A stretch of 64,000 nucleotides of DNA from an uncultured virus (IMG/VR IMGVR_UViG_3300043411_001904) (lineage: Duplodnaviria; Heunggongvirae; Uroviricota; Caudoviricetes), in IMG/VR virus record IMGVR_UViG_3300043411_001904, one strand, 5' to 3'. The notes under the pieces were generated by a model that had not been told where the DNA came from, made no database searches, and saw only the letters and a list, made by a program, of their open reading frames with translations. Position numbers and translations under genes: made by a program. Positions 1 through 64,000 of this stretch are shown here, piece after piece; positions within the stretch are counted from its first letter, which is position 1, and the number at the start of each line of letters is the position of its first letter.

Positions 1-6
1 TACTAT

Positions 7-930
7 ATGATTAAAAAATATTTTGAGTTTTCACAATATGGAAATCATAATACATTAGGTGAATATATTGAATCCTTATGTAATGATGAATTTATAAAAT
101 CTATAGTAGGAGAATATACCAAAGAAATGGACCCACAAATAAGGGTTTCTAATTCAGTAAATTTACTAGGAGACTATGAAAAGATCCAACTCCTCAAAAG
201 AATCGAATCACATCTCAACGGATCAGACAGTGAACCACAGATAACAGCATCAGTTGATGTTGGTGAAGAAATAGATGAATCGTATGGAAAAGGAATATTT
301 ACAACATTTCTAAAATGCTTAACTGCTCTAGGACTAAAAGATAATCAACCAATAAAAGAAACTCCAGATAATTTTCTAATTTTATTTAAATTCGAAAAAT
401 TGGATTATCTGAAAGTTGAATCAGTCTTCAAAAGATTCAAATCATTACAAATATTAGATATCCAATATACTCCAGATATGGGATTGTATTTTGGAATCAA
501 AATAAACGGATTTCTCGAATACGGATATATCGATGACAAAATGAATAAAGTTGGAGAGTTCCCATTAAAAAAATCTACATTAAATTGGATTAAAATATCC
601 GATCTAAAATCTCTATCAGGAATAAAAAAATCCCTAACAGATCTATCATATAATGATATAATTTTATTGGGAAAAATAAAATCAGAGATGGGTAAATTTA
701 AGCCCGACTACTTTGAACAAAAAATGACACCCCATGTTCAAGACAAAATGATAGTTTTCGGATATTATGGATATGGAAATTGGAACATGGGTAAGCTCAA
801 TGACACTGATCTAATTAAAATCAAAGAAAGTGTTAAAGAGTACTTATCCAATTATAGGTGGTCATCTAATGTATTAGTAAACATTACTCCTAGTAAGTTC
901 TGGACATATATAAAAATAAAGATCAAATGA
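7..930 (+). CDS. hypothetical protein with N-terminal MIKKYFEF tag (putative virion-associated)
   Basis: 307-aa ORF; N-terminus matches the recurrent MKxIKKF(N)E motif. Confidence 0.7.
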   Translation: MIKKYFEFSQYGNHNTLGEYIESLCNDEFIKSIVGEYTKEMDPQIRVSNSVNLLGDYEKIQLLKRIESHLNGSDSEPQITASVDVGEEIDESYGKGIFTTFLKCLTALGLKDNQPIKETPDNFLILFKFEKLDYLKVESVFKRFKSLQILDIQYTPDMGLYFGIKINGFLEYGYIDDKMNKVGEFPLKKSTLNWIKISDLKSLSGIKKSLTDLSYNDIILLGKIKSEMGKFKPDYFEQKMTPHVQDKMIVFGYYGYGNWNMGKLNDTDLIKIKESVKEYLSNYRWSSNVLVNITPSKFWTYIKIKIK

Positions 931-1232
931 ACCACATTAAAAAGTTCAATGAAAATAATCACGAATTTGATCTAAATTTGGCAATTTCTAAAATAAAAAA
1001 TGAATTTCCAGAGACTAAAGTAAAAGATATGTTTAATGATGAGTGGCCAAATTGGGTGGATGAAGAGCATTCAGAGGATCTAAATTGGTATCTAAAAGGT
1101 AGTAATGGAGAGGCAGAAGAAATTGTGTATGATCAAATTATTGATTGGTTTAAAAAAGAATTCAAAATCAAAATATCAGAAGAAGATGAAAATAGATTGA
1201 CCAATCTATTGAAGAAAACATATAACCTATAA
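927..1232 (+). CDS. hypothetical protein, N-terminal MNHIKKFNE tag
   Basis: ATGA overlap with upstream ORF; recurrent N-terminal motif. Confidence 0.7.
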   Translation: MNHIKKFNENNHEFDLNLAISKIKNEFPETKVKDMFNDEWPNWVDEEHSEDLNWYLKGSNGEAEEIVYDQIIDWFKKEFKIKISEEDENRLTNLLKKTYNL

Positions 1233-1233
1233 T

Positions 1234-1581
1234 ATGAATATTGGGACCCAATCACAGTTTGACACTATGACTTTCCCACTAATTAAAAGTGTTATTCCAA
1301 GCATACTTGGTACTGATAGAGAAAAGCTGAAAGAAATAGAATCGGAAGTAAAATCCATAAATAGGGATAATAAAATTAAATCTATCGAAGATGATGTAAA
1401 GTATGAGGAAATGAAGATCCAAGATCATCCTGACTATGAAGAAGCCGTATCTAGTTTACCAAAAGTGCAACCACTACCCTCACCATCAGGTAACATATTC
1501 TATATGGATTATCAATATGGATCTGTTGAATCCGAATCACATCAAATTATAAGTTCGGATCCAAACGAATCCAATTTATAG
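1234..1581 (+). CDS. small protein resembling a fragment of T4 gp23-type major capsid protein
   Basis: FPLIKSVIPS...VQPLPSPSGNIFYMDYQY resembles the gp23 segment VQPM-x-x-P-(T/S)-G-x-IF; internal RDNKIKSI motif. Confidence 0.55.
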   Translation: MNIGTQSQFDTMTFPLIKSVIPSILGTDREKLKEIESEVKSINRDNKIKSIEDDVKYEEMKIQDHPDYEEAVSSLPKVQPLPSPSGNIFYMDYQYGSVESESHQIISSDPNESNL

Positions 1582-1710
1582 TCAATCTCCTATTAATGAA
1601 GCGAATTCAGCATTACTCATTCTAGGCTGTGATACGCATAATGTCAAAATTTTTTCCTCCTTACATAAATCTACCACTAAACCCATCAATGTAATTCATT
1701 AAATTGAAAA

Positions 1711-2118
1711 TTAAATTATTCTCTCAGTAGCGACTCCATTCGGAGTAGTATAAACAATCTTTTTAATTCCTCTGTCCATTAGAGCCTGCATGCATCCTTT
1801 ACAGGGACGACACATACAAAGATCACCTTCCATACTTTCACGATAAATATACATTGTATGTCCCTTAAGATCTTTGGACTTGGACCTATTCAAAGCATCC
1901 ATTTCAGCATGAATATGTGCAATATCAATTCCTGGCTCTCCCGTATTATTAGCAAATCGAATTTTATTATACCTACCCTGCATTGGATGAGTCTTTCTGA
2001 GAGAAATTCCCCAAGAGACAATTCTTTTGCGATTTACAATAACAGCCCCGATTCTCTCCTGTTTATTAGAGGAAAAGGACAGAGTGGCAGCTAAATCCAA
2101 AAACTTCTTTTTGAACAT
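1711..2118 (-). CDS. cytidine/dCMP deaminase-superfamily Zn deaminase
   Basis: IGAVIV, HAE and PCKGC motifs; TATATTTG promoter at 2123-2130. Confidence 0.85.
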   Translation of the reverse strand: MFKKKFLDLAATLSFSSNKQERIGAVIVNRKRIVSWGISLRKTHPMQGRYNKIRFANNTGEPGIDIAHIHAEMDALNRSKSKDLKGHTMYIYRESMEGDLCMCRPCKGCMQALMDRGIKKIVYTTPNGVATERII

Positions 2119-2137
2119 GACACAAATATACGAAAAA

Positions 2138-2767
2138 TTACTTAATTATCCTAACACTAGGCTTAGATTTATTGGTAGATGTATTATGATTCTCATCAAA
2201 TTTTACCATAACCTTTTTAGAGACTTTAACGACAAAATCTTGCTCCCACGGAGTAAATATGTTTTCATCGGCTATAACTTCCATTTTGATTTTACCGGAA
2301 GATGATTCATCTAATATTGATAATTTCTTTATTGGAATTGAGACTCTACCATTAGAATCAATATCACCGTTAAAAACTAAGTTCCAATTTTTGGTCTCAA
2401 GAACCAATCTGACTTTAGTATTATCAATACTAACTCCTTCCAATTCTATGTTACAGGAGAATACCTCATCCTTATCTTTAAAAACCTTATACCTATCATC
2501 ATTTGAGTCAATTTGGATTTTCTCTTCCTTTGGAATATAGACATTTTCTTTTATTATCTCCTCTTGTTGTATCTCCACCTCGTCTTCTACAGTCGGAACA
2601 TCAACTAATTCTTCCTCAATATCATTCAATTCCTCTACTTCCTTTATATCTGTGTCTGATAATGAATCTACAGGTATATCATCAGCACTATCAGGAATTG
2701 GACCTGTAAAATTATCTCTTCCTTTTAGGAAATCTGAGAAGTTTATAATACTATCGATCATACTCAT
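2138..2767 (-). CDS. hypothetical acidic protein (late gene)
   Basis: 209-aa ORF preceded by TAATATATA. Confidence 0.65.
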   Translation of the reverse strand: MSMIDSIINFSDFLKGRDNFTGPIPDSADDIPVDSLSDTDIKEVEELNDIEEELVDVPTVEDEVEIQQEEIIKENVYIPKEEKIQIDSNDDRYKVFKDKDEVFSCNIELEGVSIDNTKVRLVLETKNWNLVFNGDIDSNGRVSIPIKKLSILDESSSGKIKMEVIADENIFTPWEQDFVVKVSKKVMVKFDENHNTSTNKSKPSVRIIK

Positions 2768-2772
2768 ATATA

Positions 2773-3105
2773 TTAAAATTTTATCCTAATATTTGGTATA
2801 TTTTGAAACACTCTTTCAAAATGAGAAACTTTAATTTTTATCGAAGAATTACTCTCCACAACTTTCTCATACTCAAGATCATTTATTTTACAAAATATTT
2901 TAATAAACTTCTTGGTCTTTTCTTCTCCAATTTCACGATTCATCCTCTCCCAAGGATTTCCTTTAACATATTCTGAGTACCCTCCCCCACCTCGTAATGT
3001 CTGACCAACTTCTATTAGAATATAAACATCTTCCCAATTAATATCTAAATCTTCCCAATTAGTATTGACTTCTTGCCAATCTAAATAGTATCTTTCTTGA
3101 GGCAT
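2773..3105 (-). CDS. hypothetical protein
   Basis: 110-aa ORF packed with its neighbour. Confidence 0.6.
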   Translation of the reverse strand: MPQERYYLDWQEVNTNWEDLDINWEDVYILIEVGQTLRGGGGYSEYVKGNPWERMNREIGEEKTKKFIKIFCKINDLEYEKVVESNSSIKIKVSHFERVFQNIPNIRIKF

Positions 3106-3155
3106 TTTGGTGAGTTATTTTGAGACATTTTAGCTATTATTATATATAATAAATA

Positions 3156-4316
3156 ATGTCCACTTATAGCTTTACAAGTAATAAAGTATCTTCAACATAT
3201 CCTAGAGTCTTACAAATCGGAGATGGTATTATTTATGATGGACTTGGAGAATTAGTACGTATAAATGATGTTAATATTGATAATCTTTATGCCTCATACT
3301 CAATATTAAGATCAGATGTAGATAATTTAGAATCTGGTATTACAGGACTACAGGGATTTCAAGGATTTCAAGGAAGACAAGGAAGACAGGGAGCGGTCGG
3401 GCAAAAAGGGGAGGGATTCCAAGGAAGTCAAGGACGTCAAGGACGTCAAGGCGCAAAAGGATCCGAATCTTCAAACTCTCTAATTTGGGATTGGGATAAC
3501 ACAATCCCAGCGACAAAAGTTGGAACTTTCTATACTGGTGGAGCAGGACTCGGGGGCGAAACTGATCTTACTCTTATCACGACTCTAATATTTAATAAAA
3601 CTTCACAGGATGGAAATGCACTTGAATGGCTTAGAGCTCTTGATTCACTTAGTTCCTCCACAACAAATCCCACTATATTAAAGTTATCATATTTAAATGA
3701 TCCCACCATTTGGGGCATTTATACTTTAGAATCGTCAACTGAAGCTCTTAATACTTATATATTTTCAATATCATGTATATCTGGAGATGGAGAATTTCCA
3801 GCTGTACTCGGTAGTAAATTTGTTGCATTTTCTTGGGTCTTATCAGGCATTGATGGATATACAGGATCCACAGGATTTCAAGGTACAACAGGATCCACAG
3901 GTATCCAGGGGTTTCAAGGATATACTGGAAGCCAAGGATTCCAAGGATACCAGGGGATTATAGGTGGTGGGACTGGATCAATTGCTATGTTTATTGATAG
4001 TGGATCCTCTGTTATAACAACTGGTGAAAAGTCTTATGTTATATCACCATTCGATTGTAATATTGTCTCTTGGAAAGTTATATCATCTATATCTGGTAGT
4101 TGTGTAATTGATATATGGAAGAATACTTCAATACCAACTGTTGCAAATACCATAATTGGCACATATTCAAAACCAACATTATCATCTCAACAAATAAATT
4201 CTGGCTTATCTACTGGTTGGACTTCCTCCGTATCTGCTGGAGATATAATTCTATTTAATGTTGATTCTGTATCAACCGTTCAGAAGATATATCTTTATTT
4301 AGAAATACAAAAATAA
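3156..4316 (+). CDS. collagen-repeat (G-x-Q) fibre/structural protein
   Basis: GFQ/GRQ triplet runs; Ser/Thr/Gly-rich C-terminal domain. Confidence 0.75.
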   Translation: MSTYSFTSNKVSSTYPRVLQIGDGIIYDGLGELVRINDVNIDNLYASYSILRSDVDNLESGITGLQGFQGFQGRQGRQGAVGQKGEGFQGSQGRQGRQGAKGSESSNSLIWDWDNTIPATKVGTFYTGGAGLGGETDLTLITTLIFNKTSQDGNALEWLRALDSLSSSTTNPTILKLSYLNDPTIWGIYTLESSTEALNTYIFSISCISGDGEFPAVLGSKFVAFSWVLSGIDGYTGSTGFQGTTGSTGIQGFQGYTGSQGFQGYQGIIGGGTGSIAMFIDSGSSVITTGEKSYVISPFDCNIVSWKVISSISGSCVIDIWKNTSIPTVANTIIGTYSKPTLSSQQINSGLSTGWTSSVSAGDIILFNVDSVSTVQKIYLYLEIQK

Positions 4317-4327
4317 ATATATAGTTT

Positions 4328-6445
4328 ATGATAAAGGCTATAAATTATAAATTTGATGGGGGTACTGCTAGCACAACTCCACTATCATCATATGATGAAA
4401 CCAAGGTTAACTTATCAAGTCTTATGAGAATATATACTGGACTAAATCCTAAAGATAAGTTTGCTGGTCCAATGAAAATTGGTATGGCTAGGCCGATGGA
4501 AGCTTCAACACAGATAGCTGGGATTTATCCACATGTATATGCGTATAGTAGTACTATTGATTGGGTTTTCCTTTTTGATAATGCTACTGCAGCTGCGACC
4601 AGAAGAGTTATTCTATATGAGTGTAATAAGACTACAAGTGAATTTAATTGGGTTGGATTTGTTTTATTAACATTCCCAACAGCCACTGCCCATACAATTA
4701 GAGGTGCTAGAGTTAGTGTCAATTTATACACAACTGGGACAGCATCTGTTTCTGGCACATCAGTTACTGGAGTTGGTACATCATGGACAACAGATGAAAT
4801 GAATGTTGGGAGTAGAATTGGATTTGGGTCCACTGATCCGACACAAATAACAACTTGGTATGAAATATCTGCTGTTGGTGGTAATACATCAATAACATTA
4901 ACTGTCTCAGGTGGTACAATTGATGACGGTCCTTATGTTATACAAGATATGATGATATTAATTACTACCACTAATGCGACGCCAGCGAATGGTGGATTAT
5001 TTGTGGCTAAGGGTGTTTCACACGATTCTTTTTCGGCTCAGATAACCATACCTGCTGCTGTCTCAACTGATAATATAAGAGCTGTATATTGGATAGCAGA
5101 TGCTGCAACTGTTATTAATACAGCTTCTTGTGGGTGCGCTCTAGGTAGTTTTACATCATGGACTAACCAATTGTGTTATGTTATTGATACTAACAGAAGA
5201 GTTTATATCTACAATTTTAGAAAAGCACTCACAGTGGCTTCTGGTAAAGATACGACAGGGACAGTTATAACAACTGGTGTTTTAACATCCGCCTTTACTG
5301 GTACAATTTCACAGGCAAATAATAGTAGAGTTGGTGTTCTTAGTCATGGGCCTGGGTTAGGGGTTGAATCTTTATATTTTGTTACAACAACTAGAATATA
5401 TCGAGCCGCTATTTCATCTTTGACTGCTGGTAATACATCTTGGACGTCTGATATTATGGTAGAAATACCCCCAGGTGGGGCTAACACATATACTGCTACA
5501 TCGGCTTTAACATCTGTTGAAATATCGGCCACAATAGATCGGCTAGTTGTTACAACAACTGGAGCTGCTGGTGTTAGGAGCTATGTTACTAGATACAATA
5601 CAATATCTGATCCTATGGATCATATATTTCTGGTTGATGATAAACAATTAGATCAATCACTAGCTGATTCGGGAGGTGCTCCGCATCCAGCTATTCTAGC
5701 TTTGCCATTTTCTGCTTGGTCAGAGGGGGGTATTTTATATCTATGTCGTGTGGGTACAACTGCCGCCCAAATTCAAATATATACACTTCCAATTGGAGCT
5801 CATAGATATTATGTTAACACGACACTTGAAAGATTAATAACTCCAAAATTTGATATTTCAGATTCTACAGTTTTATATAATGTATATACATCAGCCATTG
5901 ATGAATTGGGGGATGATACTTTTTCCTTACCAACAGAGCCATATGATGTTTGGTATAGAACTACTGGTATATCTGATAATTCTGGTGTTTGGACTATGTT
6001 GGATCAACTTGGTACACTATCTGGGGTTTCTGGTACATCTATACAATTTTCATTCACATTCAAAATACTTGGAGCTACTTGTATTCCAGCAAGAATAAAT
6101 GCCATTTCTCTAATATATGAAGATCAGAATAATGATAGTCACTATGAGCCATCGTTTTCCAATTCTTCAGCATCTACAAATGTATTTGCGTATAGGCAAG
6201 GAACTACCTGGGGTAGTAATATTCCAAATTTGAGAATAAGATTGTGGAATATTGATACTGGAGTTTCTGTTTTGGATGATACGATTCTTTTATCATCATT
6301 TGGAACTTGGGAATATTCCACAAATAATGGTTCATCTTGGAATACTTGGGACGCTGCTCAAGATGCTGTTGGAAACTATATAAGATATTCAGCTTCTTCT
6401 CTTCCTGGTGGGATAAGAGTTAGGGCATTACTAACACAAGTATAA
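4328..6445 (+). CDS. Thr/Ser/Gly-rich virion structural protein (tail/fibre-like)
   Basis: 705 aa; GTASVSGTSVTGVGTSW segment typical of tail-fibre domains; beta-rich composition. Confidence 0.65.
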   Translation: MIKAINYKFDGGTASTTPLSSYDETKVNLSSLMRIYTGLNPKDKFAGPMKIGMARPMEASTQIAGIYPHVYAYSSTIDWVFLFDNATAAATRRVILYECNKTTSEFNWVGFVLLTFPTATAHTIRGARVSVNLYTTGTASVSGTSVTGVGTSWTTDEMNVGSRIGFGSTDPTQITTWYEISAVGGNTSITLTVSGGTIDDGPYVIQDMMILITTTNATPANGGLFVAKGVSHDSFSAQITIPAAVSTDNIRAVYWIADAATVINTASCGCALGSFTSWTNQLCYVIDTNRRVYIYNFRKALTVASGKDTTGTVITTGVLTSAFTGTISQANNSRVGVLSHGPGLGVESLYFVTTTRIYRAAISSLTAGNTSWTSDIMVEIPPGGANTYTATSALTSVEISATIDRLVVTTTGAAGVRSYVTRYNTISDPMDHIFLVDDKQLDQSLADSGGAPHPAILALPFSAWSEGGILYLCRVGTTAAQIQIYTLPIGAHRYYVNTTLERLITPKFDISDSTVLYNVYTSAIDELGDDTFSLPTEPYDVWYRTTGISDNSGVWTMLDQLGTLSGVSGTSIQFSFTFKILGATCIPARINAISLIYEDQNNDSHYEPSFSNSSASTNVFAYRQGTTWGSNIPNLRIRLWNIDTGVSVLDDTILLSSFGTWEYSTNNGSSWNTWDAAQDAVGNYIRYSASSLPGGIRVRALLTQV

Positions 6446-6446
6446 C

Positions 6447-6608
6447 ATGGTAGATGATATCATATTTGCAACATATAGCAGTTCTTTTTTAGATACATTG
6501 ACTGCCTCTGGTGGTGCTCAATTAGATATTATGTTTAATGATAGTTATTTTCATACAATAACTGGTACACAATCAAGTGGTGAAACTAATTATGCCTACA
6601 TAATTTAA
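6447..6608 (+). CDS. small 53-aa structural-module protein
   Basis: ATG 1 nt after the previous stop; MVDDIIFATYSS...GETNYAYII. Confidence 0.5.
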   Translation: MVDDIIFATYSSSFLDTLTASGGAQLDIMFNDSYFHTITGTQSSGETNYAYII

Positions 6609-6647
6609 TCATGATTAAGAACGGGAATGGTTGAGATGAGGTAAATA

Positions 6648-7823
6648 CTAAACCTTATCAATATCAAACATACCTAATTTCTTCATACCCAATAAAAGAT
6701 CATTCAAAAGAGGCTGATAAACTTTTTGATTGTCAAAATTATCTTTAATATACAATTTAGTATACATCTGACTTATCTTTTTACAATGATCAACTAATGA
6801 ATTGAAAAGATAGTGTGGTGATTTTTCTGTCTTTGCTTGAAGAAAAGCATACTTTAACTGGTTAGATGTAAAATCAGAAATATCATTTGGTAACATACCC
6901 GCTGATTTCATTTTAGCTAGAGTATAACTCAAATACAGTCCCCAAGATGACTTAACATCATCAATTGATTTAAGATCAATATTCTTAACAGACTCAGGAG
7001 AGTATTTCAATATATGACCAGAGATAACATTCCAAGCTAATTTTTTATCTCCATCGAATTTAGAAGATACTTGGTCCAAAATATCATCCATCATAATAAC
7101 ATTACCTTCCGAAGACGACATCTTCTTACCATCAACCATAACCAACCCAAGACCAATATGATCAATATCAGGAAACAGAGATTTCAATGATTTAAAATGA
7201 TTATCTTGCTCAAATCCAGTTATGTATAAAGTAGACCCATCTAGTTTTTGTGCCAATGTAACATCTTGATAGAAATAGGAACTAGATCCGTCAGATTTAA
7301 TCCCAACAATCTTTGATCCATTAACATCAAAAACAAGAGTACCTTTATACTCTCCAACACCATCTTCAAGAATGGAAGTATTGACTAGCTTTTGTCCGGA
7401 AGCAAAATGAATTGAATCAATTTTATACCCAAATGATTCACAATGAGATTTAAATTTATCCAAGGCATCATCTTGATCAACCTTACCGGACAAAGTATCA
7501 CCTAAAATAGCAATATATTTTTCCCCAATACCTAATGATTGGATAGATTTTGCAAAAATCAAATTGGATAAGTGTCCCAAGTGTAGATGTTTATTCAAAT
7601 TTGGAGAAAATCCATCAACAAATTCATAAACCTTAGGTGATTCAAAAAGATCATATAGATTTTGATCTCCAATTAGAATATTAGTAAATCCACCCGATTT
7701 CTCAGATTCTAATCCCCAATGAGATATCCAATCAGATACTTTCTGATTCGGATCTCCCCATACACAGAAATTAAATCCCATGTTTTTAGGAGTAGTTTTA
7801 ATATCGGATATCTTGATCTTCAT
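6648..7823 (-). CDS. argS: arginyl-tRNA synthetase (compact, Arg-free)
   Basis: SPNLNKHLHLGH (HIGH), KSDG..Y..QD, YITGFEQDNHF, KMSSSEG (KMSKS), GLYLSYTLAK; start at MKIKIS directly after a TATATTTG promoter. Confidence 0.88.
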   Translation of the reverse strand: MKIKISDIKTTPKNMGFNFCVWGDPNQKVSDWISHWGLESEKSGGFTNILIGDQNLYDLFESPKVYEFVDGFSPNLNKHLHLGHLSNLIFAKSIQSLGIGEKYIAILGDTLSGKVDQDDALDKFKSHCESFGYKIDSIHFASGQKLVNTSILEDGVGEYKGTLVFDVNGSKIVGIKSDGSSSYFYQDVTLAQKLDGSTLYITGFEQDNHFKSLKSLFPDIDHIGLGLVMVDGKKMSSSEGNVIMMDDILDQVSSKFDGDKKLAWNVISGHILKYSPESVKNIDLKSIDDVKSSWGLYLSYTLAKMKSAGMLPNDISDFTSNQLKYAFLQAKTEKSPHYLFNSLVDHCKKISQMYTKLYIKDNFDNQKVYQPLLNDLLLGMKKLGMFDIDKV

Positions 7824-7839
7824 GGAACAAATATACGAA

Positions 7840-9258
7840 TTAAATCCGATCGAATAAAATTTGCTTTTTGCCACCCTTTATTAAAAGGTCAATCTCATCA
7901 CATTTCTCTTTTCCAAACAGCGGAACATATAAAGAATTAACAACATTCAATAGATAATCCAAATTTGATAATTGACTAAGATAATCAGTTGATGACCACG
8001 GCTTATTATCATTAATATACTTATTACCAACTTTAACCAACTCATTAGTAAATCTCAAAGCATCTTTTACTTTGAAATTGTTCCAAGATTCTCTCACTTT
8101 TTTATCATATGACAAAACCAAATCAACAAAATCATTTTGAGGATTAACTAGATTCCCTTCACATTTAATATCAACTAGATGGAGGACCCTAGACACCAAA
8201 TTGCCCCAATCATTCACAATTTCAGAGTTCCAAATATTCTTCAAATCGTCCTCATTCCAGGAAGAATCTGAATATGTACTTAGTCCACCCAAAGCATAGT
8301 ATCTAACGGGATACAATCCATATTTATCTAATTGTTCAATAGGATCTATAACATTCCCAATACTTTTGGAAATCTTAAGTCCATTTTTATCTAGAATCGT
8401 ACCATGCACCAATAACTTTCCGGTTTTCTTAATACCTTCAGATTCCAAAAATGATTGAAATATGATAGCCTGAAATCTAAGATTATCAGGACCACAAATC
8501 TGCACCACATCATTCCAATTAAAATTATCTGTTAAATATCCAGCAGCAAATATGTAATTTAATAAGGCCTCCAACCACACGTAAATGATCTGAGAATCAT
8601 CATCGGGCACTGAAATTCCCCAAGGACATTTTTGTACACTTCTAGACACAGATATGTCACCCACATTATCTATTAGATTATATAACTCATCTAATTTCGA
8701 TTTAGGTTCTAAGAAATTAGGATTTTGCTCAATCCAATTCAATAAAGAATTTCGATATTTAGAAATCTTAAAGAAATAATTCTCTTCTTCTATAATTTCA
8801 ATATTTGTTGTAGGATGATCTAAGCATTTACCATCAACTAGATCAGAGTCTTGTTTGTGTGATTCACATCCTTTGCAATATTTTCCTTTGTAAAATCCTT
8901 TATAAATATCTCCGCGATCTACAAACCTAGACCAAATTATCTTAACTTTCTCATGATGGTCGGGATCAGACGTCTTATAAAAGGAATCATACTCAATACT
9001 AAACCGATCACAGAAATCTTTCCAAGTATGTGTTAAATTCTTAATATATTCCGGAGTTGGAATTCCAATCTCTTGAGATTTCTCCCAGACTTTGGCTCCG
9101 TGTTCATCCAAACCAACATTAAAGTGAACATCATCCCCAATACTCTTGAACCATTTAGAGATAGCATCACCAAGAATAAATTCAAAAGCATGGCCAATAT
9201 GAGGAACTGAGTTCACATATGGCAAAGTGGTGGTTATAAATTTGTTTTTGATTTCTAT
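7840..9258 (-). CDS. metG: methionyl-tRNA synthetase (Met-free, no AUG start)
   Basis: KFITTTLPYVNSVPHIGH, GLDEHG, CxxC knuckle, YVWLEAL, KISKSIGN, NDWGNLVSR; start placed at ATA 9258 (alternatives ATT 9267, ATC 9252, TTG 9225). Confidence 0.9.
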   Translation of the reverse strand: MEIKNKFITTTLPYVNSVPHIGHAFEFILGDAISKWFKSIGDDVHFNVGLDEHGAKVWEKSQEIGIPTPEYIKNLTHTWKDFCDRFSIEYDSFYKTSDPDHHEKVKIIWSRFVDRGDIYKGFYKGKYCKGCESHKQDSDLVDGKCLDHPTTNIEIIEEENYFFKISKYRNSLLNWIEQNPNFLEPKSKLDELYNLIDNVGDISVSRSVQKCPWGISVPDDDSQIIYVWLEALLNYIFAAGYLTDNFNWNDVVQICGPDNLRFQAIIFQSFLESEGIKKTGKLLVHGTILDKNGLKISKSIGNVIDPIEQLDKYGLYPVRYYALGGLSTYSDSSWNEDDLKNIWNSEIVNDWGNLVSRVLHLVDIKCEGNLVNPQNDFVDLVLSYDKKVRESWNNFKVKDALRFTNELVKVGNKYINDNKPWSSTDYLSQLSNLDYLLNVVNSLYVPLFGKEKCDEIDLLIKGGKKQILFDRI

Positions 9259-9266
9259 TGATTTAA

Positions 9267-10445
9267 TTAATAACTTACAGGAAATGGAATAACATCATGA
9301 ATTTTCTGACTCTTACAAATATACATTAAAAGCCTTTCAAATCCTAAACCAAAACCTGAATGAACAACTGATCCCCATCTTCTAGTGGACAAATACCAAT
9401 CCATTTTTTGTATATCAATTCCAGAGCTCATAATTTCTGACTTTAGCTTGTCATAATCATCTTCTCTTTGGGAACCACCAACCAATTCTCCAACCTCTGG
9501 AAATATTAAATCGAAACACAAAGCCTTATCACCTTCGGTTTTCATATAAAATGGCTTCAATGACTTTGGATAATGTGTAATGAAAACAGGCAACTTATAC
9601 TTATCTGATATCAATTTTTCAACTTCAGATCCAATATCCTCACCATATTTAACTCCAAATTCTTTGCAAATTTCATCATATGTCCGAACAATCCAATCAG
9701 GATCAACAATTTTTAAATGATCAGATCCAATTCCCAACTGAGAAAATTCATAATCAGATTTAGTAACCACATATCTAATCGTCTTCTTCAAAAAATCCTC
9801 AGTGAATTTAACTGTTTGATCCAAATCGTAAAAAGCCATCTCAGGCTCAATCATCCAAAATTCAGATAAATGTTTCTTAGTTGCTGATTTCTCAGCTCGA
9901 AAACACGGAGAGAATGTATAAATTTTACCCAATGACATCATACCAACTTCACCATGAAGTTGTCCCGACACAGTTAGTTTTTCATCCATCCAATCTGATT
10001 TTACATCAAACGTCTCTCCGGCTCCTTCACAATCAGCATGGGTAATAATCGGGGTATAATATTGATAAAATCCAAAGTCCTCCAAAGTCCTATGGATAGC
10101 TTGTGTCAAATGATGTCTAATCTTCCATGTAGCTTGAAATCCTTTCGTTCTACCCCTTAGTTCAGGAATGGTTCTAAGGTAATCTAATGTGTGATGTTTT
10201 GGTTGAATAGGATAATCATCATCAGAAGAACCAACAATTTCTATTCGAGATGCCAAAAACTCAGGCAGTCCCTTAGGTGTCATTGAATCCATTCCCTGAC
10301 ATATCAGAGACGACCCAACTTTTGGGTCCCCAATGACCACACAATCTCCATCCCTTGCGGTGACTTGGTGATCTCTAGCACCATCTGTAACTGATAGGAA
10401 CATCAATCCCTTTGATTTCCTAACTGATTTTATCCAACCTTTCAT
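9267..10445 (-). CDS. asnS: asparaginyl-tRNA synthetase (Asn-free)
   Basis: OB-fold start (KGWIKSVR), DCEGAGETF, LTVSGQL, FRAEKS..KHLSEFWMIEPE, GELVGGSQRE, GFGLGFERL. Confidence 0.92.
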   Translation of the reverse strand: MKGWIKSVRKSKGLMFLSVTDGARDHQVTARDGDCVVIGDPKVGSSLICQGMDSMTPKGLPEFLASRIEIVGSSDDDYPIQPKHHTLDYLRTIPELRGRTKGFQATWKIRHHLTQAIHRTLEDFGFYQYYTPIITHADCEGAGETFDVKSDWMDEKLTVSGQLHGEVGMMSLGKIYTFSPCFRAEKSATKKHLSEFWMIEPEMAFYDLDQTVKFTEDFLKKTIRYVVTKSDYEFSQLGIGSDHLKIVDPDWIVRTYDEICKEFGVKYGEDIGSEVEKLISDKYKLPVFITHYPKSLKPFYMKTEGDKALCFDLIFPEVGELVGGSQREDDYDKLKSEIMSSGIDIQKMDWYLSTRRWGSVVHSGFGLGFERLLMYICKSQKIHDVIPFPVSY

Positions 10446-10701
10446 CTTCAATTTGTTTTATTTTGTTGCTCCTTCTTAATACTTTAAGGATTGATCTGAA
10501 TTCTTCTTTATGATCTTCTTTCCATAACGTGGTTCCCGATCCACAATTACCATAAAAAACCGTCAATCCTATTCTATCTCCACTATCTACATACTCCCAA
10601 GATATTGGTGTATTAGGAGATAAAATTCCCGGAAATGTCAACCTAATAGCCTCTAAAATAACAGGATCAGAATTAGGAAATTTAACCTCTTTATACTCCA
10701 T
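10420..10701 (-). CDS. hypothetical protein with C-terminal RxxKI motif
   Basis: RRSNKIKQI near C-terminus. Confidence 0.6.
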   Translation of the reverse strand: MEYKEVKFPNSDPVILEAIRLTFPGILSPNTPISWEYVDSGDRIGLTVFYGNCGSGTTLWKEDHKEEFRSILKVLRRSNKIKQIEDERLDKIS

Positions 10702-10703
10702 TT

Positions 10704-10955
10704 CTATTTTGTATTTCTTTTAACCCAATATTTATAAGCTCCTCTACGACGACCTGTTTCTAACAATCCTTCATGGACAAAAGACATCATAATAACATCC
10801 AACTCAGATAGTTTTTTATCACGATCACGCTTCCACTTATTCAACCATCTTCTTCCACCATAAGGCATATCCAAAAATTGCTCTCTCGTCACTTCTCTAC
10901 CATTTGGAATAGAATTAATGACTTTAAGGATCTCTATTTTCAACTCATCACTCAT
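10704..10955 (-). CDS. hypothetical protein
   Basis: 83-aa ORF in tightly packed run. Confidence 0.55.
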   Translation of the reverse strand: MSDELKIEILKVINSIPNGREVTREQFLDMPYGGRRWLNKWKRDRDKKLSELDVIMMSFVHEGLLETGRRRGAYKYWVKRNTK

Positions 10956-11133
10956 TAATCTGATCTATTTTTAATTCTCTATTATATGGAATCAAGCTTT
11001 TTTCAATCTCTTGGAATATTTCTTCAGCCATTTCTTCACACCCATCCATATTCTCAAGATCTAAAGCGCGAATTCCACGTTGATTCTTGTAGATACACAA
11101 TTTTATATTAGTGATGATTCTTTCCTTATCCAT
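10948..11133 (-). CDS. hypothetical protein with C-terminal RxxKI motif
   Basis: NRELKIDQINE; start moved outside tRNA-Arg. Confidence 0.6.
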   Translation of the reverse strand: MDKERIITNIKLCIYKNQRGIRALDLENMDGCEEMAEEIFQEIEKSLIPYNRELKIDQINE

Positions 11134-11136
11134 GTG

Positions 11137-11208
11137 TGACCTCACCGGGAGTCGAACCCAGATCGAAAATTTAGGAAATTTTAATTCTATCCATTGAACT
11201 ATGAGGTC
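11137..11208 (-). tRNA. tRNA-Arg(CCT)
   Basis: cloverleaf GACCTCA..TGAGGTC, anticodon loop TTCCTAA, TTCGACT T-loop. Confidence 0.92.
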
Positions 11209-11378
11209 ATAATTCTATCTATCTTCTGTTCACGAATATAAGACTTTTTATAGACAGGTTGCCAAATTTCCGGATATTTAAGAAATTCTCCCGATGTATA
11301 GGGTTCAAAATCTCCTTTCCTTCTTCCACATCCTGGATATTCTCTAATAAGGACAAATCCTTCGATTTTATCTTTCAT
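11199..11378 (-). CDS. hypothetical protein with C-terminal RxxKI motif
   Basis: IREQKIDRI; stop codon lies inside tRNA-Arg. Confidence 0.6.
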   Translation of the reverse strand: MKDKIEGFVLIREYPGCGRRKGDFEPYTSGEFLKYPEIWQPVYKKSYIREQKIDRIMTS

Positions 11379-11394
11379 ATTGTTAGTATTTTTG

Positions 11395-11480
11395 TACCGG
11401 AGGTTGGAGTCGAACCAACAATAGGAGTAAACCAATCCCCTTATGAGGAGGACACCATTACCACATCGGATCACACCGGC
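11395..11480 (-). tRNA. tRNA with CAT anticodon (Met or Ile2) on a long-variable-arm body
   Basis: TCCTC-CTCATAA-GGGGA; about 15-nt variable region; GTTGG-TTCGACT-CCAAC. Confidence 0.8.
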
Positions 11481-11773
11481 ATTAACTGCAAATTAATCTC
11501 TCTTATTATAATTTTATTATCAATATGTTGATGTTTGTATGATTTAGATATTATTGATCTAAAGGCATTTTCAATTACTGTCTTCTCTTCAGACGAAAAT
11601 TCATTAAAATCTTCACCCAAGCCTGAATTGCCATTATCATCACTGAATATACACTCACCTGTCCACCTTCTATAGATTGAAATATACTTAAAACCGTCTG
11701 TATTGGAATTAAGATCCCAATTTCCATATTGGTTATTTTGAATATCCTTTAGAAATTTTCTAATATTTTTCAT
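11471..11773 (-). CDS. hypothetical protein
   Basis: 100-aa ORF; stop inside the downstream tRNA. Confidence 0.55.
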   Translation of the reverse strand: MKNIRKFLKDIQNNQYGNWDLNSNTDGFKYISIYRRWTGECIFSDDNGNSGLGEDFNEFSSEEKTVIENAFRSIISKSYKHQHIDNKIIIREINLQLMPV

Positions 11774-11984
11774 CGAACACCTTTTCTATTTTTTCTAATC
11801 GTCTCTGTGAGATAAACTTCGTAAAATAAGATACCACTAAAGTAGCAACATATCCTTTAACACTCATATCTAAATTACACTTATCTATATGTAACTTGAC
11901 AAATTCAAAACATTCAGATTTAATTAAATCATCACTAACGTAGTGCCTTTCCGCATATCTATCAATTATATCTTTAATATACAT
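11760..11984 (-). CDS. hypothetical protein with C-terminal RxxKI motif
   Basis: RRLEKIEKVF. Confidence 0.55.
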   Translation of the reverse strand: MYIKDIIDRYAERHYVSDDLIKSECFEFVKLHIDKCNLDMSVKGYVATLVVSYFTKFISQRRLEKIEKVFDEKY

Positions 11985-11988
11985 ATTA

Positions 11989-12531
11989 TTATTTTTTAAG
12001 GTAATAAACAAGAGCACTTTCAGAAAAAAAAGATGGTAAATCTTTATCTGATTTATCAAATTTTATAAAATCAAATTCATTACAAATCCTACTATCTAGT
12101 TCATCTAGTAACTTATTAAATTTTTCTTTTTTTAGAGATAAATTAGACTTAAAATTGGTACTTATACCAATTATAATACTGTATTCAATTTTATGCCTTT
12201 TAAGTTGAATAATCAATGATCGTAAACTGCTTTGATAGTCAATTAATGAGTTCTCATCACTCTGGATACTTGGAGAAGATTGCAAATAATCATTAAGGAT
12301 ATCAAATCTATTAGATGATCCTGTTATAATTTTTTCATCAGTAGAAATAAATATATAATTCGGTTTAGAATCAATAATATATCTAATAATCAACACAAAG
12401 TCATAATCTATACCCTCATCCTCAAGCTCAGAAATAAGAATATCATTGATACTATCAATCGTATCATCAATTATCGGAAGTGTTGATTTAGAAATGTGCT
12501 TTTCAATAAATTTTTCCCATCTATAAATCAT
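11989..12531 (-). CDS. hypothetical late protein (MIYRWEKFIE tag)
   Basis: GATATATA upstream; variant of the N-terminal motif. Confidence 0.6.
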   Translation of the reverse strand: MIYRWEKFIEKHISKSTLPIIDDTIDSINDILISELEDEGIDYDFVLIIRYIIDSKPNYIFISTDEKIITGSSNRFDILNDYLQSSPSIQSDENSLIDYQSSLRSLIIQLKRHKIEYSIIIGISTNFKSNLSLKKEKFNKLLDELDSRICNEFDFIKFDKSDKDLPSFFSESALVYYLKK

Positions 12532-12564
12532 ATCTTATATATCATAAATCAATTTTATTTTTAG

Positions 12565-12637
12565 AGCTAGAACCCAGAATTTAACTGGGATTACGTCATT
12601 ACCAATGACGTGTAATCAACCTTTATACGATTCCAGC
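12565..12637 (-). tRNA. tRNA-Thr(GGT)
   Basis: GCTGGAA..TTCTAGC; CGTCA-TTGGTAA-TGACG. Confidence 0.85.
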
Positions 12638-12910
12638 AATGTCATCTATCTTACTATCCCTGATCTTTTCTATATCATATTTAAATGTATGGAATTGATC
12701 CGAAAATTCTTCTCCATTTTCCATTTTGACTGTTAAAATATCTGAAGTTTGAGACCACATTGACCTAGACATTACCCAAGGACCTTGTGATATACGAATA
12801 ACTTGACCCCTTCTAACTTTTAACCTAAAAGGTATTCCCACCAAAGACCCATCATATTCAGTTCCATTATTCAAAACAAAATCACCTATTCTAAATTTAT
12901 TCTTGTTCAT
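12623..12910 (-). CDS. hypothetical protein with C-terminal RxxKI motif
   Basis: KFRIGD start; IRDSKIDDI end. Confidence 0.6.
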   Translation of the reverse strand: MNKNKFRIGDFVLNNGTEYDGSLVGIPFRLKVRRGQVIRISQGPWVMSRSMWSQTSDILTVKMENGEEFSDQFHTFKYDIEKIRDSKIDDIAGIV

Positions 12911-13002
12911 AACAATTTATCTATTCTACTTTCTCGAAATTTCTGAATATCAAACTCAAACACATAGAAAAAATCCGACAACTTTGAACTTGTTTTCTTC
13001 AT
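12907..13002 (-). CDS. 31-aa micro-ORF ending in RESRIDKLL
   Basis: read by hand: MKKTSSKLSDFFYVFEFDIQKFRESRIDKLL; ATGA overlap with next gene. Confidence 0.45.
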   Translation of the reverse strand: MKKTSSKLSDFFYVFEFDIQKFRESRIDKLL

Positions 13003-13007
13003 TCATG

Positions 13008-13088
13008 TACCTTGGGTGGGAATCGAACCCACACTCCTTTCAGAACGCGATTTTGAGTCGCGGGTGTCTACCGTTCCACCACCAAGGC
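13008..13088 (-). tRNA. tRNA-Leu(CAA)
   Basis: class II cloverleaf; CGCGA-CTCAAAA-TCGCG. Confidence 0.93.
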
Positions 13089-13090
13089 AT

Positions 13091-13435
13091 TTATTCAATA
13101 ATACTATTTATCTTTTTATTTCTTTTAAGTTTATCTAATTCTTCTTTCATTTCTACAGAAGATAAAATCTTCTTAGATGGTAATTGATTATAGGTCAAAA
13201 TATTATCAATTCCTATCCACCATCCGAAAAATATTAATTTGTGAAGAGAACAGTCTAGATATTTATCTCTATCCAAATTAATCACTCCCCGTTTAATTAT
13301 CTTAATCCATATAACTGATGACAGGATGGATAAAAGAGATAATCCAACTAAAATAATTAGAAAATTAACTTGTGATAGGTATATGATAACCCAAAATACA
13401 AAAAGTCCTATAATATCAATTGGATTGATTCTCAT
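13091..13435 (-). CDS. membrane protein with C-terminal RxxKI motif
   Basis: two hydrophobic segments; KRNKKINSII. Confidence 0.6.
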   Translation of the reverse strand: MRINPIDIIGLFVFWVIIYLSQVNFLIILVGLSLLSILSSVIWIKIIKRGVINLDRDKYLDCSLHKLIFFGWWIGIDNILTYNQLPSKKILSSVEMKEELDKLKRNKKINSIIE

Positions 13436-13438
13436 TTG

Positions 13439-13509
13439 AGGTCAGGGTGAGATTTGAACTCACGTACGGGGTTTTGCAGACCCCTGCCTCGCCTCTCGGC
13501 CACCTGACC
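13439..13509 (-). tRNA. tRNA-Cys(GCA)
   Basis: GGGGT-CTGCAAA-ACCCC; U73. Confidence 0.93.
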
Positions 13510-13511
13510 AA

Positions 13512-14231
13512 TTAAGTCTCTAATATAGTAAATTTATTATTCCACCAACAGGGAATATAATTATTAATTTTACAATGTTCAATAAGTGATTTTTTCTTCT
13601 CATCAACAGTTAAAAAATATAATGGTCTTGAGTATTTATTAGTAGGATTTTTACTTATAACAGATTTACACTCACACAAATAAATTTTTCCATTACTATC
13701 TTTTATTATAAAGTCGGGAGTATATCTCCTGATTTTACCATCATATAAGTATTCTATGTGGTCATAAAATCTATCCAACTCGATAACACTGTAATTTTTA
13801 CAAAAGAATGTAAGGAAATTAAATTCCAATTTTGAATCACATCTTACGGATTTTCCATCAAATATAAATTCACATCTAATCGAATTAAACGAGAATTTAC
13901 CCTCAGATCTAGCTTTGGTAGATTTTATTGAAGCATTGGTTCTATAAGACTCATTTTCCCAAGTTCTTTTTATTGAACAACTATGGGAACACGTCTTTTG
14001 ATTTCTTTTACTAAAAGTAACAATGAAATCTCTACTACAATAAAGACAAATTTTGTTAATTTTTGGATTTCCAGAATTCTTTTTTAGAAGAGTTTTACTA
14101 ACCTTAGTATTTATCTCCAATCTCTTATTTCTTGTTGAAAACGATCTAGAACAAACACGAGAGCAAAACTCTCCACTTGAATATTGACTATATTTCATTC
14201 CATCTTTTTCTCCACAATTTTTACAAATCAT
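13512..14231 (-). CDS. Zn-finger plus TnsA-like PD-(D/E)XK endonuclease (putative homing endonuclease)
   Basis: CxxC..CSxxC repeats; DSKLE..YTPDF..ECK. Confidence 0.75.
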   Translation of the reverse strand: MICKNCGEKDGMKYSQYSSGEFCSRVCSRSFSTRNKRLEINTKVSKTLLKKNSGNPKINKICLYCSRDFIVTFSKRNQKTCSHSCSIKRTWENESYRTNASIKSTKARSEGKFSFNSIRCEFIFDGKSVRCDSKLEFNFLTFFCKNYSVIELDRFYDHIEYLYDGKIRRYTPDFIIKDSNGKIYLCECKSVISKNPTNKYSRPLYFLTVDEKKKSLIEHCKINNYIPCWWNNKFTILET

Positions 14232-14274
14232 AAGATATATATCAAATTCGAACCTCTACCTTATCGTATTTTAG

Positions 14275-14345
14275 TACCCCAAGGTGAAATCGAATCACCA
14301 CCTTCACTACGTCAAAGTGATACGCTACCACTACGCCATTGGGAT
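14275..14345 (-). tRNA. tRNA-Val(GAC)
   Basis: TCACT-TTGACGT-AGTGA. Confidence 0.88.
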
Positions 14346-14346
14346 G

Positions 14347-14445
14347 TGGTGAACTAGATTGGAATTGAACCAACTTTTGCGACCGTAATGGTCGCCGTAG
14401 ACCGACTATCCACTTCATGTGGCGGACCATTACTACCTCTAGCTC
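14347..14445 (-). ncRNA. tRNA-like RNA with hairpin inserted in the D-loop, non-canonical anticodon loop and encoded CCA
   Basis: GAGCTAG/CTAGTTC-ACCA acceptor; GTAG/CTAC D-stem enclosing CCAC-ATGAA-GTGG; GCGACC-ATTAC-GGTCGC. Confidence 0.7.
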
Positions 14446-14448
14446 TAG

Positions 14449-14531
14449 AAGCGGGAATCAGATTCGAACTGATGTTCTCTTTCGAGTTAGGGCTTATGAG
14501 GCCCCTGGTACCATCTCCAGTCGATCCCGCG
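14449..14531 (-). tRNA. initiator-like tRNA-Met(CAT) with extra variable hairpin
   Basis: C1:U72 mismatch; GGGC-CTCATAA-GCCC; CTC-GAAA-GAG extra arm. Confidence 0.75.
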
Positions 14532-14563
14532 ATTTAATTATACAAGTATAGTAAAATTTGTTG

Positions 14564-14634
14564 TACCCCGAGATGAATTCGAATCATCACCTCCGCCATG
14601 TAAAAACGGAACGCTACCATTACGCCATCGGGGC
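14564..14634 (-). tRNA. tRNA-Val(TAC)
   Basis: CCGTT-TTTACAT-GGCGG. Confidence 0.88.
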
Positions 14635-14639
14635 ATTAG

Positions 14640-14725
14640 TGATTCTGGTAGGAATCGAACCTACGTTAACCTATTCGGCCTTCCGGTTGTAAGCCGGACG
14701 TTCTTAACCACTGAACTACAGAATC
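14640..14725 (-). tRNA. tRNA-Val(TAC) with long variable arm
   Basis: TCCGG-CTTACAA-CCGGA; GGCC-GAATA-GGTT extra arm. Confidence 0.8.
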
Positions 14726-14730
14726 ATAAA

Positions 14731-14808
14731 GGAAAGAAAATTTAACAGAGTTGTTTTTTCGATTACAAATTAGAAGTTTGTTGAAGTATCTCTATTAGTC
14801 ACTATTCC
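14731..14808 (-). ncRNA. hairpin ncRNA between tRNAs (possible Y-RNA-like)
   Basis: GGAA/TTCC and TAATAGAG/CTCTGTTA stems; no ORF. Confidence 0.4.
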
Positions 14809-14813
14809 TCTTG

Positions 14814-14888
14814 TTGGATCAAATGGATTCGAACCATTGGCCTTCCCAATCTTGTTAGGGACGTTCTTCCTGACTGAACTACAATCCA
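14814..14888 (-). tRNA. tRNA-like gene, undetermined anticodon
   Basis: intact acceptor, D and T arms; enlarged loop TAACAAGATT. Confidence 0.7.
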
Positions 14889-14894
14889 ATTTTG

Positions 14895-14971
14895 TTGCGA
14901 CGAATGGATTTGAACCACTGACCTTTCCCCTAATAAGGTGGGAATGCTCTCCCTGACTGAGCTACATCGCA
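14895..14971 (-). tRNA. tRNA-like gene, undetermined anticodon (10-nt loop)
   Basis: TTCCC-ACCTTATTAG-GGGAA with intact other arms. Confidence 0.7.
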
Positions 14972-14974
14972 GTA

Positions 14975-15361
14975 TTAATTTATTTGATTATCTGATCTAA
15001 AATGTCTTCGTGGGTCTATATCAAAATCATCCGGATCTTCAATTTTTTCAACATTTTTAGATTTCTTCTTAGCTAAAGAAATCACTTTCTTTATAAGCCT
15101 TTTACTAACTTCCAATTCCTTATCTTCTAGGTACATTGAATAAGAATTAGAAAAAAATGGATCAAAAAAAGATATTAAAACAACTAAAAACTCATAATTA
15201 CCTATCCCGAATTTCCAACTTTCTGATTTAGTCATACTAGGCATATAACTAGAATAACTATAATTTTTCAAATTATTCTTTGGATCTTTAAGTTGTTGTA
15301 TCAACTCTTCAACAATGTCATCATCTTTTTTCTTGGAAAAGAAACTTTCTAAATATTTCAT
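14975..15361 (-). CDS. hypothetical late protein (MKYLESF tag)
   Basis: TAATATATA just upstream. Confidence 0.65.
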   Translation of the reverse strand: MKYLESFFSKKKDDDIVEELIQQLKDPKNNLKNYSYSSYMPSMTKSESWKFGIGNYEFLVVLISFFDPFFSNSYSMYLEDKELEVSKRLIKKVISLAKKKSKNVEKIEDPDDFDIDPRRHFRSDNQIN

Positions 15362-15431
15362 TATCCTATATATTATTTCTGAAACTTATTCACCTAGTAG
15401 TTTGAATTTCTTCAGGGACCACTAGGAATTG

Positions 15432-15503
15432 AGGATTCACTCGAACTCGAATCGAGGACACATGGGTACGAATCACGTATTTTTCCGACTAAACTATGAA
15501 TCC
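15432..15503 (-). tRNA. tRNA-Thr(CGT)
   Basis: GGATTCA..TGAATCC; loop TTCGTAC. Confidence 0.82.
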
Positions 15504-15504
15504 A

Positions 15505-16161
15505 TTAATAACTTTTATCTTCATTATACCTAACCATTCTAGAATGTCTCCCTTTACCCCTGTTCAAAGATTTGTAAGTTGGAGTCAATGAATGACAATT
15601 TGGACACAATAATTTCAAATTAGATAAATCATTATTTTCTGAATTTCCATCAATATGTTCTATTTCGATTGGAACCTTTCCTGTTGTCAGATTAATTTGA
15701 CACCATCCACAATCCATACATTTATTACCATGTGTTTTAATCAGATATTTTTTAATCGACCTACTAGAACCATTTCCACTTACAATTATTAAATTTCTTA
15801 ATTCTTCTTTATGTAAATCATTGCAATTCTTTGAACAATATTTAACATTCCCCTTACCAATTATCTCAGAGTCACAAACTACACATTTCAATCTCCACTT
15901 CACTCGGGTCCTATTAACATTAATAGCTGAACATCTTCTGCTACAAAACTTTCTACCATCTGAAACAATACATTTAAATTCCTTATTACAATTTTCACAT
16001 TTAACTGTTTCTCTTTTAGAGTCATAGAATTTTGATGAAATAGATAACTTTGATTTAATTCTAACTATTGTAGATCTAGAAACTCCCAATTCCTTAGAAA
16101 TTCTAAAATTTGACATCCCCTGATCAACTAACTCAAATACATCAGCCCATAATTTTTCCAT
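15505..16161 (-). CDS. HNH homing endonuclease with HTH and Zn fingers
   Basis: ISKELGVSRSTI HTH; EHIDGNSENN..NLKLLCPNCH. Confidence 0.9.
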   Translation of the reverse strand: MEKLWADVFELVDQGMSNFRISKELGVSRSTIVRIKSKLSISSKFYDSKRETVKCENCNKEFKCIVSDGRKFCSRRCSAINVNRTRVKWRLKCVVCDSEIIGKGNVKYCSKNCNDLHKEELRNLIIVSGNGSSRSIKKYLIKTHGNKCMDCGWCQINLTTGKVPIEIEHIDGNSENNDLSNLKLLCPNCHSLTPTYKSLNRGKGRHSRMVRYNEDKSY

Positions 16162-16206
16162 ACCCTATATATTCAGAAGTGTGAGCTTCCCTTGGAAAGG
16201 GAGTAG

Positions 16207-16294
16207 AGCCGGGAGTGGGATTCAAACCCACGATGGTCGCTTTCGCTATACTAACTTACAAGGTTAGGGCCTTCGTTCTCTTGGCTATCCCGGC
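16207..16294 (-). tRNA. tRNA-Thr(TGT) with long variable arm
   Basis: CTAAC-CTTGTAA-GTTAG; GC-GAAA-GC extra arm. Confidence 0.8.
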
Positions 16295-16309
16295 AATTAT
16301 TTAATAATG

Positions 16310-16657
16310 CTATTTACCTTTCTCTCTATTAAGTCTAACTTCATTCTCTGGAAAAAGAATAACACAGTTAAGAGGATTTTTATAATCTATAGTTTGCCAA
16401 GTTCCATTTTTCCTGACATGGGGAATACCACATTCCTTTAAAACATTAGATATCTTAATATACTCATTACTTAGTATATCAACTACATTAGTGTCTTTAT
16501 TATAATCATATTCTATACCTTCCTCGTCAAGAAATTGTATTAGCTTATCAACATCACCATTTGAAGAATCATAATATCCCGTATAGGGATTAGGTTCTGT
16601 CATAAGTATAGGAGCATTTTCATTAACAACAAAAGAATCAAATTTTTTAATATTCAT
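16310..16657 (-). CDS. hypothetical protein (MNIKKFDSF tag)
   Basis: recurrent N-terminal motif. Confidence 0.65.
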   Translation of the reverse strand: MNIKKFDSFVVNENAPILMTEPNPYTGYYDSSNGDVDKLIQFLDEEGIEYDYNKDTNVVDILSNEYIKISNVLKECGIPHVRKNGTWQTIDYKNPLNCVILFPENEVRLNREKGK

Positions 16658-16672
16658 ATTTTCTATATTTAT

Positions 16673-16897
16673 TTATCCTATTCCATTACTATTTTCTAAT
16701 TCTTCAAGAGAATCATATCGACCAATAACATCCAAGTCCGGATCTAGAAAATAGAATTTTTCATCATCCACTCCATATCCAATGTATTCAACATACCCAT
16801 CCCTTTCAGGATCAAAGATATCGATAATCATAATGGTTTCATCTTTAACAAAATCTCCAACAGTTATCTTCTCTAAGAATTTTTTCAGGTGCTTCAT
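16673..16897 (-). CDS. hypothetical protein (MKHLKKFLE tag)
   Basis: recurrent N-terminal motif. Confidence 0.65.
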   Translation of the reverse strand: MKHLKKFLEKITVGDFVKDETIMIIDIFDPERDGYVEYIGYGVDDEKFYFLDPDLDVIGRYDSLEELENSNGIG

Positions 16898-16901
16898 TGG
16901 T

Positions 16902-17123
16902 TTAATTATTTTGAGTAAGTCTACCGGATTCTATCAATTTCAGAACCTTTCTTTTAGTGAATCGATAAGCAGTAGCTCCTTCCATAAATCTTTCTTGAAA
17001 TTGCATTGATTTCGCTTCCTTAGCAGAATCATCCATTATTTTGATCATTGAATCAAGCCAATCAACGATATTTTGATTATCTAATAGATATAGATATTTC
17101 TTATCTGATAATTCATTTTTCAT
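16902..17123 (-). CDS. hypothetical protein
   Basis: TAATATATA upstream. Confidence 0.55.
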   Translation of the reverse strand: MKNELSDKKYLYLLDNQNIVDWLDSMIKIMDDSAKEAKSMQFQERFMEGATAYRFTKRKVLKLIESGRLTQNN

Positions 17124-17138
17124 ATTCTATATATTAAG

Positions 17139-17210
17139 AGGTCAATGTTGGAATCGAACCAACCTTCAAGAGTTTGCAATTCTTGACCTAAGCCACTCGG
17201 ACACTTGACC
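17139..17210 (-). tRNA. tRNA-Cys(GCA)
   Basis: loop TTGCAAA; U73. Confidence 0.85.
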
Positions 17211-17212
17211 AT

Positions 17213-17407
17213 TTAAATACCCTTAGACAATTTTAGTCTATTTCTAAGTTCTTCTTCTTCAAAATCCCCACCAAAATCAGAAATATGATTATATCTCTTT
17301 AATCTATCAATAATTTGATCAATTGATAGATTATCATATCTCTCATCAGCCTTAACAAGACGTTCAAGAATATCAACTCTCCAATCTATCCAATTTGGTC
17401 TTTTCAT
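17213..17407 (-). CDS. hypothetical protein
   Basis: 64-aa ORF in packed run. Confidence 0.5.
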   Translation of the reverse strand: MKRPNWIDWRVDILERLVKADERYDNLSIDQIIDRLKRYNHISDFGGDFEEEELRNRLKLSKGI

Positions 17408-17411
17408 GATT

Positions 17412-17612
17412 CTACCAAATAGCTGCCCACATAGGTAGAGAAATACCCGTTACTTTCTTAAGTACATCATGATCAGCAACTTCATCATATTGATGAGAAT
17501 CAATCACCTCTAGCTCTTCTTCATTCAAAGAATCAATTATGTTGATATCATTATGATTAAGCGAACTTAATAGTTGCGAACGCCTTTCCTCTGTAAGATT
17601 GTTATCAAACAT
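17412..17612 (-). CDS. hypothetical protein
   Basis: 66-aa ORF downstream of a TATATTTG promoter. Confidence 0.5.
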   Translation of the reverse strand: MFDNNLTEERRSQLLSSLNHNDINIIDSLNEEELEVIDSHQYDEVADHDVLKKVTGISLPMWAAIW

Positions 17613-17671
17613 AATAAATTTTATAATTAGACGACAAATATATCAAATAACTTTCATAAAAACAATTCTTG

Positions 17672-17749
17672 TCGGTGGAAAGAGATTCGAACTCTTATTT
17701 TCAACCAATTACCTTACTCCTGCATATCAGACAGGGTGGATACCCACCG
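17672..17749 (-). ncRNA. D-armless tRNA-like RNA with GAT anticodon
   Basis: CGGTGGG/TCCACCG acceptor; no D hairpin; CCTGT-CTGATAT-GCAGG; long variable segment; AAGAG-TTCGAAT-CTCTT. Confidence 0.7.
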
Positions 17750-17753
17750 AAAT

Positions 17754-17818
17754 TGGGATTGGGCCTTTAACCACTTTACAACAGTATCTGTTGAACTAGA
17801 CATCGAACCTAGATCCCA
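17754..17818 (-). ncRNA. circularly permuted tRNA-like RNA (YrlA/Y-RNA-like order)
   Basis: TGGGAT/ATCCCA closing stem; T-arm, then closed hairpin, then AGTGGTTAA D-like loop. Confidence 0.5.
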
Positions 17819-17820
17819 TG

Positions 17821-17894
17821 TTGGCCTGGTCGGTAACGATCCGACTACCTCGAAATTATCAGTTTCGCGCTCTAACCATCTGAGCTACAAGCCA
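17821..17894 (-). tRNA. tRNA-Ile(GAT)
   Basis: CGAAA-CTGATAA-TTTCG. Confidence 0.9.
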
Positions 17895-17953
17895 AAATTG
17901 ATAGATCCAAACCTCTTTAATGGAGGACCTTTCTATCTTTAGGTTTTTTAATC

Positions 17954-18301
17954 TTAAAAATCTAGTGTAACTTTATTCCTTTCATTTAGAACGAAAATTG
18001 TCGTGTTGGAATATGATTCACCTGATGGATGAGCCATCACAACATAATATCCACCAGATTCTCCCATAAACAATTGTTCACCTTTCGCAGAATACGATGA
18101 AATTGTATAATCATAATAGTCATCACAATTTCCATCTGTAAATATTCGTAAATTATCGGAATATTTACCCGATCCTATCCCCCAAGGAGAATCATTTTTC
18201 TCAACTGGAGAATTATTATAACTATCATATCCAATCAGTTTCATAATATCCTTATGAACAACTTTGGATTCTTTAATGTGGTTTAGAACTTTTTCAATCA
18301 T
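17954..18301 (-). CDS. hypothetical protein
   Basis: 115-aa ORF after a TATATTTG promoter. Confidence 0.6.
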   Translation of the reverse strand: MIEKVLNHIKESKVVHKDIMKLIGYDSYNNSPVEKNDSPWGIGSGKYSDNLRIFTDGNCDDYYDYTISSYSAKGEQLFMGESGGYYVVMAHPSGESYSNTTIFVLNERNKVTLDF

Positions 18302-18342
18302 TTTACAAATATAAGAAAATATTCTAAATCTTCACAATTATG

Positions 18343-18415
18343 CGGGTCCAATAGGGTACGATCCTATAATGTCTGATTAACAGTCAGAAGTGATGTCCGT
18401 TTTCACCATAGACCC
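18343..18415 (-). tRNA. tRNA-Asn(GTT)
   Basis: TCTGA-CTGTTAA-TCAGA; G73. Confidence 0.88.
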
Positions 18416-18440
18416 ATTTTTATTCGAACCAACGATTTTG

Positions 18441-18526
18441 AGGGGATGGAGAATTACGATATCTCGACCCTCGTTTTAACAGAACGACGCTCTCGGACCG
18501 AAGTCACACCTCTGAGCTACATCCCC
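18441..18526 (-). tRNA. tRNA with GTT (Asn) anticodon and a UUCG hairpin inserted in the D-loop
   Basis: GCTC..GAC-TTCG-GTC..GAGC; TCGTT-CTGTTAA-AACGA; U73. Confidence 0.78.
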
Positions 18527-18650
18527 AAAATTTTATTTATAATTGTGTCAATACTATCAGACCTAAAACACCCTTTAGTTATCTCAATGGAATTGGCTGA
18601 GATTGCCAACACTCATAATCAGGGGACGGTGACACCCAACCACCCAAACA

Positions 18651-18860
18651 TCACCGTCCCCGATAATACGTCTTCAAAAAATCAAGTAATTCCAAGAAAT
18701 AAAATATCACAATACATCCAATCACATAAATAGGCCAAAATATAGATTTAAGAAGTCCATATTTAGTTTCTGTAAAAACACTTGAGATAAATGCCATAGT
18801 TCCAAATACTGAATAAATCAATACTCCAATAACCAATAGTATTATACTTAATGTACTCAT
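18651..18860 (-). CDS. small membrane protein
   Basis: two hydrophobic helices; SIFWP motif. Confidence 0.6.
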   Translation of the reverse strand: MSTLSIILLVIGVLIYSVFGTMAFISSVFTETKYGLLKSIFWPIYVIGCIVIFYFLELLDFLKTYYRGR

Positions 18861-19066
18861 TATCTTGCTCCACCAGCTGTCATTTTATCCGAGGCATCTT
18901 TGAAGAACTTAGCCAAGTCCTTCAAATCAACTCCTGTTATCAGAATATTCGTATTAGAGTATCCAAAAAACCCGAAATCAATATGAATATATCCATACTC
19001 ATCAACTTTAAACTTAAATCCTCCGTTATCAACGTGGAAGTATTTTTCATGAATTATCTTCTCCAT
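18860..19066 (-). CDS. hypothetical protein
   Basis: TAATG coupling to next gene. Confidence 0.55.
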   Translation of the reverse strand: MEKIIHEKYFHVDNGGFKFKVDEYGYIHIDFGFFGYSNTNILITGVDLKDLAKFFKDASDKMTAGGAR

Positions 19067-19079
19067 ATTTATTATTTTG

Positions 19080-19149
19080 CTCCATCAATAGGATTCGAAC
19101 CTATACCTCCGAGATAAATCTCGGTGTGCCACCGTGACACCACAATGAA
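19080..19149 (-). tRNA. tRNA-like gene with collapsed anticodon loop
   Basis: CCGAGA-TTTA-TCTCGG; other arms intact. Confidence 0.7.
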
Positions 19150-19226
19150 TAGAGAATAAACCCTTCTACCAAAAAAGATTTACTCTCAAGAGATTGGACA
19201 ATTGGTAGACAACCCGCCACTCTTTG

Positions 19227-19299
19227 TAGTCCCACCGGGATTCGAACCCAGACCCATTGTTTAGAAGACAATGACGCTTTCCAGTTACGCCATGGAACC
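19227..19299 (-). tRNA. tRNA-Arg(TCT)
   Basis: ATTGT-CTTCTAA-ACAAT. Confidence 0.92.
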
Positions 19300-19309
19300 A
19301 TGTTTGTTG

Positions 19310-19393
19310 TCCAAGAGGAAGGATTCGAACCTCCGTAAAAGATCCACAAACGCAAATCGTTGTGAAAATTGACTTCCAATAGTCTACTCTCGG
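19310..19393 (-). tRNA. tRNA-like gene with extended anticodon arm
   Basis: CCGAGAG/CTCTTGG acceptor; D and T arms present; TTCACAA..TTGTGGA long arm. Confidence 0.65.
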
Positions 19394-19426
19394 TTAATTA
19401 TAATACAAATATACTAAAAAATAATT

Positions 19427-20134
19427 CTAATCCAAAATTCCATTTGATTTTAATTCTTTAATCACTCCGGATATAGTTCCTTTACTACAATTTAATTCTT
19501 TTCTAATTTCACTCTGTTTCATTCCATTACGATACATATCTAGAACAACATTTCTATCTATTTTAGATCTCAATTCTTTAATATTCGTTGATTTTAATAA
19601 TATTTCTTTCTTGTTAAGTTCAAAGAACTCAAAACTTGAATGTATTTTAATGTGACAATTGGCACATAAAACTACACACTTACTCAGCTCATTAGAAATA
19701 TCTTCACTAATATCCAATATTGATCTTAAGATTATATTAATTGATTTCAATTTGAATTTCTTATCTCTTAAATGGTGAAAATGAAGAGAGCAATATTTAT
19801 CATATCCACACTTCTCACATCTTATAACATTTTTATATTCCAAAAGTATTTTCTTGTTATTTCTCTGTCTATTATTAATTTGATCACCAAAATGTAATTC
19901 ATGATGGCAATTATGACATATCAATTCACATTTCATAATTTCCCTTTCAATAATTGACATTCTATGATTTCTAATATCATTTATATCAAATTCTTTATCA
20001 ATTGGATTAATATGATGAAAGCATAACTTAAATATATCTGATTCTTCACATTTAATACATTTCCCACCCATTGAATTTATTACTTTAATTCTTTTTGCTA
20101 ATTTAAGTATCTTCGTGCTAATAATCTTTTTCAT
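19427..20134 (-). CDS. tandem-HNH endonuclease with C-terminal HTH
   Basis: two CxxC..FHH..C..LCxNCH units; IRKELNCSKGTIS. Confidence 0.88.
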   Translation of the reverse strand: MKKIISTKILKLAKRIKVINSMGGKCIKCEESDIFKLCFHHINPIDKEFDINDIRNHRMSIIEREIMKCELICHNCHHELHFGDQINNRQRNNKKILLEYKNVIRCEKCGYDKYCSLHFHHLRDKKFKLKSINIILRSILDISEDISNELSKCVVLCANCHIKIHSSFEFFELNKKEILLKSTNIKELRSKIDRNVVLDMYRNGMKQSEIRKELNCSKGTISGVIKELKSNGILD

Positions 20135-20188
20135 AAGTTCAAGTCGTTTATCTATATATATTAAATAAATAACTCGAACTTTTTCTAG

Positions 20189-20278
20189 TACCTCAGGTCG
20201 GAGTCGAACCGACAGCGTTTACCACGAGGGTCTGCGCTCCTAAGGCGCAGGTGTTTCATCCAGTTTCACCACTGAGGC
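20189..20278 (-). tRNA. tRNA-Leu(TAG)
   Basis: TGCGC-CTTAGGA-GCGCA; long variable arm. Confidence 0.92.
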
Positions 20279-20287
20279 AAATAAATT

Positions 20288-20427
20288 AGAAATATCTCCC
20301 AACCTCCGCGGTTAGTCAATTATACACACTCATGACTACTAGATCTAGACTCGCGAATCTAGAACCTCACCATGAACACATAACACTCTTACCCACCTGA
20401 TCAGGGTCGTCATCATAAGAGATTTCT
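20288..20427 (-). ncRNA. unclassified rod-like structured RNA of about 140 nt
   Basis: AGAAATCTC..GAGATATTTCT closing stem; TCTAGATTC/GAGTCTAGA apical stem. Confidence 0.5.
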
Positions 20428-20431
20428 TCAG

Positions 20432-20513
20432 TACGTGTGGAGAGACTTGAACTCTCATATCTTTTCAGACACCACTATCTCGAAGTGGCATGTATGCATT
20501 CCATCACACACGT
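20432..20513 (-). tRNA. tRNA-Leu(GAG)
   Basis: CCACT-TCGAGAT-AGTGG (atypical C33); long variable arm. Confidence 0.82.
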
Positions 20514-20521
20514 ATATATTT

Positions 20522-20616
20522 TCCAACGGGAATAGATCCAAATACCCACCATCTTCAGGATCTTCCGTATCCCCATACGGGCGGTCATCTTTTGGAAAAC
20601 CGACATTCCCATTGGA
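20522..20616 (-). ncRNA. unclassified multibranch structured RNA of about 95 nt
   Basis: 12-bp closing stem TCCAATGGGAAT/ATTCCCGTTGGA with internal hairpins. Confidence 0.5.
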
Positions 20617-20648
20617 CTAGGACTAAATTAATAATCCTAGTAATTCTA

Positions 20649-20741
20649 TTAGATCAGTCATCCTCTTAACCTACTGGTTGCCGCAATGTTTACCATCGCG
20701 ACCACCCGGGCTTGAACCGTATTTTCTTCAATGTGATCTAA
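20649..20741 (-). ncRNA. second permuted tRNA-like (Y-RNA-like) RNA
   Basis: TTAGATCA/TGATCTAA closing stem; CGG-TTCAAGC-CCG T-like arm, long hairpin, AGTAGGTTAA D-like loop. Confidence 0.45.
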
Positions 20742-20746
20742 ATATG

Positions 20747-20837
20747 TAGTCCAGGTCGGAGTCGAACCGACAACGTTTAACCTCTTGGGTATGCGATCTT
20801 AAGCCGCACGCGTCTCTACCAGTTTCGCCACTGGACC
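20747..20837 (-). tRNA. tRNA-Leu(TAA)
   Basis: TGCGG-CTTAAGA-TCGCA; long variable arm. Confidence 0.92.
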
Positions 20838-20850
20838 AAATACTAACAAT

Positions 20851-20862
20851 ATTTCAATGAAC
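20851..20862 (-). promoter_or_regulatory. boxA-like antitermination element
   Basis: GTTCATTGAAAT just before the first tRNA; similar motifs near 31500, 31950 and 32890. Confidence 0.55.
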
Positions 20863-20884
20863 TTTTATTCTACTTGTCTAAAAC

Positions 20885-20918
20885 AAAAAACCCGACTTTC
20901 TTTTCAGATTGTCGGGTT
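20885..20918 (-). terminator. attenuator intrinsic terminator
   Basis: AACCCGAC..GTCGGGTT followed by a U-tract. Confidence 0.8.
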
Positions 20919-20942
20919 GGTTTCCTTTTTTAATTCAGATGA

Positions 20943-21035
20943 TTACTCCGAATCTAGGTTATAACCCGAGCCTTTGGTTCTTACACAGAGTGTATTCACC
21001 ATCCTCAAATTAATATTTAGATTTAGCGTTTTCAT
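20943..21035 (-). CDS. leader peptide of the tRNA/aaRS region
   Basis: MKTLNLNINLRMVNTLCVRTKGSGYNLDSE; contains TCGGGTT complementary to the terminator 5' arm; TAATATATA and TATATTTG promoters upstream. Confidence 0.8.
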   Translation of the reverse strand: MKTLNLNINLRMVNTLCVRTKGSGYNLDSE

Positions 21036-21137
21036 TTTTGTATATATTAACTTTTTTCTCTCCCTTTTGAGATATTTGTATTCTATTACAAATATAGTAC
21101 TAAGTTTTTATAATTTACAAATTTATTATAATTTTAT

Positions 21138-21791
21138 TTACCAACGGTCTGTTTCTTTTGAAGACAAATCATCCTCAACAATATATTCTAATAAGGACTC
21201 TATGGAATCATATTTTTTCTTACCATAATCACTGAATATTATATTATTCTCAGATATATAGTGAACCTGTTTCATGTAATTATGACTATCATGAGAATAT
21301 AATAATCCAAAAAGAACATACCCACCATCCATTCTTTTTAGTTTATTTCCTAGGAATTTAATAGAATCTACAACATCTGTCTTTAATTCAAACTTCTCTT
21401 CGTTATCATCCATAGAATATCTAGTTACAATTACGAAGTGTGCTTGTTCAGTCTCCTTATTGAATCCTGAAACGTAAACACCATCCAATTGGATAAAATA
21501 TCTGTTAGCTAAATCGTGATGAACTTTATCTTCACTCTGATTTTTCTGAAATACAAAATTTAATTGATCATCATCTAAATCAAAAATACTCTTGGGAAGA
21601 GATCCGAACTTTTCCTCAGATTCTTTTTCTTTTCTTTCTCTAAGAATGGATCGAATGAATCTTATTTGATCTTCAAGAAGTTCCTGCTCCTCAAACATAA
21701 CATCTAGTTTTTCTCTTAACTCATCATCGTCCAAATTATGAAGAAAGTCAATATTCATATTTTCTTTAATGAATTGGTTATACTTCTTCAT
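21138..21791 (-). CDS. hypothetical late protein (MKKYNQFIKE tag)
   Basis: TAATATATA upstream; N-terminus closely resembles the T4 capsid-targeting sequence. Confidence 0.7.
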   Translation of the reverse strand: MKKYNQFIKENMNIDFLHNLDDDELREKLDVMFEEQELLEDQIRFIRSILRERKEKESEEKFGSLPKSIFDLDDDQLNFVFQKNQSEDKVHHDLANRYFIQLDGVYVSGFNKETEQAHFVIVTRYSMDDNEEKFELKTDVVDSIKFLGNKLKRMDGGYVLFGLLYSHDSHNYMKQVHYISENNIIFSDYGKKKYDSIESLLEYIVEDDLSSKETDRW

Positions 21792-21801
21792 ATGATATAT
21801 A

Positions 21802-22278
21802 TTACTTTGTGATGTATAAAATGAACTTAGTAGTCCTATATCTATCCTTAAGTATTTTAGACTCAAACCCAAACATTGAATTAATTCGATCAGCCATAGA
21901 TTGGAGATCTTCTAAAAACTTAAGCCTGGTCGTATAAAAATCATTTGGTCCAGATATATCAAAATAAAAAGATATAGATCGATTTTGGTATCCTATTGAT
22001 ATCCACGGTAGGGTCTGTCGAGGCATAGGATCCGATCCGTCCCATTGAAAAATACCATTCCAGTGGAATACATCAGATATTGCTTGTCGATCCATTAGTG
22101 ATGGATGAACAGGGTCTAATCCCAAGAATAGATAATTTATATTCTTGTGGCTCCTATGTCTCATTAGATCAGAAAATTGCCACTCATCGTCTAAATCTTG
22201 AAAGATATCGAGAATTCCCAATTCGTCCTCCTTGGTTAATTGATATTCGACTGACTCGTTAAATCTTTTTATTTTCAT
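21802..22278 (-). CDS. hypothetical late protein (MKIKRFNES tag)
   Basis: TAATATATA upstream. Confidence 0.7.
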   Translation of the reverse strand: MKIKRFNESVEYQLTKEDELGILDIFQDLDDEWQFSDLMRHRSHKNINYLFLGLDPVHPSLMDRQAISDVFHWNGIFQWDGSDPMPRQTLPWISIGYQNRSISFYFDISGPNDFYTTRLKFLEDLQSMADRINSMFGFESKILKDRYRTTKFILYITK

Positions 22279-22301
22279 TGAATTATATATTATAATCCAA
22301 T

Positions 22302-22931
22302 TTATTTTAATATCTTATCAATTTTGTAATCCCTGTCCACTTTGATACTATCCCCATCAATGGATCTAAATTCACTTAAAGAATCACTATAACTAATACC
22401 ATCTAAACAACAAACATATTCAATATCCTCATTTCTGACATCATAAATATAATCATAAATATATCCATTTCCAAAATTTGTTATAACTCTATCCTCTAAA
22501 TTAAATTTTGGAACCTCTTTGGAAAGAAATAAAGATTCACCAACTAACATCAAAGTTGTAAATATGTTATAAAGACCACCCGACATATCAAAATTAACAA
22601 CACCTTCACATACACTATAAGTAACTTCTAGATTTGGGTTAGGTAATTCTATTCTACTTAAATATCCATAATAAATATATGGTTTTCCAATGTTCAATCT
22701 AGAATCAAAATGCTCTAAAAAACCATCTACATTATCAACATCTACAGAGTACCTAAATCCAGAAATCAAAGGATCATATATAGACTCCAACTCATAAGAC
22801 ACATCATCCATTTTTTTAACCATAAATCTAATATTTCCTCTCATATTTTGATCATACATAGACATATATGGATAATTACCATCAGCTAAAATATGGCTAA
22901 AGTGATATGAAAATCTTTCAACGGGTACCAA
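22302..22931 (-). CDS. hypothetical protein with C-terminal RxxKI motif
   Basis: DRDYKIDKILK; start uncertain. Confidence 0.6.
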   Translation of the reverse strand: MVPVERFSYHFSHILADGNYPYMSMYDQNMRGNIRFMVKKMDDVSYELESIYDPLISGFRYSVDVDNVDGFLEHFDSRLNIGKPYIYYGYLSRIELPNPNLEVTYSVCEGVVNFDMSGGLYNIFTTLMLVGESLFLSKEVPKFNLEDRVITNFGNGYIYDYIYDVRNEDIEYVCCLDGISYSDSLSEFRSIDGDSIKVDRDYKIDKILK

Positions 22932-22961
22932 TTTTGAGTTTAAATTTGTAATATATATGAT

Positions 22962-24608
22962 ATGAAATGGATAAAGTCTAGAAAGTTATTCACAAACGAA
23001 GCAAAGATTCGAGATTTAGTACTACCTAGACAAGCAACAGAGATAGCGGCAAAGTGGGGGGAGAGGTATCTTGACTACGAAGAAACAACTCCAACAACTA
23101 AAATCAACCAAGGAAAATGGAAATTAGACGAGGAAGATAAAAATAAACTACTCGGAGCCTTCTTTAATGCAGATATGAACCAACTCCTCAGAATTCTAGG
23201 GGATCTTCCAGATAAATTTGCAGATATTCTATCAAAATCAATTGATACCAACCTATTAGGAGATAAGTATAAAGAAATATTCAAAGAATTTAATCCGAAA
23301 AAACCATCGGTCGATCAAATCATCTGCCTATATGATAATATTTTTAGAAAATTATCAGTGGGTGAAACAAAAGCTAGCGAAGTTATATCCAGGGACGAAA
23401 CAGGAAAGCCACTCAAAGATGAAGCTAATCAAATAATAAAGGTAAAAAAAGAAGCTGGTGATCCAATCTTTTCTAAAAACATTGTTAATCTATCAACATT
23501 TATAAATGAATATAATCTATGTTTCCCAGAAGAGAAGGTATCTGATGCTGTTCTAAGGAGCAATGATATTCAACAAATAATAAACATATCAAAGCAAACA
23601 TTTGAGCCAGACTACGTAGTTGGGTACGAGATATTCGGTAAAGATATATATCTATCAATTCTACACAATCCTAAGGATATTCTAAATATAACAATAACAA
23701 AATTCTATTCATCATGTCAGCATTTATATACAGGTCAATATAGACAGCATGTTCTGTCTGGTGTATTTGATCCCAACACAATACCAGCATATTTTGTTGT
23801 TGAAACTCCAATAACTTGGCAAGGAGATGTGATATCTGAAGTACTTCCACTAACTAGACTTCTAGTTAGAAGCATTGAAGGATATGATGATAAAGAAGAA
23901 GATAAAAAACTATTTTTTGACTTAACATATCCAGATAGATGCAAAAGGGTAGCTTGGGAATTAATTGAAAAATATAGTAACAACATTCCACTAAATGGCA
24001 AATTGGACAGATACAATACTAACTATAATTGGTTCGCTAACGTTGATCCATCCGATGAATTGATATTACCATACATGGACACTCTGTCTGTAAATAAGCA
24101 AAAATACATCGGTTCTAATATTAAAAATATAAGACTTGATGACCAAGATTGGTCAAAAGTAAAAATAGCACCTAATGCAAACGTGGAAAGTATAATAATC
24201 GAAACAAATAGCTTACCAAAAAACTTTTTTGAACTTAAACTAAACCCAAAATGGATAAAGTTCAAATTCCTAAAACTAAATGACTTCACACCATTTAAAA
24301 ATCTTAACTCAACATCAATTGGATTCGATAAGTGTTCGATGGATCCATCAATATTAAAAGATATTAACTTCGAAAATCTTTTACTATCTGGTTGTGATCT
24401 AACTGGAAATCTAAACCTTGAGAAAAATCTAAATGATCTTAAAATTATTTACTCCTTGGATAGTAAAACCAAATTGGAAGATTTCATTGGGTCAACTAAA
24501 TTTAAATCCCTTGAAATATCTAGTGATTTGGTTTCTGAAAATAAAGAGTATCTAAAAAATCTGAAGAAAAATAATATAGAAGTAAAAATTGTAGGTCCTA
24601 ATCTATGA
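22962..24608 (+). CDS. large late protein, SC..R..D..PYMDT family
   Basis: SSCQH, FFDLTY and LPYMDTL shared with 40912 and 51077; N-terminal tag. Confidence 0.65.
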   Translation: MKWIKSRKLFTNEAKIRDLVLPRQATEIAAKWGERYLDYEETTPTTKINQGKWKLDEEDKNKLLGAFFNADMNQLLRILGDLPDKFADILSKSIDTNLLGDKYKEIFKEFNPKKPSVDQIICLYDNIFRKLSVGETKASEVISRDETGKPLKDEANQIIKVKKEAGDPIFSKNIVNLSTFINEYNLCFPEEKVSDAVLRSNDIQQIINISKQTFEPDYVVGYEIFGKDIYLSILHNPKDILNITITKFYSSCQHLYTGQYRQHVLSGVFDPNTIPAYFVVETPITWQGDVISEVLPLTRLLVRSIEGYDDKEEDKKLFFDLTYPDRCKRVAWELIEKYSNNIPLNGKLDRYNTNYNWFANVDPSDELILPYMDTLSVNKQKYIGSNIKNIRLDDQDWSKVKIAPNANVESIIIETNSLPKNFFELKLNPKWIKFKFLKLNDFTPFKNLNSTSIGFDKCSMDPSILKDINFENLLLSGCDLTGNLNLEKNLNDLKIIYSLDSKTKLEDFIGSTKFKSLEISSDLVSENKEYLKNLKKNNIEVKIVGPNL

Positions 24609-26233
24609 AGCATTTAAAGCCATTTCTTGAAAAATTTGAATCATATAGATTATCCGGTGTTGTAAATTATATCTCTAAGGGAGATAGAAAAAGATTTCTG
24701 GATGATCTAAAAAGAATATGTGGAGTATTAGATTATCCCATGTCCGATCTATCCGATAGTGAATTTGAATATTTAAGATTTAAAGATGCTTATGAACTAA
24801 AAGATCCAGTTAAAGAAGAGGACCAAGACAAGTGTGGTAAGTGTATGGGAACTGGTCAAGAAAAAAAGCCATGGGGTAAGGAGGGAAATAAAGGATTCCA
24901 TTACAGAAACGTAAAGTGCAAAAACTGCGAAGCCACCGGAATAAAAAAGAAATCAGATGATAAATCAAATCACATACCTATATATCTAAAATTTTGGTTC
25001 AATACTAATGGAAATTATATAGGAATAACAAAATTTACAGATAAGCAACTAGTACCCGTAATTGGTAAAAATCCCAAAATATCAGACTGGGAAAAAACAG
25101 GACCAGTTCCATCTTCCCAAACCAAACATTTAGATATTATCTATGTTCAACCAAATAAACGAGGTGATTGGGTGATAGGCACTGTATGGATAAATTCTAG
25201 AATCTTTAGGTATTTTATACACAATAATGTCAATTTTGATGGCGATAAACCATATATTGACACCATCTGGACAAAATATGGTAAATATTCCTGGTATCTT
25301 GATAACCACCAAGTTTTTATCTTATCAGCAAAAGCAGGGACTGAAGAATCTAAATCACCAGATGTCTTTAACTGCCCAGTTGACTCAAGCCTCAATATAC
25401 TCGGAGTGAATTCTAAAGAATTTCTACAAGATGCTGAATTCTCATTGATCCTAAATTTAGAAAAATTAAAATCTTCTGATTACAAAAAGGTCGCACAAAT
25501 AAAACAATCTAGAGTAGATTCCAAAGTAGGATCTCTATCACATAAAAAAGATGATGAAATCAGAAAAGAAAATATTGATAAATACATTTCTAAATTATCA
25601 TCTTATGATCCATCCGGAAGCCTAAATCAAATAAAATCAATAATTCCTAGATTCTTTGGATGGAATCATCCTATATTTTTCCTATACTATGGAATAAATT
25701 CAATTAACATATCTAAAATAATACATAATTTATTTATAATCCATAGAAAGAATATCTCAGTAAGTGCAGATTGGAAAGAAAGTACAGATGGTGAAATTCC
25801 ACAAATCATAAACGAAATAAAAAACTTAATAGTCTTATCATATAAGGAATCATCCAATCGATACCCAATAATTGTAGAAAATATACAAAAATGTAAAAAA
25901 TTAGCTAGATCGGAAAACCGAAAAGATATATTAGAATTCATAGATAAATATGAAGATCTTAATAGATCAATTATTGCATATATCGGAAAAGATATAAATA
26001 AAATATCCGATCTCGAATCTACAGAAAGAAAAATTAAAACAATTCAAGAAATACTTAAGAGTGATAGATATGTATTAAATCAAGCCAAAGGATTCATAAA
26101 TCATTTATCCACCAAAGAAGACCCAGACCCAAGGAAAAACTCTTATGTTAAAATTAAACAATTCCTTGACACAAATGGGAAAGACAGATTACTAGAGGAT
26201 ATGGATATAATTTGTGGGGCTATTATTCACTAA
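24605..26233 (+). CDS. large protein with DnaJ-type Zn finger and N-terminal tag
   Basis: MKHLKPFLEKFES; CGKCMGTG..CKNCEATG. Confidence 0.65.
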   Translation: MKHLKPFLEKFESYRLSGVVNYISKGDRKRFLDDLKRICGVLDYPMSDLSDSEFEYLRFKDAYELKDPVKEEDQDKCGKCMGTGQEKKPWGKEGNKGFHYRNVKCKNCEATGIKKKSDDKSNHIPIYLKFWFNTNGNYIGITKFTDKQLVPVIGKNPKISDWEKTGPVPSSQTKHLDIIYVQPNKRGDWVIGTVWINSRIFRYFIHNNVNFDGDKPYIDTIWTKYGKYSWYLDNHQVFILSAKAGTEESKSPDVFNCPVDSSLNILGVNSKEFLQDAEFSLILNLEKLKSSDYKKVAQIKQSRVDSKVGSLSHKKDDEIRKENIDKYISKLSSYDPSGSLNQIKSIIPRFFGWNHPIFFLYYGINSINISKIIHNLFIIHRKNISVSADWKESTDGEIPQIINEIKNLIVLSYKESSNRYPIIVENIQKCKKLARSENRKDILEFIDKYEDLNRSIIAYIGKDINKISDLESTERKIKTIQEILKSDRYVLNQAKGFINHLSTKEDPDPRKNSYVKIKQFLDTNGKDRLLEDMDIICGAIIH

Positions 26234-26350
26234 TTCCATTTACATAGGTTAATTCACCACAAATTATACCATTTAAGAAATAATATGTATCACCATATCT
26301 ATGAACTATTTTCCTCAAAAGTGAGGAATTTTATTGACATGAAATGTCAA

Positions 26351-26785
26351 TTATACAATCTCTCCCCTACTAAAATAAATAGATTGTAAAATACCCTTAA
26401 TAGGCTTGTCTCGAACAATAAATTCGCAAAATTTTAAATTAGGATACCAAGAATTCAAAGTGCTTTCATAAAAATCATAATCTGACTCATCTGGATCTCT
26501 ATATTTTTTCAGAAAGTTGGAGTATTGTCGAAATAGTTTACTAGATCCTAAACTAACTAAAATATACAGATCATCCCGATCAACTAATGTTGGATCTTTT
26601 AAATCTTTGGAAACCATTGGTTTCCAATCCGAAACATCATTTATAAAAATGATTGGAATTTCTCCTGAATATAAGTGACACCCAATATACAATCCACTAT
26701 CACTAAGTGGTAGCAAAATGTCATAAATATTACAGAGAATATCTGTCTCTTCTTTTAATTTATCTAAAAAAAATTGATCCATCAC
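26351..26785 (-). CDS. hypothetical protein
   Basis: coupled ORF. Confidence 0.55.
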   Translation of the reverse strand: MMDQFFLDKLKEETDILCNIYDILLPLSDSGLYIGCHLYSGEIPIIFINDVSDWKPMVSKDLKDPTLVDRDDLYILVSLGSSKLFRQYSNFLKKYRDPDESDYDFYESTLNSWYPNLKFCEFIVRDKPIKGILQSIYFSRGEIV

Positions 26786-27069
26786 AATATTTCTATAACT
26801 TTACCCCAAACCTGTTTAGTCCATCCGTTGATTCCTCCTTTATTATTACCAATAAGAAGACCTTTATTTTGATCCTTACCTTTTACCAAATGTGTATATA
26901 AATTGCCCCTAACCTTACAAAAGACTATATCTCCGATCTTACACTCTTCCCACGTAATAGGCTTTAATTTGTGAGGCTGTCCACTACTAATAAGTGGAAC
27001 CATAGAATTACCCTTCTCTTTGGTAATAAACTCTTCACCAGACAATAATTTATCTATTTTCCAATGCAT
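26782..27069 (-). CDS. S24/S26 peptidase-like protein
   Basis: KGNSMVPLI..GDIVF..THLVK..GNN. Confidence 0.65.
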   Translation of the reverse strand: MHWKIDKLLSGEEFITKEKGNSMVPLISSGQPHKLKPITWEECKIGDIVFCKVRGNLYTHLVKGKDQNKGLLIGNNKGGINGWTKQVWGKVIEIL

Positions 27070-27281
27070 TACAATCCCAATTTATCTAACTTAATACCCC
27101 TCAATTTACAAACAATCTTTGATAGATTATTCCCATTCCAAAAACTACATAAAATCATTACTGAAGAGCTAAATTTACCACCACAACAATTACACTCAAA
27201 AATAACATCACCAAGATGATTATTCTGATATAATGGAACCATTTCCAAATTAATACAACAATTAGCACATATTAGAATCAT
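27069..27281 (-). CDS. small Cys-rich protein with C-terminal RxxKL motif
   Basis: CANC..CNCC; LRGIKLDKL. Confidence 0.5.
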   Translation of the reverse strand: MILICANCCINLEMVPLYQNNHLGDVIFECNCCGGKFSSSVMILCSFWNGNNLSKIVCKLRGIKLDKLGL

Positions 27282-28057
27282 ACCTTGACCAAATCAATTT
27301 TATTCCATTTTTTATTAAGAAAATTTAATTTGTTAAGATCAATTCCACAATTGTTTTTCGAAATGTGACCCTCGTTAAAAAGTCTTACCATGTCATCAAT
27401 ACTCAAAATTTGATTATTCTTATCAAAGTTGGGATCAGGGTGTGACCAACCAAGCCTAAAAATCCAATTTAGGATAGCTTTCTTATTATAGTCATTATAG
27501 AATTCCATAGAGCTAGTACCATCCCTCTTAGATATCTTTCGACCACTTTGGAAGAGTAGCCCAGCGTGATGGACATTAGGGAATACTTTACCACCCTCAA
27601 CAGAGGCGATCATATCCCAAATTTTAATTTGCTTTTCAAGATTATTAATATGGTCCACACCACGAACTATATCCGTAATATCGTAGTCATAGTCATCTAA
27701 AATCGAGCAGAAATTATAAGTCGGGAATCCGTTATTTCTGAGAATGACCATTTTATAGTCGCCCATATCAACTTCATACCCCTTATCTGATAGAGTGCCA
27801 ATTTTCTTAGCAACATAAGCATATCTATCCAACCGACTAGATTGTGAAAAGGTAACATCATGATCGAATCCAAAAGATCCCATCATGTTATAGATATAAT
27901 CAATGTGTTCTTTTTTATTTCTTTCTTGATCAGTATCATCTATTCGAAGAATAAAAGAACCATCATTGGACTTAGCCATTAAATAATTAAGAAGAGCTGT
28001 CCGAAGAGTTCCAATATGGAAAAGGCCAGTGGGGGATGGGGCAACTCGTGTTTTCAT
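27278..28057 (-). CDS. gltX: glutamyl-tRNA synthetase-like catalytic domain (GluRS/GluQ-like, truncated)
   Basis: TRVAPSPTG.FHIG, LRIDDTD, GFPTYN, VRGVDH, KISKRDG, LGWS; no anticodon-binding domain. Confidence 0.8.
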   Translation of the reverse strand: MKTRVAPSPTGLFHIGTLRTALLNYLMAKSNDGSFILRIDDTDQERNKKEHIDYIYNMMGSFGFDHDVTFSQSSRLDRYAYVAKKIGTLSDKGYEVDMGDYKMVILRNNGFPTYNFCSILDDYDYDITDIVRGVDHINNLEKQIKIWDMIASVEGGKVFPNVHHAGLLFQSGRKISKRDGTSSMEFYNDYNKKAILNWIFRLGWSHPDPNFDKNNQILSIDDMVRLFNEGHISKNNCGIDLNKLNFLNKKWNKIDLVKV

Positions 28058-28084
28058 TTTACAAATATACAAAAAATTTATACT

Positions 28085-28549
28085 CTAAATTCCAATAGAT
28101 GATATTTTTTCATCCCTAAAGCAACGACCACCCAATGAATAATATCCCGATCCAATAAGACCATCAGATTTAACAAAATTTAAATATTTGAGATCAACCA
28201 TTCTCTGTAAAAATGGTTTATATATGGAATTTTCGAATCCATTGTGATAGCTTTCCCTAAGACAATACTTATTCCTATACTGAGGATATCTACCATAATA
28301 TTCATTCTCTATAAGAAGATGTTCCTTACTTATTAAGAAGGAATAAACAACCCAACAACCAGAATAAAATGGTGTTGATTCACTTTTACCCATTTTATCC
28401 CAATAGCACTTTAGGGTCCAATCACAATCCTCACTAAATAATGATTTAACAAATTTAACAAATTCAATAGGATCAATACTCTCAATTAGAGAATTGATAT
28501 CCCCATTGATATGGTATTGACCATCAGAATAGGAAACTACAACCTGCAT
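28085..28549 (-). CDS. hypothetical protein with C-terminal RxxKI motif
   Basis: FRDEKISSI; start moved outside the tRNA. Confidence 0.6.
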   Translation of the reverse strand: MQVVVSYSDGQYHINGDINSLIESIDPIEFVKFVKSLFSEDCDWTLKCYWDKMGKSESTPFYSGCWVVYSFLISKEHLLIENEYYGRYPQYRNKYCLRESYHNGFENSIYKPFLQRMVDLKYLNFVKSDGLIGSGYYSLGGRCFRDEKISSIGI

Positions 28550-28551
28550 TG

Positions 28552-28638
28552 TGGGGTGTGAATGGATTCGAACCACCGAAGCCCCGAAGGGCACCCAAGG
28601 TACAACTTGAGCTCTTTTGACCACTTGGATAACACCCC
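28552..28638 (-). tRNA. tRNA-Tyr(GTA)-like with irregular anticodon loop
   Basis: GGGGTGT/ACACCCC; GCCC-TTCG-GGGC variable arm; loop containing TTGTAC. Confidence 0.75.
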
Positions 28639-28782
28639 TTAGTCTTCAATAGTTGACAATTGATACTCATACCACATATCCATCAAATCTAGACACTGAT
28701 CCTCAGAAAGGTCTACTTTTTCAAGATCGTTAATAGGATTTACCATTTGATTTTATTTAGACTACAAATATAAGAAAAAAAT

Positions 28783-29172
28783 TCAATTCTCATTCAAAGA
28801 ATTTATTTTTTTATCCCTTTGAATTTGCTTAAATTCATCAACGGAAGCATGACTAGAAAATCGATTTGTTAAACAAATAGGACAATACTCAAATTCTTTA
28901 AAATCGTTCATGCATTTGATGCAAAAAATAATATGTCCTCTATCCTTCCAAGATAAACAATCTCTCATTTTAGACTCATCGATATTTGCCCATTCTTTTA
29001 CAAGTCCTAGTAAGTTCATAATCCACACAAATACAATAGAAAAAATAATTACCATTTTGAATTTCGGAGATTCATATCCCCTATAAAAAATTTTAGCAAA
29101 AAAAGCAACATAAAGTATAACAATGATCCAAACAATCGAAACGATAATAAGTCCTCTCTTTCGACTACTCAT
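28783..29172 (-). CDS. membrane protein with Zn ribbon and RxxKI motif
   Basis: two TM segments; two CxxC; QRDKKINSL. Confidence 0.6.
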   Translation of the reverse strand: MSSRKRGLIIVSIVWIIVILYVAFFAKIFYRGYESPKFKMVIIFSIVFVWIMNLLGLVKEWANIDESKMRDCLSWKDRGHIIFCIKCMNDFKEFEYCPICLTNRFSSHASVDEFKQIQRDKKINSLNEN

Positions 29173-29398
29173 GAGTAAGTTTTAGAGTTTGGCAACCTCT
29201 ACCACCTATGAAGTTAGATGGTCTACTACAATCCCCATAACAAAAGTCTGTCAGTGGGGGTAGAGTACCTATCCATGATTCACCAAAAATAGAACTAATC
29301 TTCATGTCTCTTTGAACATCATCACTTACCAAAGATCCATCGAATATTAATTTCTTAATATTGCCACATTTTTCACACTTGATTTTGAAATACTTCAT
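29165..29398 (-). CDS. small Cys-containing protein
   Basis: CEKC; internal QRDMKISSI. Confidence 0.55.
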   Translation of the reverse strand: MKYFKIKCEKCGNIKKLIFDGSLVSDDVQRDMKISSIFGESWIGTLPPLTDFCYGDCSRPSNFIGGRGCQTLKLTHE

Positions 29399-29751
29399 TA
29401 ATTTATAAGAGAATCAATCTTCAGATTCCTTAAAGATGACCTCAATTTAGATATTTCTTCCTTTACAACCACCTCATTTTTCCAATTACTTTCGATAAAT
29501 GAAAAACTATCGTCTAAAACTTTAAGGAAACTCTTGATGTTACTTGAAATATTGGGATTTATATTACCATTACCAGGCCACAAAAGCTCAATTCGACTAT
29601 CTCCATTTTGGATAGGGAAAAATATATTAGTTTCCCCAATACAAGGAGAAAATGATTCAATGAGAGACTCAATTTTTTCGTCAACTGCATGTCTAGCCAA
29701 TCCATTAACATTAACATAGACAACAAAAATAGGACTATCTAACCTCGACAT
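29398..29751 (-). CDS. hypothetical protein with C-terminal RxxKI motif
   Basis: LRNLKIDSLIN. Confidence 0.6.
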   Translation of the reverse strand: MSRLDSPIFVVYVNVNGLARHAVDEKIESLIESFSPCIGETNIFFPIQNGDSRIELLWPGNGNINPNISSNIKSFLKVLDDSFSFIESNWKNEVVVKEEISKLRSSLRNLKIDSLIN

Positions 29752-30247
29752 AATTCTTACTTATATCTAATGATAGATTCCGATTACTAAATTGTTTTAA
29801 ACCAGTTACTTCCAAAAGACAAACATCCTTAATAAAATTGGGTATTTTTAATTTATAAGCTCTAGTTGGAATTTCTATCTCAGCAACTATTAAATGATAT
29901 CCATTATCAAACTCATCAACTTCCCAATTTAACCTCCCATATGGATAAATATGTCTAATCTTCTTAATAAATCTAGAAGATACTTCTGGGTCTAAGCATT
30001 TTTCTTTAAATTCCAAAAATTCTTTCTTGGAAATGTCTTTCTCATCTTCTAAATTTTCCAATTTAGAGATGCTCTTTTTTATAGTATGAATATATCTTAT
30101 TCCAGATTTGGAATCCCACTCCCGTACCCTTTCCCAAATTCCTGATTTATTTTTCATGTAGAACTGATCAATTTTTACCGAATCTATTGGTTGAATATCC
30201 GGTAAAGACTTTAAGAGAAATTTTCTCTCAATTTCGATTTTTGGCAT
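29735..30247 (-). CDS. CYTH-domain triphosphate tunnel metalloenzyme
   Basis: EIERKFL, WEVDEF, AEIE, EVTG..FSN. Confidence 0.88.
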   Translation of the reverse strand: MPKIEIERKFLLKSLPDIQPIDSVKIDQFYMKNKSGIWERVREWDSKSGIRYIHTIKKSISKLENLEDEKDISKKEFLEFKEKCLDPEVSSRFIKKIRHIYPYGRLNWEVDEFDNGYHLIVAEIEIPTRAYKLKIPNFIKDVCLLEVTGLKQFSNRNLSLDISKNYVEVR

Positions 30248-30292
30248 GTAAGTTTAAGTATATATCAAGTTTTGGGACCTAGTTTAAAAAAC

Positions 30293-30321
30293 AAAAGGGA
30301 TCATGGATAATGATCCCTTTT
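30293..30321. terminator. intrinsic terminator (bidirectional-type)
   Basis: AAAAGGGATCAT-GGATA-ATGATCCCTTTT. Confidence 0.75.
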
Positions 30322-30373
30322 GTAATGAATCAAAGTGAGAAGACAACAAACAACAATGATTCATTTATTGATA

Positions 30374-30664
30374 TTAAGTAGAAGGAATATTATACTTGTT
30401 GATAATTTCCGCCATGGTTTTAAGCAATTCATCATATCCACTTTCACCTTGATAAACATTCCAAGAATCAGGAATGTCGTTAATCCAAATGTCAATATTT
30501 GATGAACTCGGAACAATGGATGTATTTTTCTTAGCATTCATTTTAGCGAAAAATGTTTTACCAAGATCATCCATTTGAACCTTATTGAGACAATAAGGAC
30601 CATCCATCACAACATCCTCTTCATTTTCATCCATCCAATCTTGTAAATCGTCCTTTGTAACCAT
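30374..30664 (-). CDS. hypothetical protein
   Basis: 96-aa ORF. Confidence 0.55.
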   Translation of the reverse strand: MVTKDDLQDWMDENEEDVVMDGPYCLNKVQMDDLGKTFFAKMNAKKNTSIVPSSSNIDIWINDIPDSWNVYQGESGYDELLKTMAEIINKYNIPST

Positions 30665-30731
30665 GAATTTACTATTTTAGAGCCTGAACCGGATTCGCAC
30701 CGATTCGAAGTCGCCTAGACCAGACTTGATA

Positions 30732-31485
30732 GGGGCTGAGATTATACCCGTTATCGACAAATCTTTTGTGAGATTATGTTTTCCTCACTTATCCACCAAT
30801 GTTGCCACTGGTATCTTGTCAATCTCAGTTACTTGAAGGGTAACCAATCCTATCGTGTGTCCAAACTCAACCATTACTCCATCTATTCAGAAGTGCCCTC
30901 CTGATTCAACCTTGCGGGTCTATAAACTTTTCGTGATCAAAACAACAGACCTTGCGGGTTTATTGTCTCCCAATTTACCAAAGGTATTAGGAATTAGAGA
31001 CCTTTCGGAAATACACGCCACGAGAATTTGGCTTTATTTTATATAATGCAATAAAATTGATTATTGGACGACGCTCTCGTGGAGCAGCTACGATCCTTTT
31101 GGAATCACAATACTACACGCCATCCTATCAGTTCCCTGATGGTCAAGAAGATCTCCGCTAAAAGCGTCATGAATCACACGCACATAGTGCGGGACACAGA
31201 ACACATATTCCACATCGACCAACTAAACTGAAACAAGCATTCTAGAAGTTGGCTTCTATCACACTCAAATCCACAAATCATCTTATAGCCTTAAGCATCA
31301 AACACCACATTTAGGGACATAATCACATCCATAGTATGATATTGAGATCCAAGTCACTTGACCGAGGTTCTCATACCGATTCGCTTATGATTAAACTCTT
31401 TAACAAGTCGGGATTGTTACCCTTTATCCCCGTTACCGGGTATTATTTATTCACATCCGAAGATGTGATGGACTCCATACAGCCC
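30732..31485 (-). ncRNA. large ornate ncRNA, GOLLD-like (about 750 nt)
   Basis: no credible ORF; higher GC; 5' GGGCTG pairs with 3' CAGCCC; many GNRA/UUCG hairpins (CCCGCAAGG twice, CCGAAAGG, CTTCGG); next to tRNA-like genes; family name from size and recalled motifs only. Confidence 0.65.
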
Positions 31486-31512
31486 AATATTTTCAATATG
31501 TAAAAGAACTAG

Positions 31513-31587
31513 TGGGTTTCTGAGGACTCTAACCTCAAGATTCGCCAACTATTAAACACTAGGTGTATAACAATTGCAAATAAACCC
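31513..31587 (-). ncRNA. tRNA-like RNA (acceptor plus T-arm, single long hairpin replacing D and anticodon arms)
   Basis: GGGTTT/AAACCC-A; TGAGG-TTAGAGT-CCTCA. Confidence 0.55.
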
Positions 31588-31591
31588 TTTG

Positions 31592-31733
31592 TAGTCTGTC
31601 CAGGATTCGAACCTGATTTTCCGAGTGAAGCTCGGCGTCCTAGTGTGATAATCAACTCAGATCTTCAGACGAGATCCTCAAATTAATCCAACACACCTCC
31701 ATCATAAAGATGGATCCAGTAGACGAACAGACC
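31592..31733 (-). ncRNA. tRNA-Glu-derived RNA with a structured D-loop insertion of about 80 nt
   Basis: GGTCTGTTCGTCTA..TAGGAC; CCGAG-CTTCA-CTCGG; TTCGAAT T-loop; ACAGACT-A. Confidence 0.75.
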
Positions 31734-31761
31734 AAAAATTCGATGGAATAACCCATCATCG

Positions 31762-31939
31762 CAGTCTGTATTGGATTCGAACCAATGTTACCAATTAGAT
31801 CGTAACCTAATTAGTGTCCTAATATATTTTAGTCAAACGAGCTCAAGGCTCAGGTCATATAAAAAATTTTATACATTTTAATATAATATATTAAATTTTG
31901 ACCGACTAAAATACATTGGTACCCCTAGACGAACAGACC
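31762..31939 (-). ncRNA. tRNA-Glu-derived RNA with a D-loop insertion of about 100 nt and a tetraloop-capped anticodon arm
   Basis: same 5' GGTCTGTTCGTCTA; insertion closed by TATTTTAGTC/GACTAAAATA; ATTAGGT-TACG-ATCTAAT. Confidence 0.75.
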
Positions 31940-32017
31940 AAGAATATTCAAAGAACATTAACAATACAAATATAAGTAAAAATTTCTGAACTACAAAATA
32001 TTTTTTACTTTTTTTAG

Positions 32018-32104
32018 TGACCCGTTGTGGATATGAACCACAATCCCACATCCCATCTGGTTAACCCAATCGGGAATCTTGTGTCTTGCTTAGACTAACG
32101 GATC
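32018..32104 (-). ncRNA. tRNA-like RNA with extended anticodon arm
   Basis: GATCCGT/ACGGGTC-A; GTCT/AGAC D-stem; TGTGG-TTCATAT-CCACA. Confidence 0.65.
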
Positions 32105-32250
32105 ATTTCTGATTAACTTTACAAATATAAATCTAAATTTTCATCTAGACAATTTTTTTGTAAAAATTCTCAGAAAACTAGATCTGATACTCTTATCCTC
32201 GTCTTTCAGAGGACATTTATAGGTTGAAAATCAACCAATCTAGTTAAATA

Positions 32251-32853
32251 AAAACCTAGTATTGCTCGGTTTCTTTGAGTATGACCATTACTGTCAACAC
32301 ACCCCCTAGTCCGGGGTTCATACTCTTTGTCACATAGTTATTATCAGAACTATGACTGGTGAGACTAAGTTTATTCTACACTTCCACTTGACCTGTTGTA
32401 CTCAATCCTTGTTACCAAGGATTCAGTCAAGTTTGATGAATCTATTTCAAATATTGAGGAATACTATTCATAGATCCCTTTCGGGTGAAATACCACACTT
32501 TCATATGATATCATAGACACTTCTAAACTTAGAATCGTGATTTTTATCAGATAAATCTGATTTCCCTCAACTAATATGTAATTTATGTTTTTTTCATAAA
32601 TTTATATTTTTATGGGTTGGATTCTTTACCTTGTAAAGATAAAATCACAAATCCTTTAATTTTTAGGCAACTACACTATACTGGGGGTATAGATCTACAC
32701 CTAAAACACTAGACAACTTCTGTATATCCCCATACACATCTATGTCGTCCCAAGGATGAAGTCCAGCTCCTACACAGTCTATCACTGCTACTACTAGATC
32801 CTTGTTTTGAGTATCCTCTTACGAGTCCTAGTTTAGGTTAGTAACCTAGGTTT
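32251..32853 (-). ncRNA. large ornate ncRNA, ROOL-like (about 600 nt)
   Basis: no ORF; AAACCTAG/CTAGGTTT closing stem; hairpins GAATCCTTG-GTAA-CAAGGATT, GAGTATGA..TCATACTC, CCCGAAAGGG; upstream hairpin plus GTTCTTTGAAA boxA; family name from size and recalled motifs only. Confidence 0.6.
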
Positions 32854-32949
32854 ATACACCGCTCAACATCGGTGGTTTCAATAAATTTTCAAAGAACAAC
32901 CAAGTTTTTCTCGACTTGGAATATTTATATATTGGGTGATTAAAAGGTT

Positions 32950-33882
32950 TTAAAAATTTGTAAAATTTTTTTCTTTTGTAGGATTAATAATGTCTCCATC
33001 AAATCCTATCCTCAAATTGTGTCCGTCAAAAACCAAAGTCTCAGTTATATTACTCGGCTTAAATGTATTCTTATGATAAACTCTGATTGGAAAATCAAAA
33101 TTATCACTCAAATAGACATAATTAACACATTCACAAGATCCCTTAAAGGACCATTCCTTAAGTAAAAGGAAATTGTCCGATATCAGATCCTTCATATGAA
33201 ATTTAATAAAATTATCTTTAGAAAAATCATTGACTGGCATGAGAGAAACAATACCCACATTGTTTATACCAACACTACCAACCCATTCAAGAAACTTAAA
33301 TATCTCTTCCTTAGAATCAATATGTCCCTTTATTAAATTACACCTGATCTGGAATTGCTCTTTATTTTTCTTATACTTTGAATATTCAATAATTTCTTGG
33401 GTCGATGGTGTCTTTGATTTAAAAATTGAATTATTTATTTCGTCATTATAATGGTGTCGACTTAGTTGTATATAATCATACATTCCAACAACATTGGATG
33501 TCATGAGCTTATCAAATCGAAACCCATCAGTGGTCATTGTAAACTCACAATTAGGAGCATATTTTCTACATTCTTCCGATATTTTGACAAAATTATCCCA
33601 ATAGAGTGTTGGCTCTCCCCCTGAGACAGCAATTTTCCTAATAGGAATCTTTGATGATATTTCAATCATGGACTCATGGAATTTATCCCAGTTCCATGTT
33701 TGGGCATCACTATGATAAATACAAAAATCACATTTAGAGTTGCAAAATTTCGTTCTTATATAAAGATTAATTCCTAAATCTTCTAAAGGAGTGCCTTCTT
33801 TACCAAATAATGAGCAATTGTGTGTTCTTAATTTTATATCTTGACCAAATATATCAATTGTACCGTTCTCTTTATTTAACAT
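32950..33882 (-). CDS. radical SAM enzyme
   Basis: CNSKCDFC; SGGEPT; TTDG. Confidence 0.9.
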   Translation of the reverse strand: MLNKENGTIDIFGQDIKLRTHNCSLFGKEGTPLEDLGINLYIRTKFCNSKCDFCIYHSDAQTWNWDKFHESMIEISSKIPIRKIAVSGGEPTLYWDNFVKISEECRKYAPNCEFTMTTDGFRFDKLMTSNVVGMYDYIQLSRHHYNDEINNSIFKSKTPSTQEIIEYSKYKKNKEQFQIRCNLIKGHIDSKEEIFKFLEWVGSVGINNVGIVSLMPVNDFSKDNFIKFHMKDLISDNFLLLKEWSFKGSCECVNYVYLSDNFDFPIRVYHKNTFKPSNITETLVFDGHNLRIGFDGDIINPTKEKNFTNF

Positions 33883-34205
33883 CTGGAGCTACCATAATCA
33901 GTTCTATTAGGGGTATCACCACCTCCACATCTAGAATTTCCATAATCCCTATTAGGAGTGTTATCATAATCAGTAAATGGGGTTATTCTCCTATTTATGG
34001 GTGGTAGTTTAGATTTCTTACTAGATTTAGGAACATCACCACCGATTCCATTTTTTTCACAAAAATCTAAAAAAACACTCTCCTCTATATCACCTTCCTT
34101 AACCAGATCAGAAACAGCATTGATAAATCTAGCTTCAGATGTGGAGGCTTTTTTCTTTTTATAGAAATCTAAAAGATTTTGAAGGATTTTATTTTGGTCT
34201 ACCAT
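33876..34205 (-). CDS. candidate RiPP precursor with repeated DYGxSRC cores
   Basis: TPNRDYGNSRC-GGG-DTPNRTDYGSSRC; stop overlaps the rSAM start. Confidence 0.6.
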   Translation of the reverse strand: MVDQNKILQNLLDFYKKKKASTSEARFINAVSDLVKEGDIEESVFLDFCEKNGIGGDVPKSSKKSKLPPINRRITPFTDYDNTPNRDYGNSRCGGGDTPNRTDYGSSRC

Positions 34206-34235
34206 ATTCTATATATTATTAATCTATATATTATT

Positions 34236-34523
34236 TTAACAATGTGATCTTGAATAATCTTTCCAAGAAGTTATGTTTCTACGATTTGCTTTTAGTCCAG
34301 ATCCAGTTAAATTTGATTTAATATCATTTTCAATACAAAATTCATTAAAAACATCTTGTTCTATATCACCACATTCGATCAAATCTTGAACAGACTTAAC
34401 AAAATCCGAATCATATGATTCACCCTTCTTTTTGTAGAAATTTAAAAGCTTTTGTAATACCCCCATTTGATTCATTATATTATCTTTTTCCATATTCCTT
34501 TTAATTTTTTTCACACCAATCAA
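34236..34523 (-). CDS. paralogous candidate precursor ending DYSRSHC
   Basis: N-domain LQKLLNFYKKK..GDIEQDVFNEFC aligns with 33876..34205. Confidence 0.6.
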   Translation of the reverse strand: MIGVKKIKRNMEKDNIMNQMGVLQKLLNFYKKKGESYDSDFVKSVQDLIECGDIEQDVFNEFCIENDIKSNLTGSGLKANRRNITSWKDYSRSHC

Positions 34524-35079
34524 AACTAGTCTTAATAATTAATTGGTTTCTAGATGATAAATATTCATGACCACTGATAAAATCAATTATATCCGTATGT
34601 AAATCACCTCTATATCTTAAGATCACAAAATCATTAAAAAATCTAATATTATATGAATTTAAATTTGAATCGAAACAAACCAAATTCAATGAACTAAGAA
34701 AAAGTTTTATCAATTTTGGATTTGTTATAAAGTAATTACCACTAGAGAAAATACAGTTATATGAAGAGTCTTGTATGCTAAACTTAAAACCATCGAAAAA
34801 CTCATTTAATTCTGAACAAGAATTGATAAAATCCATCATAACATTTCTATACTCATCAAAATTGGAGATAGTTAAAGAATTTTTTGATGAATCTCTAAGA
34901 GTTAATTTTAGATATGATTCAAAGTATTTAATAGAGTTGAAATTAAAATGATGATCTGAATCCATCCAAACACCATGTCCTGATTGATTAAGTGAATTAT
35001 GACTCCAATCTATCCGATTCGTATCTAATATATCAGAAAATAAGTCAGATAAATAGTCGTTCGTTGGAAACTCTATCAT
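34501..35079 (-). CDS. hypothetical protein
   Basis: 192-aa coupled ORF. Confidence 0.55.
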   Translation of the reverse strand: MIEFPTNDYLSDLFSDILDTNRIDWSHNSLNQSGHGVWMDSDHHFNFNSIKYFESYLKLTLRDSSKNSLTISNFDEYRNVMMDFINSCSELNEFFDGFKFSIQDSSYNCIFSSGNYFITNPKLIKLFLSSLNLVCFDSNLNSYNIRFFNDFVILRYRGDLHTDIIDFISGHEYLSSRNQLIIKTSFDWCEKN

Positions 35080-36086
35080 AGATTATATATTAGATCAGAT
35101 ATTAATTTTTTTGACTCTACATATCGATTAGACCAATCCCCACCAACTGTAATATACATCTTACAAAATCTCTCTAGATTTGATTTAAGTTCATTAAAAT
35201 GTTCCACTCTACCATTTAGAAACTTTCTTGTGCCATCTTGAACTGAATCACAATTTGGTTCTAATAAAATATATAGATCGTAATCATACGAAGTTATTTT
35301 TTTCGTAAAATATTCTTCGTATTTAATATATTCATCGGGACAATACATTTTAGAATAGGTGTATGTAGTGATATCCTCAGTGTCACAAACTATTAAACCA
35401 TTCGAATATCCAACCAACCAATCTTCCAACTCTTGTCTTCCCTCGGATATGTGATGAAAATCATCTATTTCTAAATTAGGTTTATTTTCCGCAACTAATC
35501 TACCATATTCAGGTAAAAAATTTGTATTAAAATATGAAGCAAGATTTTGAGTTAAATAACTTTTACCAGTTGATTCAGGACCAACAATAGCGACCCTTTT
35601 GACAAAAAAGGGTCTAATTTGATCCGATATGAATCTCCAATTTTTAATTGGATTGTTTCTAATCATCGTCCCGGATATAGGATATTTTCTACGGTCCTTA
35701 TCAACTAAAAAATGATCAATTCCTAAATATCTAGCAAAGTCATCACCATAGTCCTCAGAAGTAAAAACAACATCTAAACTTTCAACAATTCCATATACAA
35801 CAGGAACCCACAAGGAATAAAATTCATCTAGAGAATTAGATTCTTTATCACTTTGTGGTAATCCGGTATCATCAAAGATATAAACAGTAACATTTGTGTT
35901 ATCTTTATAAATCTCCTTTATACAATTAAATCTCAATTCTCCTGGAATCCATTGACTTGAATTATGACATATAACAATGTGAGTATGATCACTATATTTT
36001 ATAGCGGTGTCAATAAGATATAAATGCCCCAAATGTGGGGGCATTGCTTTCATTAATACTAATGAACTTCTATATCTTTTCTCCAT
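35076..36086 (-). CDS. nadR: NadR-type NMN adenylyltransferase / ribosylnicotinamide kinase
   Basis: PPHLGH, FTSEDYG, ISGTMIR, GPESTGKS, PEYGR, CDT. Confidence 0.9.
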   Translation of the reverse strand: MEKRYRSSLVLMKAMPPHLGHLYLIDTAIKYSDHTHIVICHNSSQWIPGELRFNCIKEIYKDNTNVTVYIFDDTGLPQSDKESNSLDEFYSLWVPVVYGIVESLDVVFTSEDYGDDFARYLGIDHFLVDKDRRKYPISGTMIRNNPIKNWRFISDQIRPFFVKRVAIVGPESTGKSYLTQNLASYFNTNFLPEYGRLVAENKPNLEIDDFHHISEGRQELEDWLVGYSNGLIVCDTEDITTYTYSKMYCPDEYIKYEEYFTKKITSYDYDLYILLEPNCDSVQDGTRKFLNGRVEHFNELKSNLERFCKMYITVGGDWSNRYVESKKLISDLIYNL

Positions 36087-36589
36087 TTAAAGAACCCAAA
36101 TACACAAATTATCAGGAATATAAAATATACTGCACTAGACAACCATAGTTTATTTTCAATGAAGAGAAATATCATAAATACATCACAAAGTATCCAAAAT
36201 ATCCAAGACTCAACCTTTCGATATATCATCAAATAAGATCCCAACAAACTTAAAGAACTTGTTAAAGAATCTAAAGTAGAATTGCTACCATTAAAATAAT
36301 TAGATATAAAATACAAAGCACCCCACATCGGAAAAACTATCAACAGAGTCCACCTATTACTTAAATAGGATATCTTTTCATTCGAAACTGTACTCCACCT
36401 AAACCAACCAACCAAAGATTGAACAGCAAATACAACTTGAATAGACATATTTATCCAATCCCTAGTATTCTGAAATATAATAAAGTAAAAAAATATACCA
36501 ATCAATCCCATTGGCCAATACATTACACTAGACCTATAGGCTAAAATGACAGCTGCCAAACTAAATAGAACCGCAAATATTTCTATCAA
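36059..36589 (-). CDS. pnuC: PnuC-family vitamin (nicotinamide riboside) transporter
   Basis: multi-TM; WPMG, GWFRW, LDS..SL.G.YLM..KVESWIFW..D. Confidence 0.88.
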   Translation of the reverse strand: MIEIFAVLFSLAAVILAYRSSVMYWPMGLIGIFFYFIIFQNTRDWINMSIQVVFAVQSLVGWFRWSTVSNEKISYLSNRWTLLIVFPMWGALYFISNYFNGSNSTLDSLTSSLSLLGSYLMIYRKVESWIFWILCDVFMIFLFIENKLWLSSAVYFIFLIICVFGFFKWRKDIEVH

Positions 36590-36590
36590 T

Positions 36591-38711
36591 TTAACTAATA
36601 TTGAATTTTAAATTCACAAAATAATTTCTCGTGGATCCGGGATAATATTGTCCTAATCTAAATCCATTTCCTGTCAACACTCCACCCGGTAACAAGTACT
36701 TTTGGTCCAAAATGTTATTGACTAATAAACCAATAGAAAAATTCTTAACTCTAATATCACATGTAAAGTTAGAAATATAATATGGACTAGTTGATAATTC
36801 ATCATCTTCCTCATTATTTAAATACATTTTACCAACATACATTCCATTCAAACCAATTTTAACTCTATTACCATATCTCACAAAATTATTCATAGTAAAG
36901 TTTGGTGAAAATGAAGACTTCCCAACTCCCCTAATCTCCGCATTTAAGTATGATCCATTAATTCCAAAATACCAATTTCTATAAGAGTACTCAGATTCAA
37001 TTTCTAATCCATATCTGTGACTCCTATCGGCAATTTGTCGAATAGGTAATCCATAGATATTATCAAACCCAATAATTAATCTTTCATTTCTAATATCCAT
37101 GTGATAAAAATTATAAGACATAGAAAACCTATCTATCCTTGATGTAATATCAAATTTATTGCCTACTTCAATATTAGTAATTATCTCTGGTATAGTATTG
37201 GGAAATATTTGATACAGATTAGGACTATTCAAATTTGATTCTCCAAGATAATCTGAATACATTGATTCCCCATTGATATAAACATTATCATTGGTATCAA
37301 ATAAATCAGATCTAGTGACTTCTCTACTAGTTTGACCAAATGACACCCAAGACTCATTACTGTCTCTAATTCGTTTAATTCCAAATTTTGGATTGATAAA
37401 GTCCCAACCATAATTTACCTTAGACCCATTCTCATCAGTGTATATAAAATCAACACCTCTGTATTGAATATCAGCAAATAATGAATAATCATTAGCTTTG
37501 TATGAAAATCGACTATATGCAATAACATCTTCCTTATTTCCAAAATTAGAATATCTCAAGGTATCTAAAGAAGATAAGTTATGCTCCCTCTGATAAATAT
37601 TATAATTTATTCCAGTATTGATGCTCAATCTATTTTTACTCCAAACCATGTTTGACATACCACCGCCTTGATAGGAAACTATTCCATATTTACCATATCC
37701 ATCTAGATTATAATAACCATTAACATTATTAAAATATATCGAAGAATTAAACACTATATGCGATCCCGTCGAATTTATCCAATTTAAAGCAGCAAAATTC
37801 TGACCAAATCTATCTCTATCATTTGGAGAATTGAAATTAATTCTATAGTTCTGATTTAGGGATTCCTTATCAATCGGAATATATGATAGATCGTTCATAG
37901 ACATACCACTAAACCCATATAATTTCAATATGTTCTTTTTATTAAAAAATCCTAATTGCCCAAAATAATTATACCCATCCGATCCAGAATTTTCTCTAAA
38001 TCCATCAGTTTGTAAATAGTTAAGACTAGATGAAAATGCAACTTTACCCAATAACCCAGAAGAGTACTCCAAATATGTTGAATTGGTCCCGAATGATCCA
38101 AGTCCAATTTGACCAATTATCTCACGATCTAAAATAGATTTTAATTCCATATTCACAGACCCAACGACAGATGATGTGCCATACTTAGACAACCCAACTC
38201 CACGAACAATATCCATCCTAGAGACTGAATTATAAAATCCAGGCATATTGCTAAAATAAATTCCCTGATCTTCCATTTCATTCATAGGAATTCCATTCAA
38301 AGTAAAATTAATTCTAGTCTGATCCATTCCTCTCATTCTTAAATATGAATACCCATATTGGGATCCGTTGTCTGATTGAACAGTCATGTTTGGGACTTTT
38401 CGACTAAGAGTAAAAAATGGATCTGATCCCGCGTTTGATACATCACGAACCGAATCAGATTCAATTGTCGTTATTGTAACTGGATCGGATTTAGTTGGTC
38501 TTATACCAATAACTTGAAATTCCACTAAATCCATCTCTTGAGAAAATGCGAAATTAGAAATTAGAAACAATAAAAGTAATATCCTTCTCAACTTGCGTGA
38601 AATATCATATTTTAGTCGATTTAAAGATATTTCTTTTAATTTTTTCAAAGTTGGAACAATGTCATAATACCTACCATTGAAAATATATGCATCATAAATT
38701 TTAGTGCTCAT
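36591..38711 (-). CDS. TonB-dependent outer-membrane receptor
   Basis: signal-like LRRILLLLFLISNFAFSQ; plug motifs RMRGMDQTRINFTLNGIPMN and VRGVG; C-terminal NNILD..YYPG..RNYF. Confidence 0.88.
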   Translation of the reverse strand: MSTKIYDAYIFNGRYYDIVPTLKKLKEISLNRLKYDISRKLRRILLLLFLISNFAFSQEMDLVEFQVIGIRPTKSDPVTITTIESDSVRDVSNAGSDPFFTLSRKVPNMTVQSDNGSQYGYSYLRMRGMDQTRINFTLNGIPMNEMEDQGIYFSNMPGFYNSVSRMDIVRGVGLSKYGTSSVVGSVNMELKSILDREIIGQIGLGSFGTNSTYLEYSSGLLGKVAFSSSLNYLQTDGFRENSGSDGYNYFGQLGFFNKKNILKLYGFSGMSMNDLSYIPIDKESLNQNYRINFNSPNDRDRFGQNFAALNWINSTGSHIVFNSSIYFNNVNGYYNLDGYGKYGIVSYQGGGMSNMVWSKNRLSINTGINYNIYQREHNLSSLDTLRYSNFGNKEDVIAYSRFSYKANDYSLFADIQYRGVDFIYTDENGSKVNYGWDFINPKFGIKRIRDSNESWVSFGQTSREVTRSDLFDTNDNVYINGESMYSDYLGESNLNSPNLYQIFPNTIPEIITNIEVGNKFDITSRIDRFSMSYNFYHMDIRNERLIIGFDNIYGLPIRQIADRSHRYGLEIESEYSYRNWYFGINGSYLNAEIRGVGKSSFSPNFTMNNFVRYGNRVKIGLNGMYVGKMYLNNEEDDELSTSPYYISNFTCDIRVKNFSIGLLVNNILDQKYLLPGGVLTGNGFRLGQYYPGSTRNYFVNLKFNIS

Positions 38712-38949
38712 TCGTTAATTTATTTATTTTAAAATCTCTTCTAATCCGTAAATATTCCACTTTGGATAATATTTTCCAATTATTTTCTCCACACATACAT
38801 ACAGATGCTCCTAGACTATCAAGAGTACTACCATAATAACTGACGCTAGGAAGACTCGGATGCGCTTGGGGACATGATTCTCCACAAGATCCACATATAA
38901 CAAAAATCTCAATTTCTTCTGTATGAAGATTATAGTTATAGTTACTCAT
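38701..38949 (-). CDS. small Zn-ribbon protein with RxxKI motif
   Basis: CGSC..CMC; RRDFKINKL. Confidence 0.55.
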   Translation of the reverse strand: MSNYNYNLHTEEIEIFVICGSCGESCPQAHPSLPSVSYYGSTLDSLGASVCMCGENNWKILSKVEYLRIRRDFKINKLTNEH

Positions 38950-39229
38950 CCTTGATAATTTTACTAATTTTATACTCTCGTAGATAGGGCAGTGAAATCT
39001 CCATAACTCTAGGATAAATATTTAACAAAAACTGAGACTTAAAGTGATCTGTGCGTCCATCGGTGAATCGACTGATCGACTGATCTAAAAAATTGATATC
39101 AAACATATCATCAATTTCTCCTGACTTAACCAAATCCCTTTCAATTTCTCGACAAACTGCAGCTATTTCATATACCTGTCCCTTTAGCAAATATTCCTTA
39201 ATATCTGTAACCCAATTGATTTTATTCAT
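38942..39229 (-). CDS. hypothetical protein with C-terminal RxxKI motif
   Basis: LREYKISKII. Confidence 0.6.
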   Translation of the reverse strand: MNKINWVTDIKEYLLKGQVYEIAAVCREIERDLVKSGEIDDMFDINFLDQSISRFTDGRTDHFKSQFLLNIYPRVMEISLPYLREYKISKIIKDE

Positions 39230-39543
39230 ACTTCTTCTCCAATTAAAACATCAAAAGTCATTCGAGAAGGAAAATGAAAAATTTTATTCTCACACACTGA
39301 AGAGGAAGCTGAAAATACTAAATCATCCAAATATAAAAAAGCATTAACATAATTAATCTTTCCATAGATAGGATCTATTTTTCTTCTAGAGGTTTGATCA
39401 TCAGAATTGAATAGATCAATAGAATATGGAAGTATATCATATCCAATTTTTATCTTTTTATCAATACCTATCTTACTATTAAGCTTTTTATAGTTCGGAT
39501 CATTAAATCCCATAACTACTTTAATTTGAAACTCGTTTTTCAT
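39226..39543 (-). CDS. hypothetical protein
   Basis: coupled ORF. Confidence 0.5.
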   Translation of the reverse strand: MKNEFQIKVVMGFNDPNYKKLNSKIGIDKKIKIGYDILPYSIDLFNSDDQTSRRKIDPIYGKINYVNAFLYLDDLVFSASSSVCENKIFHFPSRMTFDVLIGEEV

Positions 39544-39785
39544 GATTCTATTTTTTCTATATTCTTTAATCTGATGTAATCTTTTTTCGTAAAAACTTCA
39601 ATTACGTATCCATCCATTTCAAACTCAGTCGCATATGCAAAATAATTATCTCGATTTATCTTAGGATTATCTAAAAAACATTTCTCAATTGCCTCTTCTC
39701 TTGTAAGAGAAACAATGAAATACTCACGATGATTGGAACTCCACTCACCATTATTAAGACTAACTTTCCATATTTTTAAATCCAT
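39540..39785 (-). CDS. hypothetical protein
   Basis: TATATTTG promoter upstream; IRLKNIEKI end. Confidence 0.55.
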   Translation of the reverse strand: MDLKIWKVSLNNGEWSSNHREYFIVSLTREEAIEKCFLDNPKINRDNYFAYATEFEMDGYVIEVFTKKDYIRLKNIEKIES

Positions 39786-39800
39786 AAGTACAAATATATA

Positions 39801-39832
39801 AAAAAATCCCTCGGATGTTCGAGGGATTTTTT
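39801..39832 (-). terminator. intrinsic terminator after hsp20
   Basis: AAAAAATCCCTCG..CGAGGGATTTTTT. Confidence 0.8.
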
Positions 39833-39841
39833 TATCATATA

Positions 39842-40252
39842 TTACTTGATGTCAATTTGTTTAGATTTTTTAACCGGCTCAGATTTAGGAATACCTAATG
39901 TCAAGATGCCATTACTATACTTAGCCTCTATTTCATCCGAATTTGCATTTTTAGGAAGTCTGAAACTTCTTGAAAAGGAGGATTGATAAAATTCACGAAT
40001 AGTATAATTTTCATTTACCTCACTTGACTTATCTTCAAATTTGCTCGAAATGGTGATAATCCCATTTTCAACTTGGATATCAAAATCCTTTTTGTTATAT
40101 CCAGGTGCTAAAATTTCCAAGCTAAATTCTGTATCACTTTCTTTCACATTCACAAGTGGTGAAGAGATTCCATTTGTAAATGGCTTTTTGCCAAAAAATT
40201 CATTTAATAGTCCAGCTAGTGGATCATGTCTGTAGGTCATTAATTTTTCCAT
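39842..40252 (-). CDS. Hsp20 small heat-shock protein
   Basis: PLVNVKE..APG..SFSRSFRLP..AKYSNGILTLGIPK. Confidence 0.93.
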   Translation of the reverse strand: MEKLMTYRHDPLAGLLNEFFGKKPFTNGISSPLVNVKESDTEFSLEILAPGYNKKDFDIQVENGIITISSKFEDKSSEVNENYTIREFYQSSFSRSFRLPKNANSDEIEAKYSNGILTLGIPKSEPVKKSKQIDIK

Positions 40253-40296
40253 AGTATTTATTTTTTTAATACATAGGTATCAAAAACCATGCCAAA

Positions 40297-40668
40297 TTAT
40301 CTAATCAATAGTGATATCATATCATCCCTCTCTAAAATATTAATATCTTTTAATAAAAATGATGGATCAATGGAAACGGAACTCATTACATCATCATCGA
40401 GAGGAAAACTAAGAGGTCCCAAAAAAATTCTAAATGACTTTCTAGTCATAAACCCACCAACCTCTTCAGTTATATGAAATTTGATTTCTCGTAAACACTC
40501 AATGCTTCGTAAAAAATCGATACACTTCTGGGATTTAAAATCTACTACCTTGATTCTTTTTTTGGTTTTTCGAGATCTAATATAATAATGTACAAAATGA
40601 CCCAAATTATGAACTTCTATGTCATATTTACATAATTTAAAAAATACTTTCTTAGACACATCAATCAT
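40297..40668 (-). CDS. hypothetical protein
   Basis: ERDDMISLL end. Confidence 0.55.
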   Translation of the reverse strand: MIDVSKKVFFKLCKYDIEVHNLGHFVHYYIRSRKTKKRIKVVDFKSQKCIDFLRSIECLREIKFHITEEVGGFMTRKSFRIFLGPLSFPLDDDVMSSVSIDPSFLLKDINILERDDMISLLIR

Positions 40669-40898
40669 AAGTTGGTAGTTCCTTGAAACTTTCTATCTGA
40701 AACTGACAGAATGTTTCTAACTCCATTAATAAAATCATCACTAGAAATCTTCTCTGATTCTAAATCAAAATACAAATTATTAATCATTGATAATTTCTCT
40801 TTATCCGATCTCTCAGGATTAGCAACCTTTGGGGCATTTGGCCAATCATTTCTGTCCATCTCCTCACCTCCATAAAGCTCATTGAATTTTTTTATCAT
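40665..40898 (-). CDS. hypothetical protein (MIKKFNE tag)
   Basis: recurrent N-terminal motif. Confidence 0.65.
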   Translation of the reverse strand: MIKKFNELYGGEEMDRNDWPNAPKVANPERSDKEKLSMINNLYFDLESEKISSDDFINGVRNILSVSDRKFQGTTNL

Positions 40899-40911
40899 TT
40901 GCTAATTATTT

Positions 40912-42594
40912 TTATCTAAATTTTTTAATCCACTTAAAGGATTCAACTACTTCTTCTTTATTTATTAAAATTGAATTATCAAATTTTTGATTATCCACTT
41001 CTTTCCAAGACCCATCATCTAGAGCTCTCCAGTCTGATCCCTTCTTCTCTATGTCTGTCCAAACTTTTATAGCATTATCTCGATGAATAAATTTATCATG
41101 ATAAGAAGAATAGAGATAATCTTTACCATCATAATCCTTGACAATAAATTCGTCAGATGGATATATATGTTTTAAGTCTTCCGTCATTCTCCATTCCTTA
41201 GTAACTGAGCAGATACCACCATTATCATCTCGGTAGTCATTTGATACATAAACGTGATAATACTCTGAGAAGAAACAATCATTCGGATATCTATATCCCT
41301 CCACTGGCCCTCGTCGACCCTCTTCACACATTTCACAATAAATTAAATCATTAATGTCAATATCATCGCCATAAAACTCAACCCATATTAAATCTTCATC
41401 ATTCTCATTGTCAACATTACCCTCAGTCGATTCTAACCAAATTCCACCTTTTGCTCTTTCATTATTGGTTATAATTCCTGTGTCTGGATTATATGATTTA
41501 AATGTATCCATATAAGGATAATATCTATGAGAAAACTTTGTTAATTGTATTGTTACAATACCCAAATCAACAACTTGTCCGTTAGGATCATATGATTTTA
41601 AATTTGAACTACTGTTATTGTTATATTTTGAATAAGCTCCAATTTTTTTGGCATACTCTCGAAACAACTCAATATCTGAATCATTTGATGTATAGATTCG
41701 ATCCATAAATTTTTTACCATCATCAAATGTCCAGAGAATTGCCCTTCCTAAAATCTTATCAGAGTCTTCTATAGACTTAAATATAACCATCTCGACTTTC
41801 TTATTATAACAATAGATATCAAAGAAGTCCGGATTAACGCTCCGCATACACGATGCTCCTAATTGACCCTTATGATCGAAAAAATATTTCCGATAATTAT
41901 ACCAAACAGCTATTTCATCTCCAGAAACTATTTCAAAATTACTAAAGATATTATTTATAGCATCTACAGTCGATTTCCATCGATTAACAAATCCCTCAAT
42001 TTCTTTATCGGAAAACTTAACCCCTAAAGAATTAAGTAGTGATCTAACACATCTTCCTATTCGAGTATCTTGTCTATTATTTTTAAAGAATATATCATCA
42101 TCCCACATTTTTTCTAAATTAGACATATTGGTCATTATTGGAAAATAATCGGAATTATCAGGAACAAATTTAGCCCAAACCTTACCAGTATTAGGAGATG
42201 TCCACATTCTTTCAACTTTTCCCATTTCACCTTCAGGAATTGGTTTAATCTCTGTGGGTAGATCCATTCCCAAATTAGCATAGTATTTAGCATTATTTTC
42301 AACAGGATTCAATACATCGAATTTAGCAACCTTATACTTACCATAATTAGATTTATCAACAACCTCTTGATATTTTCGATCTGTTATAAACGTTACTACA
42401 TCATTAGTATCTGATTTAAGATCGAAATAATTATTTGAAATTGGCTTATCTTGTCCTTCATACTTAAGAATTTCATCCGCTATCGGATTTTTCATTTTTC
42501 GTAAAACATCCCTAAAATCTTTCGAAAAGGCAACAACAGACTCAGTAATCAAAAGATGAGATGTGAAGTTTTCAAAAAGAGACAAATAACGCAT
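40912..42594 (-). CDS. large late protein, GASCM..GRAILW..MDRIY..YPYMDTF family
   Basis: paralogue of 51077..52312; MRYLSLFENF tag; TAATATATA upstream. Confidence 0.7.
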   Translation of the reverse strand: MRYLSLFENFTSHLLITESVVAFSKDFRDVLRKMKNPIADEILKYEGQDKPISNNYFDLKSDTNDVVTFITDRKYQEVVDKSNYGKYKVAKFDVLNPVENNAKYYANLGMDLPTEIKPIPEGEMGKVERMWTSPNTGKVWAKFVPDNSDYFPIMTNMSNLEKMWDDDIFFKNNRQDTRIGRCVRSLLNSLGVKFSDKEIEGFVNRWKSTVDAINNIFSNFEIVSGDEIAVWYNYRKYFFDHKGQLGASCMRSVNPDFFDIYCYNKKVEMVIFKSIEDSDKILGRAILWTFDDGKKFMDRIYTSNDSDIELFREYAKKIGAYSKYNNNSSSNLKSYDPNGQVVDLGIVTIQLTKFSHRYYPYMDTFKSYNPDTGIITNNERAKGGIWLESTEGNVDNENDEDLIWVEFYGDDIDINDLIYCEMCEEGRRGPVEGYRYPNDCFFSEYYHVYVSNDYRDDNGGICSVTKEWRMTEDLKHIYPSDEFIVKDYDGKDYLYSSYHDKFIHRDNAIKVWTDIEKKGSDWRALDDGSWKEVDNQKFDNSILINKEEVVESFKWIKKFR

Positions 42595-42628
42595 AGATTA
42601 TATATTAACTTTTATATTTAAAATCCTA

Positions 42629-43399
42629 CTACATAAATGACAAAAATAATTTTGATTCCAATTGTCTTCTTTTACTAAGACCTTTAAATTTCTTAGATAT
42701 TTTAAATGTCTTGATGAGTTCTCCACACTTCTCATAATTCTTCTTTCTCAATTGTTTAGCAAGATCAGAATTGCGAAGTCCAGAAACTCCACCGTTATAA
42801 GCCAACGAAACTAAAGCATCAAACATATCCTGACTAACAGGAACATAATCTCCTGATTTTTTCCAATCACCAAACATTCTCCTAACACCATCAGCGGCAT
42901 CAGTTAAATCCCCAGTCAGTAAAAGACTAGCTTCACTATGACTTATTTCTTGTCCAACTCTGTACTTAGATTTGTTTATAGGCTCAGCATGTCCCCATCC
43001 AATTGTTATCATACCATCTCCAATTTTATACGCCTTTGATCTAAATCCCTCATGTTCTTTTATTAAATCTCTTCCCTTTTGAGATAATCTCATATTAACA
43101 GGATCAAAAAATCCCATATCATCAATAGACTCCACAACTTCATTTTTAATCTCAGAGGAAGAATCATCTAAAATCATACGTATAACAGCAGAAATTGGAG
43201 CGACGGTCATTGCTGAGGCTATAAAATCACCTAAAACTTTCTTTCTACTAACTTTAGATAACTTTGATACTCGATCAATTATTTTTATCCAAACATTTTT
43301 TATTTTATCAATAGAAGATGATTCGTCTAAAGATTCTATCAAATAAATACAATCTCTAAAGATTCTTTCTTGAAGAAATATATCATACCTGGAAGTCAT
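42629..43399 (-). CDS. GH24 phage lysozyme with N-terminal extension
   Basis: LIKEHEG..AY..TIGWGH..FDALVSLAYN..GLSKRRQLE. Confidence 0.9.
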   Translation of the reverse strand: MTSRYDIFLQERIFRDCIYLIESLDESSSIDKIKNVWIKIIDRVSKLSKVSRKKVLGDFIASAMTVAPISAVIRMILDDSSSEIKNEVVESIDDMGFFDPVNMRLSQKGRDLIKEHEGFRSKAYKIGDGMITIGWGHAEPINKSKYRVGQEISHSEASLLLTGDLTDAADGVRRMFGDWKKSGDYVPVSQDMFDALVSLAYNGGVSGLRNSDLAKQLRKKNYEKCGELIKTFKISKKFKGLSKRRQLESKLFLSFM

Positions 43400-43446
43400 T
43401 AATTATATATTAAAAAACAAAATATAACCTAATCATATACTTTACT

Positions 43447-43857
43447 ATGGAAGATAAAAAATCATTTGAATGCAAACATAGCTTCACAGTTTTTCCAAAC
43501 GATCTAAATTTCGTTGGAACCTTATTTGGTGGAAAGCTTTTAGCTGAAATGGATATAGCCGCAGCTAAATTGGCTCGAAGGCTAGTGTATAATAATAAAA
43601 ATGTAGATGGGTGTGTAACAGTATCTTCTAATTGTGAATTCCATAAACCAGCAATGCAGGGGGATATAATAAAAATGACTGTTAAGCTGAAAACCATAGG
43701 TCGATCATCCCTTGGGATGAGAATAAAAGTAGATAGAGAAGATATGACTGGATTCATTGAAAACATAGCAACAGGAAATTTTACATTTGTATCTGTTAAA
43801 GACAAAAAATCCGCAATTCATGATGTATCATTTAATGATGAGATAATAATGGACTAA
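43447..43857 (+). CDS. hotdog-fold acyl-CoA thioesterase
   Basis: VFPNDLN..GTLFGG.LLAEMD..GRSS..FTFVSV. Confidence 0.88.
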   Translation: MEDKKSFECKHSFTVFPNDLNFVGTLFGGKLLAEMDIAAAKLARRLVYNNKNVDGCVTVSSNCEFHKPAMQGDIIKMTVKLKTIGRSSLGMRIKVDREDMTGFIENIATGNFTFVSVKDKKSAIHDVSFNDEIIMD

Positions 43858-44528
43858 TGAGTTTTTACTTCGAAACCATATCAGAATCAAGGTCTAAAAA
43901 ACTAGAAGGTATCTTTACAGATATATCAGATATTTTAGAACTTCAATCTGAAGAATCACAAGGATGTATAGAATACTTCAATAAACTAATACTCAATGAC
44001 ATAGAGAAAAATATCAAAGGAGTCAAGTGTTGGGTAGCAGGAGGATCAATAAGAGATTATTTCACCATTGGTAAAGTAACAAAAGATATTGATCTGTATT
44101 TCACAGATGCTGATGATTTCACTCGAACATCAAATTATCTTAGACAGTCAGGAGAAATTATTTTTGAAAATAATAATTGCAGAAAAATTAAATACAAACC
44201 AAAAATATCATCAGATTTAGAAATAATTATAAATCCTAATCTAGATGTGAAAGAAATTGATATTGATTTAATAAAGATACATTCAATTTCTCCCGAAATA
44301 TGTATTGGTAATTTTGATTTTACAGTATGTTCAGCAGCTGTCACAACGAATAAATTCGTATATCACAAGAATTTCTTTACAGACCTAGAAAAAAGAAATC
44401 TAAAAACCATCTGTCCGGACCCCGAATCATTATTATATAGGATTCAAAAATATTCTAGAATGGGATTTACATTCAAAAAAGAAGAATTGGATATTCTAAC
44501 TCAGAAATATATAAAGATGGATGCTTGA
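43857..44528 (+). CDS. nucleotidyltransferase (CCA/poly(A) polymerase head-like)
   Basis: VAGGSIRD, KDIDLY, FDFT, RIQKY. Confidence 0.8.
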   Translation: MSFYFETISESRSKKLEGIFTDISDILELQSEESQGCIEYFNKLILNDIEKNIKGVKCWVAGGSIRDYFTIGKVTKDIDLYFTDADDFTRTSNYLRQSGEIIFENNNCRKIKYKPKISSDLEIIINPNLDVKEIDIDLIKIHSISPEICIGNFDFTVCSAAVTTNKFVYHKNFFTDLEKRNLKTICPDPESLLYRIQKYSRMGFTFKKEELDILTQKYIKMDA

Positions 44529-44856
44529 TATTCAAAAAATTAATCACAACTATATAATAAGAATGATTATTTTCTCAGCATTTTTATACAAGTCTGATAT
44601 AAAGAACCAAGACCAATATCAAAAAAATGTTCAAGAATTTATCTCTAAAAAATTACCCAATATTGAAGTAACTATATCCTCAATTAGTTTATCAAAAGAT
44701 GAGTTTAGGGATATGACTCTAGATAAAATTCTATATGATGAAGAGTCTAATATTTCTGATTTTATAGTCTTCAAATTCAAAACTTCTATTAAGGAAGTAA
44801 ATTTACAAATAGATTTAGGAAATCCAGATAAATATGAATTATTCCTATATGCTTAA
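44521..44856 (+). CDS. hypothetical protein
   Basis: internal FRDMTLDKIL. Confidence 0.5.
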   Translation: MLDIQKINHNYIIRMIIFSAFLYKSDIKNQDQYQKNVQEFISKKLPNIEVTISSISLSKDEFRDMTLDKILYDEESNISDFIVFKFKTSIKEVNLQIDLGNPDKYELFLYA

Positions 44857-47800
44857 ACAGCGGTTATTTCTTCGATCGACATAATGATAGGACCCACAAT
44901 AGCGTTTCTACGTATCATCATCAAATACCTCTGACCGGAAGTAATATTAGCTGGTAAAGTTACACTAGATTGCTTTTGCCAAGTACTGCTCGTCCAAGTA
45001 AATGCATGTGTACCACTATCCCCAGTAAATATAACCCAGTTCATGGTTGGACCAACGCTTCCAGTTGAAAACTTCACTGTTGCATCAGCGCTTATTGTAA
45101 TTGCTAAAAATGGAGTAGATGTGCCCAAATTAAGTGTTAAATCACCAGGGGTACTGTGTGTGGATACGGTCGTATCCTCTATCACAGGTCTCTGAATCTG
45201 CATATTAATGCTCCCAGTATTTGCACCAGCACCCAATACACTTGAGAGAGAAGGAGCACTACCCACACTAGTACTAACTGTGTACCAAGTTCTAAAATAT
45301 CTAGAATCGCCACCATTAGAATCGAATATATCAGGACTAGCAGATACACAAGAAAGATAAAAAAGCCAATATGATGGGATAGGCTGCTCAAGATGTCCTA
45401 TTGTATAAACACAATATTGACCATTCATAAATACCTCTAGATACATCACTCTACTACCCACGCTATAAGCATTGGTAAGTATATCATTCCATATACTATC
45501 TCTATCCACACCCAATTGATCAAATTGACTAACAACCATCTCAGTTACAGAAAGTGGGTTAGGATCATTTACTGAAAAATTACCAGATCCTGGATCAGTT
45601 GATGTATCAAATGTGCTATACAAAAAATATGGAAAGCCACCCTGTGGTGGGGATCCATATCGATTAAGTTCTTTCATATCAGATTTAATCTCCCCAATTT
45701 CAGATTGAACAGATCCAAGCGAATCGGATGGAGACACCACTCCATAAGGCGGGAACGAAACTACTGTTGGAGCTGGATCAGGCCCACTATCAACTGTCCA
45801 TTCTACAACACGGTCTGGAGCAATGACATTTTCAGTACTTGAAAAAATCAACACTCCACCATGGTATATTTCCCATTGAGATCCACTCCAAGAAACATCA
45901 AATGCATTAATAAAGGTTGGGTCTGTACCGCCCTGATACCAACGACCCCTACCATTTAGATCTGTGTATTTAGGATATACGCCTCTCCAAGTTGGTACAG
46001 TTGGAGAATTTCCTTGAAGATGAATGGCCTCTAACATATTAATATCATATCCATCAAGAACAACAGCTGGTCCTGTATTCCCATTCACACTCACCACACT
46101 AGATACGCCTTGAAATCCTTGAATACCAGTAGACCCTGTTCCACCAGATGCTCCTTGGAAACCTTGATTACCTTGGAAACCTTGAATACCAGTGATTCCT
46201 GTTCCTCCCTGGAATCCTTGATTACCTTGAAATCCTTGAAATCCAATCGGTCCCTGGAATCCTTGTCTTCCTTGGAATCCTTGTCTTCCTTGCAAACCAA
46301 CAGCTCCTTGTCTTCCTTGTCTTCCTTGTACCCCCGTCACACCATCTCTTCCTTGGAATCCCTGAAAACCAGTAGCTCCTTGAAATCCTTGACGACCTTG
46401 ACTACCAGTAGAACCAATACCCATCTTAACAAACGAAATAGAACAATCTTCTAAAGCAGTAAATGACCCCTCAGAAGAAATTAAAGTATAATAATAATCA
46501 ATAAATGTTGATTGATCTATAATCGAATCAACTTGATAGATTCTAAAAATTTGATGATCAGATTTACTAACAACAGAAATATAATCTCCAATTGAAATGG
46601 ACTCTACCCAAGTGGTAGCATCAACTCCAAAGCTGGCTGTTTTGGAGATAGATAAAACTGTTCCAGGAGTTGGCCATGGCTCAAGGTCGATACAGAAATA
46701 TCCATATGGACTTGGAAGAGTTGTCAATGCAACTGATGAATATGTCCATCCCAGACTATTAGACCCATCGACTCCCATAAATCCTTGAATACCACGAAGT
46801 CCTTGAATTCCCTGTGATCCTGATCCACTAGATGAAAAAGTACCAAAGTCCGCAATATTTAAATATCTAACATTATGATCTGTGTCTCTTATTAATACTT
46901 GATCAAAATCAATATCCTCTTGTCTAGCTCTTTCAATATGTCTTAATTGCAAATAAGGAACTGAGTGTCTAACATCAGTTGTCATTTCCCCAAACAAACT
47001 AATATTCTCATACCCATTATCTACATGAGTACCATAGGAATAAATAACAGCAGGATAAGTAGAGAGTGTTGCTGAGATCGATGATCTTTCCGCAACAGAC
47101 TCAACAATACATTGATGTAGGTGGATTGATGTCGCTAATCCTAGTCTAACAATTCCTCGAACAACTTCACCTCGATATAAGGTAAATGAACCACCAACCA
47201 AAACTCTATTATCGGGCTGAACTTCAATTGCATTAACAATACCATTTCCAAAACCACCATCAAAATCATCTAGTAGATTTCCATCCGAATCTAATTTAAC
47301 AATTCTACCAACAGGTGTTCCATTAAATTCAGTAAAAGCACCACCAATCAATAAATTGCCATAATTATCTTCCTTTATACAATTAACATTTCCATTAAAT
47401 CCTGTACCAACATTTGTGTTAAATGTCAAATCAACATCATATACTGGATCTAGTTTTATAATTCGAGTAGCAGAATATGTAACCCCACTAATACCATATA
47501 CAGTAAATTGACCCCCAATTATTGAAGAGTCATCAGTCACTGACGGATGCCCATTGAATAAGTGATAACATAAAGCACTACCATTAAATCCTTCATCAAT
47601 AGATGGATCAAATATTCTTGTATAAACACCCATTGGAGTCAATTCAACAATTCGATTTGTATCGGTAAGATAAACAGCTGGATGAGTGTAATAGTGATTT
47701 GATTGAGTGAAATGTCCAACTACCAAAATATTACCGTCAGTTCTAACGCCACCAACAATTGCTGTTGAGTTGGGTTGATTAAACCTCATTCCTGATAATG

Positions 47801-50513
47801 AACCAGTATTACTAGGGGTACCAAATCCTGATACCACAGATCCTGTAGATGTATGTAGTCTCAAAATCGGACTTACAGCATCTGTATTTTGATATCCTCC
47901 AACTAAATATCTTCCACTCTGATCAACATCAAAGAAAGTTACACTCTGTATAGCCCCAAATGCCGAATATTGCTGCTGTAAAAAGACATCATCTTTCTGA
48001 TCATTTTCATTAAATTTATAAATTCCTCTTCGAGACTGACTAGATGAATTATTACCAAAAAGTATAGAATTATCATTCTCATCCAAATGCAAGAACCCAA
48101 TTGGTCCCAAGCTTATTCTAGTTGGCTGGTTTGGACCAGCTGGATCATCCACGGTTGGGAAAGCCGGAGGATATCCTTGATAGAAAGCAAATTGATCCAA
48201 AACTTTATCAAATTTAAAATCTCTAGATCCATCATTGTAAACTCTATACAATGATGGAAGTTCTAATAAACCATTTGCAGAGTATGTTGACCCAACAGTA
48301 TGATATCCAACAAATGAGTCATTATAATAATCAAATGACCCACCCAAATATATTCGATCACCATCTGGATCCATAAGTATCGTAGCAACAGAAACAGAAG
48401 TTCCAACGCCCGACTTAAAACTAGTATCCCTTAGATATCCAATCCCCTCAGAATCGATTATTATCGGAATTCCTGGAGATATGTTAGTATTACCAAAAAC
48501 AAATGTTTGATCCAATGAGATAATTGTTCGGCTAAAATGAATATCAGATTCAGTTACTCTATAATATAAAACACTATTTGTATGTGTCAATCCTCGTGGA
48601 GCCACCAATCTAGCAAACCCTGATACATCATAGGCCATTCCCGAAAATGTACCTAGATTTCTATCATAGTCCCCAAATAACCAATTATGCCCATCGATAG
48701 CTGTTACACCAGTTGTCAAACATTCAACAACAACGCCCTCACTCAAACTCCAATCAACACCATCTTTACCTAGCATATAGTCATTGGAATAAGTACCAGG
48801 TCTTACATTAATAGTATCTCCCCAAAGAGCATCTTCTTGAGCAGCATATAATGTCAAATATGGAAGATCGAATCTTTCGGGAGTTCCTAAGATATCATTT
48901 CCATAAACTGAATCAACCCATAGTTGTCGACCAGTAAAGCTACTGCCTGTAGGTCCAACTTCTCCCTGTGGACCACCAAATGGTCCTTGTAGCCCTGTTA
49001 TTCCTTGAATACCTTGATATCCTTGAATACCCGTTGATCCTGTTGATCCAGATCCTTGGAATCCTTGTAATCCCGTTGATCCCTGGAATCCTTGGAATCC
49101 TTGATACCCTTGGAAACCTTGGAAACCTTGATATCCTTGGAAACCCTGAACACCCGTTGCGCCTATACCAGCAAATTCACCATCTATTCCCTGTATTCCC
49201 TGAATACCAGTAGGTCCAATTAGACCCGCTGGACTAACCGTAGAATCTACCGGAACAGCAGTACTAACAGTTGGATTACCAGGATAGCATAAATTCAATA
49301 ACTGAAGAACATCAGGATCATAGGATGTTGATGGTGTAGGACCAACGACTAAATGATATCCATAATACGGACCTATATAAATAATTTGCCCTATCGATGC
49401 CCATGATGAATTTTGAACAGCTAACGAGAATGTTTCCCCACATGGAGGAACTGTATTTCCAGTTGTTATTGTATATGTAAAAGCATTTATTCCACTTGCT
49501 CCTTGACCACCACTTGAACCAGTCGATCCTTGGAATCCAGTATTACCTTGGAATCCCTGACGACCTTGGTATCCTTGGAATCCCTGATCTCCGGTTGGAC
49601 CACCCCAGAATGTTGCTCCGGTTGGGCCCATATATCCTTGGAATCCCTGATCTCCGGTTGGACCACCCCAGAATGTTGCTCCAGTTGGACCTGTAAATCC
49701 TTGACGACCTTGATATCCTTGAAAACCCTGTCCACCAGTTGATCCTGTAAATCCCTGAATACCAGTATTACCTTGAATTCCAGTATTACCTTGATACCCC
49801 TGAACTCCTTGATCTCCGGTTGGACCACCCCAGAATGTTGCTCCAGTTGGACCAGTAGATCCATAATCACCCTGTCTTCCTTGAAGACCTTGAAATCCCT
49901 GAAGTCCTGTATGTCCAGTAATGCCAATCCCCGGAAGACCTATAGTACCGATTTCTCCTTGGAAACCTTGGAAACCGATAACCCCTTGTCTTCCTTGACG
50001 ACCCTGGAATCCCAAATCTCCCTGTGATCCCGTAATAGAAGCACCTTGGAATCCACGATCACCAACTCCTTGGAATCCCTGACCTCCCTGAACGCCAATA
50101 TTTCCTTGACGACCTTGAAGTCCTTGTATTCCTTGACGACCTTGAATACCTTGACGACCTTGAATGCCATCATTTCCTTGGAATCCTCTAAGTCCTTGTA
50201 TTCCTTGACGACCCTGGAATCCTTGATGACCCTGAACACCAGTAGCTCCTAAAGGAATTGACTCAGATAATTCAATTGCATATCCAACCAAATTCCACAA
50301 AGTCCAAAGAGGATCTCTAACAGCTTGAGCCGTAATAAAGTTTGTATTATTATCAGGCAATCGATCAACAACCTCTGCCCAATTACTAAAAGTAGCACCA
50401 GAATCCCATTTAAATCTAGACCAAAATGGACTACCTGATGATAGATAGTCAGTATTGGTATTATTGGAGGGTCCGGTTGGGCCTACAGGAAAATCTAGCG
50501 GATCTAAAGGCAT
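44853..50513 (-). CDS. giant collagen-repeat fibre protein with beta-propeller-like repeats
   Basis: 1886 aa; long G-x-Q runs; repeated ILVGGxFT..RIVKL..D units. Confidence 0.8.
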   Translation of the reverse strand: MPLDPLDFPVGPTGPSNNTNTDYLSSGSPFWSRFKWDSGATFSNWAEVVDRLPDNNTNFITAQAVRDPLWTLWNLVGYAIELSESIPLGATGVQGHQGFQGRQGIQGLRGFQGNDGIQGRQGIQGRQGIQGLQGRQGNIGVQGGQGFQGVGDRGFQGASITGSQGDLGFQGRQGRQGVIGFQGFQGEIGTIGLPGIGITGHTGLQGFQGLQGRQGDYGSTGPTGATFWGGPTGDQGVQGYQGNTGIQGNTGIQGFTGSTGGQGFQGYQGRQGFTGPTGATFWGGPTGDQGFQGYMGPTGATFWGGPTGDQGFQGYQGRQGFQGNTGFQGSTGSSGGQGASGINAFTYTITTGNTVPPCGETFSLAVQNSSWASIGQIIYIGPYYGYHLVVGPTPSTSYDPDVLQLLNLCYPGNPTVSTAVPVDSTVSPAGLIGPTGIQGIQGIDGEFAGIGATGVQGFQGYQGFQGFQGYQGFQGFQGSTGLQGFQGSGSTGSTGIQGYQGIQGITGLQGPFGGPQGEVGPTGSSFTGRQLWVDSVYGNDILGTPERFDLPYLTLYAAQEDALWGDTINVRPGTYSNDYMLGKDGVDWSLSEGVVVECLTTGVTAIDGHNWLFGDYDRNLGTFSGMAYDVSGFARLVAPRGLTHTNSVLYYRVTESDIHFSRTIISLDQTFVFGNTNISPGIPIIIDSEGIGYLRDTSFKSGVGTSVSVATILMDPDGDRIYLGGSFDYYNDSFVGYHTVGSTYSANGLLELPSLYRVYNDGSRDFKFDKVLDQFAFYQGYPPAFPTVDDPAGPNQPTRISLGPIGFLHLDENDNSILFGNNSSSQSRRGIYKFNENDQKDDVFLQQQYSAFGAIQSVTFFDVDQSGRYLVGGYQNTDAVSPILRLHTSTGSVVSGFGTPSNTGSLSGMRFNQPNSTAIVGGVRTDGNILVVGHFTQSNHYYTHPAVYLTDTNRIVELTPMGVYTRIFDPSIDEGFNGSALCYHLFNGHPSVTDDSSIIGGQFTVYGISGVTYSATRIIKLDPVYDVDLTFNTNVGTGFNGNVNCIKEDNYGNLLIGGAFTEFNGTPVGRIVKLDSDGNLLDDFDGGFGNGIVNAIEVQPDNRVLVGGSFTLYRGEVVRGIVRLGLATSIHLHQCIVESVAERSSISATLSTYPAVIYSYGTHVDNGYENISLFGEMTTDVRHSVPYLQLRHIERARQEDIDFDQVLIRDTDHNVRYLNIADFGTFSSSGSGSQGIQGLRGIQGFMGVDGSNSLGWTYSSVALTTLPSPYGYFCIDLEPWPTPGTVLSISKTASFGVDATTWVESISIGDYISVVSKSDHQIFRIYQVDSIIDQSTFIDYYYTLISSEGSFTALEDCSISFVKMGIGSTGSQGRQGFQGATGFQGFQGRDGVTGVQGRQGRQGAVGLQGRQGFQGRQGFQGPIGFQGFQGNQGFQGGTGITGIQGFQGNQGFQGASGGTGSTGIQGFQGVSSVVSVNGNTGPAVVLDGYDINMLEAIHLQGNSPTVPTWRGVYPKYTDLNGRGRWYQGGTDPTFINAFDVSWSGSQWEIYHGGVLIFSSTENVIAPDRVVEWTVDSGPDPAPTVVSFPPYGVVSPSDSLGSVQSEIGEIKSDMKELNRYGSPPQGGFPYFLYSTFDTSTDPGSGNFSVNDPNPLSVTEMVVSQFDQLGVDRDSIWNDILTNAYSVGSRVMYLEVFMNGQYCVYTIGHLEQPIPSYWLFYLSCVSASPDIFDSNGGDSRYFRTWYTVSTSVGSAPSLSSVLGAGANTGSINMQIQRPVIEDTTVSTHSTPGDLTLNLGTSTPFLAITISADATVKFSTGSVGPTMNWVIFTGDSGTHAFTWTSSTWQKQSSVTLPANITSGQRYLMMIRRNAIVGPIIMSIEEITAV
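49586..49850. repeat. three direct repeats encoding GPTGATFWGGPTGDQG
   Basis: gatctccggttggaccaccccagaatgttgctcc at about 49586, 49649 and 49811. Confidence 0.85.
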
Positions 50514-50562
50514 CTATCTAAAAGACTAATTTTTCATATATATTAATTTTATTGTTTTTAAT

Positions 50563-51075
50563 TTGGAAAAATTCCATACATTTGTAGAAATCAAACCAAT
50601 CCAAACACCTATTAAGGAAAACATGAAAGATTTTGATATAACCGGATTTGTTAGATTTCCATCAGAAGATCGAAAGGATATAAAAATATCCAACTCAACA
50701 CAAACCCTAATATATCTGATTGCCATAGATATAGAAGGAAACATGTCCAACATCAAACTAAATCCCGGTGGAATTTTTCTAGGAGACGATATGACATTTC
50801 AAGCTCCAAAAGTATCATGGAATTCTGATATTGAAAAAATAATCGAATCTCTGAAATACGAAAGTCAGCAAATAATTAATGATGATAAGTCTATAAATTT
50901 ACTATCATCAATACTAATTGGATGGTCAAACTTGAACTACACCAATAAAAGTGATACCTCTCCTTGGATATGTAGCTTTCGAGATCTAACTAATGAAGGA
51001 CGAAAGCTTTATTACTCAATTCGAAAACTCCACAACGAATCTGAAATAAGATTACTTACTTTTAACAAAATATAA
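50563..51075 (+). CDS. hypothetical protein
   Basis: 170-aa ORF; start uncertain. Confidence 0.55.
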   Translation: MEKFHTFVEIKPIQTPIKENMKDFDITGFVRFPSEDRKDIKISNSTQTLIYLIAIDIEGNMSNIKLNPGGIFLGDDMTFQAPKVSWNSDIEKIIESLKYESQQIINDDKSINLLSSILIGWSNLNYTNKSDTSPWICSFRDLTNEGRKLYYSIRKLHNESEIRLLTFNKI

Positions 51076-51076
51076 T

Positions 51077-52312
51077 ATGCCTTACGAAAGAAAAACAGTT
51101 GATATCAATTCGTCCGAGTCATTTAGAAATTATCTATCTAGGTTCAAAAAAACATCAGAAATTGCTGATATTTTACATAAAGAAAGGATTGATAAAGATA
51201 TTGTACTAGAAAATCATATTGATTACATATCAATATCTGAGGGGGACCCAACTAAAATATCCTACCTCACAAAAGAAAGAATTGAACTCATCAAAAGCAG
51301 AAATGAATGTCTATGGACATCATCCAAGAGATTTCATTGTAAGCCGGGAGCCTTTGTATCGAAAATTCTAAAGGACATCTCTTCAAAAAGCATTGAATCA
51401 TTTTCCAATCAATATAAGTCACTAGCGACTCAACAAGAATTTAAATTTGAAATCGTAGATGGTGCAAAAATCAAAGATTTCTATTATCAAGAATCATATG
51501 TATCTCAGAAGGGATCAATAGGTGCTTCTTGTATGAAATATGAAAAGTGCAAAAAGTACTTTAACATATATTCAGAAAATCCCGATGTGGTGAAAATGTT
51601 GATCATGAAGAATGAAAACGATCTAATACTCGGTAGATCCTTAGTGTGGAATTTCACATGGGAAGGTGTAGATTATAAAATAATGGATAGAATCTATACC
51701 ACAAAAGATGAAGAACTATCTATATTTTTTAAGAATTGGGCCTCCGACAATGGATACCTATATAAAAAGCACCAAAACTGGTCCAACACGCTTCAATTCG
51801 AGGGATCTGAATCTGAGGTGAGAGTTGGGATTAAACTAAAGAATTTTACATTTGACTATTACCCATACCTTGATACATTCAAGTGGGTAGATTTTGAAAA
51901 AGGAATCCTATACAATTATCTACCAAATTATTTCAAAAGAGAAAACAAATACCACAGACTATCTTGTGGACCGGAGGGATACACTGAGTGGGCTGATTAT
52001 CTATCATTCGACGAAATCGACCGGAATTGGGGATACAAAGGGGATATCATAAATGTTGATGGTATTATGACTAGTATCGGAAATTGTGTCTATAGTGAGA
52101 CCTTTGATAAATACATCCTCAAAAAAGATTCTATTTGGAGCGCTGAACTAAGAGACTATATCTATAGTGATAGACTAAAGATAGATATCAATCTCATAAA
52201 AAAGAGATTAAATTTACTAAACAAGCCATTTTCAGAGTGGATTGTCAATATGTATGGCCCACAGAAAAATGATATTTATGAAATTGAACTAGACGGTGGC
52301 GCGGGATCATAA
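51077..52312 (+). CDS. GASCM..GRSLVW..MDRIY..YPYLDTF family protein
   Basis: paralogue of 40912..42594. Confidence 0.7.
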   Translation: MPYERKTVDINSSESFRNYLSRFKKTSEIADILHKERIDKDIVLENHIDYISISEGDPTKISYLTKERIELIKSRNECLWTSSKRFHCKPGAFVSKILKDISSKSIESFSNQYKSLATQQEFKFEIVDGAKIKDFYYQESYVSQKGSIGASCMKYEKCKKYFNIYSENPDVVKMLIMKNENDLILGRSLVWNFTWEGVDYKIMDRIYTTKDEELSIFFKNWASDNGYLYKKHQNWSNTLQFEGSESEVRVGIKLKNFTFDYYPYLDTFKWVDFEKGILYNYLPNYFKRENKYHRLSCGPEGYTEWADYLSFDEIDRNWGYKGDIINVDGIMTSIGNCVYSETFDKYILKKDSIWSAELRDYIYSDRLKIDINLIKKRLNLLNKPFSEWIVNMYGPQKNDIYEIELDGGAGS

Positions 52313-52362
52313 TCAAATTCTATTCAGATAAAACCATATCAAATGTTTCTATATAATGAAAT

Positions 52363-53103
52363 ATGGTTGAATCTATGCTTAAGAAACTCGAATGTTTCAA
52401 TGACTCAAATTTTAAATTCGATCCCTCCCAACATAAATACACATATGATGGGAAAACATATACATCTGTAACTCAATTCATTCAGCAATTTCATAAAAAA
52501 TTTGATCAAGAATATTGGTCAAAAAAGAAATCCGAAGACAGGGGTATCTCTCAAGAAGAGATTTTAAAAGAGTGGAAAGATAAAAATGAGTATGCTAATT
52601 TAGTAGGAAGTGAAACTCACCAATGGATAGAAGACTATTTCAACGGAATACATAAAAAAATACCAACAAATTTAGATATTGTTGATCGAATAAATAAATT
52701 CAATATTATTTATGCTAAGGATATTCACAAACTAACACCTCTAAAATTTGAAACAAGAATATTTTCAAAAAATTATCCGATAGCAGGAACCATCGACTCA
52801 CTTTTCCTATATAAGAATAATCTTATAATATTTGACTATAAAACGAATGGTAAGTTCACAAATGATGAACATATAGATGGAAGATGGGAAAATCTATTGG
52901 ATCCATTTCAAGATATATTCCGTAATCACCTAAACGAGTATTCAATTCAAGTATCATTATATTCTTTGATTCTACAAGAGTGGGGATTTGATGTTAGAGC
53001 ATCATACCTATTACACATAGGACCAACTGAGGATCCAAAAATCTATAAAGCTCACGATTTCAGAAATAGACTTGATACATATATGAAAAATTATAATTGG
53101 TAA
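52363..53103 (+). CDS. PD-(D/E)XK (Cas4/lambda-exo-like) nuclease
   Basis: SVT, GSETH, E..AGTID..DYKT, YSIQVSLY. Confidence 0.85.
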   Translation: MVESMLKKLECFNDSNFKFDPSQHKYTYDGKTYTSVTQFIQQFHKKFDQEYWSKKKSEDRGISQEEILKEWKDKNEYANLVGSETHQWIEDYFNGIHKKIPTNLDIVDRINKFNIIYAKDIHKLTPLKFETRIFSKNYPIAGTIDSLFLYKNNLIIFDYKTNGKFTNDEHIDGRWENLLDPFQDIFRNHLNEYSIQVSLYSLILQEWGFDVRASYLLHIGPTEDPKIYKAHDFRNRLDTYMKNYNW

Positions 53104-53132
53104 ACTTTATAAAAAATAATCATAGAAAAATC

Positions 53133-53621
53133 ATGAAAATATTTATAGTAAATTTCGAGCAAATCATAAAAAATTATACACCATATCAAAATTCTTCCAA
53201 GGAAATTGAAAATGAGAAAAATAAATTTACCAACAGAGTCCAAGAAATCAAAAATGAAATGGAGACAATCGTCAATTCATCAAGGCTTTTAGTACTTGAC
53301 CAATCTCTAAAGGAACAAAATGGATTAAAGCTAAGAGAACTTCAAGCAGAGGGAATGAAACTTGAATCAGAATTCAGGTATATGATATCTCAAAAACAGA
53401 ATGAGATTCTAGAAAAAAACTTCTCTGAAATTTCTGATATTGTTAAAAAATGGGCTACTGACAACAAAGCAGACATTGTATTAAACAATAACTCTATAGT
53501 ATTCTCAAAGGAATCTCTAGATGTCACTGATAAAATAGTAGACATATTAAAGAAAGAGAATCTATATTCAGAGTGGATCGAATCAGAAAATTATGCTGAG
53601 GTATCACAGGAATTAAATTAA
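53133..53621 (+). CDS. OmpH/Skp-like coiled-coil chaperone lacking a signal peptide
   Basis: IVNFEQIIKNY..coiled coil..IVKKWA..ADIVL..LDVTDKIVDIL. Confidence 0.65.
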   Translation: MKIFIVNFEQIIKNYTPYQNSSKEIENEKNKFTNRVQEIKNEMETIVNSSRLLVLDQSLKEQNGLKLRELQAEGMKLESEFRYMISQKQNEILEKNFSEISDIVKKWATDNKADIVLNNNSIVFSKESLDVTDKIVDILKKENLYSEWIESENYAEVSQELN

Positions 53622-54773
53622 ATACTCAATAGCTTGAGTATATAGATCTATCATATTCTTATCATATGTTTTTTCATCATCCCAACTTGAAAAAGTAATT
53701 TTAGATTGTAGCTTCTGAGAAGCAGTAGCTGTGAAGAAAGACTGACTCAATCCAAAAGAATTATTAGACTTTATCCAACTAATATCATCACTTATCAAAA
53801 ATGATGGAGATTCCTTAAGATAGTTAGAAATAAAATTAATTTGAACACTCGAAAAGTTAAAATCAATATCAACAATGGAATCTTTATAAACCGAGAGTCC
53901 AACAACCTCTCCCAAATTCACATCAATAATTTTACTACCCGAAACACTAAAAGTAGATCCCCCGGTGTAAAAATATTCAGAATAACTTTGAGTACTAACT
54001 GAAAACTCTACAAACTTAGAAGTAGACTTATTGTAATTAAAAATCGAAACGAAAAAAGATCCTGTTCCGCTATAAGGAAACACATCAAATTGGAAATCGA
54101 TTTCTAATTTCTGATCAAATAAAGATTGGTATCGACCATTAGACATAATAATAGACAGAGAAGATTCGGGATTTGACATAATTTGATAGATGTGTCCCCT
54201 CTCAACTCCTAAGACTGTTAACCCACTCTGAATCCTCTCTCTAGAATCAAAATCTTGCAAATATGAAGATTGGGTAGATGTTGATATAAAATCACAATCA
54301 TAATCATTCAAAAAAGAATTTGGAATGACCTGATTAACTGTAACCTCTAATGATGTTTTTTTTACATCTAGAATACTAGAATTTCTATGTGTTTGGTAGT
54401 CATTTGGATTTTTAGATTGAAATATTTCTTTTATTTCTCCTAATTTTCGAGTCGGATTAGTTCCTTCAAGAAAGTAACCAAGTCCTTGATTATAAATTCC
54501 ATTCACTCTAAAAAGGCTATATTTTTGATCCTGAAGTGTCGTATTTGTCTTAAATAAAACCTTAGTCCAAGTTTTCTTTTTCACATCATCCGCTGTAAAA
54601 TCATCAACTTCCAATCCATAAGACAAATAGAGACACTGTTTGAACTGATTCCAATTTCCTTTCCGAATATACTCATCAATCAACTCATAATATTGTAGAT
54701 AATTTTCACGACCTTCCTTCGCAATCTTATCGATTCTCTTATATATTTTTTGTATTTCTCTAGGTAATGACAT
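53613..54773 (-). CDS. hypothetical late/structural protein
   Basis: 386 aa; ATATATA upstream. Confidence 0.6.
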   Translation of the reverse strand: MSLPREIQKIYKRIDKIAKEGRENYLQYYELIDEYIRKGNWNQFKQCLYLSYGLEVDDFTADDVKKKTWTKVLFKTNTTLQDQKYSLFRVNGIYNQGLGYFLEGTNPTRKLGEIKEIFQSKNPNDYQTHRNSSILDVKKTSLEVTVNQVIPNSFLNDYDCDFISTSTQSSYLQDFDSRERIQSGLTVLGVERGHIYQIMSNPESSLSIIMSNGRYQSLFDQKLEIDFQFDVFPYSGTGSFFVSIFNYNKSTSKFVEFSVSTQSYSEYFYTGGSTFSVSGSKIIDVNLGEVVGLSVYKDSIVDIDFNFSSVQINFISNYLKESPSFLISDDISWIKSNNSFGLSQSFFTATASQKLQSKITFSSWDDEKTYDKNMIDLYTQAIEYLI

Positions 54774-54821
54774 ATATTATATATCTATTGATTTAATTTA
54801 CATTTAAAATTTTAAGTCAAA

Positions 54822-55436
54822 TTACGGATATACTTCGATAGAAATGGAAGTATCACCAAGTAATCCATCAACACCAACACCCCCCGAAAAGGATTTTACG
54901 ACAACAGCATCTGGCGCATACTCACTAGAAGCGTATGAAAAATATCCATTAACACTGTCATTCACACCCCCCAAAAACACAAGGGTTTTATTAGCCAAAA
55001 ACACTCCCGTCAATGTTCCTGAGTAAATTCCAGTGAAATCTCGCGTCCACACCACCGTGCCTCCAAGGGTGTTCACGAGAACAGTTGCAACGGGGGCATC
55101 GGTTCCGCTTTGGTTGAGGATGGCCTTATAGACCTTGACACCTCCATCAAAATTAACATAATTGGTAATCTCAGGCTTTGAGACCTCAGGATATTTTTCC
55201 TGAAGAGAACTAACTTGCTCTTGAATCCTACCTATTGCAGTCTTGGCCTCAATCAAAGTAGAAAAGTCTAAGGAGACCTTTCGATTAGATGAAGTTATCT
55301 CAACTATATTATTTCTAGTCCTTAAAGCAATTCTAAATGGATTAAAAATATGCTTAACCTCGTTATTCGAATCGTAGATTTTCAATCTAGTATCTGAATC
55401 AAGTAGTGGTCTAAGAAAAGTATCTAAAGTATACAT
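54822..55436 (-). CDS. structural protein with GC-richer C-terminal domain
   Basis: KVYKAILNQSGTDAP..NTLG..WTR..GIY domain. Confidence 0.6.
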   Translation of the reverse strand: MYTLDTFLRPLLDSDTRLKIYDSNNEVKHIFNPFRIALRTRNNIVEITSSNRKVSLDFSTLIEAKTAIGRIQEQVSSLQEKYPEVSKPEITNYVNFDGGVKVYKAILNQSGTDAPVATVLVNTLGGTVVWTRDFTGIYSGTLTGVFLANKTLVFLGGVNDSVNGYFSYASSEYAPDAVVVKSFSGGVGVDGLLGDTSISIEVYP

Positions 55437-55443
55437 TATATTT

Positions 55444-56601
55444 TTATATTGTTATTTCTAATCCAATTATGACACCATCCAAATAATTTTTTGCTATATC
55501 CGAGAAGTCAAATGTCACAGAATAAGTACCGACAGTAGTTATTGATGTAATTTCACTTTGAGTGCTAGTAATAATTATATTAGATGAGGTCATACTAATT
55601 ATACCATCCCTATTATCAACAATACTATCTACCAACAGATAAATAATATCTGATTTTGATATTGCGCTTGGTGTGCCACCATATGTTGAAAGGGAAATAG
55701 AGGTAGAGAATGTATATCCAAAGCTATAAGTCCCACCAACATATGCTGGAACAGACGAAGTAATTGATGATGATATAGTTGCTCCCGAAACATTATCACC
55801 AACATATGTGTAAAAATACAAAGTGGGATCTTCTGTATCCAACAATGGATCTATATCAGAAATATCAACTGAAGGGTTCGAAAGAATATAGCTTATTATA
55901 GAATTAGCTTGGTTAGCATCATTTTCAGTCAAAAAGACAAGCAAAATTGATCCCAAAGTATCATCATCAATAGTAATTATACTTCCAGAAATAGATATTG
56001 AATTTATACTAGATAGATTAAGATAAACAAGTGGGTCACCATTAATATCATTAATGACAATAGATTCACCAACAACATATGTTTGGATATCTGTATAGGA
56101 CAGGCCAGTGAATGATGTACCAGATTGATTGACGGTATCATTAAAATATGAATACTCATCATCAATGACAGCTATCATTAAATCTAACACAACCGGATAC
56201 TTTGTACTTGGATTTGTTAAATACAATTGCTTAATACGACTATCCGGACTCCCTGTGAGAACCATCATCTCAGCCATCGGGTACACCTTAGAAAAGTCAT
56301 CATAATAATTCCAAAGTATATAATTATCTTCTTTATGAACAGATTTAACATTATATGTGGCCTTCATGGCCAAAAATGTAGCATTGTCACCAAGTCCTAA
56401 ATGATTGAGAAGATAATTAACTTGCCCCTCCTTCAAAATAACCCTACTCTTAATTATTTGCTTATATGATATTCGAACATCACCCATCAAAAGCCTCTCC
56501 ATCGTAATAGATCCCTGAATAGCAACAAAATCACTATTATTAATCTTAATATATTGACTACTTCCAAATGCTGATTCTGATCCAGGACAACCTACGCACA
56601 T
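55444..56601 (-). CDS. hypothetical structural protein
   Basis: Ser/Thr/Ile-rich; TATATA upstream. Confidence 0.6.
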   Translation of the reverse strand: MCVGCPGSESAFGSSQYIKINNSDFVAIQGSITMERLLMGDVRISYKQIIKSRVILKEGQVNYLLNHLGLGDNATFLAMKATYNVKSVHKEDNYILWNYYDDFSKVYPMAEMMVLTGSPDSRIKQLYLTNPSTKYPVVLDLMIAVIDDEYSYFNDTVNQSGTSFTGLSYTDIQTYVVGESIVINDINGDPLVYLNLSSINSISISGSIITIDDDTLGSILLVFLTENDANQANSIISYILSNPSVDISDIDPLLDTEDPTLYFYTYVGDNVSGATISSSITSSVPAYVGGTYSFGYTFSTSISLSTYGGTPSAISKSDIIYLLVDSIVDNRDGIISMTSSNIIITSTQSEITSITTVGTYSVTFDFSDIAKNYLDGVIIGLEITI

Positions 56602-56680
56602 ATTTAAGTTTATTTTACAGTATATATAAAAATCAATAGGAAGAAAATTGAAAATATATATATCCTAAACTAAAATCTTA

Positions 56681-57442
56681 ATGAATAGAAAAAGAAGAAA
56701 TAGCAAATTTAATCAAGAAATCGAAGATTTTGAAGAAATAGTAAGAGAGAAGAAAATTAACTTAGGATATAAAGTAAATTTAAAATTTAAAAACAAGAAA
56801 CAAAAAGAATACTACACTGGGATAAAAAGCAATAGAATCTTCTTTACTAGAGGAGCGGCAGGTACTGGAAAAACACTAATCGCACTGTTAGCTGCCCTAG
56901 AAATGTTAAAAGAAGGAACAGTCAAAAAGATATTAATCACTAAACCAATTGTTGAGTCATCAACAAGTATGGGATTTCTACCAGGAGATATGACAACAAA
57001 AATATCACAATACATGGTTTCATTTTATTCCAATATCGAAAAAATCATAGGAAAGGAATGGACAAATACAATTAAACAAGAGGGATCAGTTGTCGAAGTC
57101 CCATTAAACTTTATGAGAGGAAACACATTCGGTGGTGTTAATCTAGATGGAACACCATCAGGTTACTTCATCATAGCCGATGAAATGCAAAATGCAACAG
57201 TTAGAGAAATGAAACTACTTGTAAGTCGATTGGGTGAAAAATCAACAATGGTAATAATGGGAGACACTGATCAAGTTGATTTAAGATTAAGAAGAGGAGA
57301 AAAGAACGGACTAGATGATGCTGTTGATCGTCTAAGTGGGATAAACGGCGTCGGATCAATACAATTTTCTGAAGAAGATATAGTTAGAGATCCATTTTTG
57401 ATCGAAATTATGAAGAGATATAAAAGTGATATCCCTAAATAG
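56681..57442 (+). CDS. phoH: PhoH-family ATPase
   Basis: GAAGTGKT, GFLPGD, FMRG, DEMQN, SRLG, GDTDQVD, DIVR. Confidence 0.95.
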   Translation: MNRKRRNSKFNQEIEDFEEIVREKKINLGYKVNLKFKNKKQKEYYTGIKSNRIFFTRGAAGTGKTLIALLAALEMLKEGTVKKILITKPIVESSTSMGFLPGDMTTKISQYMVSFYSNIEKIIGKEWTNTIKQEGSVVEVPLNFMRGNTFGGVNLDGTPSGYFIIADEMQNATVREMKLLVSRLGEKSTMVIMGDTDQVDLRLRRGEKNGLDDAVDRLSGINGVGSIQFSEEDIVRDPFLIEIMKRYKSDIPK

Positions 57443-57459
57443 GATATATACGTAAATAC

Positions 57460-57684
57460 TTGATGGTGGTGAAAGAAAAAGATGAGCTAATTTATGATTT
57501 AATATTTTCAACCCAATCTGAATATGTAATAGATATTGGTGAGTATATAACTGATATCTATAAATTTGAAGAATTCGTAGATGATATCAAAACCATTTTA
57601 AAAAGGTCCAAGGTCTCAATAATAAAACACTCAGTTGATGTAGATAGTAGAACGGTCATATGGAAGCTAAAAATTAAAAAGTGA
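57460..57684 (+). CDS. hypothetical protein
   Basis: 74-aa ORF. Confidence 0.5.
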   Translation: MMVVKEKDELIYDLIFSTQSEYVIDIGEYITDIYKFEEFVDDIKTILKRSKVSIIKHSVDVDSRTVIWKLKIKK

Positions 57685-57951
57685 ATCTATCCTAATATTT
57701 CTATAAGCCGATTTTGGTAACACATACATCTTATTTATCTTCATAATAAAAGTAGAAGAACTAAGACTATTATATTTTGGATCATCAGTTAAAGTAATAA
57801 AATCGTTATCAACATCAATTATAAAATAATCAACACCAAAATCAAGCCATTTCGGATATCCATTTGTTTTTCTATAATTGAGAACAATAGTATCTCCAAT
57901 GTGATAATCAATCTTTTTTAATATGTCCCATAATTTAGAATTACTTGCCAT
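57667..57951 (-). CDS. hypothetical protein with C-terminal RxxRI motif
   Basis: YRNIRIDSLF; start at MASNSK. Confidence 0.55.
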   Translation of the reverse strand: MASNSKLWDILKKIDYHIGDTIVLNYRKTNGYPKWLDFGVDYFIIDVDNDFITLTDDPKYNSLSSSTFIMKINKMYVLPKSAYRNIRIDSLFNF

Positions 57952-57967
57952 ATTTAATATATAAGAC

Positions 57968-58411
57968 ATGATTAAGAAGTTTTTTGAACACGTCAATTCA
58001 CATATGCTAGATGAATTACGAGAATGCTTTTCAGATTTAGCTGATGACGGATTCGAAATATTTGACTGGGAGTTCATACACCCCCTATCAGATCTATCAA
58101 AGATAAAAATCACCAATGATGATATAAGAATTCGTTTAGAAATACCAATAAAAAAAGCATCAAATTATGATTCAACGCCACCAGAAGATGTCATGAAAAT
58201 ATTGATAAAAAACAATTATACAATACTAGGATATTTGATGTGTGATAACTATATAGGTGATATCCAATATGAAAGATTCCACAATATGGAATCATTAAAT
58301 AGAATATACCAACTACTCGACCTAAAACTCACATATATAAGCCGGAGGCAATTATTTAACTACGAAACAAATTGGTCATATCAAATAGATATGATTTTTA
58401 GAAAATTTTGA
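57968..58411 (+). CDS. hypothetical late protein (MIKKFFE tag)
   Basis: TAATATATA upstream. Confidence 0.65.
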   Translation: MIKKFFEHVNSHMLDELRECFSDLADDGFEIFDWEFIHPLSDLSKIKITNDDIRIRLEIPIKKASNYDSTPPEDVMKILIKNNYTILGYLMCDNYIGDIQYERFHNMESLNRIYQLLDLKLTYISRRQLFNYETNWSYQIDMIFRKF

Positions 58412-58434
58412 TTTTTAAATTTAATAGATAGAAT

Positions 58435-58785
58435 ATGGACCCGAAGAGACCAGAAATAGACTATTTCTATGAGCTTATAATGACATTCTCGAACAAAAAA
58501 TCACTCTTCTCTTCCAAAAAGATTGAAAGATTTATAGTATTTTGGGTATTCCTTATAATGACTATTACTTATATGACCATAAATATGAGAACTCTCGAAG
58601 CTTGGGACTTTGTTGAAATATCCGCTCTCTGGTTGGTTTATGGTGGATATAACTCCCTAATGTCTCTAAGAGACAAAAAAATAGACAAGGAATTTCCAGG
58701 AATAGAAATAGATCAACCCGAAGCAACATCAGGAGAAGAGGAAGAAGGTGATATAAATCCACCCTCTCGTAAAGGAAGAAGATAA
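58435..58785 (+). CDS. small two-TM membrane protein (holin-like)
   Basis: FSSKKIER followed by two TM segments; charged tail. Confidence 0.5.
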   Translation: MDPKRPEIDYFYELIMTFSNKKSLFSSKKIERFIVFWVFLIMTITYMTINMRTLEAWDFVEISALWLVYGGYNSLMSLRDKKIDKEFPGIEIDQPEATSGEEEEGDINPPSRKGRR

Positions 58786-59118
58786 CTAACTATTCAACAA
58801 ATAGTTCAAACTCCTTTCTCTAATATCAGACTGAAAAAAAGTTAAAACTATTTCTCGAACTCTATCATAGTTAATCTCATCTACAAAAACTTCCGTTAGT
58901 AGTGGGTCACTTTCGTCAATTTTAATTTTTTCTATCAAAAACACAGATGTTTTTTTTATTATAGCAGTTGATCTTGGAATAAAACCAATACCTATGTCAT
59001 CATAAAAAGAAGTTGATAGAGATACAGCTATATCATTCCTAACCATCCTGAACGACCTACCACCAACTTTACCATCAAATCCCAACTTCACTAGAATATC
59101 ATGTATGTCTTGTCTCAT
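58786..59118 (-). CDS. hypothetical protein
   Basis: IRERSLNYLL end. Confidence 0.55.
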   Translation of the reverse strand: MRQDIHDILVKLGFDGKVGGRSFRMVRNDIAVSLSTSFYDDIGIGFIPRSTAIIKKTSVFLIEKIKIDESDPLLTEVFVDEINYDRVREIVLTFFQSDIRERSLNYLLNS

Positions 59119-59864
59119 CTTACAATTTTAAGAGCAACCTTCTCCACAAAATTCTTCATATCTACCGTATCAATAGTACTAACACTATCTTTCATACTAT
59201 GACAGTTATAAAGTATCGAAAAATCCAAATTTTTTCCCCTATATACAACAGAGCTCTTTTTATTAGTCTCGGGAAGTGGATTTATAACAACTGAATCTAT
59301 ACCATTTCTTCGAAAAATATCAGCATCATTAAATGGTGTGTTAACAACAGGTGGATTAAAAATAGAAATAATTCTATCTGATAGAGGACCATCATAATCA
59401 CCTATAAAGAAATTATCACCTCCCTTTCCTGTAAGTTCAAAATTCAATATGGATTCAATACTGCCGTACTCTCCTGAATTTATTTTTTCCGATGCTCTCT
59501 GAGAACCAACACCCATCATAGGTGGCTCCTCCCCATCTAAAATAATTACAGGAGTACTTGGAGATAGTAACTTTAAAGCAATCGCATTTATAACTGAAGC
59601 TGAATTATCATTGGCATTATCAGACCTAATATTGACTACATCATGATGAGCGGTTACACCAATTTTTCCACTTCCCAACATAACAATATTATAAAAATTG
59701 TTATCTTGAAATCTCTTATTTTGAAATTCATCTATCTCATATTTTATTCCTAAAGAAGATATCAAATTAACTAAAAATTCAACTCTAGGAGGCATGGAGA
59801 GTCCATTTCTATGGGCACCTCCCTCATTTTTAACTCTACAAAAATCATAAATTTTATTATACAT
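59115..59864 (-). CDS. M28-family metallopeptidase
   Basis: AHHD, ANDNSAS, DGEE, NFE, H..D. Confidence 0.85.
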   Translation of the reverse strand: MYNKIYDFCRVKNEGGAHRNGLSMPPRVEFLVNLISSLGIKYEIDEFQNKRFQDNNFYNIVMLGSGKIGVTAHHDVVNIRSDNANDNSASVINAIALKLLSPSTPVIILDGEEPPMMGVGSQRASEKINSGEYGSIESILNFELTGKGGDNFFIGDYDGPLSDRIISIFNPPVVNTPFNDADIFRRNGIDSVVINPLPETNKKSSVVYRGKNLDFSILYNCHSMKDSVSTIDTVDMKNFVEKVALKIVR

Positions 59865-59875
59865 AAACTTATATA

Positions 59876-60154
59876 TTATTCTGTTACTAGATAATAATAC
59901 TCTTGTCCAGTTAAAGTATTTTTTTGAACAAAAACATCTCCTATTTTATATACACCGTCCTTTAGGAGTGTGATAGAAACTTTAGGAAGAAAAACTTTAT
60001 TGTCCTCTTTGAGATAAGGGTGGGATTTTGAATCAGCCCAAATTGATTGAGCTTTGTTCATAAAATCAAATTCAACATCGTTTGGTGTAACTTGATCAAA
60101 CTCTTTACCAAGTCTATCAGCAAGATCAGAAATGTATTCTTTATATTTACCCAT
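59876..60154 (-). CDS. hypothetical protein
   Basis: coupled ORF. Confidence 0.55.
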   Translation of the reverse strand: MGKYKEYISDLADRLGKEFDQVTPNDVEFDFMNKAQSIWADSKSHPYLKEDNKVFLPKVSITLLKDGVYKIGDVFVQKNTLTGQEYYYLVTE

Positions 60155-60516
60155 TAAATAATATTTTGAATTGTTTTAGATAAAAATTGATTAAGATCCG
60201 AATCACCGACTTCTTCACCATCAACACAAATTCGACTAACAATGATTTTATCTTCCGAAATATCCACATATGTCATGGGTGGATTGTGATAATCTCCCTT
60301 TTCTTCCGTTACATCACCACGAACATAAACATCAAACTCAACATCAAATTCAAAGTCTTCTGATTTTAAGGTAACAAAACAATCTCTAGAAAAAGACTCA
60401 TGTCCATCACTATAATATGATTCAGCAATCATACTCTCCCACTGTGAGGACGGAACATAGTCCCCATCTAAAATATGGAATTTTTGGTTTCTTAGATGTT
60501 CAATTTTCATACTCAA
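60154..60516 (-). CDS. hypothetical protein
   Basis: GDYHNPP motif; coupled ORF. Confidence 0.55.
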   Translation of the reverse strand: MSMKIEHLRNQKFHILDGDYVPSSQWESMIAESYYSDGHESFSRDCFVTLKSEDFEFDVEFDVYVRGDVTEEKGDYHNPPMTYVDISEDKIIVSRICVDGEEVGDSDLNQFLSKTIQNII

Positions 60517-60528
60517 ATATATTAAATA

Positions 60529-60825
60529 TTACTTTATAAACAAAAAGTAAATTCCGTAGACAAGAAAAAAACCAAAAGAAACAACAAATGACCACCTACC
60601 AATCTTATTCAACCTGTAGAGAATTTCTGAATTATCACATACACGGTCATATGATTGGTTAGTCAATAGACCGTAAACAAAAGTCAATAAAACAACCAAC
60701 AGTGAGGCGACAGCTACAGCTACCGATGCGGTAAATATAATTGTAGCAAGGCTAAAAATCAACAAAAGAATCCCAACAATCAAAAAAACAATAAAAGTGA
60801 GTCCAATGTTTAAATATCTTTTCAT
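60529..60825 (-). CDS. membrane protein
   Basis: very hydrophobic; TATATTTG promoter upstream. Confidence 0.6.
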   Translation of the reverse strand: MKRYLNIGLTFIVFLIVGILLLIFSLATIIFTASVAVAVASLLVVLLTFVYGLLTNQSYDRVCDNSEILYRLNKIGRWSFVVSFGFFLVYGIYFLFIK

Positions 60826-60912
60826 TTTTGTGGTCTTTAGACTACAAATATACGAATAATTGGTGAAATTCCTATATAAATCTTTTAATATATAGACTAA
60901 AATAAGTATATA

Positions 60913-61263
60913 ATGTTAGTTCAAAATTTGGATATTTCACAAAAAGAATTACTAACCGAAGAAATAAAATCATCATTTCCTCTAATAATTTGGAATAAGA
61001 TTTCTAAAGTTAAACCACTTCTAAAGCCATACAGAACTATCTTACTCACTCTAACAATGCTAGGCTTTATAAACTATCTATTTTTTCTAAAATATCCTGT
61101 ATTTATATGGATAAATCTCATTGCTTGGATACCTGGTGTTGTTTTTGCATTTTTTGCAGCCCCATTCCACATAATGACTGGGAAAGTTCTAAGAAAGCTA
61201 TCTAAGAAATATAATGTTAATTTAATATCTCTTCAAGAGTACGCTCATAATACTCTTAACTAA
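60913..61263 (+). CDS. membrane protein
   Basis: two TM segments; TAATATATA upstream. Confidence 0.55.
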   Translation: MLVQNLDISQKELLTEEIKSSFPLIIWNKISKVKPLLKPYRTILLTLTMLGFINYLFFLKYPVFIWINLIAWIPGVVFAFFAAPFHIMTGKVLRKLSKKYNVNLISLQEYAHNTLN

Positions 61264-61750
61264 GAGAATAGACTTTATCAAATCCTTCTTCATATGATAT
61301 AGTTTGGTATGATGATATCATATTTTTGATAACATGGGATGGGATAGTTTTATTCTCTTCTCCTGATCTTTTATCGTTTCGCCTTTGGTACTCACCATCA
61401 CTAAGTATGGGAAAGATAATAGCTATTTTTCGATGATTTTTAAAGTAAGATAGATTTTGAATCCTTCTCTTTCGAGTCATATGTGTCATATCAACTATAG
61501 CATTTTTTGAAGAAGATCCAACCTCAACCAATTTTTTGGTCAAAACTCTATCAACTTCCTTCTGATTAACTGACTTAAAAGCCGAATTATAATCGTCTTC
61601 CCCATGAATATCAACAACAATTTGATCCCGAGATATTAATTCATATTCCGAGGGTGAAAAGTTCTTATTGATCCAAGATGTTTTTCCACTTAAAGGGGGT
61701 CCAATCATTATTAACACCCAAGGCTCCTTTGATTTAATTTCTTTTACCAT
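61256..61750 (-). CDS. P-loop kinase (polynucleotide kinase-like)
   Basis: IGPPLSGKT, ISRD, IVDMTH..RR, EGFD. Confidence 0.85.
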   Translation of the reverse strand: MVKEIKSKEPWVLIMIGPPLSGKTSWINKNFSPSEYELISRDQIVVDIHGEDDYNSAFKSVNQKEVDRVLTKKLVEVGSSSKNAIVDMTHMTRKRRIQNLSYFKNHRKIAIIFPILSDGEYQRRNDKRSGEENKTIPSHVIKNMISSYQTISYEEGFDKVYSLS

Positions 61751-61754
61751 ACTA

Positions 61755-62060
61755 TTATATATTATTTGACTTTAACTTTGTCTTATAATGCCTTCCATTA
61801 GATTCTCTATAAAAATATAGTTTTTTATCTTTAACCTTACTATAAATTGACATTAGATGATTTCCTTTTAGACTACCCCAAGTAACAGGTATTATTTCAT
61901 CTTCACAATAAATTAGACCCTTACCAATTCTATCAATCTTGGATTTTCCATATTCAATCGTTTCATTGAAATAAAAAAATCCCTTGTGATCGAAATGATT
62001 TGACACATTCAACCACATTCTAATAATTTTAGAAACTAAATAATGTGAAATTGTACTCAT
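61755..62060 (-). CDS. hypothetical protein
   Basis: 101-aa ORF. Confidence 0.55.
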   Translation of the reverse strand: MSTISHYLVSKIIRMWLNVSNHFDHKGFFYFNETIEYGKSKIDRIGKGLIYCEDEIIPVTWGSLKGNHLMSIYSKVKDKKLYFYRESNGRHYKTKLKSNNI

Positions 62061-62073
62061 TCTATTTTATTAA

Positions 62074-62318
62074 ATAACTCAAAGTGACCTTAGCCTCGAT
62101 TCTGTTTTATGAATACATTTATCTCATCTTTCGATGGTTAGATTTCTCTAACTGCCTCTACCCAACCTCACAGGGAAACCGACACCCTCAGTTTGTTCGA
62201 GTTGCCACTTCCTTAGTAATATCGACTGTTTAGGTCTCCTAAGTTAGGTTTAGTGGTCAAGAGCTTCCTCTAATTGAATTAAAATTCAATCAGCGTATTC
62301 TTATCCTTTTCAAGTTAT
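62074..62318 (-). ncRNA. rnpB: minimal RNase P RNA (about 245 nt)
   Basis: P1 ATAACTTGAA/TTTGAGTTAT; GAGGAAGCTCTTGA pairs with ACAGAATCGAGGCT (P4 with bulged U); AGATAAATG; P2 GAATAC/GTATTC. Confidence 0.85.
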
Positions 62319-62356
62319 AATCATATTTAATGGATTTGAGCACTAATATATAAAAT

Positions 62357-62899
62357 ATGTTCATTTTAACCAAAAAAAGCTTAGAAGATTATTTACTGAA
62401 ATTTAAAATCCCAATAAGTGAATGGGGAAGTGGAAGCTCCAAAACAATAAACCATCTTCTAAAAGAAATAATAAGAGGAGAGACTAAGCTAATAGAAGAA
62501 AATAATGATTTAATTAGAGAAGTAAGTGCTCTATCTATAATAGTAACATATAAAAATTTAATACTAAAAGAAGATTATCAAGAGTTTAATGATGGTCGAG
62601 TACGAAGAAGAAAAATGGAAGCCTCTGTGGCTGAGAAAATGGACAAGAATGACAAAAATATAATTGAAAGTGTCAAAAGAGGAATCAAAGAAGAGCTAGA
62701 TATTCATATTGACAGTGGCCAAATTTCTCAATTGGATGTTATATCTACCAACAGAGAATCAATGAGTTATCCAGGAATAATGTCAAAAATAACTCTTCAC
62801 AAATTCCACATTGAATTAGATGAAAACCAATTCAATCCAGATGGATATGTAGAAGTACAAGAAGATAAAAAAACTGTCTTTAAATGGATAAGAAAATAA
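62357..62899 (+). CDS. NUDIX-like hydrolase
   Basis: AEK..ESVKRGIKEELDI..SYPG. Confidence 0.65.
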   Translation: MFILTKKSLEDYLLKFKIPISEWGSGSSKTINHLLKEIIRGETKLIEENNDLIREVSALSIIVTYKNLILKEDYQEFNDGRVRRRKMEASVAEKMDKNDKNIIESVKRGIKEELDIHIDSGQISQLDVISTNRESMSYPGIMSKITLHKFHIELDENQFNPDGYVEVQEDKKTVFKWIRK

Positions 62900-63624
62900 T
62901 TTTACTACTAATTATAATTCTGATCTTGTCGTGTAATATTCTTCGACCAAAAAAATCCGCTCGTACTGCCCAATCAAAAGAATTATCCAATGAATCAATA
63001 TATGATTCCACATATATTGAAGAATTAGATTCATATGTTGGTATCGGCTCTGGGTCAATAGTTGGATCATCTAGAACAATTGAATCCACAACATCTGAAA
63101 ATACACAAAATGAAAGTGTTCAAACAACTGAAGTAAAAAAAGAATTCGGACAAATAGTTTACAAAATACCCGATACAATGATAGTGTTAAAAAGCTATGA
63201 GATAGTCATAAGAATATCTAAGGGACAAAAGGTAAATATTGAAGAAAATCTAAACGGTAGAATAACCAAAAAGGAAATAAGAGTAGAATCTCGAATGGAG
63301 GTAAAGTTAAAAGATCCTGAAAGTAAATTTGAAATATCTGAAATAAACAAAGAAAGGCAATTAATTGAAGAAGATGAATTTACTGAATGGAGATTTGTAG
63401 TTATTCCTAAAAAAACAGGAAAATGTAAATTAAATCTAGTTGTGTCAATAATAATTGGTGAGGATACTAAAGAAATTGTATATGAAGACATAATTACGGT
63501 CAGATCCAATCCAACAGTGCAAGTAAAATCATGGTGGGAAGAAAATTGGAAATTAATGCTAGAACTAATACTTATACCACTATTTATATGGGGATACAAC
63601 AAATGGAAAAATAGAAAAAAATGA
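62884..63624 (+). CDS. putative lipoprotein
   Basis: MDKKIILLLIIILILSC lipobox; C-terminal TM segment. Confidence 0.7.
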   Translation: MDKKIILLLIIILILSCNILRPKKSARTAQSKELSNESIYDSTYIEELDSYVGIGSGSIVGSSRTIESTTSENTQNESVQTTEVKKEFGQIVYKIPDTMIVLKSYEIVIRISKGQKVNIEENLNGRITKKEIRVESRMEVKLKDPESKFEISEINKERQLIEEDEFTEWRFVVIPKKTGKCKLNLVVSIIIGEDTKEIVYEDIITVRSNPTVQVKSWWEENWKLMLELILIPLFIWGYNKWKNRKK

Positions 63625-64000
63625 AACACATAAAAAAATTCAATGAGAATATTGGGTCAGATAATACTGATAAAAATGACATCATAAGGATGATCAAAAA
63701 TGAGGATGATTTATATGAAGGTGATTTAAAAGCATATTTCAACTTAATAATGAAATCACCTAATGCATATGCTCCTTATCACAATGTTAGGCATATGCTT
63801 CATGTATTTTGGGAATCCTACGATGGAGCAATCTACATGAAACTAAATAAAAGAGAGATGAGAAATCTATTAATATCAGCTCTTTTCCATGATTACAACC
63901 ACATGGGAGTAAAGGGTGATGATTCTATAAACATAGAAAGAGCTTTTGAGGCACTAGATCAACATCTTCTCGAAGAAGATAGACCATACATCGATATAAT
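63621..64000 (+). CDS. HD-domain phosphohydrolase with MKHIKKFNE tag (partial, runs off window)
   Basis: read by hand: PYHNVRH..ALFHDYNH. Confidence 0.75.
   Translation, partial: MKHIKKFNENIGSDNTDKNDIIRMIKNEDDLYEGDLKAYFNLIMKSPNAYAPYHNVRHMLHVFWESYDGAIYMKLNKREMRNLLISALFHDYNHMGVKGDDSINIERAFEALDQHLLEEDRPYIDI

Follow-up and report, generated by a model that had tools for sequence, protein, structure and literature searches.

Described attenuators and related systems

Transcription attenuation of the trp/his type works by ribosome stalling, which frees an antiterminator. Enterobacterial leader attenuators may be multivalent; the thr leader contains Thr and Ile codons and the ilvGMEDA leader contains Ile, Leu, and Val codons. 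Other leaders of this kind are trpL, hisL, leuL, and pheL. Aminoacyl-tRNA synthetase (aaRS) genes are classical attenuation targets as well, and the pheM leader of the E. coli pheST operon puts a synthetase under such control. T-box riboswitches of Firmicutes also convert the state of a specific tRNA into terminator read-through via an antiterminator, in front of translation-related genes. The usual view of phage tRNA arrays is that they patch codon usage constitutively or provide spares when host defences target tRNAs.

The element described here lies at the head of a tRNA array in DNA of an uncultured virus (IMG/VR IMGVR_UViG_3300043411_001904); the whole stretch analysed, 64 kb in length, is called the window. 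An earlier note on this DNA had proposed attenuation of the trp/his type, with the codons of the leader serving as an index to the tRNAs that follow. Folds, co-variation, ORF controls, and ORF conservation support this proposal in silico, and we give a probability of roughly 80% to the reading that the element is a ribosome-mediated leader-peptide transcription attenuator heading the phage tRNA array. It has in common with the enterobacterial amino-acid leaders a promoter, a short ORF rich in diagnostic codons, the alternative 1:2, 2:3, and 3:4 pairings, an intrinsic terminator before the genes to be regulated, and the use of more than one amino acid per leader, as in thr and ilv. It differs from them in its targets, which are tRNA genes and not biosynthetic enzymes, in being phage-borne, in its Bacteroidota-type expression context without Shine-Dalgarno sequence, and in having up to 8 amino acids per leader, with leaders nested in super-arrays. 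Classical leaders carry tandem runs of diagnostic codons, whereas several amino acids, Cys and Ile among them, are represented by a single codon in the window leader. The genes past the terminator are tRNAs, in contrast to the biosynthesis or aaRS genes controlled by classical attenuators.

The likeness to pheM/pheST lies in codon-matched leader attenuation of the translation apparatus, and relatives of the phage carry such leaders before aaRS genes too. The product of pheST is a synthetase, whereas that of the phage element would be the sensed tRNA itself, i.e., direct feedback. A T-box binds uncharged tRNA directly, through its specifier codon and T-box sequence and without translation, whereas the phage element has a conserved ORF. 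Codon-matched attenuation is known for amino-acid genes, and what appears to be new here is the tRNA genes as the target and the phage as the carrier. Searches of openly accessible journal text returned no account of tRNA genes under leader-peptide attenuation. The terms “leader,” “attenuat,” and “terminator” occur nowhere in the main text of the huge-phage paper (PMC7162821).

The window, the phage, and its nearest relatives

The window is AT-rich (32% G+C) and contains genes for a phage lysozyme, collagen-repeat proteins, four aminoacyl-tRNA-synthetase-like genes, and a GOLLD RNA. ARAGORN called 23 tRNAs, 22 of which make up a loose minus-strand array running from 20837 down to 11136. The nearest records to the window in the phage collection were LR756502 (642 kb) and LR745206 (635 kb). 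Four related phage genomes were used for comparison, these two, the IMG/VR contig G001 (508 kb), and LR756503 (735 kb). According to the main text of the huge-phage paper, genomes >634 kb were placed in the “Mahaphage” clade, with Bacteroidetes as the predicted hosts (PMC7162821).

Searches for further relatives were made with several queries. AsnRS used as a tblastn query against the phage collection gave no additional megaphage. A scan of IMG/VR with the promoter 18-mer yielded 5 loci, all of them unrelated chance matches, and a scan of IMG/VR with the promoter-plus-start pattern yielded 0 loci. The 244-aa protein encoded upstream of the leader gave 0 relatives when used as an anchor in IMG/VR; its one homologue is in LR745206, with neither a leader nor tRNAs behind it.

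Organization of the leader-terminator unit

On the minus strand of the window, the order is promoter, small hairpin, start motif, 30-codon ORF, 24-nt spacer, terminator, and tRNA-Leu(taa). The features, all on the minus strand, are as follows (MFE, minimum free energy fold).

21121-21089, minus: Bacteroidota-type promoter, TTTG + 21 nt + TATATTTG; matches the pattern TTTG-N17-23-TAnnTTTG
21059..21072, minus: small 5'-UTR hairpin CUCAAAAGGGAG, seen in the leader-transcript MFE
21041..21049, minus: start-site motif TAATATATA, 5 nt before the ATG
21035..20943, minus: leader ORF, 30 codons + TAA, peptide MKTLNLNINLRMVNTLCVRTKGSGYNLDSE
20976..21029, minus: sensor block (codons 3-20), an unbroken run of 18 codons matched by array tRNAs
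21004..21012, minus: region 1, UAAUUUGAG, codons 8-11; its partner is region 2 in the full-leader MFE
20962..20970, minus: region 2, CUCGGGUUA, codons 22-25; its partner is region 1, or region 3 via UCGGGUU
20911..20918, minus: region 3, terminator 5' arm AACCCGAC
20880..20896, minus: region 4, terminator 3' arm GUCGGG, then UUUUUUGUUUU
20746..20837, minus: tRNA-Leu(taa), first gene past the terminator and 47 nt downstream from the end of the first T-run
20431-20513, minus: tRNA-Leu(gag), by position in a transcription unit shared with tRNA-Leu(taa)
20188-20278, minus: tRNA-Leu(tag), by position in a transcription unit shared with tRNA-Leu(taa)
11136..19393, minus: rest of the array, 19 ARAGORN tRNA calls

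We take the consensus TTTG/TAnnTTTG to be of the Bacteroidota type. The promoter block is 77% identical in LR756502, and a strict promoter motif was present within 170 nt upstream of the leader ATG in 18 of 33 leader loci. Small hairpins similar to that of the window were seen by eye in the leader UTRs of relatives.

The motif TAATATATA is the usual start signal of the window's genome. Seventeen of its 19 sites in the window precede the ATG of an ORF of at least 60 aa, mostly by 4–5 nt, and the 18th is that of the leader. In LR756502 and LR745206, the motif stands before the ATG of such ORFs at 121 of 211 and 103 of 191 sites, respectively.

The intrinsic terminator (20918-20880, minus strand) has the form CCCGAC-N14-GUCGGG + U6GU4, with a hairpin of −12.0 kcal/mol. 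The hairpin is followed by a conserved long T-tract, TTTTTTGTTTTA, and not by boxA. A boxA-like motif had been claimed in the earlier note to follow the leader, and it turned out to be absent: the E. coli rrn boxA 12-mer had 0 matches with up to 3 mismatches in 20002-21667, and a Bacteroidota-specific boxA could differ from it. Across the whole window, this 12-mer had 85 matches vs. 81.5 expected by chance.

Codon match between the leader and the array

The leader sequence quoted earlier was exact (minus-strand ORF 21035..20943, beginning ATG AAA ACG CTA AAT CTA AAT ATT AAT TTG AGG ATG GTG AAT ACA CTC TGT GTA AGA ACC), and all the anticodons named with it were found by ARAGORN: Thr (cgt, tgt, ggt), Leu (tag, caa, gag), Arg (cct, tct), Val (tac), Cys, Ile, Asn, and Met. 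The claim that the leader codons are read by tRNAs of the array held within the first 20 codons, AAA excepted. It did not extend to codons 21–30, of which 2 of 10 were matched (AAA GGC TCG GGT TAT AAC CTA GAT TCG GAG, followed by the TAA stop). The sensor block itself encodes Thr, Leu, Asn, Ile, Arg, Met, Val, and Cys.

Matches were scored with conservative wobble rules. After the start codon, 20 of 29 codons were matched vs. 10.8 expected from the long ORFs of the window (binomial P 5e-4). The matched fraction of the leader was reached by 5 of the 277 ATG ORFs of 20–45 codons in the window. Its matched run of 18 codons was unique among these short ORFs, the runner-up having 9, so that random AT-rich ORFs do not match the anticodon set equally well. 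The longest matched run in the 39 window ORFs of at least 150 aa was also 9, and none of the 11,986 29-codon windows in these long ORFs contained 20 or more matches.

Folding of the leader and the terminator

The complementarity proposed between the leader and the terminator was confirmed: TCGGGTT (20969-20963, codons 23–25) is the exact complement of AACCCGA in the 5' arm of the terminator (20918-20912). Both folded states were obtained. In the MFE of the full leader, UAAUUUGAG was paired with CUCGGGUUA (regions 1 and 2) and the terminator was formed; when the 3' arm was omitted, UCGGGUU paired with AACCCGA (regions 2 and 3). The four regions are laid out as in the trp/his class, and region 1 falls among the sensor codons. 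Folding of the transcript between about 21083 and 20878 gave −46.7 kcal/mol (z −4.0), a value matched by 0 of 200 shuffles. The 1:2 duplex of the window is weak (−7.4 kcal/mol), and its 2:3 pairing has only 7 bp and alone is not significant, 20 of 200 shuffled ORFs pairing as well. Between the end of region 2 and the stop codon there are 17 nt, so masking of region 2 by a ribosome that terminates may be incomplete.

The same folds were calculated for 20 leaders with terminators. The terminator was present in the full-length MFE in 20 of 20, and in 14 of 20 the ORF segment capturing the 5' arm paired in the full MFE with an upstream region 1. In the MFE lacking the 3' arm, the 5' arm was captured by an ORF segment in 15 of 20 leaders (shuffled ORFs, mean 10.35; 7 of 200 shuffles reached 15), and the antiterminator was absent from the truncated MFE in the remaining 5. 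Shuffling tests of duplex energy over the 20 leaders gave a Fisher-combined P of 1.3e-7. Among the first 14 leaders examined, 12 had a canonical terminator behind them, and two Lys mini-leaders had a hairpin without a T-run.

No promoter motif was found between the terminator of the window and tRNA-Leu(taa). Over the loci taken together, the gap from terminator to first tRNA (median 13 nt) contained a promoter motif or even a −7 box in 0 of 33; therefore, the tRNAs would be made only by read-through.

A chance AT-rich short ORF, caught between a promoter and a terminator, might be thought sufficient to explain the window, given the five short ORFs with an equal matched fraction and the antiterminator of 7 bp that alone is not significant. 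Against this stand the uniqueness of the 18-codon run and the recurrence of the architecture, which is seen in five genomes (26 units) and at 19 other loci. The comparative data already contradict the chance reading, which we regard as extremely improbable.

Conservation and co-variation in the family of the window leader

Homologous leader ORFs are intact in LR756502, LR745206, and G001. A peptide-profile search for the leader family recovered one IMG/VR locus and 18 metagenome loci. The leader was conserved as an ORF of 31–36 codons in 19 of 19 of these further loci, and a terminator and tRNAs directly followed the ORF in 18 of 19, the 19th locus being cut off. When the window and the three homologues from megaphages were added, the family comprised 14 distinct leader-terminator variants among 22 loci. 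The N-terminal half of the peptide is conserved in the family (MKT.NLN...VN.TLC.R), and the tails are not. A lipoprotein signal peptide (..TLC..) was considered for this half and rejected: there is no hydrophobic core, Leu stands before Cys, and the pattern, judged by eye, is missing from other leader families.

In 14 of 14 variants, region 2 lies at codons 22–31 and is complementary to the variant's own terminator arm. The stems are CCCGAC, CCCGAAC, CCCGATC, CCCGACC, CCCTCAG, and CCCAGATTC, and region 2 follows them. Since MAFFT alignments put the terminator arms out of register, co-variation was tested by comparing duplex energies of cognate and re-paired segments. The mean 2:3 pairing energy was −15.4 kcal/mol for cognate vs. 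−11.8 kcal/mol for non-cognate pairs, and 0 of 20000 random re-pairings were as good. Terminator stem and antiterminator segment vary in concert across the 14 variants. The 1:2 pairing was also present in all 14, with a weaker result in the re-pairing test (534 of 20000).

Near-identical natural variants of the leader were found in DNA contigs of three wastewater runs, at a depth of 2–6, so single differences may be errors. Codon 11 was changed from AGG to GTC CTG or to AAC CTG CAA, codon 4 from CTA to ATG or AGG, and two changes were synonymous (ACG>ACT and CTA>TTA). Most of the codon swaps introduced a different codon of the array (Leu, Met, Asn, Val, Arg), and region 2 and the stem were unchanged. 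Indels inside the ORF were of +3 nt (variant X2) and +6 nt (variants X3 and X4), whereas those in the spacer and the terminator loop were of 1, 1, 1, 2, 2, and 9 nt. Translation of the leader ORF is indirectly supported by the start motif, by the frame that stays intact despite many indels, and by these near-identical natural variants.

The same observations bear on the possibility that the element acts as untranslated RNA that binds tRNAs or a protein directly, as a T-box-like specifier, a sponge, or a processing or stability signal. In principle, anticodons could pair with a codon-rich RNA that precedes the tRNA genes. However, many indels have left the frame, ATG, stop, and start motif in place, it is only within the ORF that indel lengths are all divisible by 3, and the sensed triplets all share one frame. 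A cmscan of 20700-21200 with E up to 10 returned only tRNA and weak sRNA noise, with no T-box, no Rfam leader family, and no other cis-regulatory match. We consider direct RNA binding to be very unlikely in comparison with sensing by a translating ribosome.

Leader-array units in related megaphages

Twenty-five further leader-terminator units head tRNA arrays in the four related genomes (508–735 kb); LR745206 has 7 of them, G001 has 6, and LR756503 has 4. In scans of the whole records, essentially every array had a leader-terminator unit. Leaders and the tRNAs behind them are listed below.

LR756502, leader MRTINKHKHFSKLNKWFSNHRFEAKAFC: His/Phe/Trp tRNAs
LR756502, leader MKTKRKYKR: three Lys tRNAs
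LR756502, leader MKTTIKNTSSRSRSSKSGEVRLYS: Arg/Ser tRNAs
LR756502, leader MNRFTNIETIGYTGYEGAYSE...: Glu/Tyr tRNAs
LR756502, leader MKNLHNISVGVIAIGAGSV...: Ile/Gly/Ala tRNAs
LR756502, leader MKTMNLNMNLNTLTVVNNTLCIR..., homologue of the window leader: Asn/Leu/Val/Ile/Thr/Arg tRNAs
LR756502, leader MTTSFQQQQQQQINRTD, with a run of seven Gln: four Gln tRNAs
Leader MNNILHINLLNSLCLLGIKLIG: five Leu tRNAs
LR756503, leader with 8 Leu among 22 residues: all-Leu array
LR756503, leader ..KYNDYCIND..: Ile/Cys/Asp/Asn/Tyr tRNAs
LR756503, leader ..IINMIQEQMQQIQ..: Met/Gln/Ile/Glu tRNAs

A promoter and ORF start homologous to those of the window (77% identity) also precede a 35-codon Gln/Asp-rich ORF in LR756502, behind which there is a different terminator and then Pro/Asp/Gln tRNAs. 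The arrays of LR756503 divide up the tRNAs in another way, and its leaders track that division. For the LR756503 array at 362000-368100 (Arg/Thr/Val/Ala/Gly/Pro), no leader was found by the same criteria in the stretch examined.

Co-variation of leader codons with array content in relatives, suggested earlier as a check, was clearly present. Codons of the leader's own array were enriched in 23 of 26 leaders (the window and the 25 others), and the enrichment reached P<0.05 in 19 of 22 (window, LR756502, LR745206, and G001). The true assignment of leaders to arrays was the single best of 40320, 5040, and 720 permutations in LR756502, LR745206, and G001, respectively, with the own array as the best column for 7/8, 7/7, and 5/6 leaders; the leaders of relatives are homologous and the genomes are not independent replicates, but the 4–8 units per genome are largely independent tests. 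In LR756503, with background codon usage borrowed from LR756502, 4 of 4 leaders were enriched and the true assignment was the best of 24 permutations. The permutation statistics used only the ARAGORN-default tRNAs located between one leader and the next. Rfam finds some tRNAs that the ARAGORN defaults omit, and the default-only test is conservative; the outcome was unchanged in a version with the Rfam-found tRNAs added by hand (6 and 7 leaders). Three leaders (A2, A4, and C4) showed no enrichment for their immediate sub-array. Leaders A4 and C4 fit the next sub-array, Gln, better, which is consistent with nested control.

Two other explanations were weighed against these data. The first is a general translation-coupling switch, an attenuator reporting overall ribosome availability or translation speed and not specific tRNAs, in which it would count more that an ORF is translated than which codons it uses. 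The 1:2, 2:3, and 3:4 scheme would respond alike to whatever slows translation, and the window leader spreads over 8 amino acids, some with one codon. Such a switch would not call for codon content that is array-specific to the point that the true pairing is the best of 40320, 5040, 720, and 24 permutations, and it leaves needless the codon runs before single-amino-acid arrays, such as Q7 before Gln or 8 Leu in 22 residues. We find this explanation unlikely.

The second explanation is an independent small-protein gene with its own terminator, whose peptide has a function of its own, the tRNAs being made by constitutive leaky read-through. The start signal of the ORF is a normal one, the N-terminal half (MKT.NLN...VN.TLC.R) is conserved, and the terminator is canonical in appearance, as would be expected of such a gene. 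It would not explain array-codon enrichment in 23 of 26 such ORFs or the ORF segment co-varying with the terminator arm, and it fits poorly with the unconserved peptide tails. Furthermore, a strong unregulated terminator would silence the tRNAs, because a promoter past the terminator occurs in 0 of 33 loci. A small-protein gene is, in our opinion, quite unlikely.

Judging by the sequences compared, leader-array units are a general feature of this megaphage group, since they recur in five genomes with differently partitioned arrays.

Proposed mechanism

The attenuator reading leads to the following model. Transcription would start at the promoter 21121-21089, and the 30-codon leader would be translated while it emerges. 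Codons 3–20 would serve as a test strip of codons read by the phage's own array tRNAs. When decoding is fast, the ribosome would proceed towards the stop codon, and region 2 would be masked or re-paired with region 1 behind the ribosome. With region 2 unavailable, the 3:4 terminator would form, and RNA polymerase would stop 47 nt before tRNA-Leu(taa). When any cognate aminoacyl-tRNA is scarce, the ribosome would stall on the sensor block, at codons 3–17, and cover region 1. UCGGGUU of region 2 could then pair with AACCCGA, the terminator would be blocked, and the polymerase would read into the tRNA genes.

The outcome would be a demand-driven negative feedback on tRNA supply during infection, because the regulated product is the sensed molecule. 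Thus, the giant phage probably makes the array tRNAs only when ribosomes are short of them. The suggestion that the loss of any one tRNA stalls the ribosome is part of this model, as are translation of the ORF, the decisive role of stalling in read-through, and the shortage that would be sensed in nature. We infer that loss of tRNA during infection is the relevant signal, because amino-acid shortage would also stall the ribosome, yet more tRNA would not relieve it.

If the model is true, the phage measures a decoding shortage and answers with matching tRNAs, the textbook attenuation principle extends to the tRNAs themselves, and the leaders predict which tRNAs matter. As a codon-specific switch, the leader would also be a compact natural part open to programming, and it would supply a rule by which tRNA arrays of uncultured giant phages could be annotated. 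With a little more confidence than doubt, we propose a broader picture, in which giant Bacteroidota phages run a modular codon-resolved translation homeostat. Each tRNA array and several synthetase genes would have an own-codon leader, and these would be nested in super-arrays. Through its leaders the phage would read out, one codon family at a time, the host tRNAs that are depleted or cleaved in the course of infection, e.g., by host shut-off or anticodon-nuclease defences, and would replace exactly those. As tRNAs enter or leave an array, its leader would evolve through in-frame exchange of sensor codons.

Reach of the proposed control along the array

The first three Leu tRNAs are clearly located behind the terminator. 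The 19 distal calls comprise Ala, Arg (two), Asn, Ile, Cys (two), Thr (three), Leu (two), Val (three), and Met (two), as well as a suppressor (tta) and one tRNA with a 6-nt anticodon loop. Three HNH endonuclease ORFs break up this distal array, and internal promoters lie at 19436-19406 and 17638-17606. Control of the distal array by the leader is uncertain because these ORFs and promoters intervene. The earlier note had extended the control to the Asn/Met/Arg synthetases, about 10 kb away. This is doubtful, as the HNH genes and the two promoters lie between, and the AsnRS homologue of LR745206 has a separate leader of its own, MKTMTINNRNRLTDII, plus a terminator. Leaders of like kind stand before aaRS genes in the relatives.

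Leaders ahead of synthetase genes in related phages

The leader-terminator design of the window's tRNA array was also found ahead of synthetase genes in two related phage genomes, LR745206 (635 kb) and LR756502 (642 kb). The synthetase-linked leaders are the following:

LR745206 390375-390425, leader
LR745206 404566-404610, leader
LR745206 345085-345129, leader
LR756502 377658-377702, leader

A gene for a class II D/K/N enzyme (AsnRS homologue) is preceded by the leader MKTMTINNRNRLTDII, and a gene for a class I I/L/M/V-type enzyme by the leader MINNNVNILLLPLT. The leaders MKTLHTYKNVIDWM and MRALHTYKITIDLG lie upstream of a HisRS-like gene of 210 aa with at least one ORF intervening; in both records, an ORF of 65-67 aa is located between the leader and the HisRS-like gene.

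Natural variation and the leader stop codon

Close variants of the window's phage were present in wastewater metagenomes over several years (DNA contigs of runs X2-X4). Across window 20837-21068, the leader variants in these runs carried in-frame codon swaps, and the terminator stem and the complementary leader segment (region 2, codons 22-25) were unchanged.

One tRNA within the array would have the stop codon TAA as its target codon:

window 14894-14971, minus strand, tRNA with anticodon UUA (Rfam tRNA, 50.7 bits)

TAA is also the stop codon of the leader. Past it, the frame stays open across the 5' arm of the terminator up to a TGA in the loop, and therefore suppression would push the ribosome into the terminator. 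Under code 11, the long ORFs of the window look normal.

Probable start signal

In the window, 17 of 19 occurrences of TAATATATA were located 5' of an ATG opening an ORF of at least 60 aa, mostly at a distance of 4-5 nt. Examples of the 19 sites are:

window 22949, plus strand, TAATATATA site
window 42607, minus strand, TAATATATA site
window 21049, minus strand, TAATATATA site

The motif precedes such ORFs in the relatives as well (121/211 in LR756502 and 103/191 in LR745206). In this phage group, it behaves like a start signal that takes the place of a Shine-Dalgarno sequence.

Array interruptions and unusual tRNAs

The tRNA genes of the window are separated by several small ORFs with no assigned function and by HNH homing-endonuclease-like ORFs:

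window 19427-20134, minus strand, HNH-like ORF
window 15505-16161, minus strand, HNH-like ORF
window 13512-14231, minus strand, HNH-like ORF

Extended by the inserted ORFs, the array spans ~10 kb, against 2-3 kb for the compact homologous arrays found in the relatives. Just 5' of arrays in LR745206, LR756502 and G001 are tRNA-Met genes, directly preceded by a promoter and a start-motif-like sequence, without leader or terminator; these genes look constitutively expressed:

LR745206 364870, tRNA-Met
LR756502 388843, tRNA-Met
G001 (508-kb IMG/VR contig) 319612, tRNA-Met

Recurrent tRNA-like genes had an anticodon loop of 6 or 8 nt, for which ARAGORN gave 2- or 4-base "anticodons" (tt, tg, gt, ga, gtag, ggaa, and ttac among them). 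These genes are candidates for tRNAs that cause frameshifting or serve as decoys:

window 19079-19149, minus strand
LR756502 435101 and 422753
LR745206 407364 and 419836
G001 407698 and 321617
also LR756503 (L153) and L143

Several window tRNAs outside Leu/Ser/Tyr (Met, Val, Thr, and Ala) were 85-89 nt long:

window 11394-11480, minus strand
window 14639-14725, minus strand
window 16206-16294, minus strand
window 19309-19393, minus strand

Some tRNAs of the relatives contained insertions of 8-31 nt (ARAGORN, introns allowed). Such long or inserted tRNAs may be intron-bearing or otherwise expanded.

Other features of the window

Window ~30700-32950 is ORF-poor (~2.2 kb without long ORFs) and encloses a GOLLD RNA:

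window 30733-31125, minus strand, GOLLD RNA (Rfam RF02032, 252 bits)
window 32017-32104, odd tRNA-Gly(ccc) call of 88 nt, flanked by promoter-like TAnnTTTG motifs

LR756502 also has a GOLLD RNA (L049 14685-15091), immediately followed by a tRNA. Finally, the window encodes a protein with a receptor plug domain:

window 36591-38711, minus strand, 706-aa protein with a TonB-dependent-receptor plug domain

LR745206 and Mar_Mega_1 are likewise reported to have a SusC-like receptor (PMC9723777).

Follow-up and report, generated by a model that had tools for sequence, protein, structure and literature searches.

A cut-down phage glutamyl-tRNA synthetase-like gene with glutamate loss among its relatives, beside three cognate-free synthetases

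RESULTS

A short GluRS-like gene reduced to the catalytic domain

The gene under study occupies positions 27278..28057 on the minus strand of a 64-kb stretch of viral DNA, referred to below as the window. The ORF list gives a CDS of 259 amino acids plus a stop, with an ATG at 28057, and family alignments start at this same annotated methionine. Pfam recovered the glutamyl-tRNA synthetase (GluRS) catalytic domain alone, PF00749, split in two stretches (E 6.5e-48). The anticodon-binding domain, PF19269, had no match in the protein, and a scan of the other 53 window ORFs gave none either; when aligned to E. coli GltX the protein ends at GltX position ~316, where the GltX anticodon-binding domain starts. 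The middle of the catalytic domain was also shortened, with 68 residues separating the DTD motif from PTYNF vs 133 in E. coli GltX, and ~65 residues gone from the insertion between the two Rossmann halves. What remains is a stretch of 15 residues (residues 87-101; 27755..27799, minus strand), which in our alignments replaces the ~85-residue acceptor-binding/Zn insertion of GltX; the Cys/His cluster of that insertion is absent from the aligned phage protein. The first-pass annotation of this locus had described a protein of 259 residues with only seven Glu, a missing anticodon-binding domain, and a shortened catalytic middle, and the present analysis agrees on each point.

Structure prediction gave a confident AF2 model (mean pLDDT 93.7), in which the remnant of the insertion forms a beta hairpin. 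By Foldseek, the model aligned to GluRS with TM scores of 0.80-0.86 and to GluQRS with 0.63-0.66. The closest solved structures by sequence were likewise bacterial GluRS (E 3e-44), with YadB at E 8e-15. The gltX_bact model TIGR00464 scored 224.1 bits, under its NCBIfam equivalog cut-off of 289.95, while the GluQRS models TIGR03838 and NF004314 reached 118.7 bits (cut-off 276.7) and 122.7 bits (cut-off 256), respectively.

Catalytic motifs are conserved across the family, and LRIDDTD does not track Glu content

All of the class I signature elements could be located on the minus strand. The HIGH-type motif is FHIGT (28007..28021; residues 13-17), with H14 and G16 invariant or nearly so in the family, and the KMSKS-type motif is KISKR (27524..27538; residues 174-178), which takes the form K[ILMF]SKR in all 120 close homologues. 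Between them lie LRIDDTD (27929..27949; residues 37-43), found in 116 of the 120 with LRVDDTD in the remaining 4, and RGVDH (27650..27664; residues 132-136), found in 112 of the 120. The HIGH and KMSKS motifs, and the positions that align with the active site of GltX, are invariant throughout the short GluRS-like family.

The first-pass annotation had read LRIDDTD and RGVDH as conserved glutamates replaced, and had taken these changes as a sign of glutamate avoidance. Both altered motifs are indeed present. However, the RGEDH glutamate is not a conserved one: among 99 full-length relatives, the RGxDH site carries D in 45, E in 23, and other residues in the rest. Cellular enzymes mostly have D at this site, whereas the phage protein has V. 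The glutamate of LRIEDTD is better kept in the same set (E in 85/99, D in 13/99); the position of D40 is occupied by E in E. coli GltX and GluQRS, and by D in GlnRS. Because LRIDDTD, with its LRVDDTD variant, runs through all 120 close homologues at Glu counts from 1 to 21, and is frequent among cellular GltX of 6-9% Glu, the motif changes are not evidence of Glu avoidance. D40 and V134 are not products of selection on Glu codons. D40 is the state of the whole clade, one used too by cellular GltX and GlnRS, and V134 goes with loss of the insertion domain.

The short clade resembles bacterial GltX more than GluQRS

The short GluRS-like clade is large, and the IMG/VR viral contigs that carry its members reach 607 kb. 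Besides 120 close homologues, we recovered 170 relatives among 183 IMG/VR pattern matches; relatives were clustered by k-mers and sort into three discrete architectural classes. Two members of the clade, P0158 and P0234, keep an Anticodon_2 domain together with LRIDDTD, which argues that the short forms derive from full-length, bacterial-type GltX. The resemblance to bacterial GltX (E. coli b2400; 4g6z, 8i9i, and 1j09) extends over the class I Rossmann core with its HIGH and KMSKS motifs, the positions that align with the active site, and the stem-contact region as far as DKLxWLN, and GltX is the top match by HMM, sequence, and fold. The phage protein differs from GltX in having no anticodon-binding domain, an acceptor-binding/Zn insertion cut to 15 residues, D for E in LRIEDTD, V at the RGxDH site, and a score under the equivalog cut-off.

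GluQRS/YadB (E. coli b0144; 1nzj and 4a91) likewise consists of a GluRS catalytic domain on its own, has no anticodon-binding domain, and is non-acidic at its RGxDL/H site as well (A in GluQRS, V here). These likenesses invite an alternative in which the phage protein would be a non-translational glutamyl transferase of GluQRS type, activating glutamate with no anticodon recognition and placing it onto non-decoding tRNA-like RNAs, at a modified base or at the 3' end, or onto some other acceptor, with a product used outside ribosomal decoding. We regard this as unlikely. The model scores, structure matches, and TM values given above all place the protein nearer to GluRS than to GluQRS. Furthermore, GluQRS has a Cys-rich insertion and KLSKQ, whereas the phage protein has no Cys cluster and carries KISKR, and it keeps the GWSH...DKLxWLN region of GltX that GluQRS lacks. 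In free trees, the short forms (support 99) stood apart from GluQRS (support 100). On the other side, an AU test that included only two GluQRS rows gave p 0.61 for short forms and GluQRS as one clade, and the tree so constrained beat the quick free tree by 6 log-likelihood units. Grouping with GluQRS is not favoured by scores or free trees, but the AU test does not reject it.

tRNA-Glu-bodied RNAs and a GOLLD RNA lie nearby

Two RNAs with the body of tRNA-Glu are encoded on the minus strand upstream of a GOLLD RNA. Unit B (31591..31733) has the acceptor stem, D stem, and T arm of tRNA-Glu and a D-loop insert of ~75 nt; its "anticodon" stem is capped by 5 nt in the predicted fold. It gave a weak Rfam tRNA match (21 bits) and has a 14-mer in common with the tRNA-Glu of another locus (L027). 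In unit A (31761..31939) the insert is long and AT-rich, and the anticodon arm is extended and non-canonical. The GOLLD RNA (30733..31125; Rfam RF02032, 252 bits against a cut-off of 150, E 7e-72) sits just downstream of both units on the same strand, and this order is repeated in L008 and L025. No canonical tRNA-Glu was found within the 64-kb window.

Across the family, tRNA-Glu genes recur near the short GluRS-like genes. They account for 14 of the 30 tRNAs within 500 nt and for 21 of the 54 within 1500 nt, the latter in 9 of 50 loci, and tRNA-Asp makes up 2 of those 54. The tRNA-Glu genes are on the same strand in all cases and directly upstream in most, and the upstream arrays of relatives consist of canonical tRNA-Glu(UUC/CUC). 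Interrupted tRNA-Glu-like units occur at distances of up to ~7 kb from the gene, both in the window and in L008, L025, L026, and L028. The first-pass annotation had suggested that the enzyme might act on the tRNA-Glu-derived RNAs of this locus. That link has circumstantial support in the upstream tRNA-Glu arrays and in interrupted units on at least four related phage contigs, though tRNA-Glu lies within 1.5 kb in just the 9 loci.

The kind of RNA nearby, canonical tRNA-Glu or interrupted units, bore a mixed relation to the Glu count of the protein, which is 2 in L025 and 19 in L028, two loci that both have interrupted units. Some of this evidence suits a GluQRS-like transferase, namely the neighbouring tRNA-Glu-bodied RNAs whose "anticodon" arms are capped by tetraloops or pentaloops or are oversized, and are incapable of decoding, and the normal Glu content of copies beside such arrays (L008, L026, and L028). 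The upstream arrays of canonical tRNA-Glu(UUC/CUC), and the purge of Glu codons described below, suit a decoding role better.

We also looked for a conserved partner that might supply tRNA binding in trans, and found none among 12 neighbouring window proteins. The only one of these to recur was that at 29735-30247, in 2 fetched loci. Neither of two candidate partner ORFs, a Cys-rich one of 70 aa (27069-27281) and one of 179 aa (28085-28624), recurred in fetched loci.

Three clustered synthetases lack their cognate residue

Elsewhere in the window, three clustered synthetase genes on the minus strand encode proteins without the amino acid of their own specificity, as the first-pass annotation had noticed. 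The AsnRS (9267..10451; asnS TIGR00457, 387 bits, cut-off 342.6) has no Asn in 394 aa against a background of 6.3% (P 6e-12), and 90 of 120 homologues are likewise free of Asn. The MetRS (7840..9225; TTG start; PF09334, E 8e-70) has no Met in 461 aa (P 1e-4), with no internal Met in 75 of 120 homologues. The third (6648..7874) is a divergent ArgRS-like protein with weak ArgRS matches and no Arg in 408 aa (P 1e-7); none of the six Arg codons occurs in its reading frame, whereas the other two frames hold 22 and 23. Such loss is not general, as the class II D/K/N enzymes near relatives of the GluRS-like gene in other phages (L040, L045, and L050) are normal in Lys, Asn, and Asp. HisRS-like fragments near such relatives contain 0-3 His, a count that is uninformative here.

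Glu is depleted across the short family and replaced by Asp

Glu counts over the 120 homologues ranged from 1 to 21, with Asp climbing from ~20 to 35 as Glu fell. Among representatives at 50% identity, 10 of 44 short forms had no Glu at all vs 0 of 99 long ones. When each of 50 distinct short-form phage loci was set against its own locus background, 44 fell below it in Glu, 23 of them at P<0.01; of all residues, Glu showed the strongest depletion (median -3.2 points) and Asp the strongest enrichment (+3.1). Low-Glu family genes hold 0-3 GAA/GAG in frame vs 5-15 in each other frame. These data show that Glu avoidance at the level of the family is real and gene-specific, with Asp taking the place of Glu. 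Two other causes were rejected: avoidance of a nucleotide motif, because GAA/GAG triplets are normal out of frame and it is therefore the codon that is avoided, and proteome-wide Glu poverty, because locus backgrounds stand at 5-9% Glu.

The trait has been gained or lost repeatedly. On a tree for which E and Q had been recoded to D as a guard against compositional attraction, members changed at least 12 times between ≤1% and ≥3.5% Glu. The first-pass annotation had named orthologues of ordinary Glu content as counting against its reading, and many close orthologues are of this kind, for example those in L006-L016, L026, L028, and L031, with 18-21 Glu (6.5-7.6% vs backgrounds of 6.7-8.6%). The trait also varies independently of the other synthetases. 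LR745206.1 encodes a Met-free MetRS, yet the GluRS-like protein of the same genome has 21 Glu, and a 94-kb contig, probably shared by both proteins, has an Asn-free AsnRS and a GluRS-like protein with 15 Glu. Glu avoidance is therefore decoupled from that of Met and, so far as those two proteins probably lie on one contig, from that of Asn.

The window's copy is intermediate in Glu

In the window's protein, the seven Glu stand at residues 45, 50, 95, 141, 154, 185, and 229. This amounts to 2.7%, where the 54 window ORFs stand at 5.4% (the binomial P of 0.029 is uncorrected for the 20 residue types), and the gene ranks fifth of 54 in Glu content, with four ORFs lower. Taken alone, this deficit is marginal and not beyond chance. 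It would fit an ordinary phage GluRS whose seven Glu reflect drift in a compositionally variable family, with no avoidance acting on this copy. Such a reading draws further on the continuous range of 5-21 Glu among close relatives, on the location of six of the seven Glu at family-conserved Glu columns, and on the motif changes, which are clade-wide and uninformative here. We nevertheless consider drift improbable, as the eight nearest relatives (73-86% identity) have 5-12 Glu each, where the Glu-rich third of the family has 15-21. This copy has also lost Glu from 6 of 12 family-conserved Glu columns, its Asp content is elevated (26 residues, 10.0% vs 7.1%), and three zero-cognate synthetases are encoded in the same genome. 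With many family members purged, some to 0 Glu, and this copy intermediate, "incomplete or relaxed" avoidance, as first annotated, is a fair wording, even if the copy's own deficit does not establish it. A decaying gltX remnant whose function is gone, as two lost domains and a score under the NCBIfam gltX cut-off might suggest, is very hard to reconcile with an intact reading frame, more than 120 same-length homologues with invariant catalytic motifs, a confident fold prediction, and discrete architectural classes in place of random truncations.

DISCUSSION

On balance, we lean towards a putative active, minimal, anticodon-independent GluRS that serves phage tRNA-Glu-type RNAs and in which cognate-codon avoidance is relaxed in the window's copy. 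Such an enzyme would consist of the Rossmann catalytic core and stem-contact part of a bacterial-type GltX, its anticodon-binding domain lost and its acceptor-binding insertion reduced to a hairpin. Having no means of reading an anticodon, it would most likely recognize the acceptor, D, and T body of phage tRNA-Glu-type RNAs and then load them with glutamate. In many relatives the substrates may be the ordinary tRNA-Glu(UUC/CUC) genes directly upstream; in the window's lineage they may be the tRNA-Glu-bodied RNAs with altered anticodon arms. Low Glu would reflect partial or relaxed selection that purges the enzyme's own codons from its gene, presumably to keep its translation possible during a shortage of Glu-tRNA, and the same selection would have run to completion in the AsnRS, MetRS, and ArgRS-like genes of the window and in many GluRS-like relatives.

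A broader and more doubtful scheme can be sketched, in which private charging systems operate in huge phages, and their synthetase genes have shed the cognate codons so as to remain translatable after the host supply of that aminoacyl-tRNA has been cut off, by host defence or by the phage. In the window's lineage, a natural class I GluRS with neither anticodon-binding domain nor acceptor-binding insertion might load glutamate onto anticodon-less tRNA-Glu-bodied RNAs encoded beside GOLLD, which would act as a glutamyl donor or decoy outside decoding. A role outside normal decoding would account for the relaxed Glu avoidance in this copy.

For a minimal GluRS, the nearest engineered parallel is the class I "urzyme," a catalytic core made without the CP1 insertion and the anticodon-binding domain. 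The phage protein similarly retains a catalytic core minus insertion and anticodon-binding domain. Urzymes are laboratory constructs, whereas the phage protein would be natural and conserved, with the stem-contact region retained as well. We know of no natural class I synthetase lacking the acceptor-binding insertion that charges tRNA. If the short protein does charge RNA, it would be a natural minimal class I synthetase, with a bearing on how small a synthetase can be and still charge tRNA, and on how orthogonal pairs are designed.

The compositional pattern has a precedent in work on low cognate bias in cellular biosynthetic enzymes, where proteins that restore the supply of an amino acid are poor in that residue, the rationale being that they can then be made during shortage of that amino acid. 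Like those proteins, the GluRS-like family falls below background in the cognate residue in a residue-specific manner (44/50 loci). The difference is that low cognate bias concerns statistical biases in cellular enzymes, while these are phage tRNA synthetases in which the purge goes down to zero. Our literature search found no extension of the idea to synthetases. Nor did it find any report of cognate-free phage synthetases or of this truncated GluRS in the literature covered, most subscription journals lying outside its scope. A cut-down phage GluRS with Glu loss in relatives, beside three cognate-free synthetases, thus appears to be an undescribed pattern. Among phage synthetases, removal of the cognate residue is nearly complete in AsnRS and MetRS and has recurred in GluRS. 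This points to a phase of infection during which specific aminoacyl-tRNAs are unavailable, and opens phage-host conflict over tRNA charging to direct test. The anticodon-less tRNA-Glu-like RNAs and GOLLD offer a concrete biochemical lead to the function of that RNA class.

Synthetases in large phage genomes are themselves familiar: in passages of their main text, Al-Shayeb et al. 2020 (PMC7162821) describe huge phages with up to 15 synthetases and many tRNAs and use a GluRS tree as their own example. Those same main-text passages make no mention of a truncated architecture or of cognate-residue depletion. The deposited genome nearest to the window's GluRS-like gene, LR745206.1 (68% identity), is a record of that study.

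A reduced GluRS-like core in phage genomes

The short GluRS-like gene lies at 27278–28057 (-), with an ATG start that agrees with the start of all relatives, and encodes 259 residues. The sequence details reported in the first-pass annotation were correct: the protein has seven Glu, LRIDDTD occupies residues 37–43, and RGVDH occupies residues 132–136; KISKR is found at residues 174–178. Pfam identified the class I Glu/Gln catalytic domain alone (E 6.5e-48), split over two stretches. The top NCBIfam model was gltX_bact at 224 bits, below its cut-off of 290, and GluQRS models ranked after it at 119–123 bits. The best solved-structure matches were bacterial GluRS (E 3e-44), with query residues 1–87 and 102–254 matching GluRS positions ~1–98 and ~170–320, and YadB/GluQRS was matched at E 8e-15 only. 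An AlphaFold model computed from 20 family members was confident (mean pLDDT 93.7) and superposed on GluRS structures with TM 0.80–0.86, and on GluQRS with 0.63–0.66. Aligned with E. coli GltX, GluQRS, and GlnRS, the phage protein has 15 residues in place of the Cys/His-bearing acceptor-binding insertion of GltX, and it ends where the anticodon-binding domain would begin. Motif spacing, computed on the 243 of 349 collected relatives that have all three landmark motifs, defined three classes: "mini" (60–79 residues), "midi" (90–109), and full (120–149). The mini class comprises 157 proteins, including the window copy; almost all members of this class, and most of the midi class, have no C-terminal domain.

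A word-indexed search returned 120 homologues of 243–284 residues at 61–100% identity. An exhaustive search gave 477 representatives at E≤1e-30, ranking short forms first and ordinary GltX of 430–500 residues after them. Relatives were encoded in 170 of 183 IMG/VR pattern matches, the viral contigs reaching 607 kb. Best matches in GTDB species genomes were 27–35% identical overall, and no short form was present among the 16 cellular loci examined from the best 80 of at least 594 matches, all being full length (418–470 aa, with one of 817 aa).

Because composition could otherwise draw Glu-poor rows together, E and Q were both treated as D in tree building. Nearly all short forms made up one clade, with support of 99 both in FastTree (125 rows) and in IQ-TREE under a mixture model (45 rows). 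This clade branches from within bacterial GltX, separately from two GluQRS sequences (support 100). The grouping with GluQ raised in the first-pass annotation was therefore absent from the free trees, whereas an AU test, with two GluQRS sequences in the set, did not reject a tree joining them to the short forms (p 0.61). This constrained tree outscored the quick free tree by 6 log-likelihood units, and since it is not rejected, the short forms are possibly sister to GluQRS. Two homologues in or adjoining the short-form clade, P0158 and P0234, carry LRIDDTD together with an Anticodon_2 domain and a complete catalytic domain, which speaks against such a sister relation and suggests that the short forms derive from full GltX by stepwise reduction.

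Signature motifs and glutamate content

The altered signature motifs had been read as a sign that the gene avoids its own Glu, a reading that the family does not support. Every one of the 120 close homologues has LRIDDTD or LRVDDTD, and 112 have RGVDH, irrespective of a Glu count that spans 1 to 21. At the first site, the 99 representatives of ≥400 residues carry E in 85 cases and D in 13, the latter with ordinary Glu contents. RIDDTD also occurs in cellular GltX of Pelagibacteraceae and Rhodobacteraceae (Glu 6–9%), and the aligned residue of E. coli GlnRS is D, as in the phage protein. The Glu of RGEDH is not conserved, since long forms mostly have D (45 of 99) or other residues there and E in only 23; V, S, or T predominates in short forms, and the site is A in GluQRS and V in the phage copy. 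The change to V, where D is usual, does not resemble avoidance of Glu; it accompanies loss of the insertion domain.

On its own, the window copy is only mildly Glu-poor: Glu makes up 2.7% of it and 5.4% of the 54 window ORFs, among which it ranks fifth (binomial P 0.029 without correction), and Asp is raised (10.0% vs 7.1%). Glu counts in the close homologues are ≤3 in 33 of 120 and ≥15 in 37, and as Glu falls, Asp climbs from ~20 to ~35 and Gln from ~5 to ~12. Zero-Glu proteins account for 10 of 44 short representatives at 50% identity vs none of 99 long ones. Of 50 phage loci compared, each encoding a distinct short protein, 44 have less Glu in that protein than in its flanking ORFs (5–9%), with P<0.01 for 23, these loci being related to one another and so not independent trials; across them, no residue is more depleted than Glu (median −3.2 points) or more enriched than Asp (+3.1). 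The loss is limited to the reading frame, with 0–3 GAA/GAG in frame vs 5–15 in each other frame. The recoded tree requires at least 12 changes between rows with ≤1% and rows with ≥3.5% Glu, and zero-Glu proteins adjoin sisters with 7–16 Glu. Six of 12 columns that are Glu in Glu-rich members are replaced in the window copy (S74, Y81, K84, D91, N161, and Q170), and six of its seven Glu fall in such columns, which places it about half-way between the extremes. The "incomplete or relaxed" avoidance proposed for this gene fits a family in which many members are purged, down to zero Glu, and the window copy is intermediate with a mild deficit. Avoidance does not follow one rule throughout, however: close orthologues of ordinary Glu content, which the first-pass annotation had listed as counting against it, do exist and are many (IMG/VR loci L006–L016, L026, L028, and L031, 18–21 Glu). 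LR745206.1, an uncultured phage of 634,780 bases that is nearest to the gene among deposited genomes (68% protein identity), encodes a Met-free MetRS (P0399) and a GluRS-like protein with 21 Glu. An AsnRS with 0 Asn (P0358) and a GluRS-like protein with 15 Glu (P0104) both list a 94,362-base contig, probably the same one.

Cognate-free synthetases in the window

Three adjacent synthetase genes at 6648–10451 (-) do have zero cognate residues, as first noticed: an ArgRS-like protein (408 aa, 0 Arg, background 3.9%, P 1e-7), a MetRS with a TTG start (461 aa, 0 Met, background 2.0%, P 1e-4), and an AsnRS scoring above the asnS cut-off (394 aa, 0 Asn, background 6.3%, P 6e-12). All six Arg codons are missing in frame from the ArgRS-like gene and are common out of frame, where cognate codons in the three-gene cluster are normal. 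Cognate depletion is family-wide for AsnRS (0 Asn in 90 of 120 homologues, one in 20) and MetRS (0 internal Met in 75 of 120, one in 19). The adjoining tRNA array holds the cognate tRNAs, namely Asn, two Met, and two Arg. Such depletion is not universal, as class II synthetases beside GluRS-like genes in other phages are of normal composition.

Linkage to tRNA-Glu and tRNA-Glu-bodied RNAs

By far the commonest tRNA near the 50 distinct short-form genes is tRNA-Glu (14 of 30 tRNAs within 500 nt; 21 of 54 within 1500 nt, in 9 loci), always on the strand of the gene. Frequently, two to four UUC and CUC tRNA-Glu genes form an array ending a few bases 5′ of the start codon, and the genes so preceded encode 0–9 Glu. 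The tRNA-Glu genes beside relatives look canonical; a tRNA gene scan found no canonical tRNA-Glu in the 64-kb window. Two tRNA-Glu-bodied units lie here at 31591–31733 and 31761–31939, both (-) like the GluRS-like gene. Both match the L027 tRNA-Glu exactly in the 5′ 14-mer, D stem, T arm, and 3′ acceptor strand, and differ from it by a large D-loop insert and an abnormal anticodon arm. Units with a D-loop hairpin insert and variable "anticodon" arms are a conserved class, forming arrays 5–7 kb from the GluRS-like gene in L008 (4 units, 13709–14587), L026 (3, 11932–12818), L028 (5, 15452–16596), and L025 (2, 7245–7709), with single units elsewhere. Predicted folds keep the cloverleaf frame; in several units the "anticodon" stem bears a four- or five-base cap or an oversized loop, and in one a 7-base loop. 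As folded, several units with tetraloop or pentaloop caps or oversized loops cannot decode, and ARAGORN gave most units no call or "tRNA-???". GOLLD RNA (252–324 bits) lies directly 3′ of the arrays in three contexts: the window (30733–31125, -), L008 (15225–15631), and L025 (8491–8894). A strong terminator-like hairpin at 30291–30323 separates the RNA block from the operon of the GluRS-like gene.

On balance, we lean towards a predicted active, anticodon-independent GluRS core that serves phage tRNA-Glu-type RNAs, with cognate-codon avoidance partial in this copy. The main alternative, GluQRS-like or other non-decoding glutamyl transfer onto anticodon-less RNAs, appears unlikely; it would fit the normal Glu of copies beside anticodon-less RNA arrays, and the profile and structure matches rank GluRS before GluQRS. 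For a GluRS core, the logic of avoidance would be that an enzyme restoring a charged tRNA must stay translatable while that tRNA is scarce. The supply might be cut by a host nuclease or kinase that targets the tRNA or synthetase, or by phage shut-off of the host. We infer this logic by analogy with the cognate bias hypothesis, which, in the passages cited, concerns biosynthetic enzymes (PMC4209129). Huge phages are described as encoding synthetases, with a GluRS tree shown, in passages of Al-Shayeb et al. 2020 (PMC7162821) that mention neither truncation nor cognate depletion. Full-text literature searches found no report of truncated phage GluRS or of cognate-depleted phage synthetases.

Other features of the window and related loci

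The window appears to come from a huge phage genome, with G+C of ~31%, 23 tRNA genes, and proteins that include phage lysozyme, PhoH, a TonB-plug protein, PnuC, and OmpH. No conserved protein neighbor of the GluRS-like gene was found in the related loci compared; the only one to recur, in L005 and L032 (64% identity), is a 170-aa protein at 29735–30247 (-) that begins MPKIEIERKFLL and had no Pfam or NCBIfam match at the thresholds used. Just 5′ of the tRNA-like units, on their strand, are an 88-nt "tRNA-Gly(CCC)" call with an oddly placed anticodon (32017–32104, -) and a 310-aa radical SAM protein (32950–33882, -) with weak HxsC/viperin-like matches. Midi-type genes in the IMG/VR loci L040, L045, L048, and L050 sit within translation islands with truncated HisRS-like proteins (236–250 aa), Thg1, EF-Ts, RNA ligase, PRPP synthetase, class II Asp/Lys/Asn-type synthetases, and repeated tRNA-Arg genes. 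A tRNA whose UUA anticodon would decode the TAA stop codon lies at 14894–14971 (-) within the window tRNA array, and another at 6628–6703 in L052/L053; the ORFs used here are intact under code 11. Four tRNA calls of 85–89 nt, with isotypes Met, Val, Thr, and Ala, lie at 11394–11480, 14639–14725, 16206–16294, and 19309–19393 (-). A long variable arm is normally absent from these isotypes, and inserts resembling those in the tRNA-Glu-like units may be common throughout the array.

Follow-up and report, generated by a model that had tools for sequence, protein, structure and literature searches.

tRNA-Glu-core RNAs with D-loop additions in large phages, and a candidate minimal synthetase partner

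Comparative sequence analysis indicates that there is a family of RNAs in large phages in which a tRNA-Glu core carries an addition at a fixed site in the D-loop, together with a damaged or replaced anticodon arm. The family is real and under selection, consists of modular derivatives of tRNA-Glu for which a dedicated enzyme is plausible, and is apparently undescribed. Our judgement is evenly balanced on the proposal that we favour, in which a phage GluRS blind to the anticodon would charge these non-decoding RNAs, probably as part of a conflict that targets tRNA.

The window, that is the whole stretch of 64,000 nucleotides that was analysed (uncultured virus, IMG/VR record IMGVR_UViG_3300043411_001904), carries two members of the family, B and C, next to two further tRNA-like elements, A and D (Table 1). 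The window is AT-rich and contains 23 tRNAs predicted by ARAGORN, a phage lysozyme, PhoH and four tRNA synthetase genes, a combination that fits a jumbo phage. Numbers preceded by L or G are our own handles for loci and records.

Table 1. Positions of the elements and neighbouring features in the window
Feature	Position	Strand	Description or basis
Upstream structured RNA, ~720 nt	32180..32900	-	folding z -4.95, 0/20 shuffles
Promoter-like TTG..TAnnTTTG, upstream of A	32122..32152	-	motif reading
A, tRNA-like	32018..32104	-	7-bp acceptor, Glu/Asp-like D stem without GG, T arm without A58
Promoter-like TTG..TAnnTTTG, upstream of B	31996-31967, within 31948..31996	-	motif reading
boxA-like GTTCTTTGA, upstream of B	from 31956	-	motif reading
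B, tRNA-Glu core, 178 nt	31762..31939	-	sequence and folding
B D-loop insert, 102 nt, branched	31821-31922	-	between D-loop GG and AG
Short terminator-like hairpin separating B and C	31741..31758	-	flagged by scan
C, tRNA-Glu core, 142 nt	31592..31733	-	sequence and folding
C D-loop insert, 74 nt, two hairpins	31642-31715	-	between D-loop GG and AG
D, tRNA-like	31513..31587	-	acceptor and T-arm-like helix, one long hairpin, no D arm
GOLLD RNA	30733-31490	-	3′ domain 30733-31125 by Rfam RF02032
mini-GluRS, 259 aa, proposed partner	27278..28057	-	GluRS catalytic domain match

Layout of the locus and its tRNA-like elements

All four elements lie on the minus strand, where the upstream large RNA is followed by a promoter-like motif, A, a second promoter-like motif with a boxA-like motif, B, the short hairpin, C, D, another boxA-like motif, GOLLD, one ORF and a terminator. 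The TTG..TAnnTTTG motifs in front of A and B correspond to what we take to be the Bacteroidota promoter consensus, and GTTCTTTGA upstream of B is presumably a boxA-like sequence. Of 87 family members, 27 have TAnnTTTG no more than 60 nt away, as opposed to 3 of 101 ordinary tRNAs, and its presence before A, B and other members suggests a Bacteroidota host. A sigma-70 promoter scan yielded matches at chance level.

GOLLD was recognised by Rfam RF02032 at 252 bits (gathering score 150), and its 5′ end at about 31490 was placed by likeness to other GOLLD starts. The initial annotation had located the elements between giant ncRNAs, which stands for GOLLD; the RNA on the other side is structured by its folding score, and a search of 32150-32900 returned no Rfam family at E≤10, ROOL included. 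It is a candidate new large ncRNA. Mapped on its predicted fold, a variant contig shows 5 changes that are compensatory, 13 that are one-sided but keep the pair, 4 that break a pair and 11 at unpaired positions. RNA contigs (from four of the seven listed runs, in two studies) covered GOLLD (30750-31439) and the upstream RNA (32209-32865) and contained neither 31454-32097 nor the neighbouring ORFs; they showed no joints, and are uninformative on element expression or splicing.

B and C both start with GGTCTGTTCGTCTA, and the common tRNA-Glu 5′ end and 3′ ACAGACT noticed earlier were confirmed: their first 14 nt and their 3′ acceptor strands are identical, and ACAGACT is followed by the discriminator (G in B, A in C) with no encoded CCA. 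Both RNAs have a 7-bp acceptor, a D stem, a T arm with a TTCRA loop, a 7/5 acceptor branch and a 4-nt variable loop (UAAC in B), and by sequence both carry U11-A24 and U13-G22:A46 and lack residue 47. A decoding-type anticodon arm (5-bp stem, 7-nt loop, U33, YUC, purine 37) is absent from either RNA. The shrunken TTC loop described for one of them is the 5-nt loop CUUCA on the 5-bp arm of C, while the TACG tetraloop described for the other caps the long stem (UACG) that replaces the anticodon arm of B. Against the Rfam tRNA model (RF00005), C scored 21.4 bits, under the 29-bit cut-off, and B gave no tRNA match. Assignment of B and C to the allo-tRNAs was considered and rejected on their 7/5 branch and 4-nt variable loop.

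The D-loop inserts of B and C are unrelated and folded, as had been claimed, with insert-only z-scores of -6.5 and -3.5, respectively. Their sizes had been put at about 100 and 80 nt; the former agrees with the 102 nt of B, and the latter becomes 74 nt for C by the borders set here. Whole-RNA folding z-scores were -5.21 for B (0/200 shuffles as good) and -3.16 for C (1/200), and the free minimum-energy fold of B equals its cloverleaf-constrained fold, while that of C lies 1.5 kcal/mol below the constrained one. The further idea that the inserts are cargo with targets found no backing, since their longest antisense matches in the window (11-14 nt) did not go beyond what shuffles gave, lying inside that range or at its upper end, and the inserts are mostly plain hairpins that are often UUCG-capped.

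A has a two-helix hairpin where the anticodon arm would be, and D begins 4 nt after C and has an A at position 56; their folding z-scores were -2.61 and -4.37, respectively. ARAGORN's reading of A as tRNA-Gly(CCC) was rejected, as the triplet sits in the two-helix hairpin, and low-threshold ARAGORN output was treated as noise. Relatives of A, D or the upstream RNA were found neither by blastn or nhmmer across the fetched loci nor by a relaxed search near GOLLD, and a 17-nt viral scan returned 17 loci of which none aligned at E≤1e-3. Since they lack the elbow consensus and no relatives were found, A and D were classed as degenerate or separate tRNA-like RNAs; the acceptor and T-arm helices with rebuilt middles ascribed to them were recovered, the elbow consensus and family membership were not.

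Elsewhere on the minus strand of the window, the main tRNA cluster holds more tRNA-shaped RNAs with a 10-nt, 6-nt or no anticodon loop (14813-14971, 19079-19149, 19309-19393 and 14347-14440), and the ARAGORN labels Leu(AAG), Stop(TTA) and Ala(TGC) in this cluster look unreliable. Val, Thr and Met anticodons occur on bodies with a long variable region (14639-14725, 16206-16294, 14448-14531 and 11394-11480), a possible mismatch between identity and anticodon. A tRNA-Tyr(GUA)-like gene (~28553-28645), missed by ARAGORN at its default score, overlaps the start of ORF 28085-28624. Following the GOLLD locus is a 170-aa ORF with an EIERKF start (29735-30247), without a Pfam match and presumably CYTH-like, and a similar-looking gene follows the GOLLD locus of LR745206.1 (L566, ~21700-22000).

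Recovery and anatomy of the RNA family

A scan with the 14-mer shared by B and C returned at least 115 loci, made up of ordinary tRNA-Glu genes, chance matches and three loci of the same design, one of them with four tandem copies. Later scans used gapped patterns over viral, metagenome and genome collections. The parser yielded at least 103 distinct scaffolds whose D-loop insert measures 8 nt or more, and at least 102 ordinary scaffolds; 33 rows were dropped (archaeal-type interrupted tRNAs, tandem duplications, N-containing or over-long sequences), and removal of 14 more (archaeal-looking, cellular or mis-parsed) gave at least 89 distinct family members. These searches were biased towards Glu-type D stems and, in the later gapped scans, also towards inserts of up to about 36 nt; a long-insert viral scan returned 6 loci and no family members. 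The search pattern imposed U11-A24 and U13-G22, and left A46, the 15:48 pair and full acceptor pairing free.

The constant scaffold with variable insert that had been proposed from B and C is supported across the 89 listed members. Among these, which use 34 different 5′ acceptor strands, all seven acceptor pairs form in 83 (the parser demanded at least six), A46 is present in 83, and positions 15:48 are G:C (53) or A:U (23) in 76; both the stems and the 15:48 pair covary. Decay of the scaffold in relatives, which the initial annotation had named as evidence against it, was not seen, since 35 of 43 viral pattern matches had 7/7 acceptor pairs under a pattern without this demand. The same was true for 71 of the 121 metagenome matches listed, but for just 19 of the 119 genome matches listed. 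An encoded CCA occurs in 10 of the 89. Insert length ranges from 13 to 102 nt, B being the longest, and the inserts are unrelated hairpins without common sequence in which UUCG is the commonest loop; 76 of the 103 listed inserts fold better than shuffles at z<-1.5.

A canonical anticodon arm was found in 11 of the 89 listed members versus 90 of 102 ordinary tRNAs. Short arms are present in 71 members including C, and long, rebuilt arms with no anticodon loop at the decoding position in the other 18, including B. A central YUC remains in 52 of the 71 short arms, mostly in mis-sized or shifted loops (17.6 in shuffles, maximum 27), which means that the anticodon has not just been thrown away. The canonical arms read UUC or CUC in 7 of 11 cases, three canonical loops place UCG or UAG on a Glu core, and a canonical Glu anticodon is missing from all 22 members whose records also carry mini-GluRS. 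Ordinary tRNA-Glu genes are present alongside the elements in L117 and LR745206.1. Judged by their arms, most family members probably cannot decode.

A strict bulge-helix-bulge at the insert borders occurs in 0 of 89 members, yet also in 0 of 5 archaeal-looking controls. Rfam gave no group I intron match at the locus, and the size of such introns is far above the 13-102 nt of the inserts.

Several related designs were observed beside the listed members. A D-loop hairpin of this kind is also present on a Gly-type tRNA in L130 (3574-3670), which lies 10 nt after GOLLD and shows that the design is not limited to Glu. A subfamily in L116 (2785-2980, 3999-4121) and L117 (3874-4265) has as its anticodon arm a junction in which a AAAAATTGTAAAA strand is conserved, and one copy has a D-loop insert of ~110 nt. 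Upstream of the Glu-type array in L120 (~3640-3728) lies a Tyr-like scaffold whose anticodon loop is replaced by a loop of 5 nt. Finally, a repeated non-coding motif of ~250 nt that starts with GGGCTGTCCATGG was seen beside elements and GOLLD in L450 (3560-3800) and L298 (4013-4160, 4321-4530).

A minimal GluRS and its co-occurrence with the RNAs

About 3.5 kb downstream of the elements, the window encodes a short GluRS-like protein (mini-GluRS) that consists of a Rossmann catalytic fold and what we take to be the stem-contact fold, after which the chain stops. Some 87 residues of the presumed acceptor-binding insertion are replaced by 18, and the anticodon-binding domain is wholly absent, the end corresponding to about residue 338 of 490 in 4g6z. 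The best 120 homologues span 243-284 aa, HIGH- and KMSKS-type motifs are largely conserved among the homologues, and 20 sampled rows formed one clade (100/100) against 11 longer GluRSs. A single-sequence search for loci related to mini-GluRS returned none, a sensitivity failure given that other searches found homologues. The structural model (pLDDT 92) had GluRSs as its best fold matches. Mini-GluRS was much nearer to GltX than to YadB both in sequence comparison (E 1.8e-66 and 1.2e-35, respectively) and in fold comparison (TM 0.80 and 0.66). Scores remained below the cut-offs of both TIGR00464 (GltX; 225 bits, cut-off 289.95) and TIGR03838 / PRK05710 (GluQ-RS/YadB; 118.6 bits, cut-off 276.7).

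Glu makes up 2.7% of the mini-GluRS (7 residues) and 5.7% of nine other proteins of the window, and no more than 5 Glu occur in 40 of the enzyme's best 120 homologues; in the same way, the ArgRS, MetRS and AsnRS of the window (6648-10451, minus strand) have 0 Arg, 0 Met and 0 Asn, respectively. Such sparing of the enzyme's own amino acid favours the supply of Glu-tRNA for translation in those lineages. In G005, however, the Glu-poor enzyme is the full-length phage GluRS (L550, 298657-299694; 1.6%), whereas the coexisting mini-GluRS has 7.1% Glu, in keeping with a distinct task for the mini-GluRS there.

A truncated E. coli GluRS still favours tRNA-Glu (PMC2777447), and the zinc-binding insertion is absent from some natural GluRSs (PMC4381286). 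Besides the anticodon, U11-A24, U13-G22:A46 and a missing residue 47 are major determinants of E. coli tRNA-Glu (PMC9976931). The parts kept by mini-GluRS match those kept by the RNAs, namely the acceptor and D-helix determinants.

Mini-GluRS was present in 6 of 28 element-bearing records (a set that leaves out 17 metagenome loci) and in 0 of 93 controls, many of which are small fragments. These controls comprised 46 GOLLD records chosen for length and absence of elements, 39 further GOLLD records and 8 ordinary-tRNA records; the record-wide element screen covers the first 46, and one of the 46 had a small D-loop insert with the anticodon intact. Among records of at least 70 kb, the counts were 5 of 13 element-bearing viral records and 0 of 36 controls. 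In the reverse direction (n=1), the only GenBank phage found with a mini-GluRS, LR745206.1, has three members flanking its GOLLD, the enzyme gene being 400 kb away from them. L386 carries a more distant GluRS-like gene that also ends with the stem-contact fold and lies ~65 nt ahead of a member. Element-bearing G003, G004, G016 and G024 (95% complete) have no GluRS at all, and G012, G014 and G021 just a full-length one. The mini-GluRS positives represent about four related lineages, so that shared ancestry can explain the linkage at least in part.

A conserved gene neighbourhood or a Glu-tRNA-consuming enzyme was not found around mini-GluRS and the elements in the records examined. GluTR, ATE/Bpt and L/F transferase were absent from the 5 records searched, and a Lant_dehydr_N search gave no match anywhere, controls likewise being blank.

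Proposed function, alternatives and relation to known systems

Comparison of the members shows selection on the acceptor and D stems, the elbow and the T arm, with D-loop position 20/21 and the anticodon arm left free to vary. In the charging mechanism that we propose, the elements would be transcribed with GOLLD from promoters of their own, after which host tRNA enzymes (RNase P and RNase Z) would cut them out and CCA would be added. The mini-GluRS, having kept acceptor and D-stem reading and lost anticodon reading, would then load them with glutamate, a step suggested by the matching anatomy and the co-occurrence. As charged and abundant stand-ins for tRNA-Glu they might, as their most likely if speculative use, occupy host tRNA-targeting effectors, and the D-loop domain would be a stable structural add-on rather than a guide.

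Tentatively, and with our judgement leaning against it, enzyme and RNAs may constitute a natural orthogonal pair in huge phages, in which an anticodon-blind minimal GluRS serves glutamylated tRNA-core RNAs that act outside normal decoding (as charged decoys, codon-independent A-site ligands or Glu donors), and a few UCG/UAG copies put Glu at Arg/Leu codons.

The relation to GOLLD bears on a different explanation, which we find unlikely: that the elements are mascRNA-like processing marks whose tRNA shape recruits RNase P and RNase Z to trim GOLLD and other large RNAs, the enzyme link being a coincidence of lineage. By a profile built from 77 GOLLD loci, GOLLD is present at 13 of 34 element loci of at least 5 kb, and members lie 5-10 nt or 132-583 nt downstream of its 3′ end or 1.1-2.2 kb upstream of it. 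Processing would suit this presence, the members that start 5 nt (L043/L116) or 10 nt (L263; LR745206.1; the Gly-type copy of L130) past the GOLLD 3′ end, and the absence of a TAnnTTTG promoter between D and GOLLD in the window. It would not explain the 21 element loci without GOLLD, the scarcity of elements at flank-fetched GOLLD loci (5 of 82), or the arrays of 4-5 copies that precede GOLLD 3′ ends by 1.1-2.2 kb at loci where a separate promoter serves GOLLD; moreover, one mark would be enough and Glu identity unneeded. The processing of neighbouring large RNAs raised in the initial annotation fits just some of the loci; members follow GOLLD by 5-10 nt in a few and by 132-583 nt in others, and lie upstream of it in the window and in most arrays. 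The GOLLD-element link is real, yet neither RNA needs the other.

Retention of YUC in the short arms, UUC or CUC in most canonical arms and Glu-sparing in a third of the best 120 mini-GluRS homologues would all be expected of working tRNA-Glu variants, in which the D-loop hairpin and altered loops resist host tRNA nucleases, GAA/GAG are still read and a Glu-poor mini-GluRS does the charging when Glu-tRNA is scarce; phage tRNAs have been proposed to evade nucleases by anticodon-loop changes (PMC10264068; PMC12445682). We nevertheless rate this as quite improbable for the family, as the 18 long-arm members, B included, lack an anticodon loop where decoding would take place, the loop of C is 5 nt and ordinary tRNA-Glu genes coexist, so that a subset at most could work in this way.

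That the RNAs act uncharged, as decoys or as partners of the GOLLD cage, with mini-GluRS doing another job such as a GluQ-RS-like modification, seems to us very unlikely. GluQ-RS (YadB), which leaves acceptor ends uncharged, has no anticodon domain either (PMC9437257), encapsulation of tRNA in cages has been proposed (bioRxiv 2024.12.08.627333), and elements do occur without mini-GluRS; however, mini-GluRS is nearer to GltX than to YadB and keeps the stem-contact fold. Least credible of all is that the elements are pseudogenes in decay, or that an intron is spliced out of them to yield an ordinary tRNA. There are signs of degeneration in A, in D and in a deleted copy in L337, and archaeal-looking D-loop-interrupted tRNAs match the same search pattern; but the stems and the 15:48 pair covary, and most inserts fold well and share no common sequence. 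Excision to a normal tRNA was the other outcome named beforehand as counter-evidence, yet with the insert removed the anticodon arm would still be non-canonical in 78 of 89 members, B and C included.

If the pair of charged RNA and mini-GluRS is real, it would be a natural synthetase-tRNA system without anticodon reading and would permit a direct test of how minimal catalytic cores choose their RNA. It would also give a function to jumbo-phage RNAs missed by tRNA finders and a handle on the role of GOLLD loci. In nature, a folded domain of 100 nt or more can be accommodated at D-loop position 20/21, which makes this position a possible second display site for tRNA-scaffold engineering.

A full-text literature search, with most subscription papers, the original GOLLD paper and supplements outside its reach, did not turn up any account of phage tRNA-Glu look-alikes with an expanded D-loop, nor of the mini-GluRS family; such genes might be among the tRNAs and synthetases tabulated in PMC7162821. 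The available text on tRNAs near or inside GOLLD describes the same association of GOLLD with tRNA islands, with ordinary tRNAs and no D-loop-expanded or anticodon-less forms (bioRxiv 2024.12.08.627333; PMC12990946). T4 RNAC and RNAD are also small phage RNAs from a tRNA region with a role that is unknown (PMC3014915, PMC9697503).

Bacterial and phage tRNA-Glu (RF00005) have the acceptor, D stem, A46, 4-nt variable loop and T arm of B and C, and one phage tRNA-Glu (L007) even has the same first 14 nt; the family differs in its folded D-loop domain and in its anticodon arm. Allo-tRNAs are likewise natural tRNA-shaped RNAs with anticodon-independent identity, some of them outside translation, but they have an 8/4 or 9/3 branch, a long V arm and Ser or Ala identity, whereas the family is 7/5 and Glu-type with its addition in the D-loop (PMC5389517). 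The mascRNA is a tRNA-like RNA beside a long ncRNA, without a conserved anticodon loop and with claimed tRNA-Glu determinants; unlike the family, with its arrays, variable domains and candidate synthetase, it is mammalian, occurs once per transcript and is not aminoacylated (PMC9976931). On the enzyme side, GluQ-RS/YadB and GltX share the GluRS catalytic fold with mini-GluRS, and YadB also lacks the anticodon-binding domain, while mini-GluRS falls below both cut-offs, has lost most of the acceptor-binding insertion present in both, keeps the stem-contact fold and forms a separate clade. Taken on its sequence features, the family would work most like a tRNA-like structure with a synthetase of its own, and appears to be neither a decoding tRNA-Glu nor an allo-tRNA.

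Follow-up and report, generated by a model that had tools for sequence, protein, structure and literature searches.

RNase P RNA, by which new tRNAs are trimmed at their 5' end, is among the few ribozymes common to all cellular life, and phages, to our knowledge, are assumed to depend on the RNase P of the host for their tRNAs. The locus at 62074 to 62318 of the window, as the whole 64,000-nucleotide stretch of DNA analyzed here is called, raises the question of whether a phage can encode an RNase P RNA of its own, cut down to the catalytic part, and of what such an RNA would do. A first-pass annotation had placed a phage-encoded minimal RNase P RNA there, with little room for a specificity domain (S-domain). 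This description is borne out, as the catalytic domain is complete and covarying, relatives align to RNase P models with the S-domain deleted, and only a 22-nt stub is left in its place. The stretch 62318-62074 is very probably the gene of a miniature, type A-derived phage RNase P RNA, which most likely works as RNase P.

The gene, its relatives and the conserved fold

The gene occupies 62074..62318(-), is 245 nt long and has its 5' end at 62318. Searched for blind, the best terminal helix enclosing the core gave window:62074-62318(-), which reproduces exactly the ends proposed in the first-pass annotation; the strand, which had been left unnamed, is minus. The gene is held by a spacer, 62061-62356, with divergent ORFs on either side (61755-62060(-) and 62357-62899(+)), and a promoter and terminator scan found neither a sigma-70-like promoter nor an intrinsic terminator on the minus strand of the locus. 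A polynucleotide-kinase-like P-loop kinase is encoded two genes downstream, on the strand of the RNA. A plus-strand ORF of 49 aa (62084-62233) was set aside because the substitutions seen in relatives maintain the helices of the minus-strand RNA. The fold energy of the locus is modest, with a z of -2.09 on the minus strand versus -0.90 on the plus strand, and since folding energy is weak evidence alone, the case for an RNA rests on the relatives.

A blastn search against phage records gave one partial match, in the 642-kb uncultured phage LR756502, which is a true relative. An exact 17-mer from a block common to the window and LR756502 recovered 10 viral loci, and a degenerate pattern recovered 48 viral, at least 120 cellular-genome and at least 118 metagenome loci; GGAGA..AA..TCG..AC..A..GCAA was set by this search pattern, so that the invariance of these bases is by construction. 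A set of 298 records was then screened for CR-I at the right offset, the bulged U and no fewer than 7 of the 8 P4 pairs after an RCARRA motif, a screen that likewise fixed CR-I, the bulged U and most of the P4 pairing, whose invariance is by construction too. Among the matches listed, 74 passed, representing 47 distinct RNAs from viral contigs, metagenome contigs and the window itself, and none of the 120 cellular-genome loci listed passed the P4/CR-I screen. With P1 trimmed to 8 bp, the lengths of the family run from 186 to 279 nt.

The 47 sequences were aligned and 44 pairs in P2, P4, P5, P6, P7, the stub hairpin, P15, P16 and P17 were tested, with P1 and P3, which align raggedly, left out of the formal pairing test. 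Standard pairs fill 95.9% of the cells, versus 70.0% in 500 column shuffles, none of which attains the observed value, and 28-42% in registers slid by 1-3 columns. The covariation score is 0.703, versus 0.185 for the shuffles and 0.06-0.10 for the slid registers. Changes on both sides occur at 33 of the 44 pairs and in 527 cells. The RNA structure is under purifying selection.

The elements are collected in Table 1. Helix names and CR consensus strings follow the RNase P literature.

Table 1. Elements of the RNA in window coordinates; their correspondence to RF00010 rests on tool alignments.
Element	Position	Strand	Observation
P1	62318-62309 / 62083-62074	(-)	10-bp helix, from the helix search
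P2	62300-62294 / 62117-62111	(-)	7 pairs, 91-100% paired, both-side changes at 6/7
P3 hairpin	62293-62270	(-)	10 bp, 4-nt loop; from sequence and minimum-energy fold
CR-I (GAGGAAG...) and P4 5' strand	62257..62270	(-)	P4 strand 62265-62257
P4 pseudoknot	62265-62257 / 62099-62092	(-)	bulged U at 62262
P5	62256-62252 / 3' strand within 62202..62209	(-)	4 good pairs; fifth pairs in 11/47
P6 pseudoknot	J5/7 62251-62247 / P17 loop 62180-62176	(-)	5 pairs
P7	62243-62239 / 62216-62212	(-)	5 pairs, 97.4% paired, both-side changes at 4/5
P7 and remnant of the specificity domain	62212..62243	(-)	22 nt inside P7
J5/15 GCAA	within 62202..62209	(-)	aligns to GCAA of RF00010; invariance by construction, fixed by the search pattern
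P15	62201-62199 / 62158-62156	(-)	98.6% paired
L15 internal loop	GAACA opposite GGGUA 62163-62159	(-)	GG 62162-62161 invariant, U62160 nearly so
P16	62193-62190 / 62167-62164	(-)	94.1% paired; first pair fails in 7/47
P17	62188-62185 / 62175-62172	(-)	95.2% paired; first pair fails in 8/47
Two GAAA-capped hairpins, P18 position	62152-62137 and 62136-62125	(-)	from sequence and fold
CR-IV / J18/2	62117..62124	(-)	AGAUAAAU; relatives align to AGAugAAU of RF00010
J2/4 and P4 3' strand (CR-V)	62092..62110	(-)	ACAGAA 62105-62100, P4 strand 62099-62092

The first-pass annotation had named P1, P2, P3, the P4 pseudoknot with its bulged U and the conserved 3' motifs, and all of them are present by sequence and pairing tests. 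To these the analysis adds P5, the P6 pseudoknot, P7, the P15/L15/P16/P17 arm and two GAAA-capped hairpins. In P4, the 8 pairs are 99.5% paired and the U bulge is found in 47/47 sequences, partly by construction as the screen demanded the U and at least 7/8 pairs; the covarying bases, with both-side changes at 6/8 pairs, do not follow from the screen. P6 was used by no screen, and all 5 of its pairs are formed in 47/47 sequences, 4 of the 5 with both-side changes. The arm made of P15, P16 and P17 has such changes at 9/11 pairs, and the GG(U) positions of L15 were absent from the search pattern. In CR-IV, for which we take the consensus to be AGNNNNAU, all 47 sequences have G at position 194, A at 199 and U at 200. 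The terminal P1 helix was found by the helix search in every family member, with differing sequence, and the length of P3 is highly variable across the family.

The P18 position behaves differently from P6. An insert of 25-37 nt stands there in 21 of the 47 members and one of 2-4 nt in the other 26, so that across the 47 sequences the P18-like insert is optional, whereas P6 is always kept. A relative with ~86-90% identity, from public contigs, has compensatory changes in both GAAA-capped stems of the window (62133/62128 from C-G to U-A; 62150/62139 from U-A to C-G), and these hairpins are therefore considered structural as well.

A second pattern, placed at the other end of the RNA (CR-IV to ACAGAA), gave at least 120 viral loci. 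Among the 120 listed, a true CR-I/P4 core is present in 23 (20 distinct, one of them, L402, doubtful). CR-I through P4 covers 105-243 nt in 23/23 of these loci, none of which has a span near the ~300 nt of rnpB genes, though the search extended 420 nt upstream. The stub of the window recurs in 1 of the 23; in the others, GAAA- or GAGA-capped stems or insertions of 60-100 nt replace the small hairpin, around which the frame is constant (P7, GA, hairpin, G-N5-A, P7'). The family is wider than the subfamily to which the window belongs.

Kinship with cellular RNase P RNAs

The first-pass annotation had suggested a search with RNase P models as a check, and its outcome is divided. For the window itself, Rfam gives no RNase P at the gathering score, and none at E<=10 on 61900-62500. 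In a permissive Rfam scan of 27 family loci, 14 match RF00010 or RF00373 end to end at 27.8-61.3 bits (E 1e-4 to 1e-15), the positions of the S-domain being deleted, and the remaining 13 have no RNase P match. The scores of the relatives are 39.6-57.8 bits for RF00010 and 27.8-61.3 bits for RF00373, and all 14 stay below the gathering scores of 100 (RF00010) and 84 bits (RF00373). In these alignments, ~140 model positions are deleted at the S-domain, and the CR-V region of the relatives aligns to ...aACAGAACCCGGCUUAc of RF00010.

A covariance model of the family, R1, was built from 34 relatives with the window excluded, to break circularity. On the 64 kb of the window it matches 62080-62311(-) with 155.9 bits and an E of 5.5e-33, over model positions 1-200 of 200, and the next-best match in the 64 kb has an E of 3.8. 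As a positive control, it matches 5/5 large phage records, with exactly one copy in each. Of the first 80 second-pattern loci, 15 give full-length matches (E 3e-13 to 5e-38). The model has no full-length match among the 120 cellular-genome loci listed and no match in 5 cellular genomes or in 151 genomes of one phylum (16 candidates per genome scored), cellular negatives that are to be read as 'not found in genomes searched', as R1 run through the fast filter does not pick up full-size rnpB. Within the sequences searched, the RNA is restricted to phage and metagenome DNA.

The reciprocal test, in which R1 was run with its filters off on 13.5 kb holding rnpB from four cellular genomes, is weak. 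Its best match in the 13.5 kb is one rnpB, end to end, at 20.5 bits and an E of 8e-4; the 160-nt S-domain of this gene faces 39 positions of the phage model. Another rnpB was aligned at the right place without significance (11.1 bits, E 0.09), and the remaining two of the four loci were not recovered.

In the window, the specificity domain P8-P14, with its elbow-binding conserved regions, is absent. Its place inside P7 is taken by the 22-nt stub, in which GA is followed by a hairpin of 3 bp (62236-62224) and then by a tail of 7 nt. Much of the stub sequence was fixed by the search pattern; the third pair of the hairpin switches between C-G, U-A and A-U among the relatives. The RF00010 consensus places P8, a hairpin of 5 bp with a UAACg loop, immediately 3' of the P7 5' strand. 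The stub hairpin of the window stands at the same place and, drawn as a 4-pair stem, has the loop UAAAC. P8 is the helix onto which the P18 loop docks (PMC5839562, in excerpt), and given this resemblance in position and in a loop that begins with UAA, the stub may be what remains of P8. Two other motifs were considered for the stub and rejected by eye: a kink-turn, as tandem G-A pairs are missing from the required register, and a T-loop, as the loop is without the U...A spacing.

Bacterial type A RNase P RNA (rnpB, or M1 RNA; RF00010, 367 model positions) has the order of elements in common with the phage RNA, namely P1-P2-P3-CR-I/P4-P5-P6-P7 ... J5/15-P15-L15-P16-P17-(P18)-CR-IV-P2'-ACAGAA-P4'-P1', and both have the bulged U of P4, the P6 pseudoknot and the GGU of L15. 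The GGU of the P15 loop binds the tRNA 3' end (PMC3299987, PMC8172020; both in excerpt). The phage RNA differs from type A in that P8-P14 are replaced by the 22-nt stub, P18 is optional and the scores fall below Rfam gathering, and also in being phage-encoded and not found in the cellular genomes searched. By its sequence and pairing, it is best described as a homologue of bacterial type A RNase P RNA minus the specificity domain and as a new structural variant. It is filed as a variant and not as an ordinary member because the specificity domain, one defining feature, is missing.

A near-absent S-domain is also found in the archaeal type T RNAs, which are described for the Thermoproteaceae only (Pyrobaculum; Lai et al., 2010, cited in PMC7191817, in excerpt) and work with archaeal proteins (PMC13462272, in excerpt). 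The loss of the S-domain is common to both, but the phage RNA has the bacterial type A features P6 and L15 GGU. The type T model was never the best clan match at the 27 family loci, in a cmscan that keeps the best clan member only. The phage RNA and archaeal type T look like independent reductions.

The closest parallels in architecture come from the laboratory. Bacterial C-domains from which the S-domain has been removed, such as the engineered Eco CP RPR, cleave pre-tRNA with or without protein, at lower affinity and with reduced efficiency (PMC11143913, PMC5839562; both in excerpt), and the isolated E. coli C-domain needs a P6-like contact, the 'P6-mimic', and does not need P18 (PMC5839562, PMC11143913; both in excerpt). 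These RNAs are laboratory deletions, whereas the phage RNA is a natural family under selection that keeps P7 and a conserved stub. In the CPR bacteria, RNase P RNAs also fall below model thresholds and are without helices such as P12, P13, P14 and P18; they are cellular, however, they keep most of the S-domain framework, and the available excerpt describes none as a P7 stub, in contrast to the reduced phage RNA (PMC8172020). A virus-encoded RNA related to RNase P RNA has been described from camelpox, a eukaryotic virus, and its relationship is with the eukaryotic RNA, while the phage RNA keeps the bacterial catalytic core (PMC3001073, in excerpt). In camelpox infection, the RNase P activity of the host is reduced by ~20%, and a decoy role has been discussed (PMC3001073, in excerpt).

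A literature full-text search, which left subscription journals largely outside, returned no description of a phage-encoded RNase P RNA. In the available text of the P finder paper, the words phage, virus and viral occur 0 times and type T is given as Thermoproteaceae only; in that of the huge-phage paper, RNase P and ribozyme occur 0 times.

Phage setting, tRNA genes and possible protein partner

The window resembles a section of a large phage genome, with genes for tail fibres, an exonuclease, a lysozyme, PhoH and four aminoacyl-tRNA synthetases; the tail-fibre proteins are encoded at 44856-50513 (E 7e-84, partly from collagen repeats) and 3156-4313. It also carries 23 tRNA genes and a GOLLD RNA, and its copy of the miniature RNA lies ~30 kb from the nearest tRNA gene. 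Among 46 relatives, 14 have a tRNA gene in their flanks of 300-400 nt, always on the strand of the RNA and in 10 of them within 30 nt, and 32 have no flanking tRNA gene, as in the window, counts to which Rfam adds a few extra tRNAs missed by ARAGORN. The RNA is frequently placed inside tRNA arrays.

The leaders of the window tRNAs have a U at -1 in 19 of 23 cases. A C follows the discriminator in 23/23 genes, and the full CCA is encoded in 0/23. The tRNAs called by ARAGORN have a TTYRA T-loop in 20/23 and GG in the area of the D-loop in 21/23, and 18/23 reach the Rfam tRNA gathering score in the permissive scan. The tRNA genes of the window look like ordinary bacterial RNase P substrates, and in many phages the family adjoins ordinary tRNA genes; the earlier suggestion of an enzyme suited to D-loop-modified and D-armless RNAs is not supported. 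ARAGORN in its mitochondrial mode, run for D-armless tRNAs, returned 38 calls, many within coding regions, and was judged unreliable. Odd tRNA-like RNAs may nevertheless exist: outside the called tRNAs, and on the tRNA strand, lie five canonical T-arm hairpins, two of them near the GOLLD RNA; Rfam at E<=0.5 calls none of the five as tRNAs.

No RnpA match was found among the 82 ORFs of the window. LR756502 (642 kb) encodes both the RNA and an RnpA homologue (PF00825, 52.4 bits versus a cut-off of 22.3), which carries the string RAVDRNRVKRLMRE, which we take to fit the RNR motif of RnpA. Four of the five large phage records with the RNA, two of which are rated complete, gave no match to RnpA (PF00825).

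Possible function and rival explanations

What the phage RNA cuts and how, with which protein and to what benefit of the phage, is inferred in the following scheme. The RNA would fold into a catalytic domain (P1-P7 and P15-P17, with the P4 and P6 pseudoknots) on which the acceptor stem of the pre-tRNA docks, with the adenosines of J5/15 at the cleavage site. The 3' end of the tRNA would be read by the GGU loop of L15, the catalytic metal ions would be held by the P4 core and its bulged U, and the 5' leader would be cut off. The S-domain, which normally stacks on the tRNA elbow, is down to 22 nt, and the pre-tRNA should thus be bound through its acceptor stem, leader and 3' end and through a protein subunit, without a measurement of the elbow; from the missing S-domain it is reasonable to infer that elbow reading has been lost. 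As partner, host RnpA is assumed for the window phage, to judge from the ORFs of the window, and at least one relative would use an RnpA encoded by the phage itself. The substrates would be pre-tRNAs of the phage and perhaps of the host, and the likely benefit is that the phage, with 23 or more tRNA genes, has its own supply of RNase P.

In favor of this scheme, the catalytic and substrate-binding elements are kept, namely the bulged U of P4, ACAGAA, the GCAA of J5/15 and the invariant GG(U) of L15. The setting with 23 tRNA genes and four synthetase genes, the same-strand tRNA neighbors of 14/46 relatives, the RnpA of LR756502 and the single copy in 5/5 large phage records count in its favor as well. 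The conservation within the family (P6 in 47/47, a P18-like insert in 21/47) matches the experiments on isolated C-domains, which makes action as RNase P plausible. Counted against that action is the fact that the CCA to be read by L15 is encoded in 0/23 of the window tRNA genes; other points against it are the missing Rfam match in the window, the sub-gathering scores of the relatives and the 13/27 loci with no match, the weak reciprocal test, the absence of RnpA among the window ORFs and from four of the five large phage records, the missing promoter and terminator and the ~30 kb to the tRNA genes.

Three other explanations were weighed. That the locus is a decaying, functionless piece of a host rnpB acquired by the phage would suit its clear derivation from bacterial type A RNase P RNA and the loss of about a third of the molecule, but it is contradicted by the covariation, as 47 distinct versions keep the helices and changes on both sides are found in 527 cells. 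Decay is also at odds with the second, independently gathered set, which holds miniature forms only (among the matches listed), with the single copy in 5/5 large phage records and with deletion boundaries inside P7 that are clean and conserved; it is hardly credible. A maintained RNA could instead act as a decoy, sequestering host RnpA or another RNase P partner and starving the tRNA maturation of the host, with no cutting of pre-tRNA. RnpA binds the regions next to CR-I, CR-IV and CR-V (P2-P4), and these regions are fully retained in the phage RNA; that four of the five large phage records have no RnpA of their own points in the same direction. A decoy, however, would have no need for the invariant GG(U) of L15, the J5/15 adenosines, the bulged U or the strictly kept P6, and these phages depend on the maturation of their own tRNA arrays, inside which the RNA often lies. 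With RnpA also encoded in one phage, LR756502, a holoenzyme is favored, and the decoy seems very unlikely.

The third explanation keeps the ribozyme active and changes its job: its main substrates would be tRNA-like or structured phage RNAs, or the polycistronic tRNA-array transcripts out of which the RNA itself has to be freed. The loss of elbow reading should relax the choice of substrates, and there is a precedent in pre-4.5S RNA, for which an intact S-domain is not required (2024 review, PMC11143913, in excerpt). Candidates could be seen in the T-arm hairpins outside the called tRNAs, two of the five being near the GOLLD RNA, and in the arrays of the 10/46 relatives in which the RNA is within 30 nt of a tRNA gene; yet no test here ties any candidate substrate to the RNA, and the extra T-arm elements are unrecognized as tRNAs by Rfam. 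The kept elements L15 and J5/15 serve in the handling of ordinary pre-tRNAs, and the tRNAs called here are of ordinary appearance. A changed job is unlikely, and processing of pre-tRNAs as RNase P is the preferred reading.

A broader proposal that builds on RNase P activity is put forward tentatively and with some doubt. The family may be a phage-own class of RNase P without elbow recognition, which with the phage RnpA of LR756502 would form a complete viral holoenzyme. Its stub would be a P8 relic that docks the P18-like GAAA loop, and it would also process non-standard tRNA-like RNAs. It would then stand beside type T as a second independent minimal RNase P and would be the first known catalytic viral RNase P RNA.

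Standard Rfam thresholds miss every member of the family, and phage genomes are consequently annotated without the RNA. If the RNA is active, the tRNAs and synthetases known as the translation toolkit of large phages are joined by a ribozyme and, with phage RnpA, possibly by a whole viral holoenzyme. It would also be natural evidence of the minimum bacterial RNase P RNA and of the contacts that matter, with P6 always kept, P18 optional and the S-domain dispensable, in agreement with the deletion experiments. These natural sequences make a long-standing question, that of the contribution of the S-domain in vivo, directly testable.

tRNA genes and unassigned T-arm hairpins of the window

The tRNA genes of the phage (table below), nine of the 23 being 82-92 nt long, share a characteristic set of flanking bases. 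According to the 3' flanks of all 23, none encodes CCA; in every one of them, the base directly 3' of the discriminator is C, which is followed by A in 14 genes and by T in nine. On the 5' side, position -1 is T in 19 of the 23. Such regularity at both ends, a C after each discriminator and a prevalent T at -1 without an encoded CCA, is striking in a window whose G+C content is only about 30%.

Five additional hairpins, each with a perfect 5-bp stem and a canonical T-loop (TTCGAAT or TTCAATT), lie outside the called tRNAs, and Rfam searches of the window at E<=0.5 called no tRNA at any of them. They may represent unusual tRNA-like RNAs or tRNA fragments. Two of the five are located just upstream of the GOLLD RNA, which itself sits between the tRNA array and an isolated tRNA-Gly gene.

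Features of the window and of locus L298, which derives from the 642-kb uncultured phage LR756502
Feature	Position	Strand	Match or detail
tRNA genes (23)	11136-20837; 32017-32104 (tRNA-Gly)	(-), all
Suppressor-type tRNA	14894-14971	(-)	anticodon UUA
tRNA with irregular anticodon loop	19079-19149	(-)
T-loop hairpins (5)	14358-14374; 17680-17696; 28561-28577; 31600-31616; 31770-31786	(-)
GOLLD RNA	30733-31125	(-)	RF02032, 252 bits, E 1.6e-70
Aminoacyl-tRNA synthetase gene cluster	6651-10451; 27281-28072	(-)
P-loop kinase	61259-61750	(-)	AAA_33; PHROG 'polynucleotide kinase', E 3e-13
Host-like genes	36594-38711; 36062-36589; 53097-53618
RnpA homologue	L298:1435-1803 (near 525 kb of LR756502)		PF00825, 52.4 bits
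Poly(A) polymerase/CCA-adding-like ORF	L298:332-991 (LR756502)		head domain, 17.4 bits, weak, below cut-off

Protein genes for translation, possible RNA repair, envelope and transport

The synthetase cluster comprises a MetRS (236 bits), a class II synthetase of the Asp/Lys/Asn type (204 bits), a Glu/Gln-type catalytic domain of 264 aa and a weakly matching Arg-like synthetase. The P-loop kinase, a gene product that may function in RNA repair, is encoded on the same strand as the phage's predicted mini RNase P RNA, two genes downstream of it. Of the three host-like envelope and transport genes, one codes for a protein with a TonB-dependent receptor plug domain, another for an NMN transporter and the third for a chaperone resembling OmpH; they hint at a Gram-negative host, perhaps a member of the Bacteroidota.

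RNase P-related loci in other viral sequences

In LR756502, which also carries a mini RNase P RNA, the CCA-adding-like ORF lies two short ORFs upstream of the RnpA homologue, and the two may belong to a small cluster of genes for tRNA maturation, which lies about 90 kb away from that RNA.

Viral contig L009 holds two RNase P-like copies in tandem, both (-), of which the upstream one retains CR-I, P4 5', P5, P7 and the stub (the 22-nt specificity-domain remnant inside P7); its 3' half, including ACAGAA, is seemingly missing, and it may be a truncated duplicate. In another viral contig, L399, the stub accommodates an insertion of about 100 nt with a tRNA-like T-arm, GGUUCAAAUCC. A third, L375, presents a different reduced layout, apparently lacking the P16-P17 hairpin, and despite this it is matched at 74.6 bits by the covariance model R1, built from 34 relatives with the window's copy left out.
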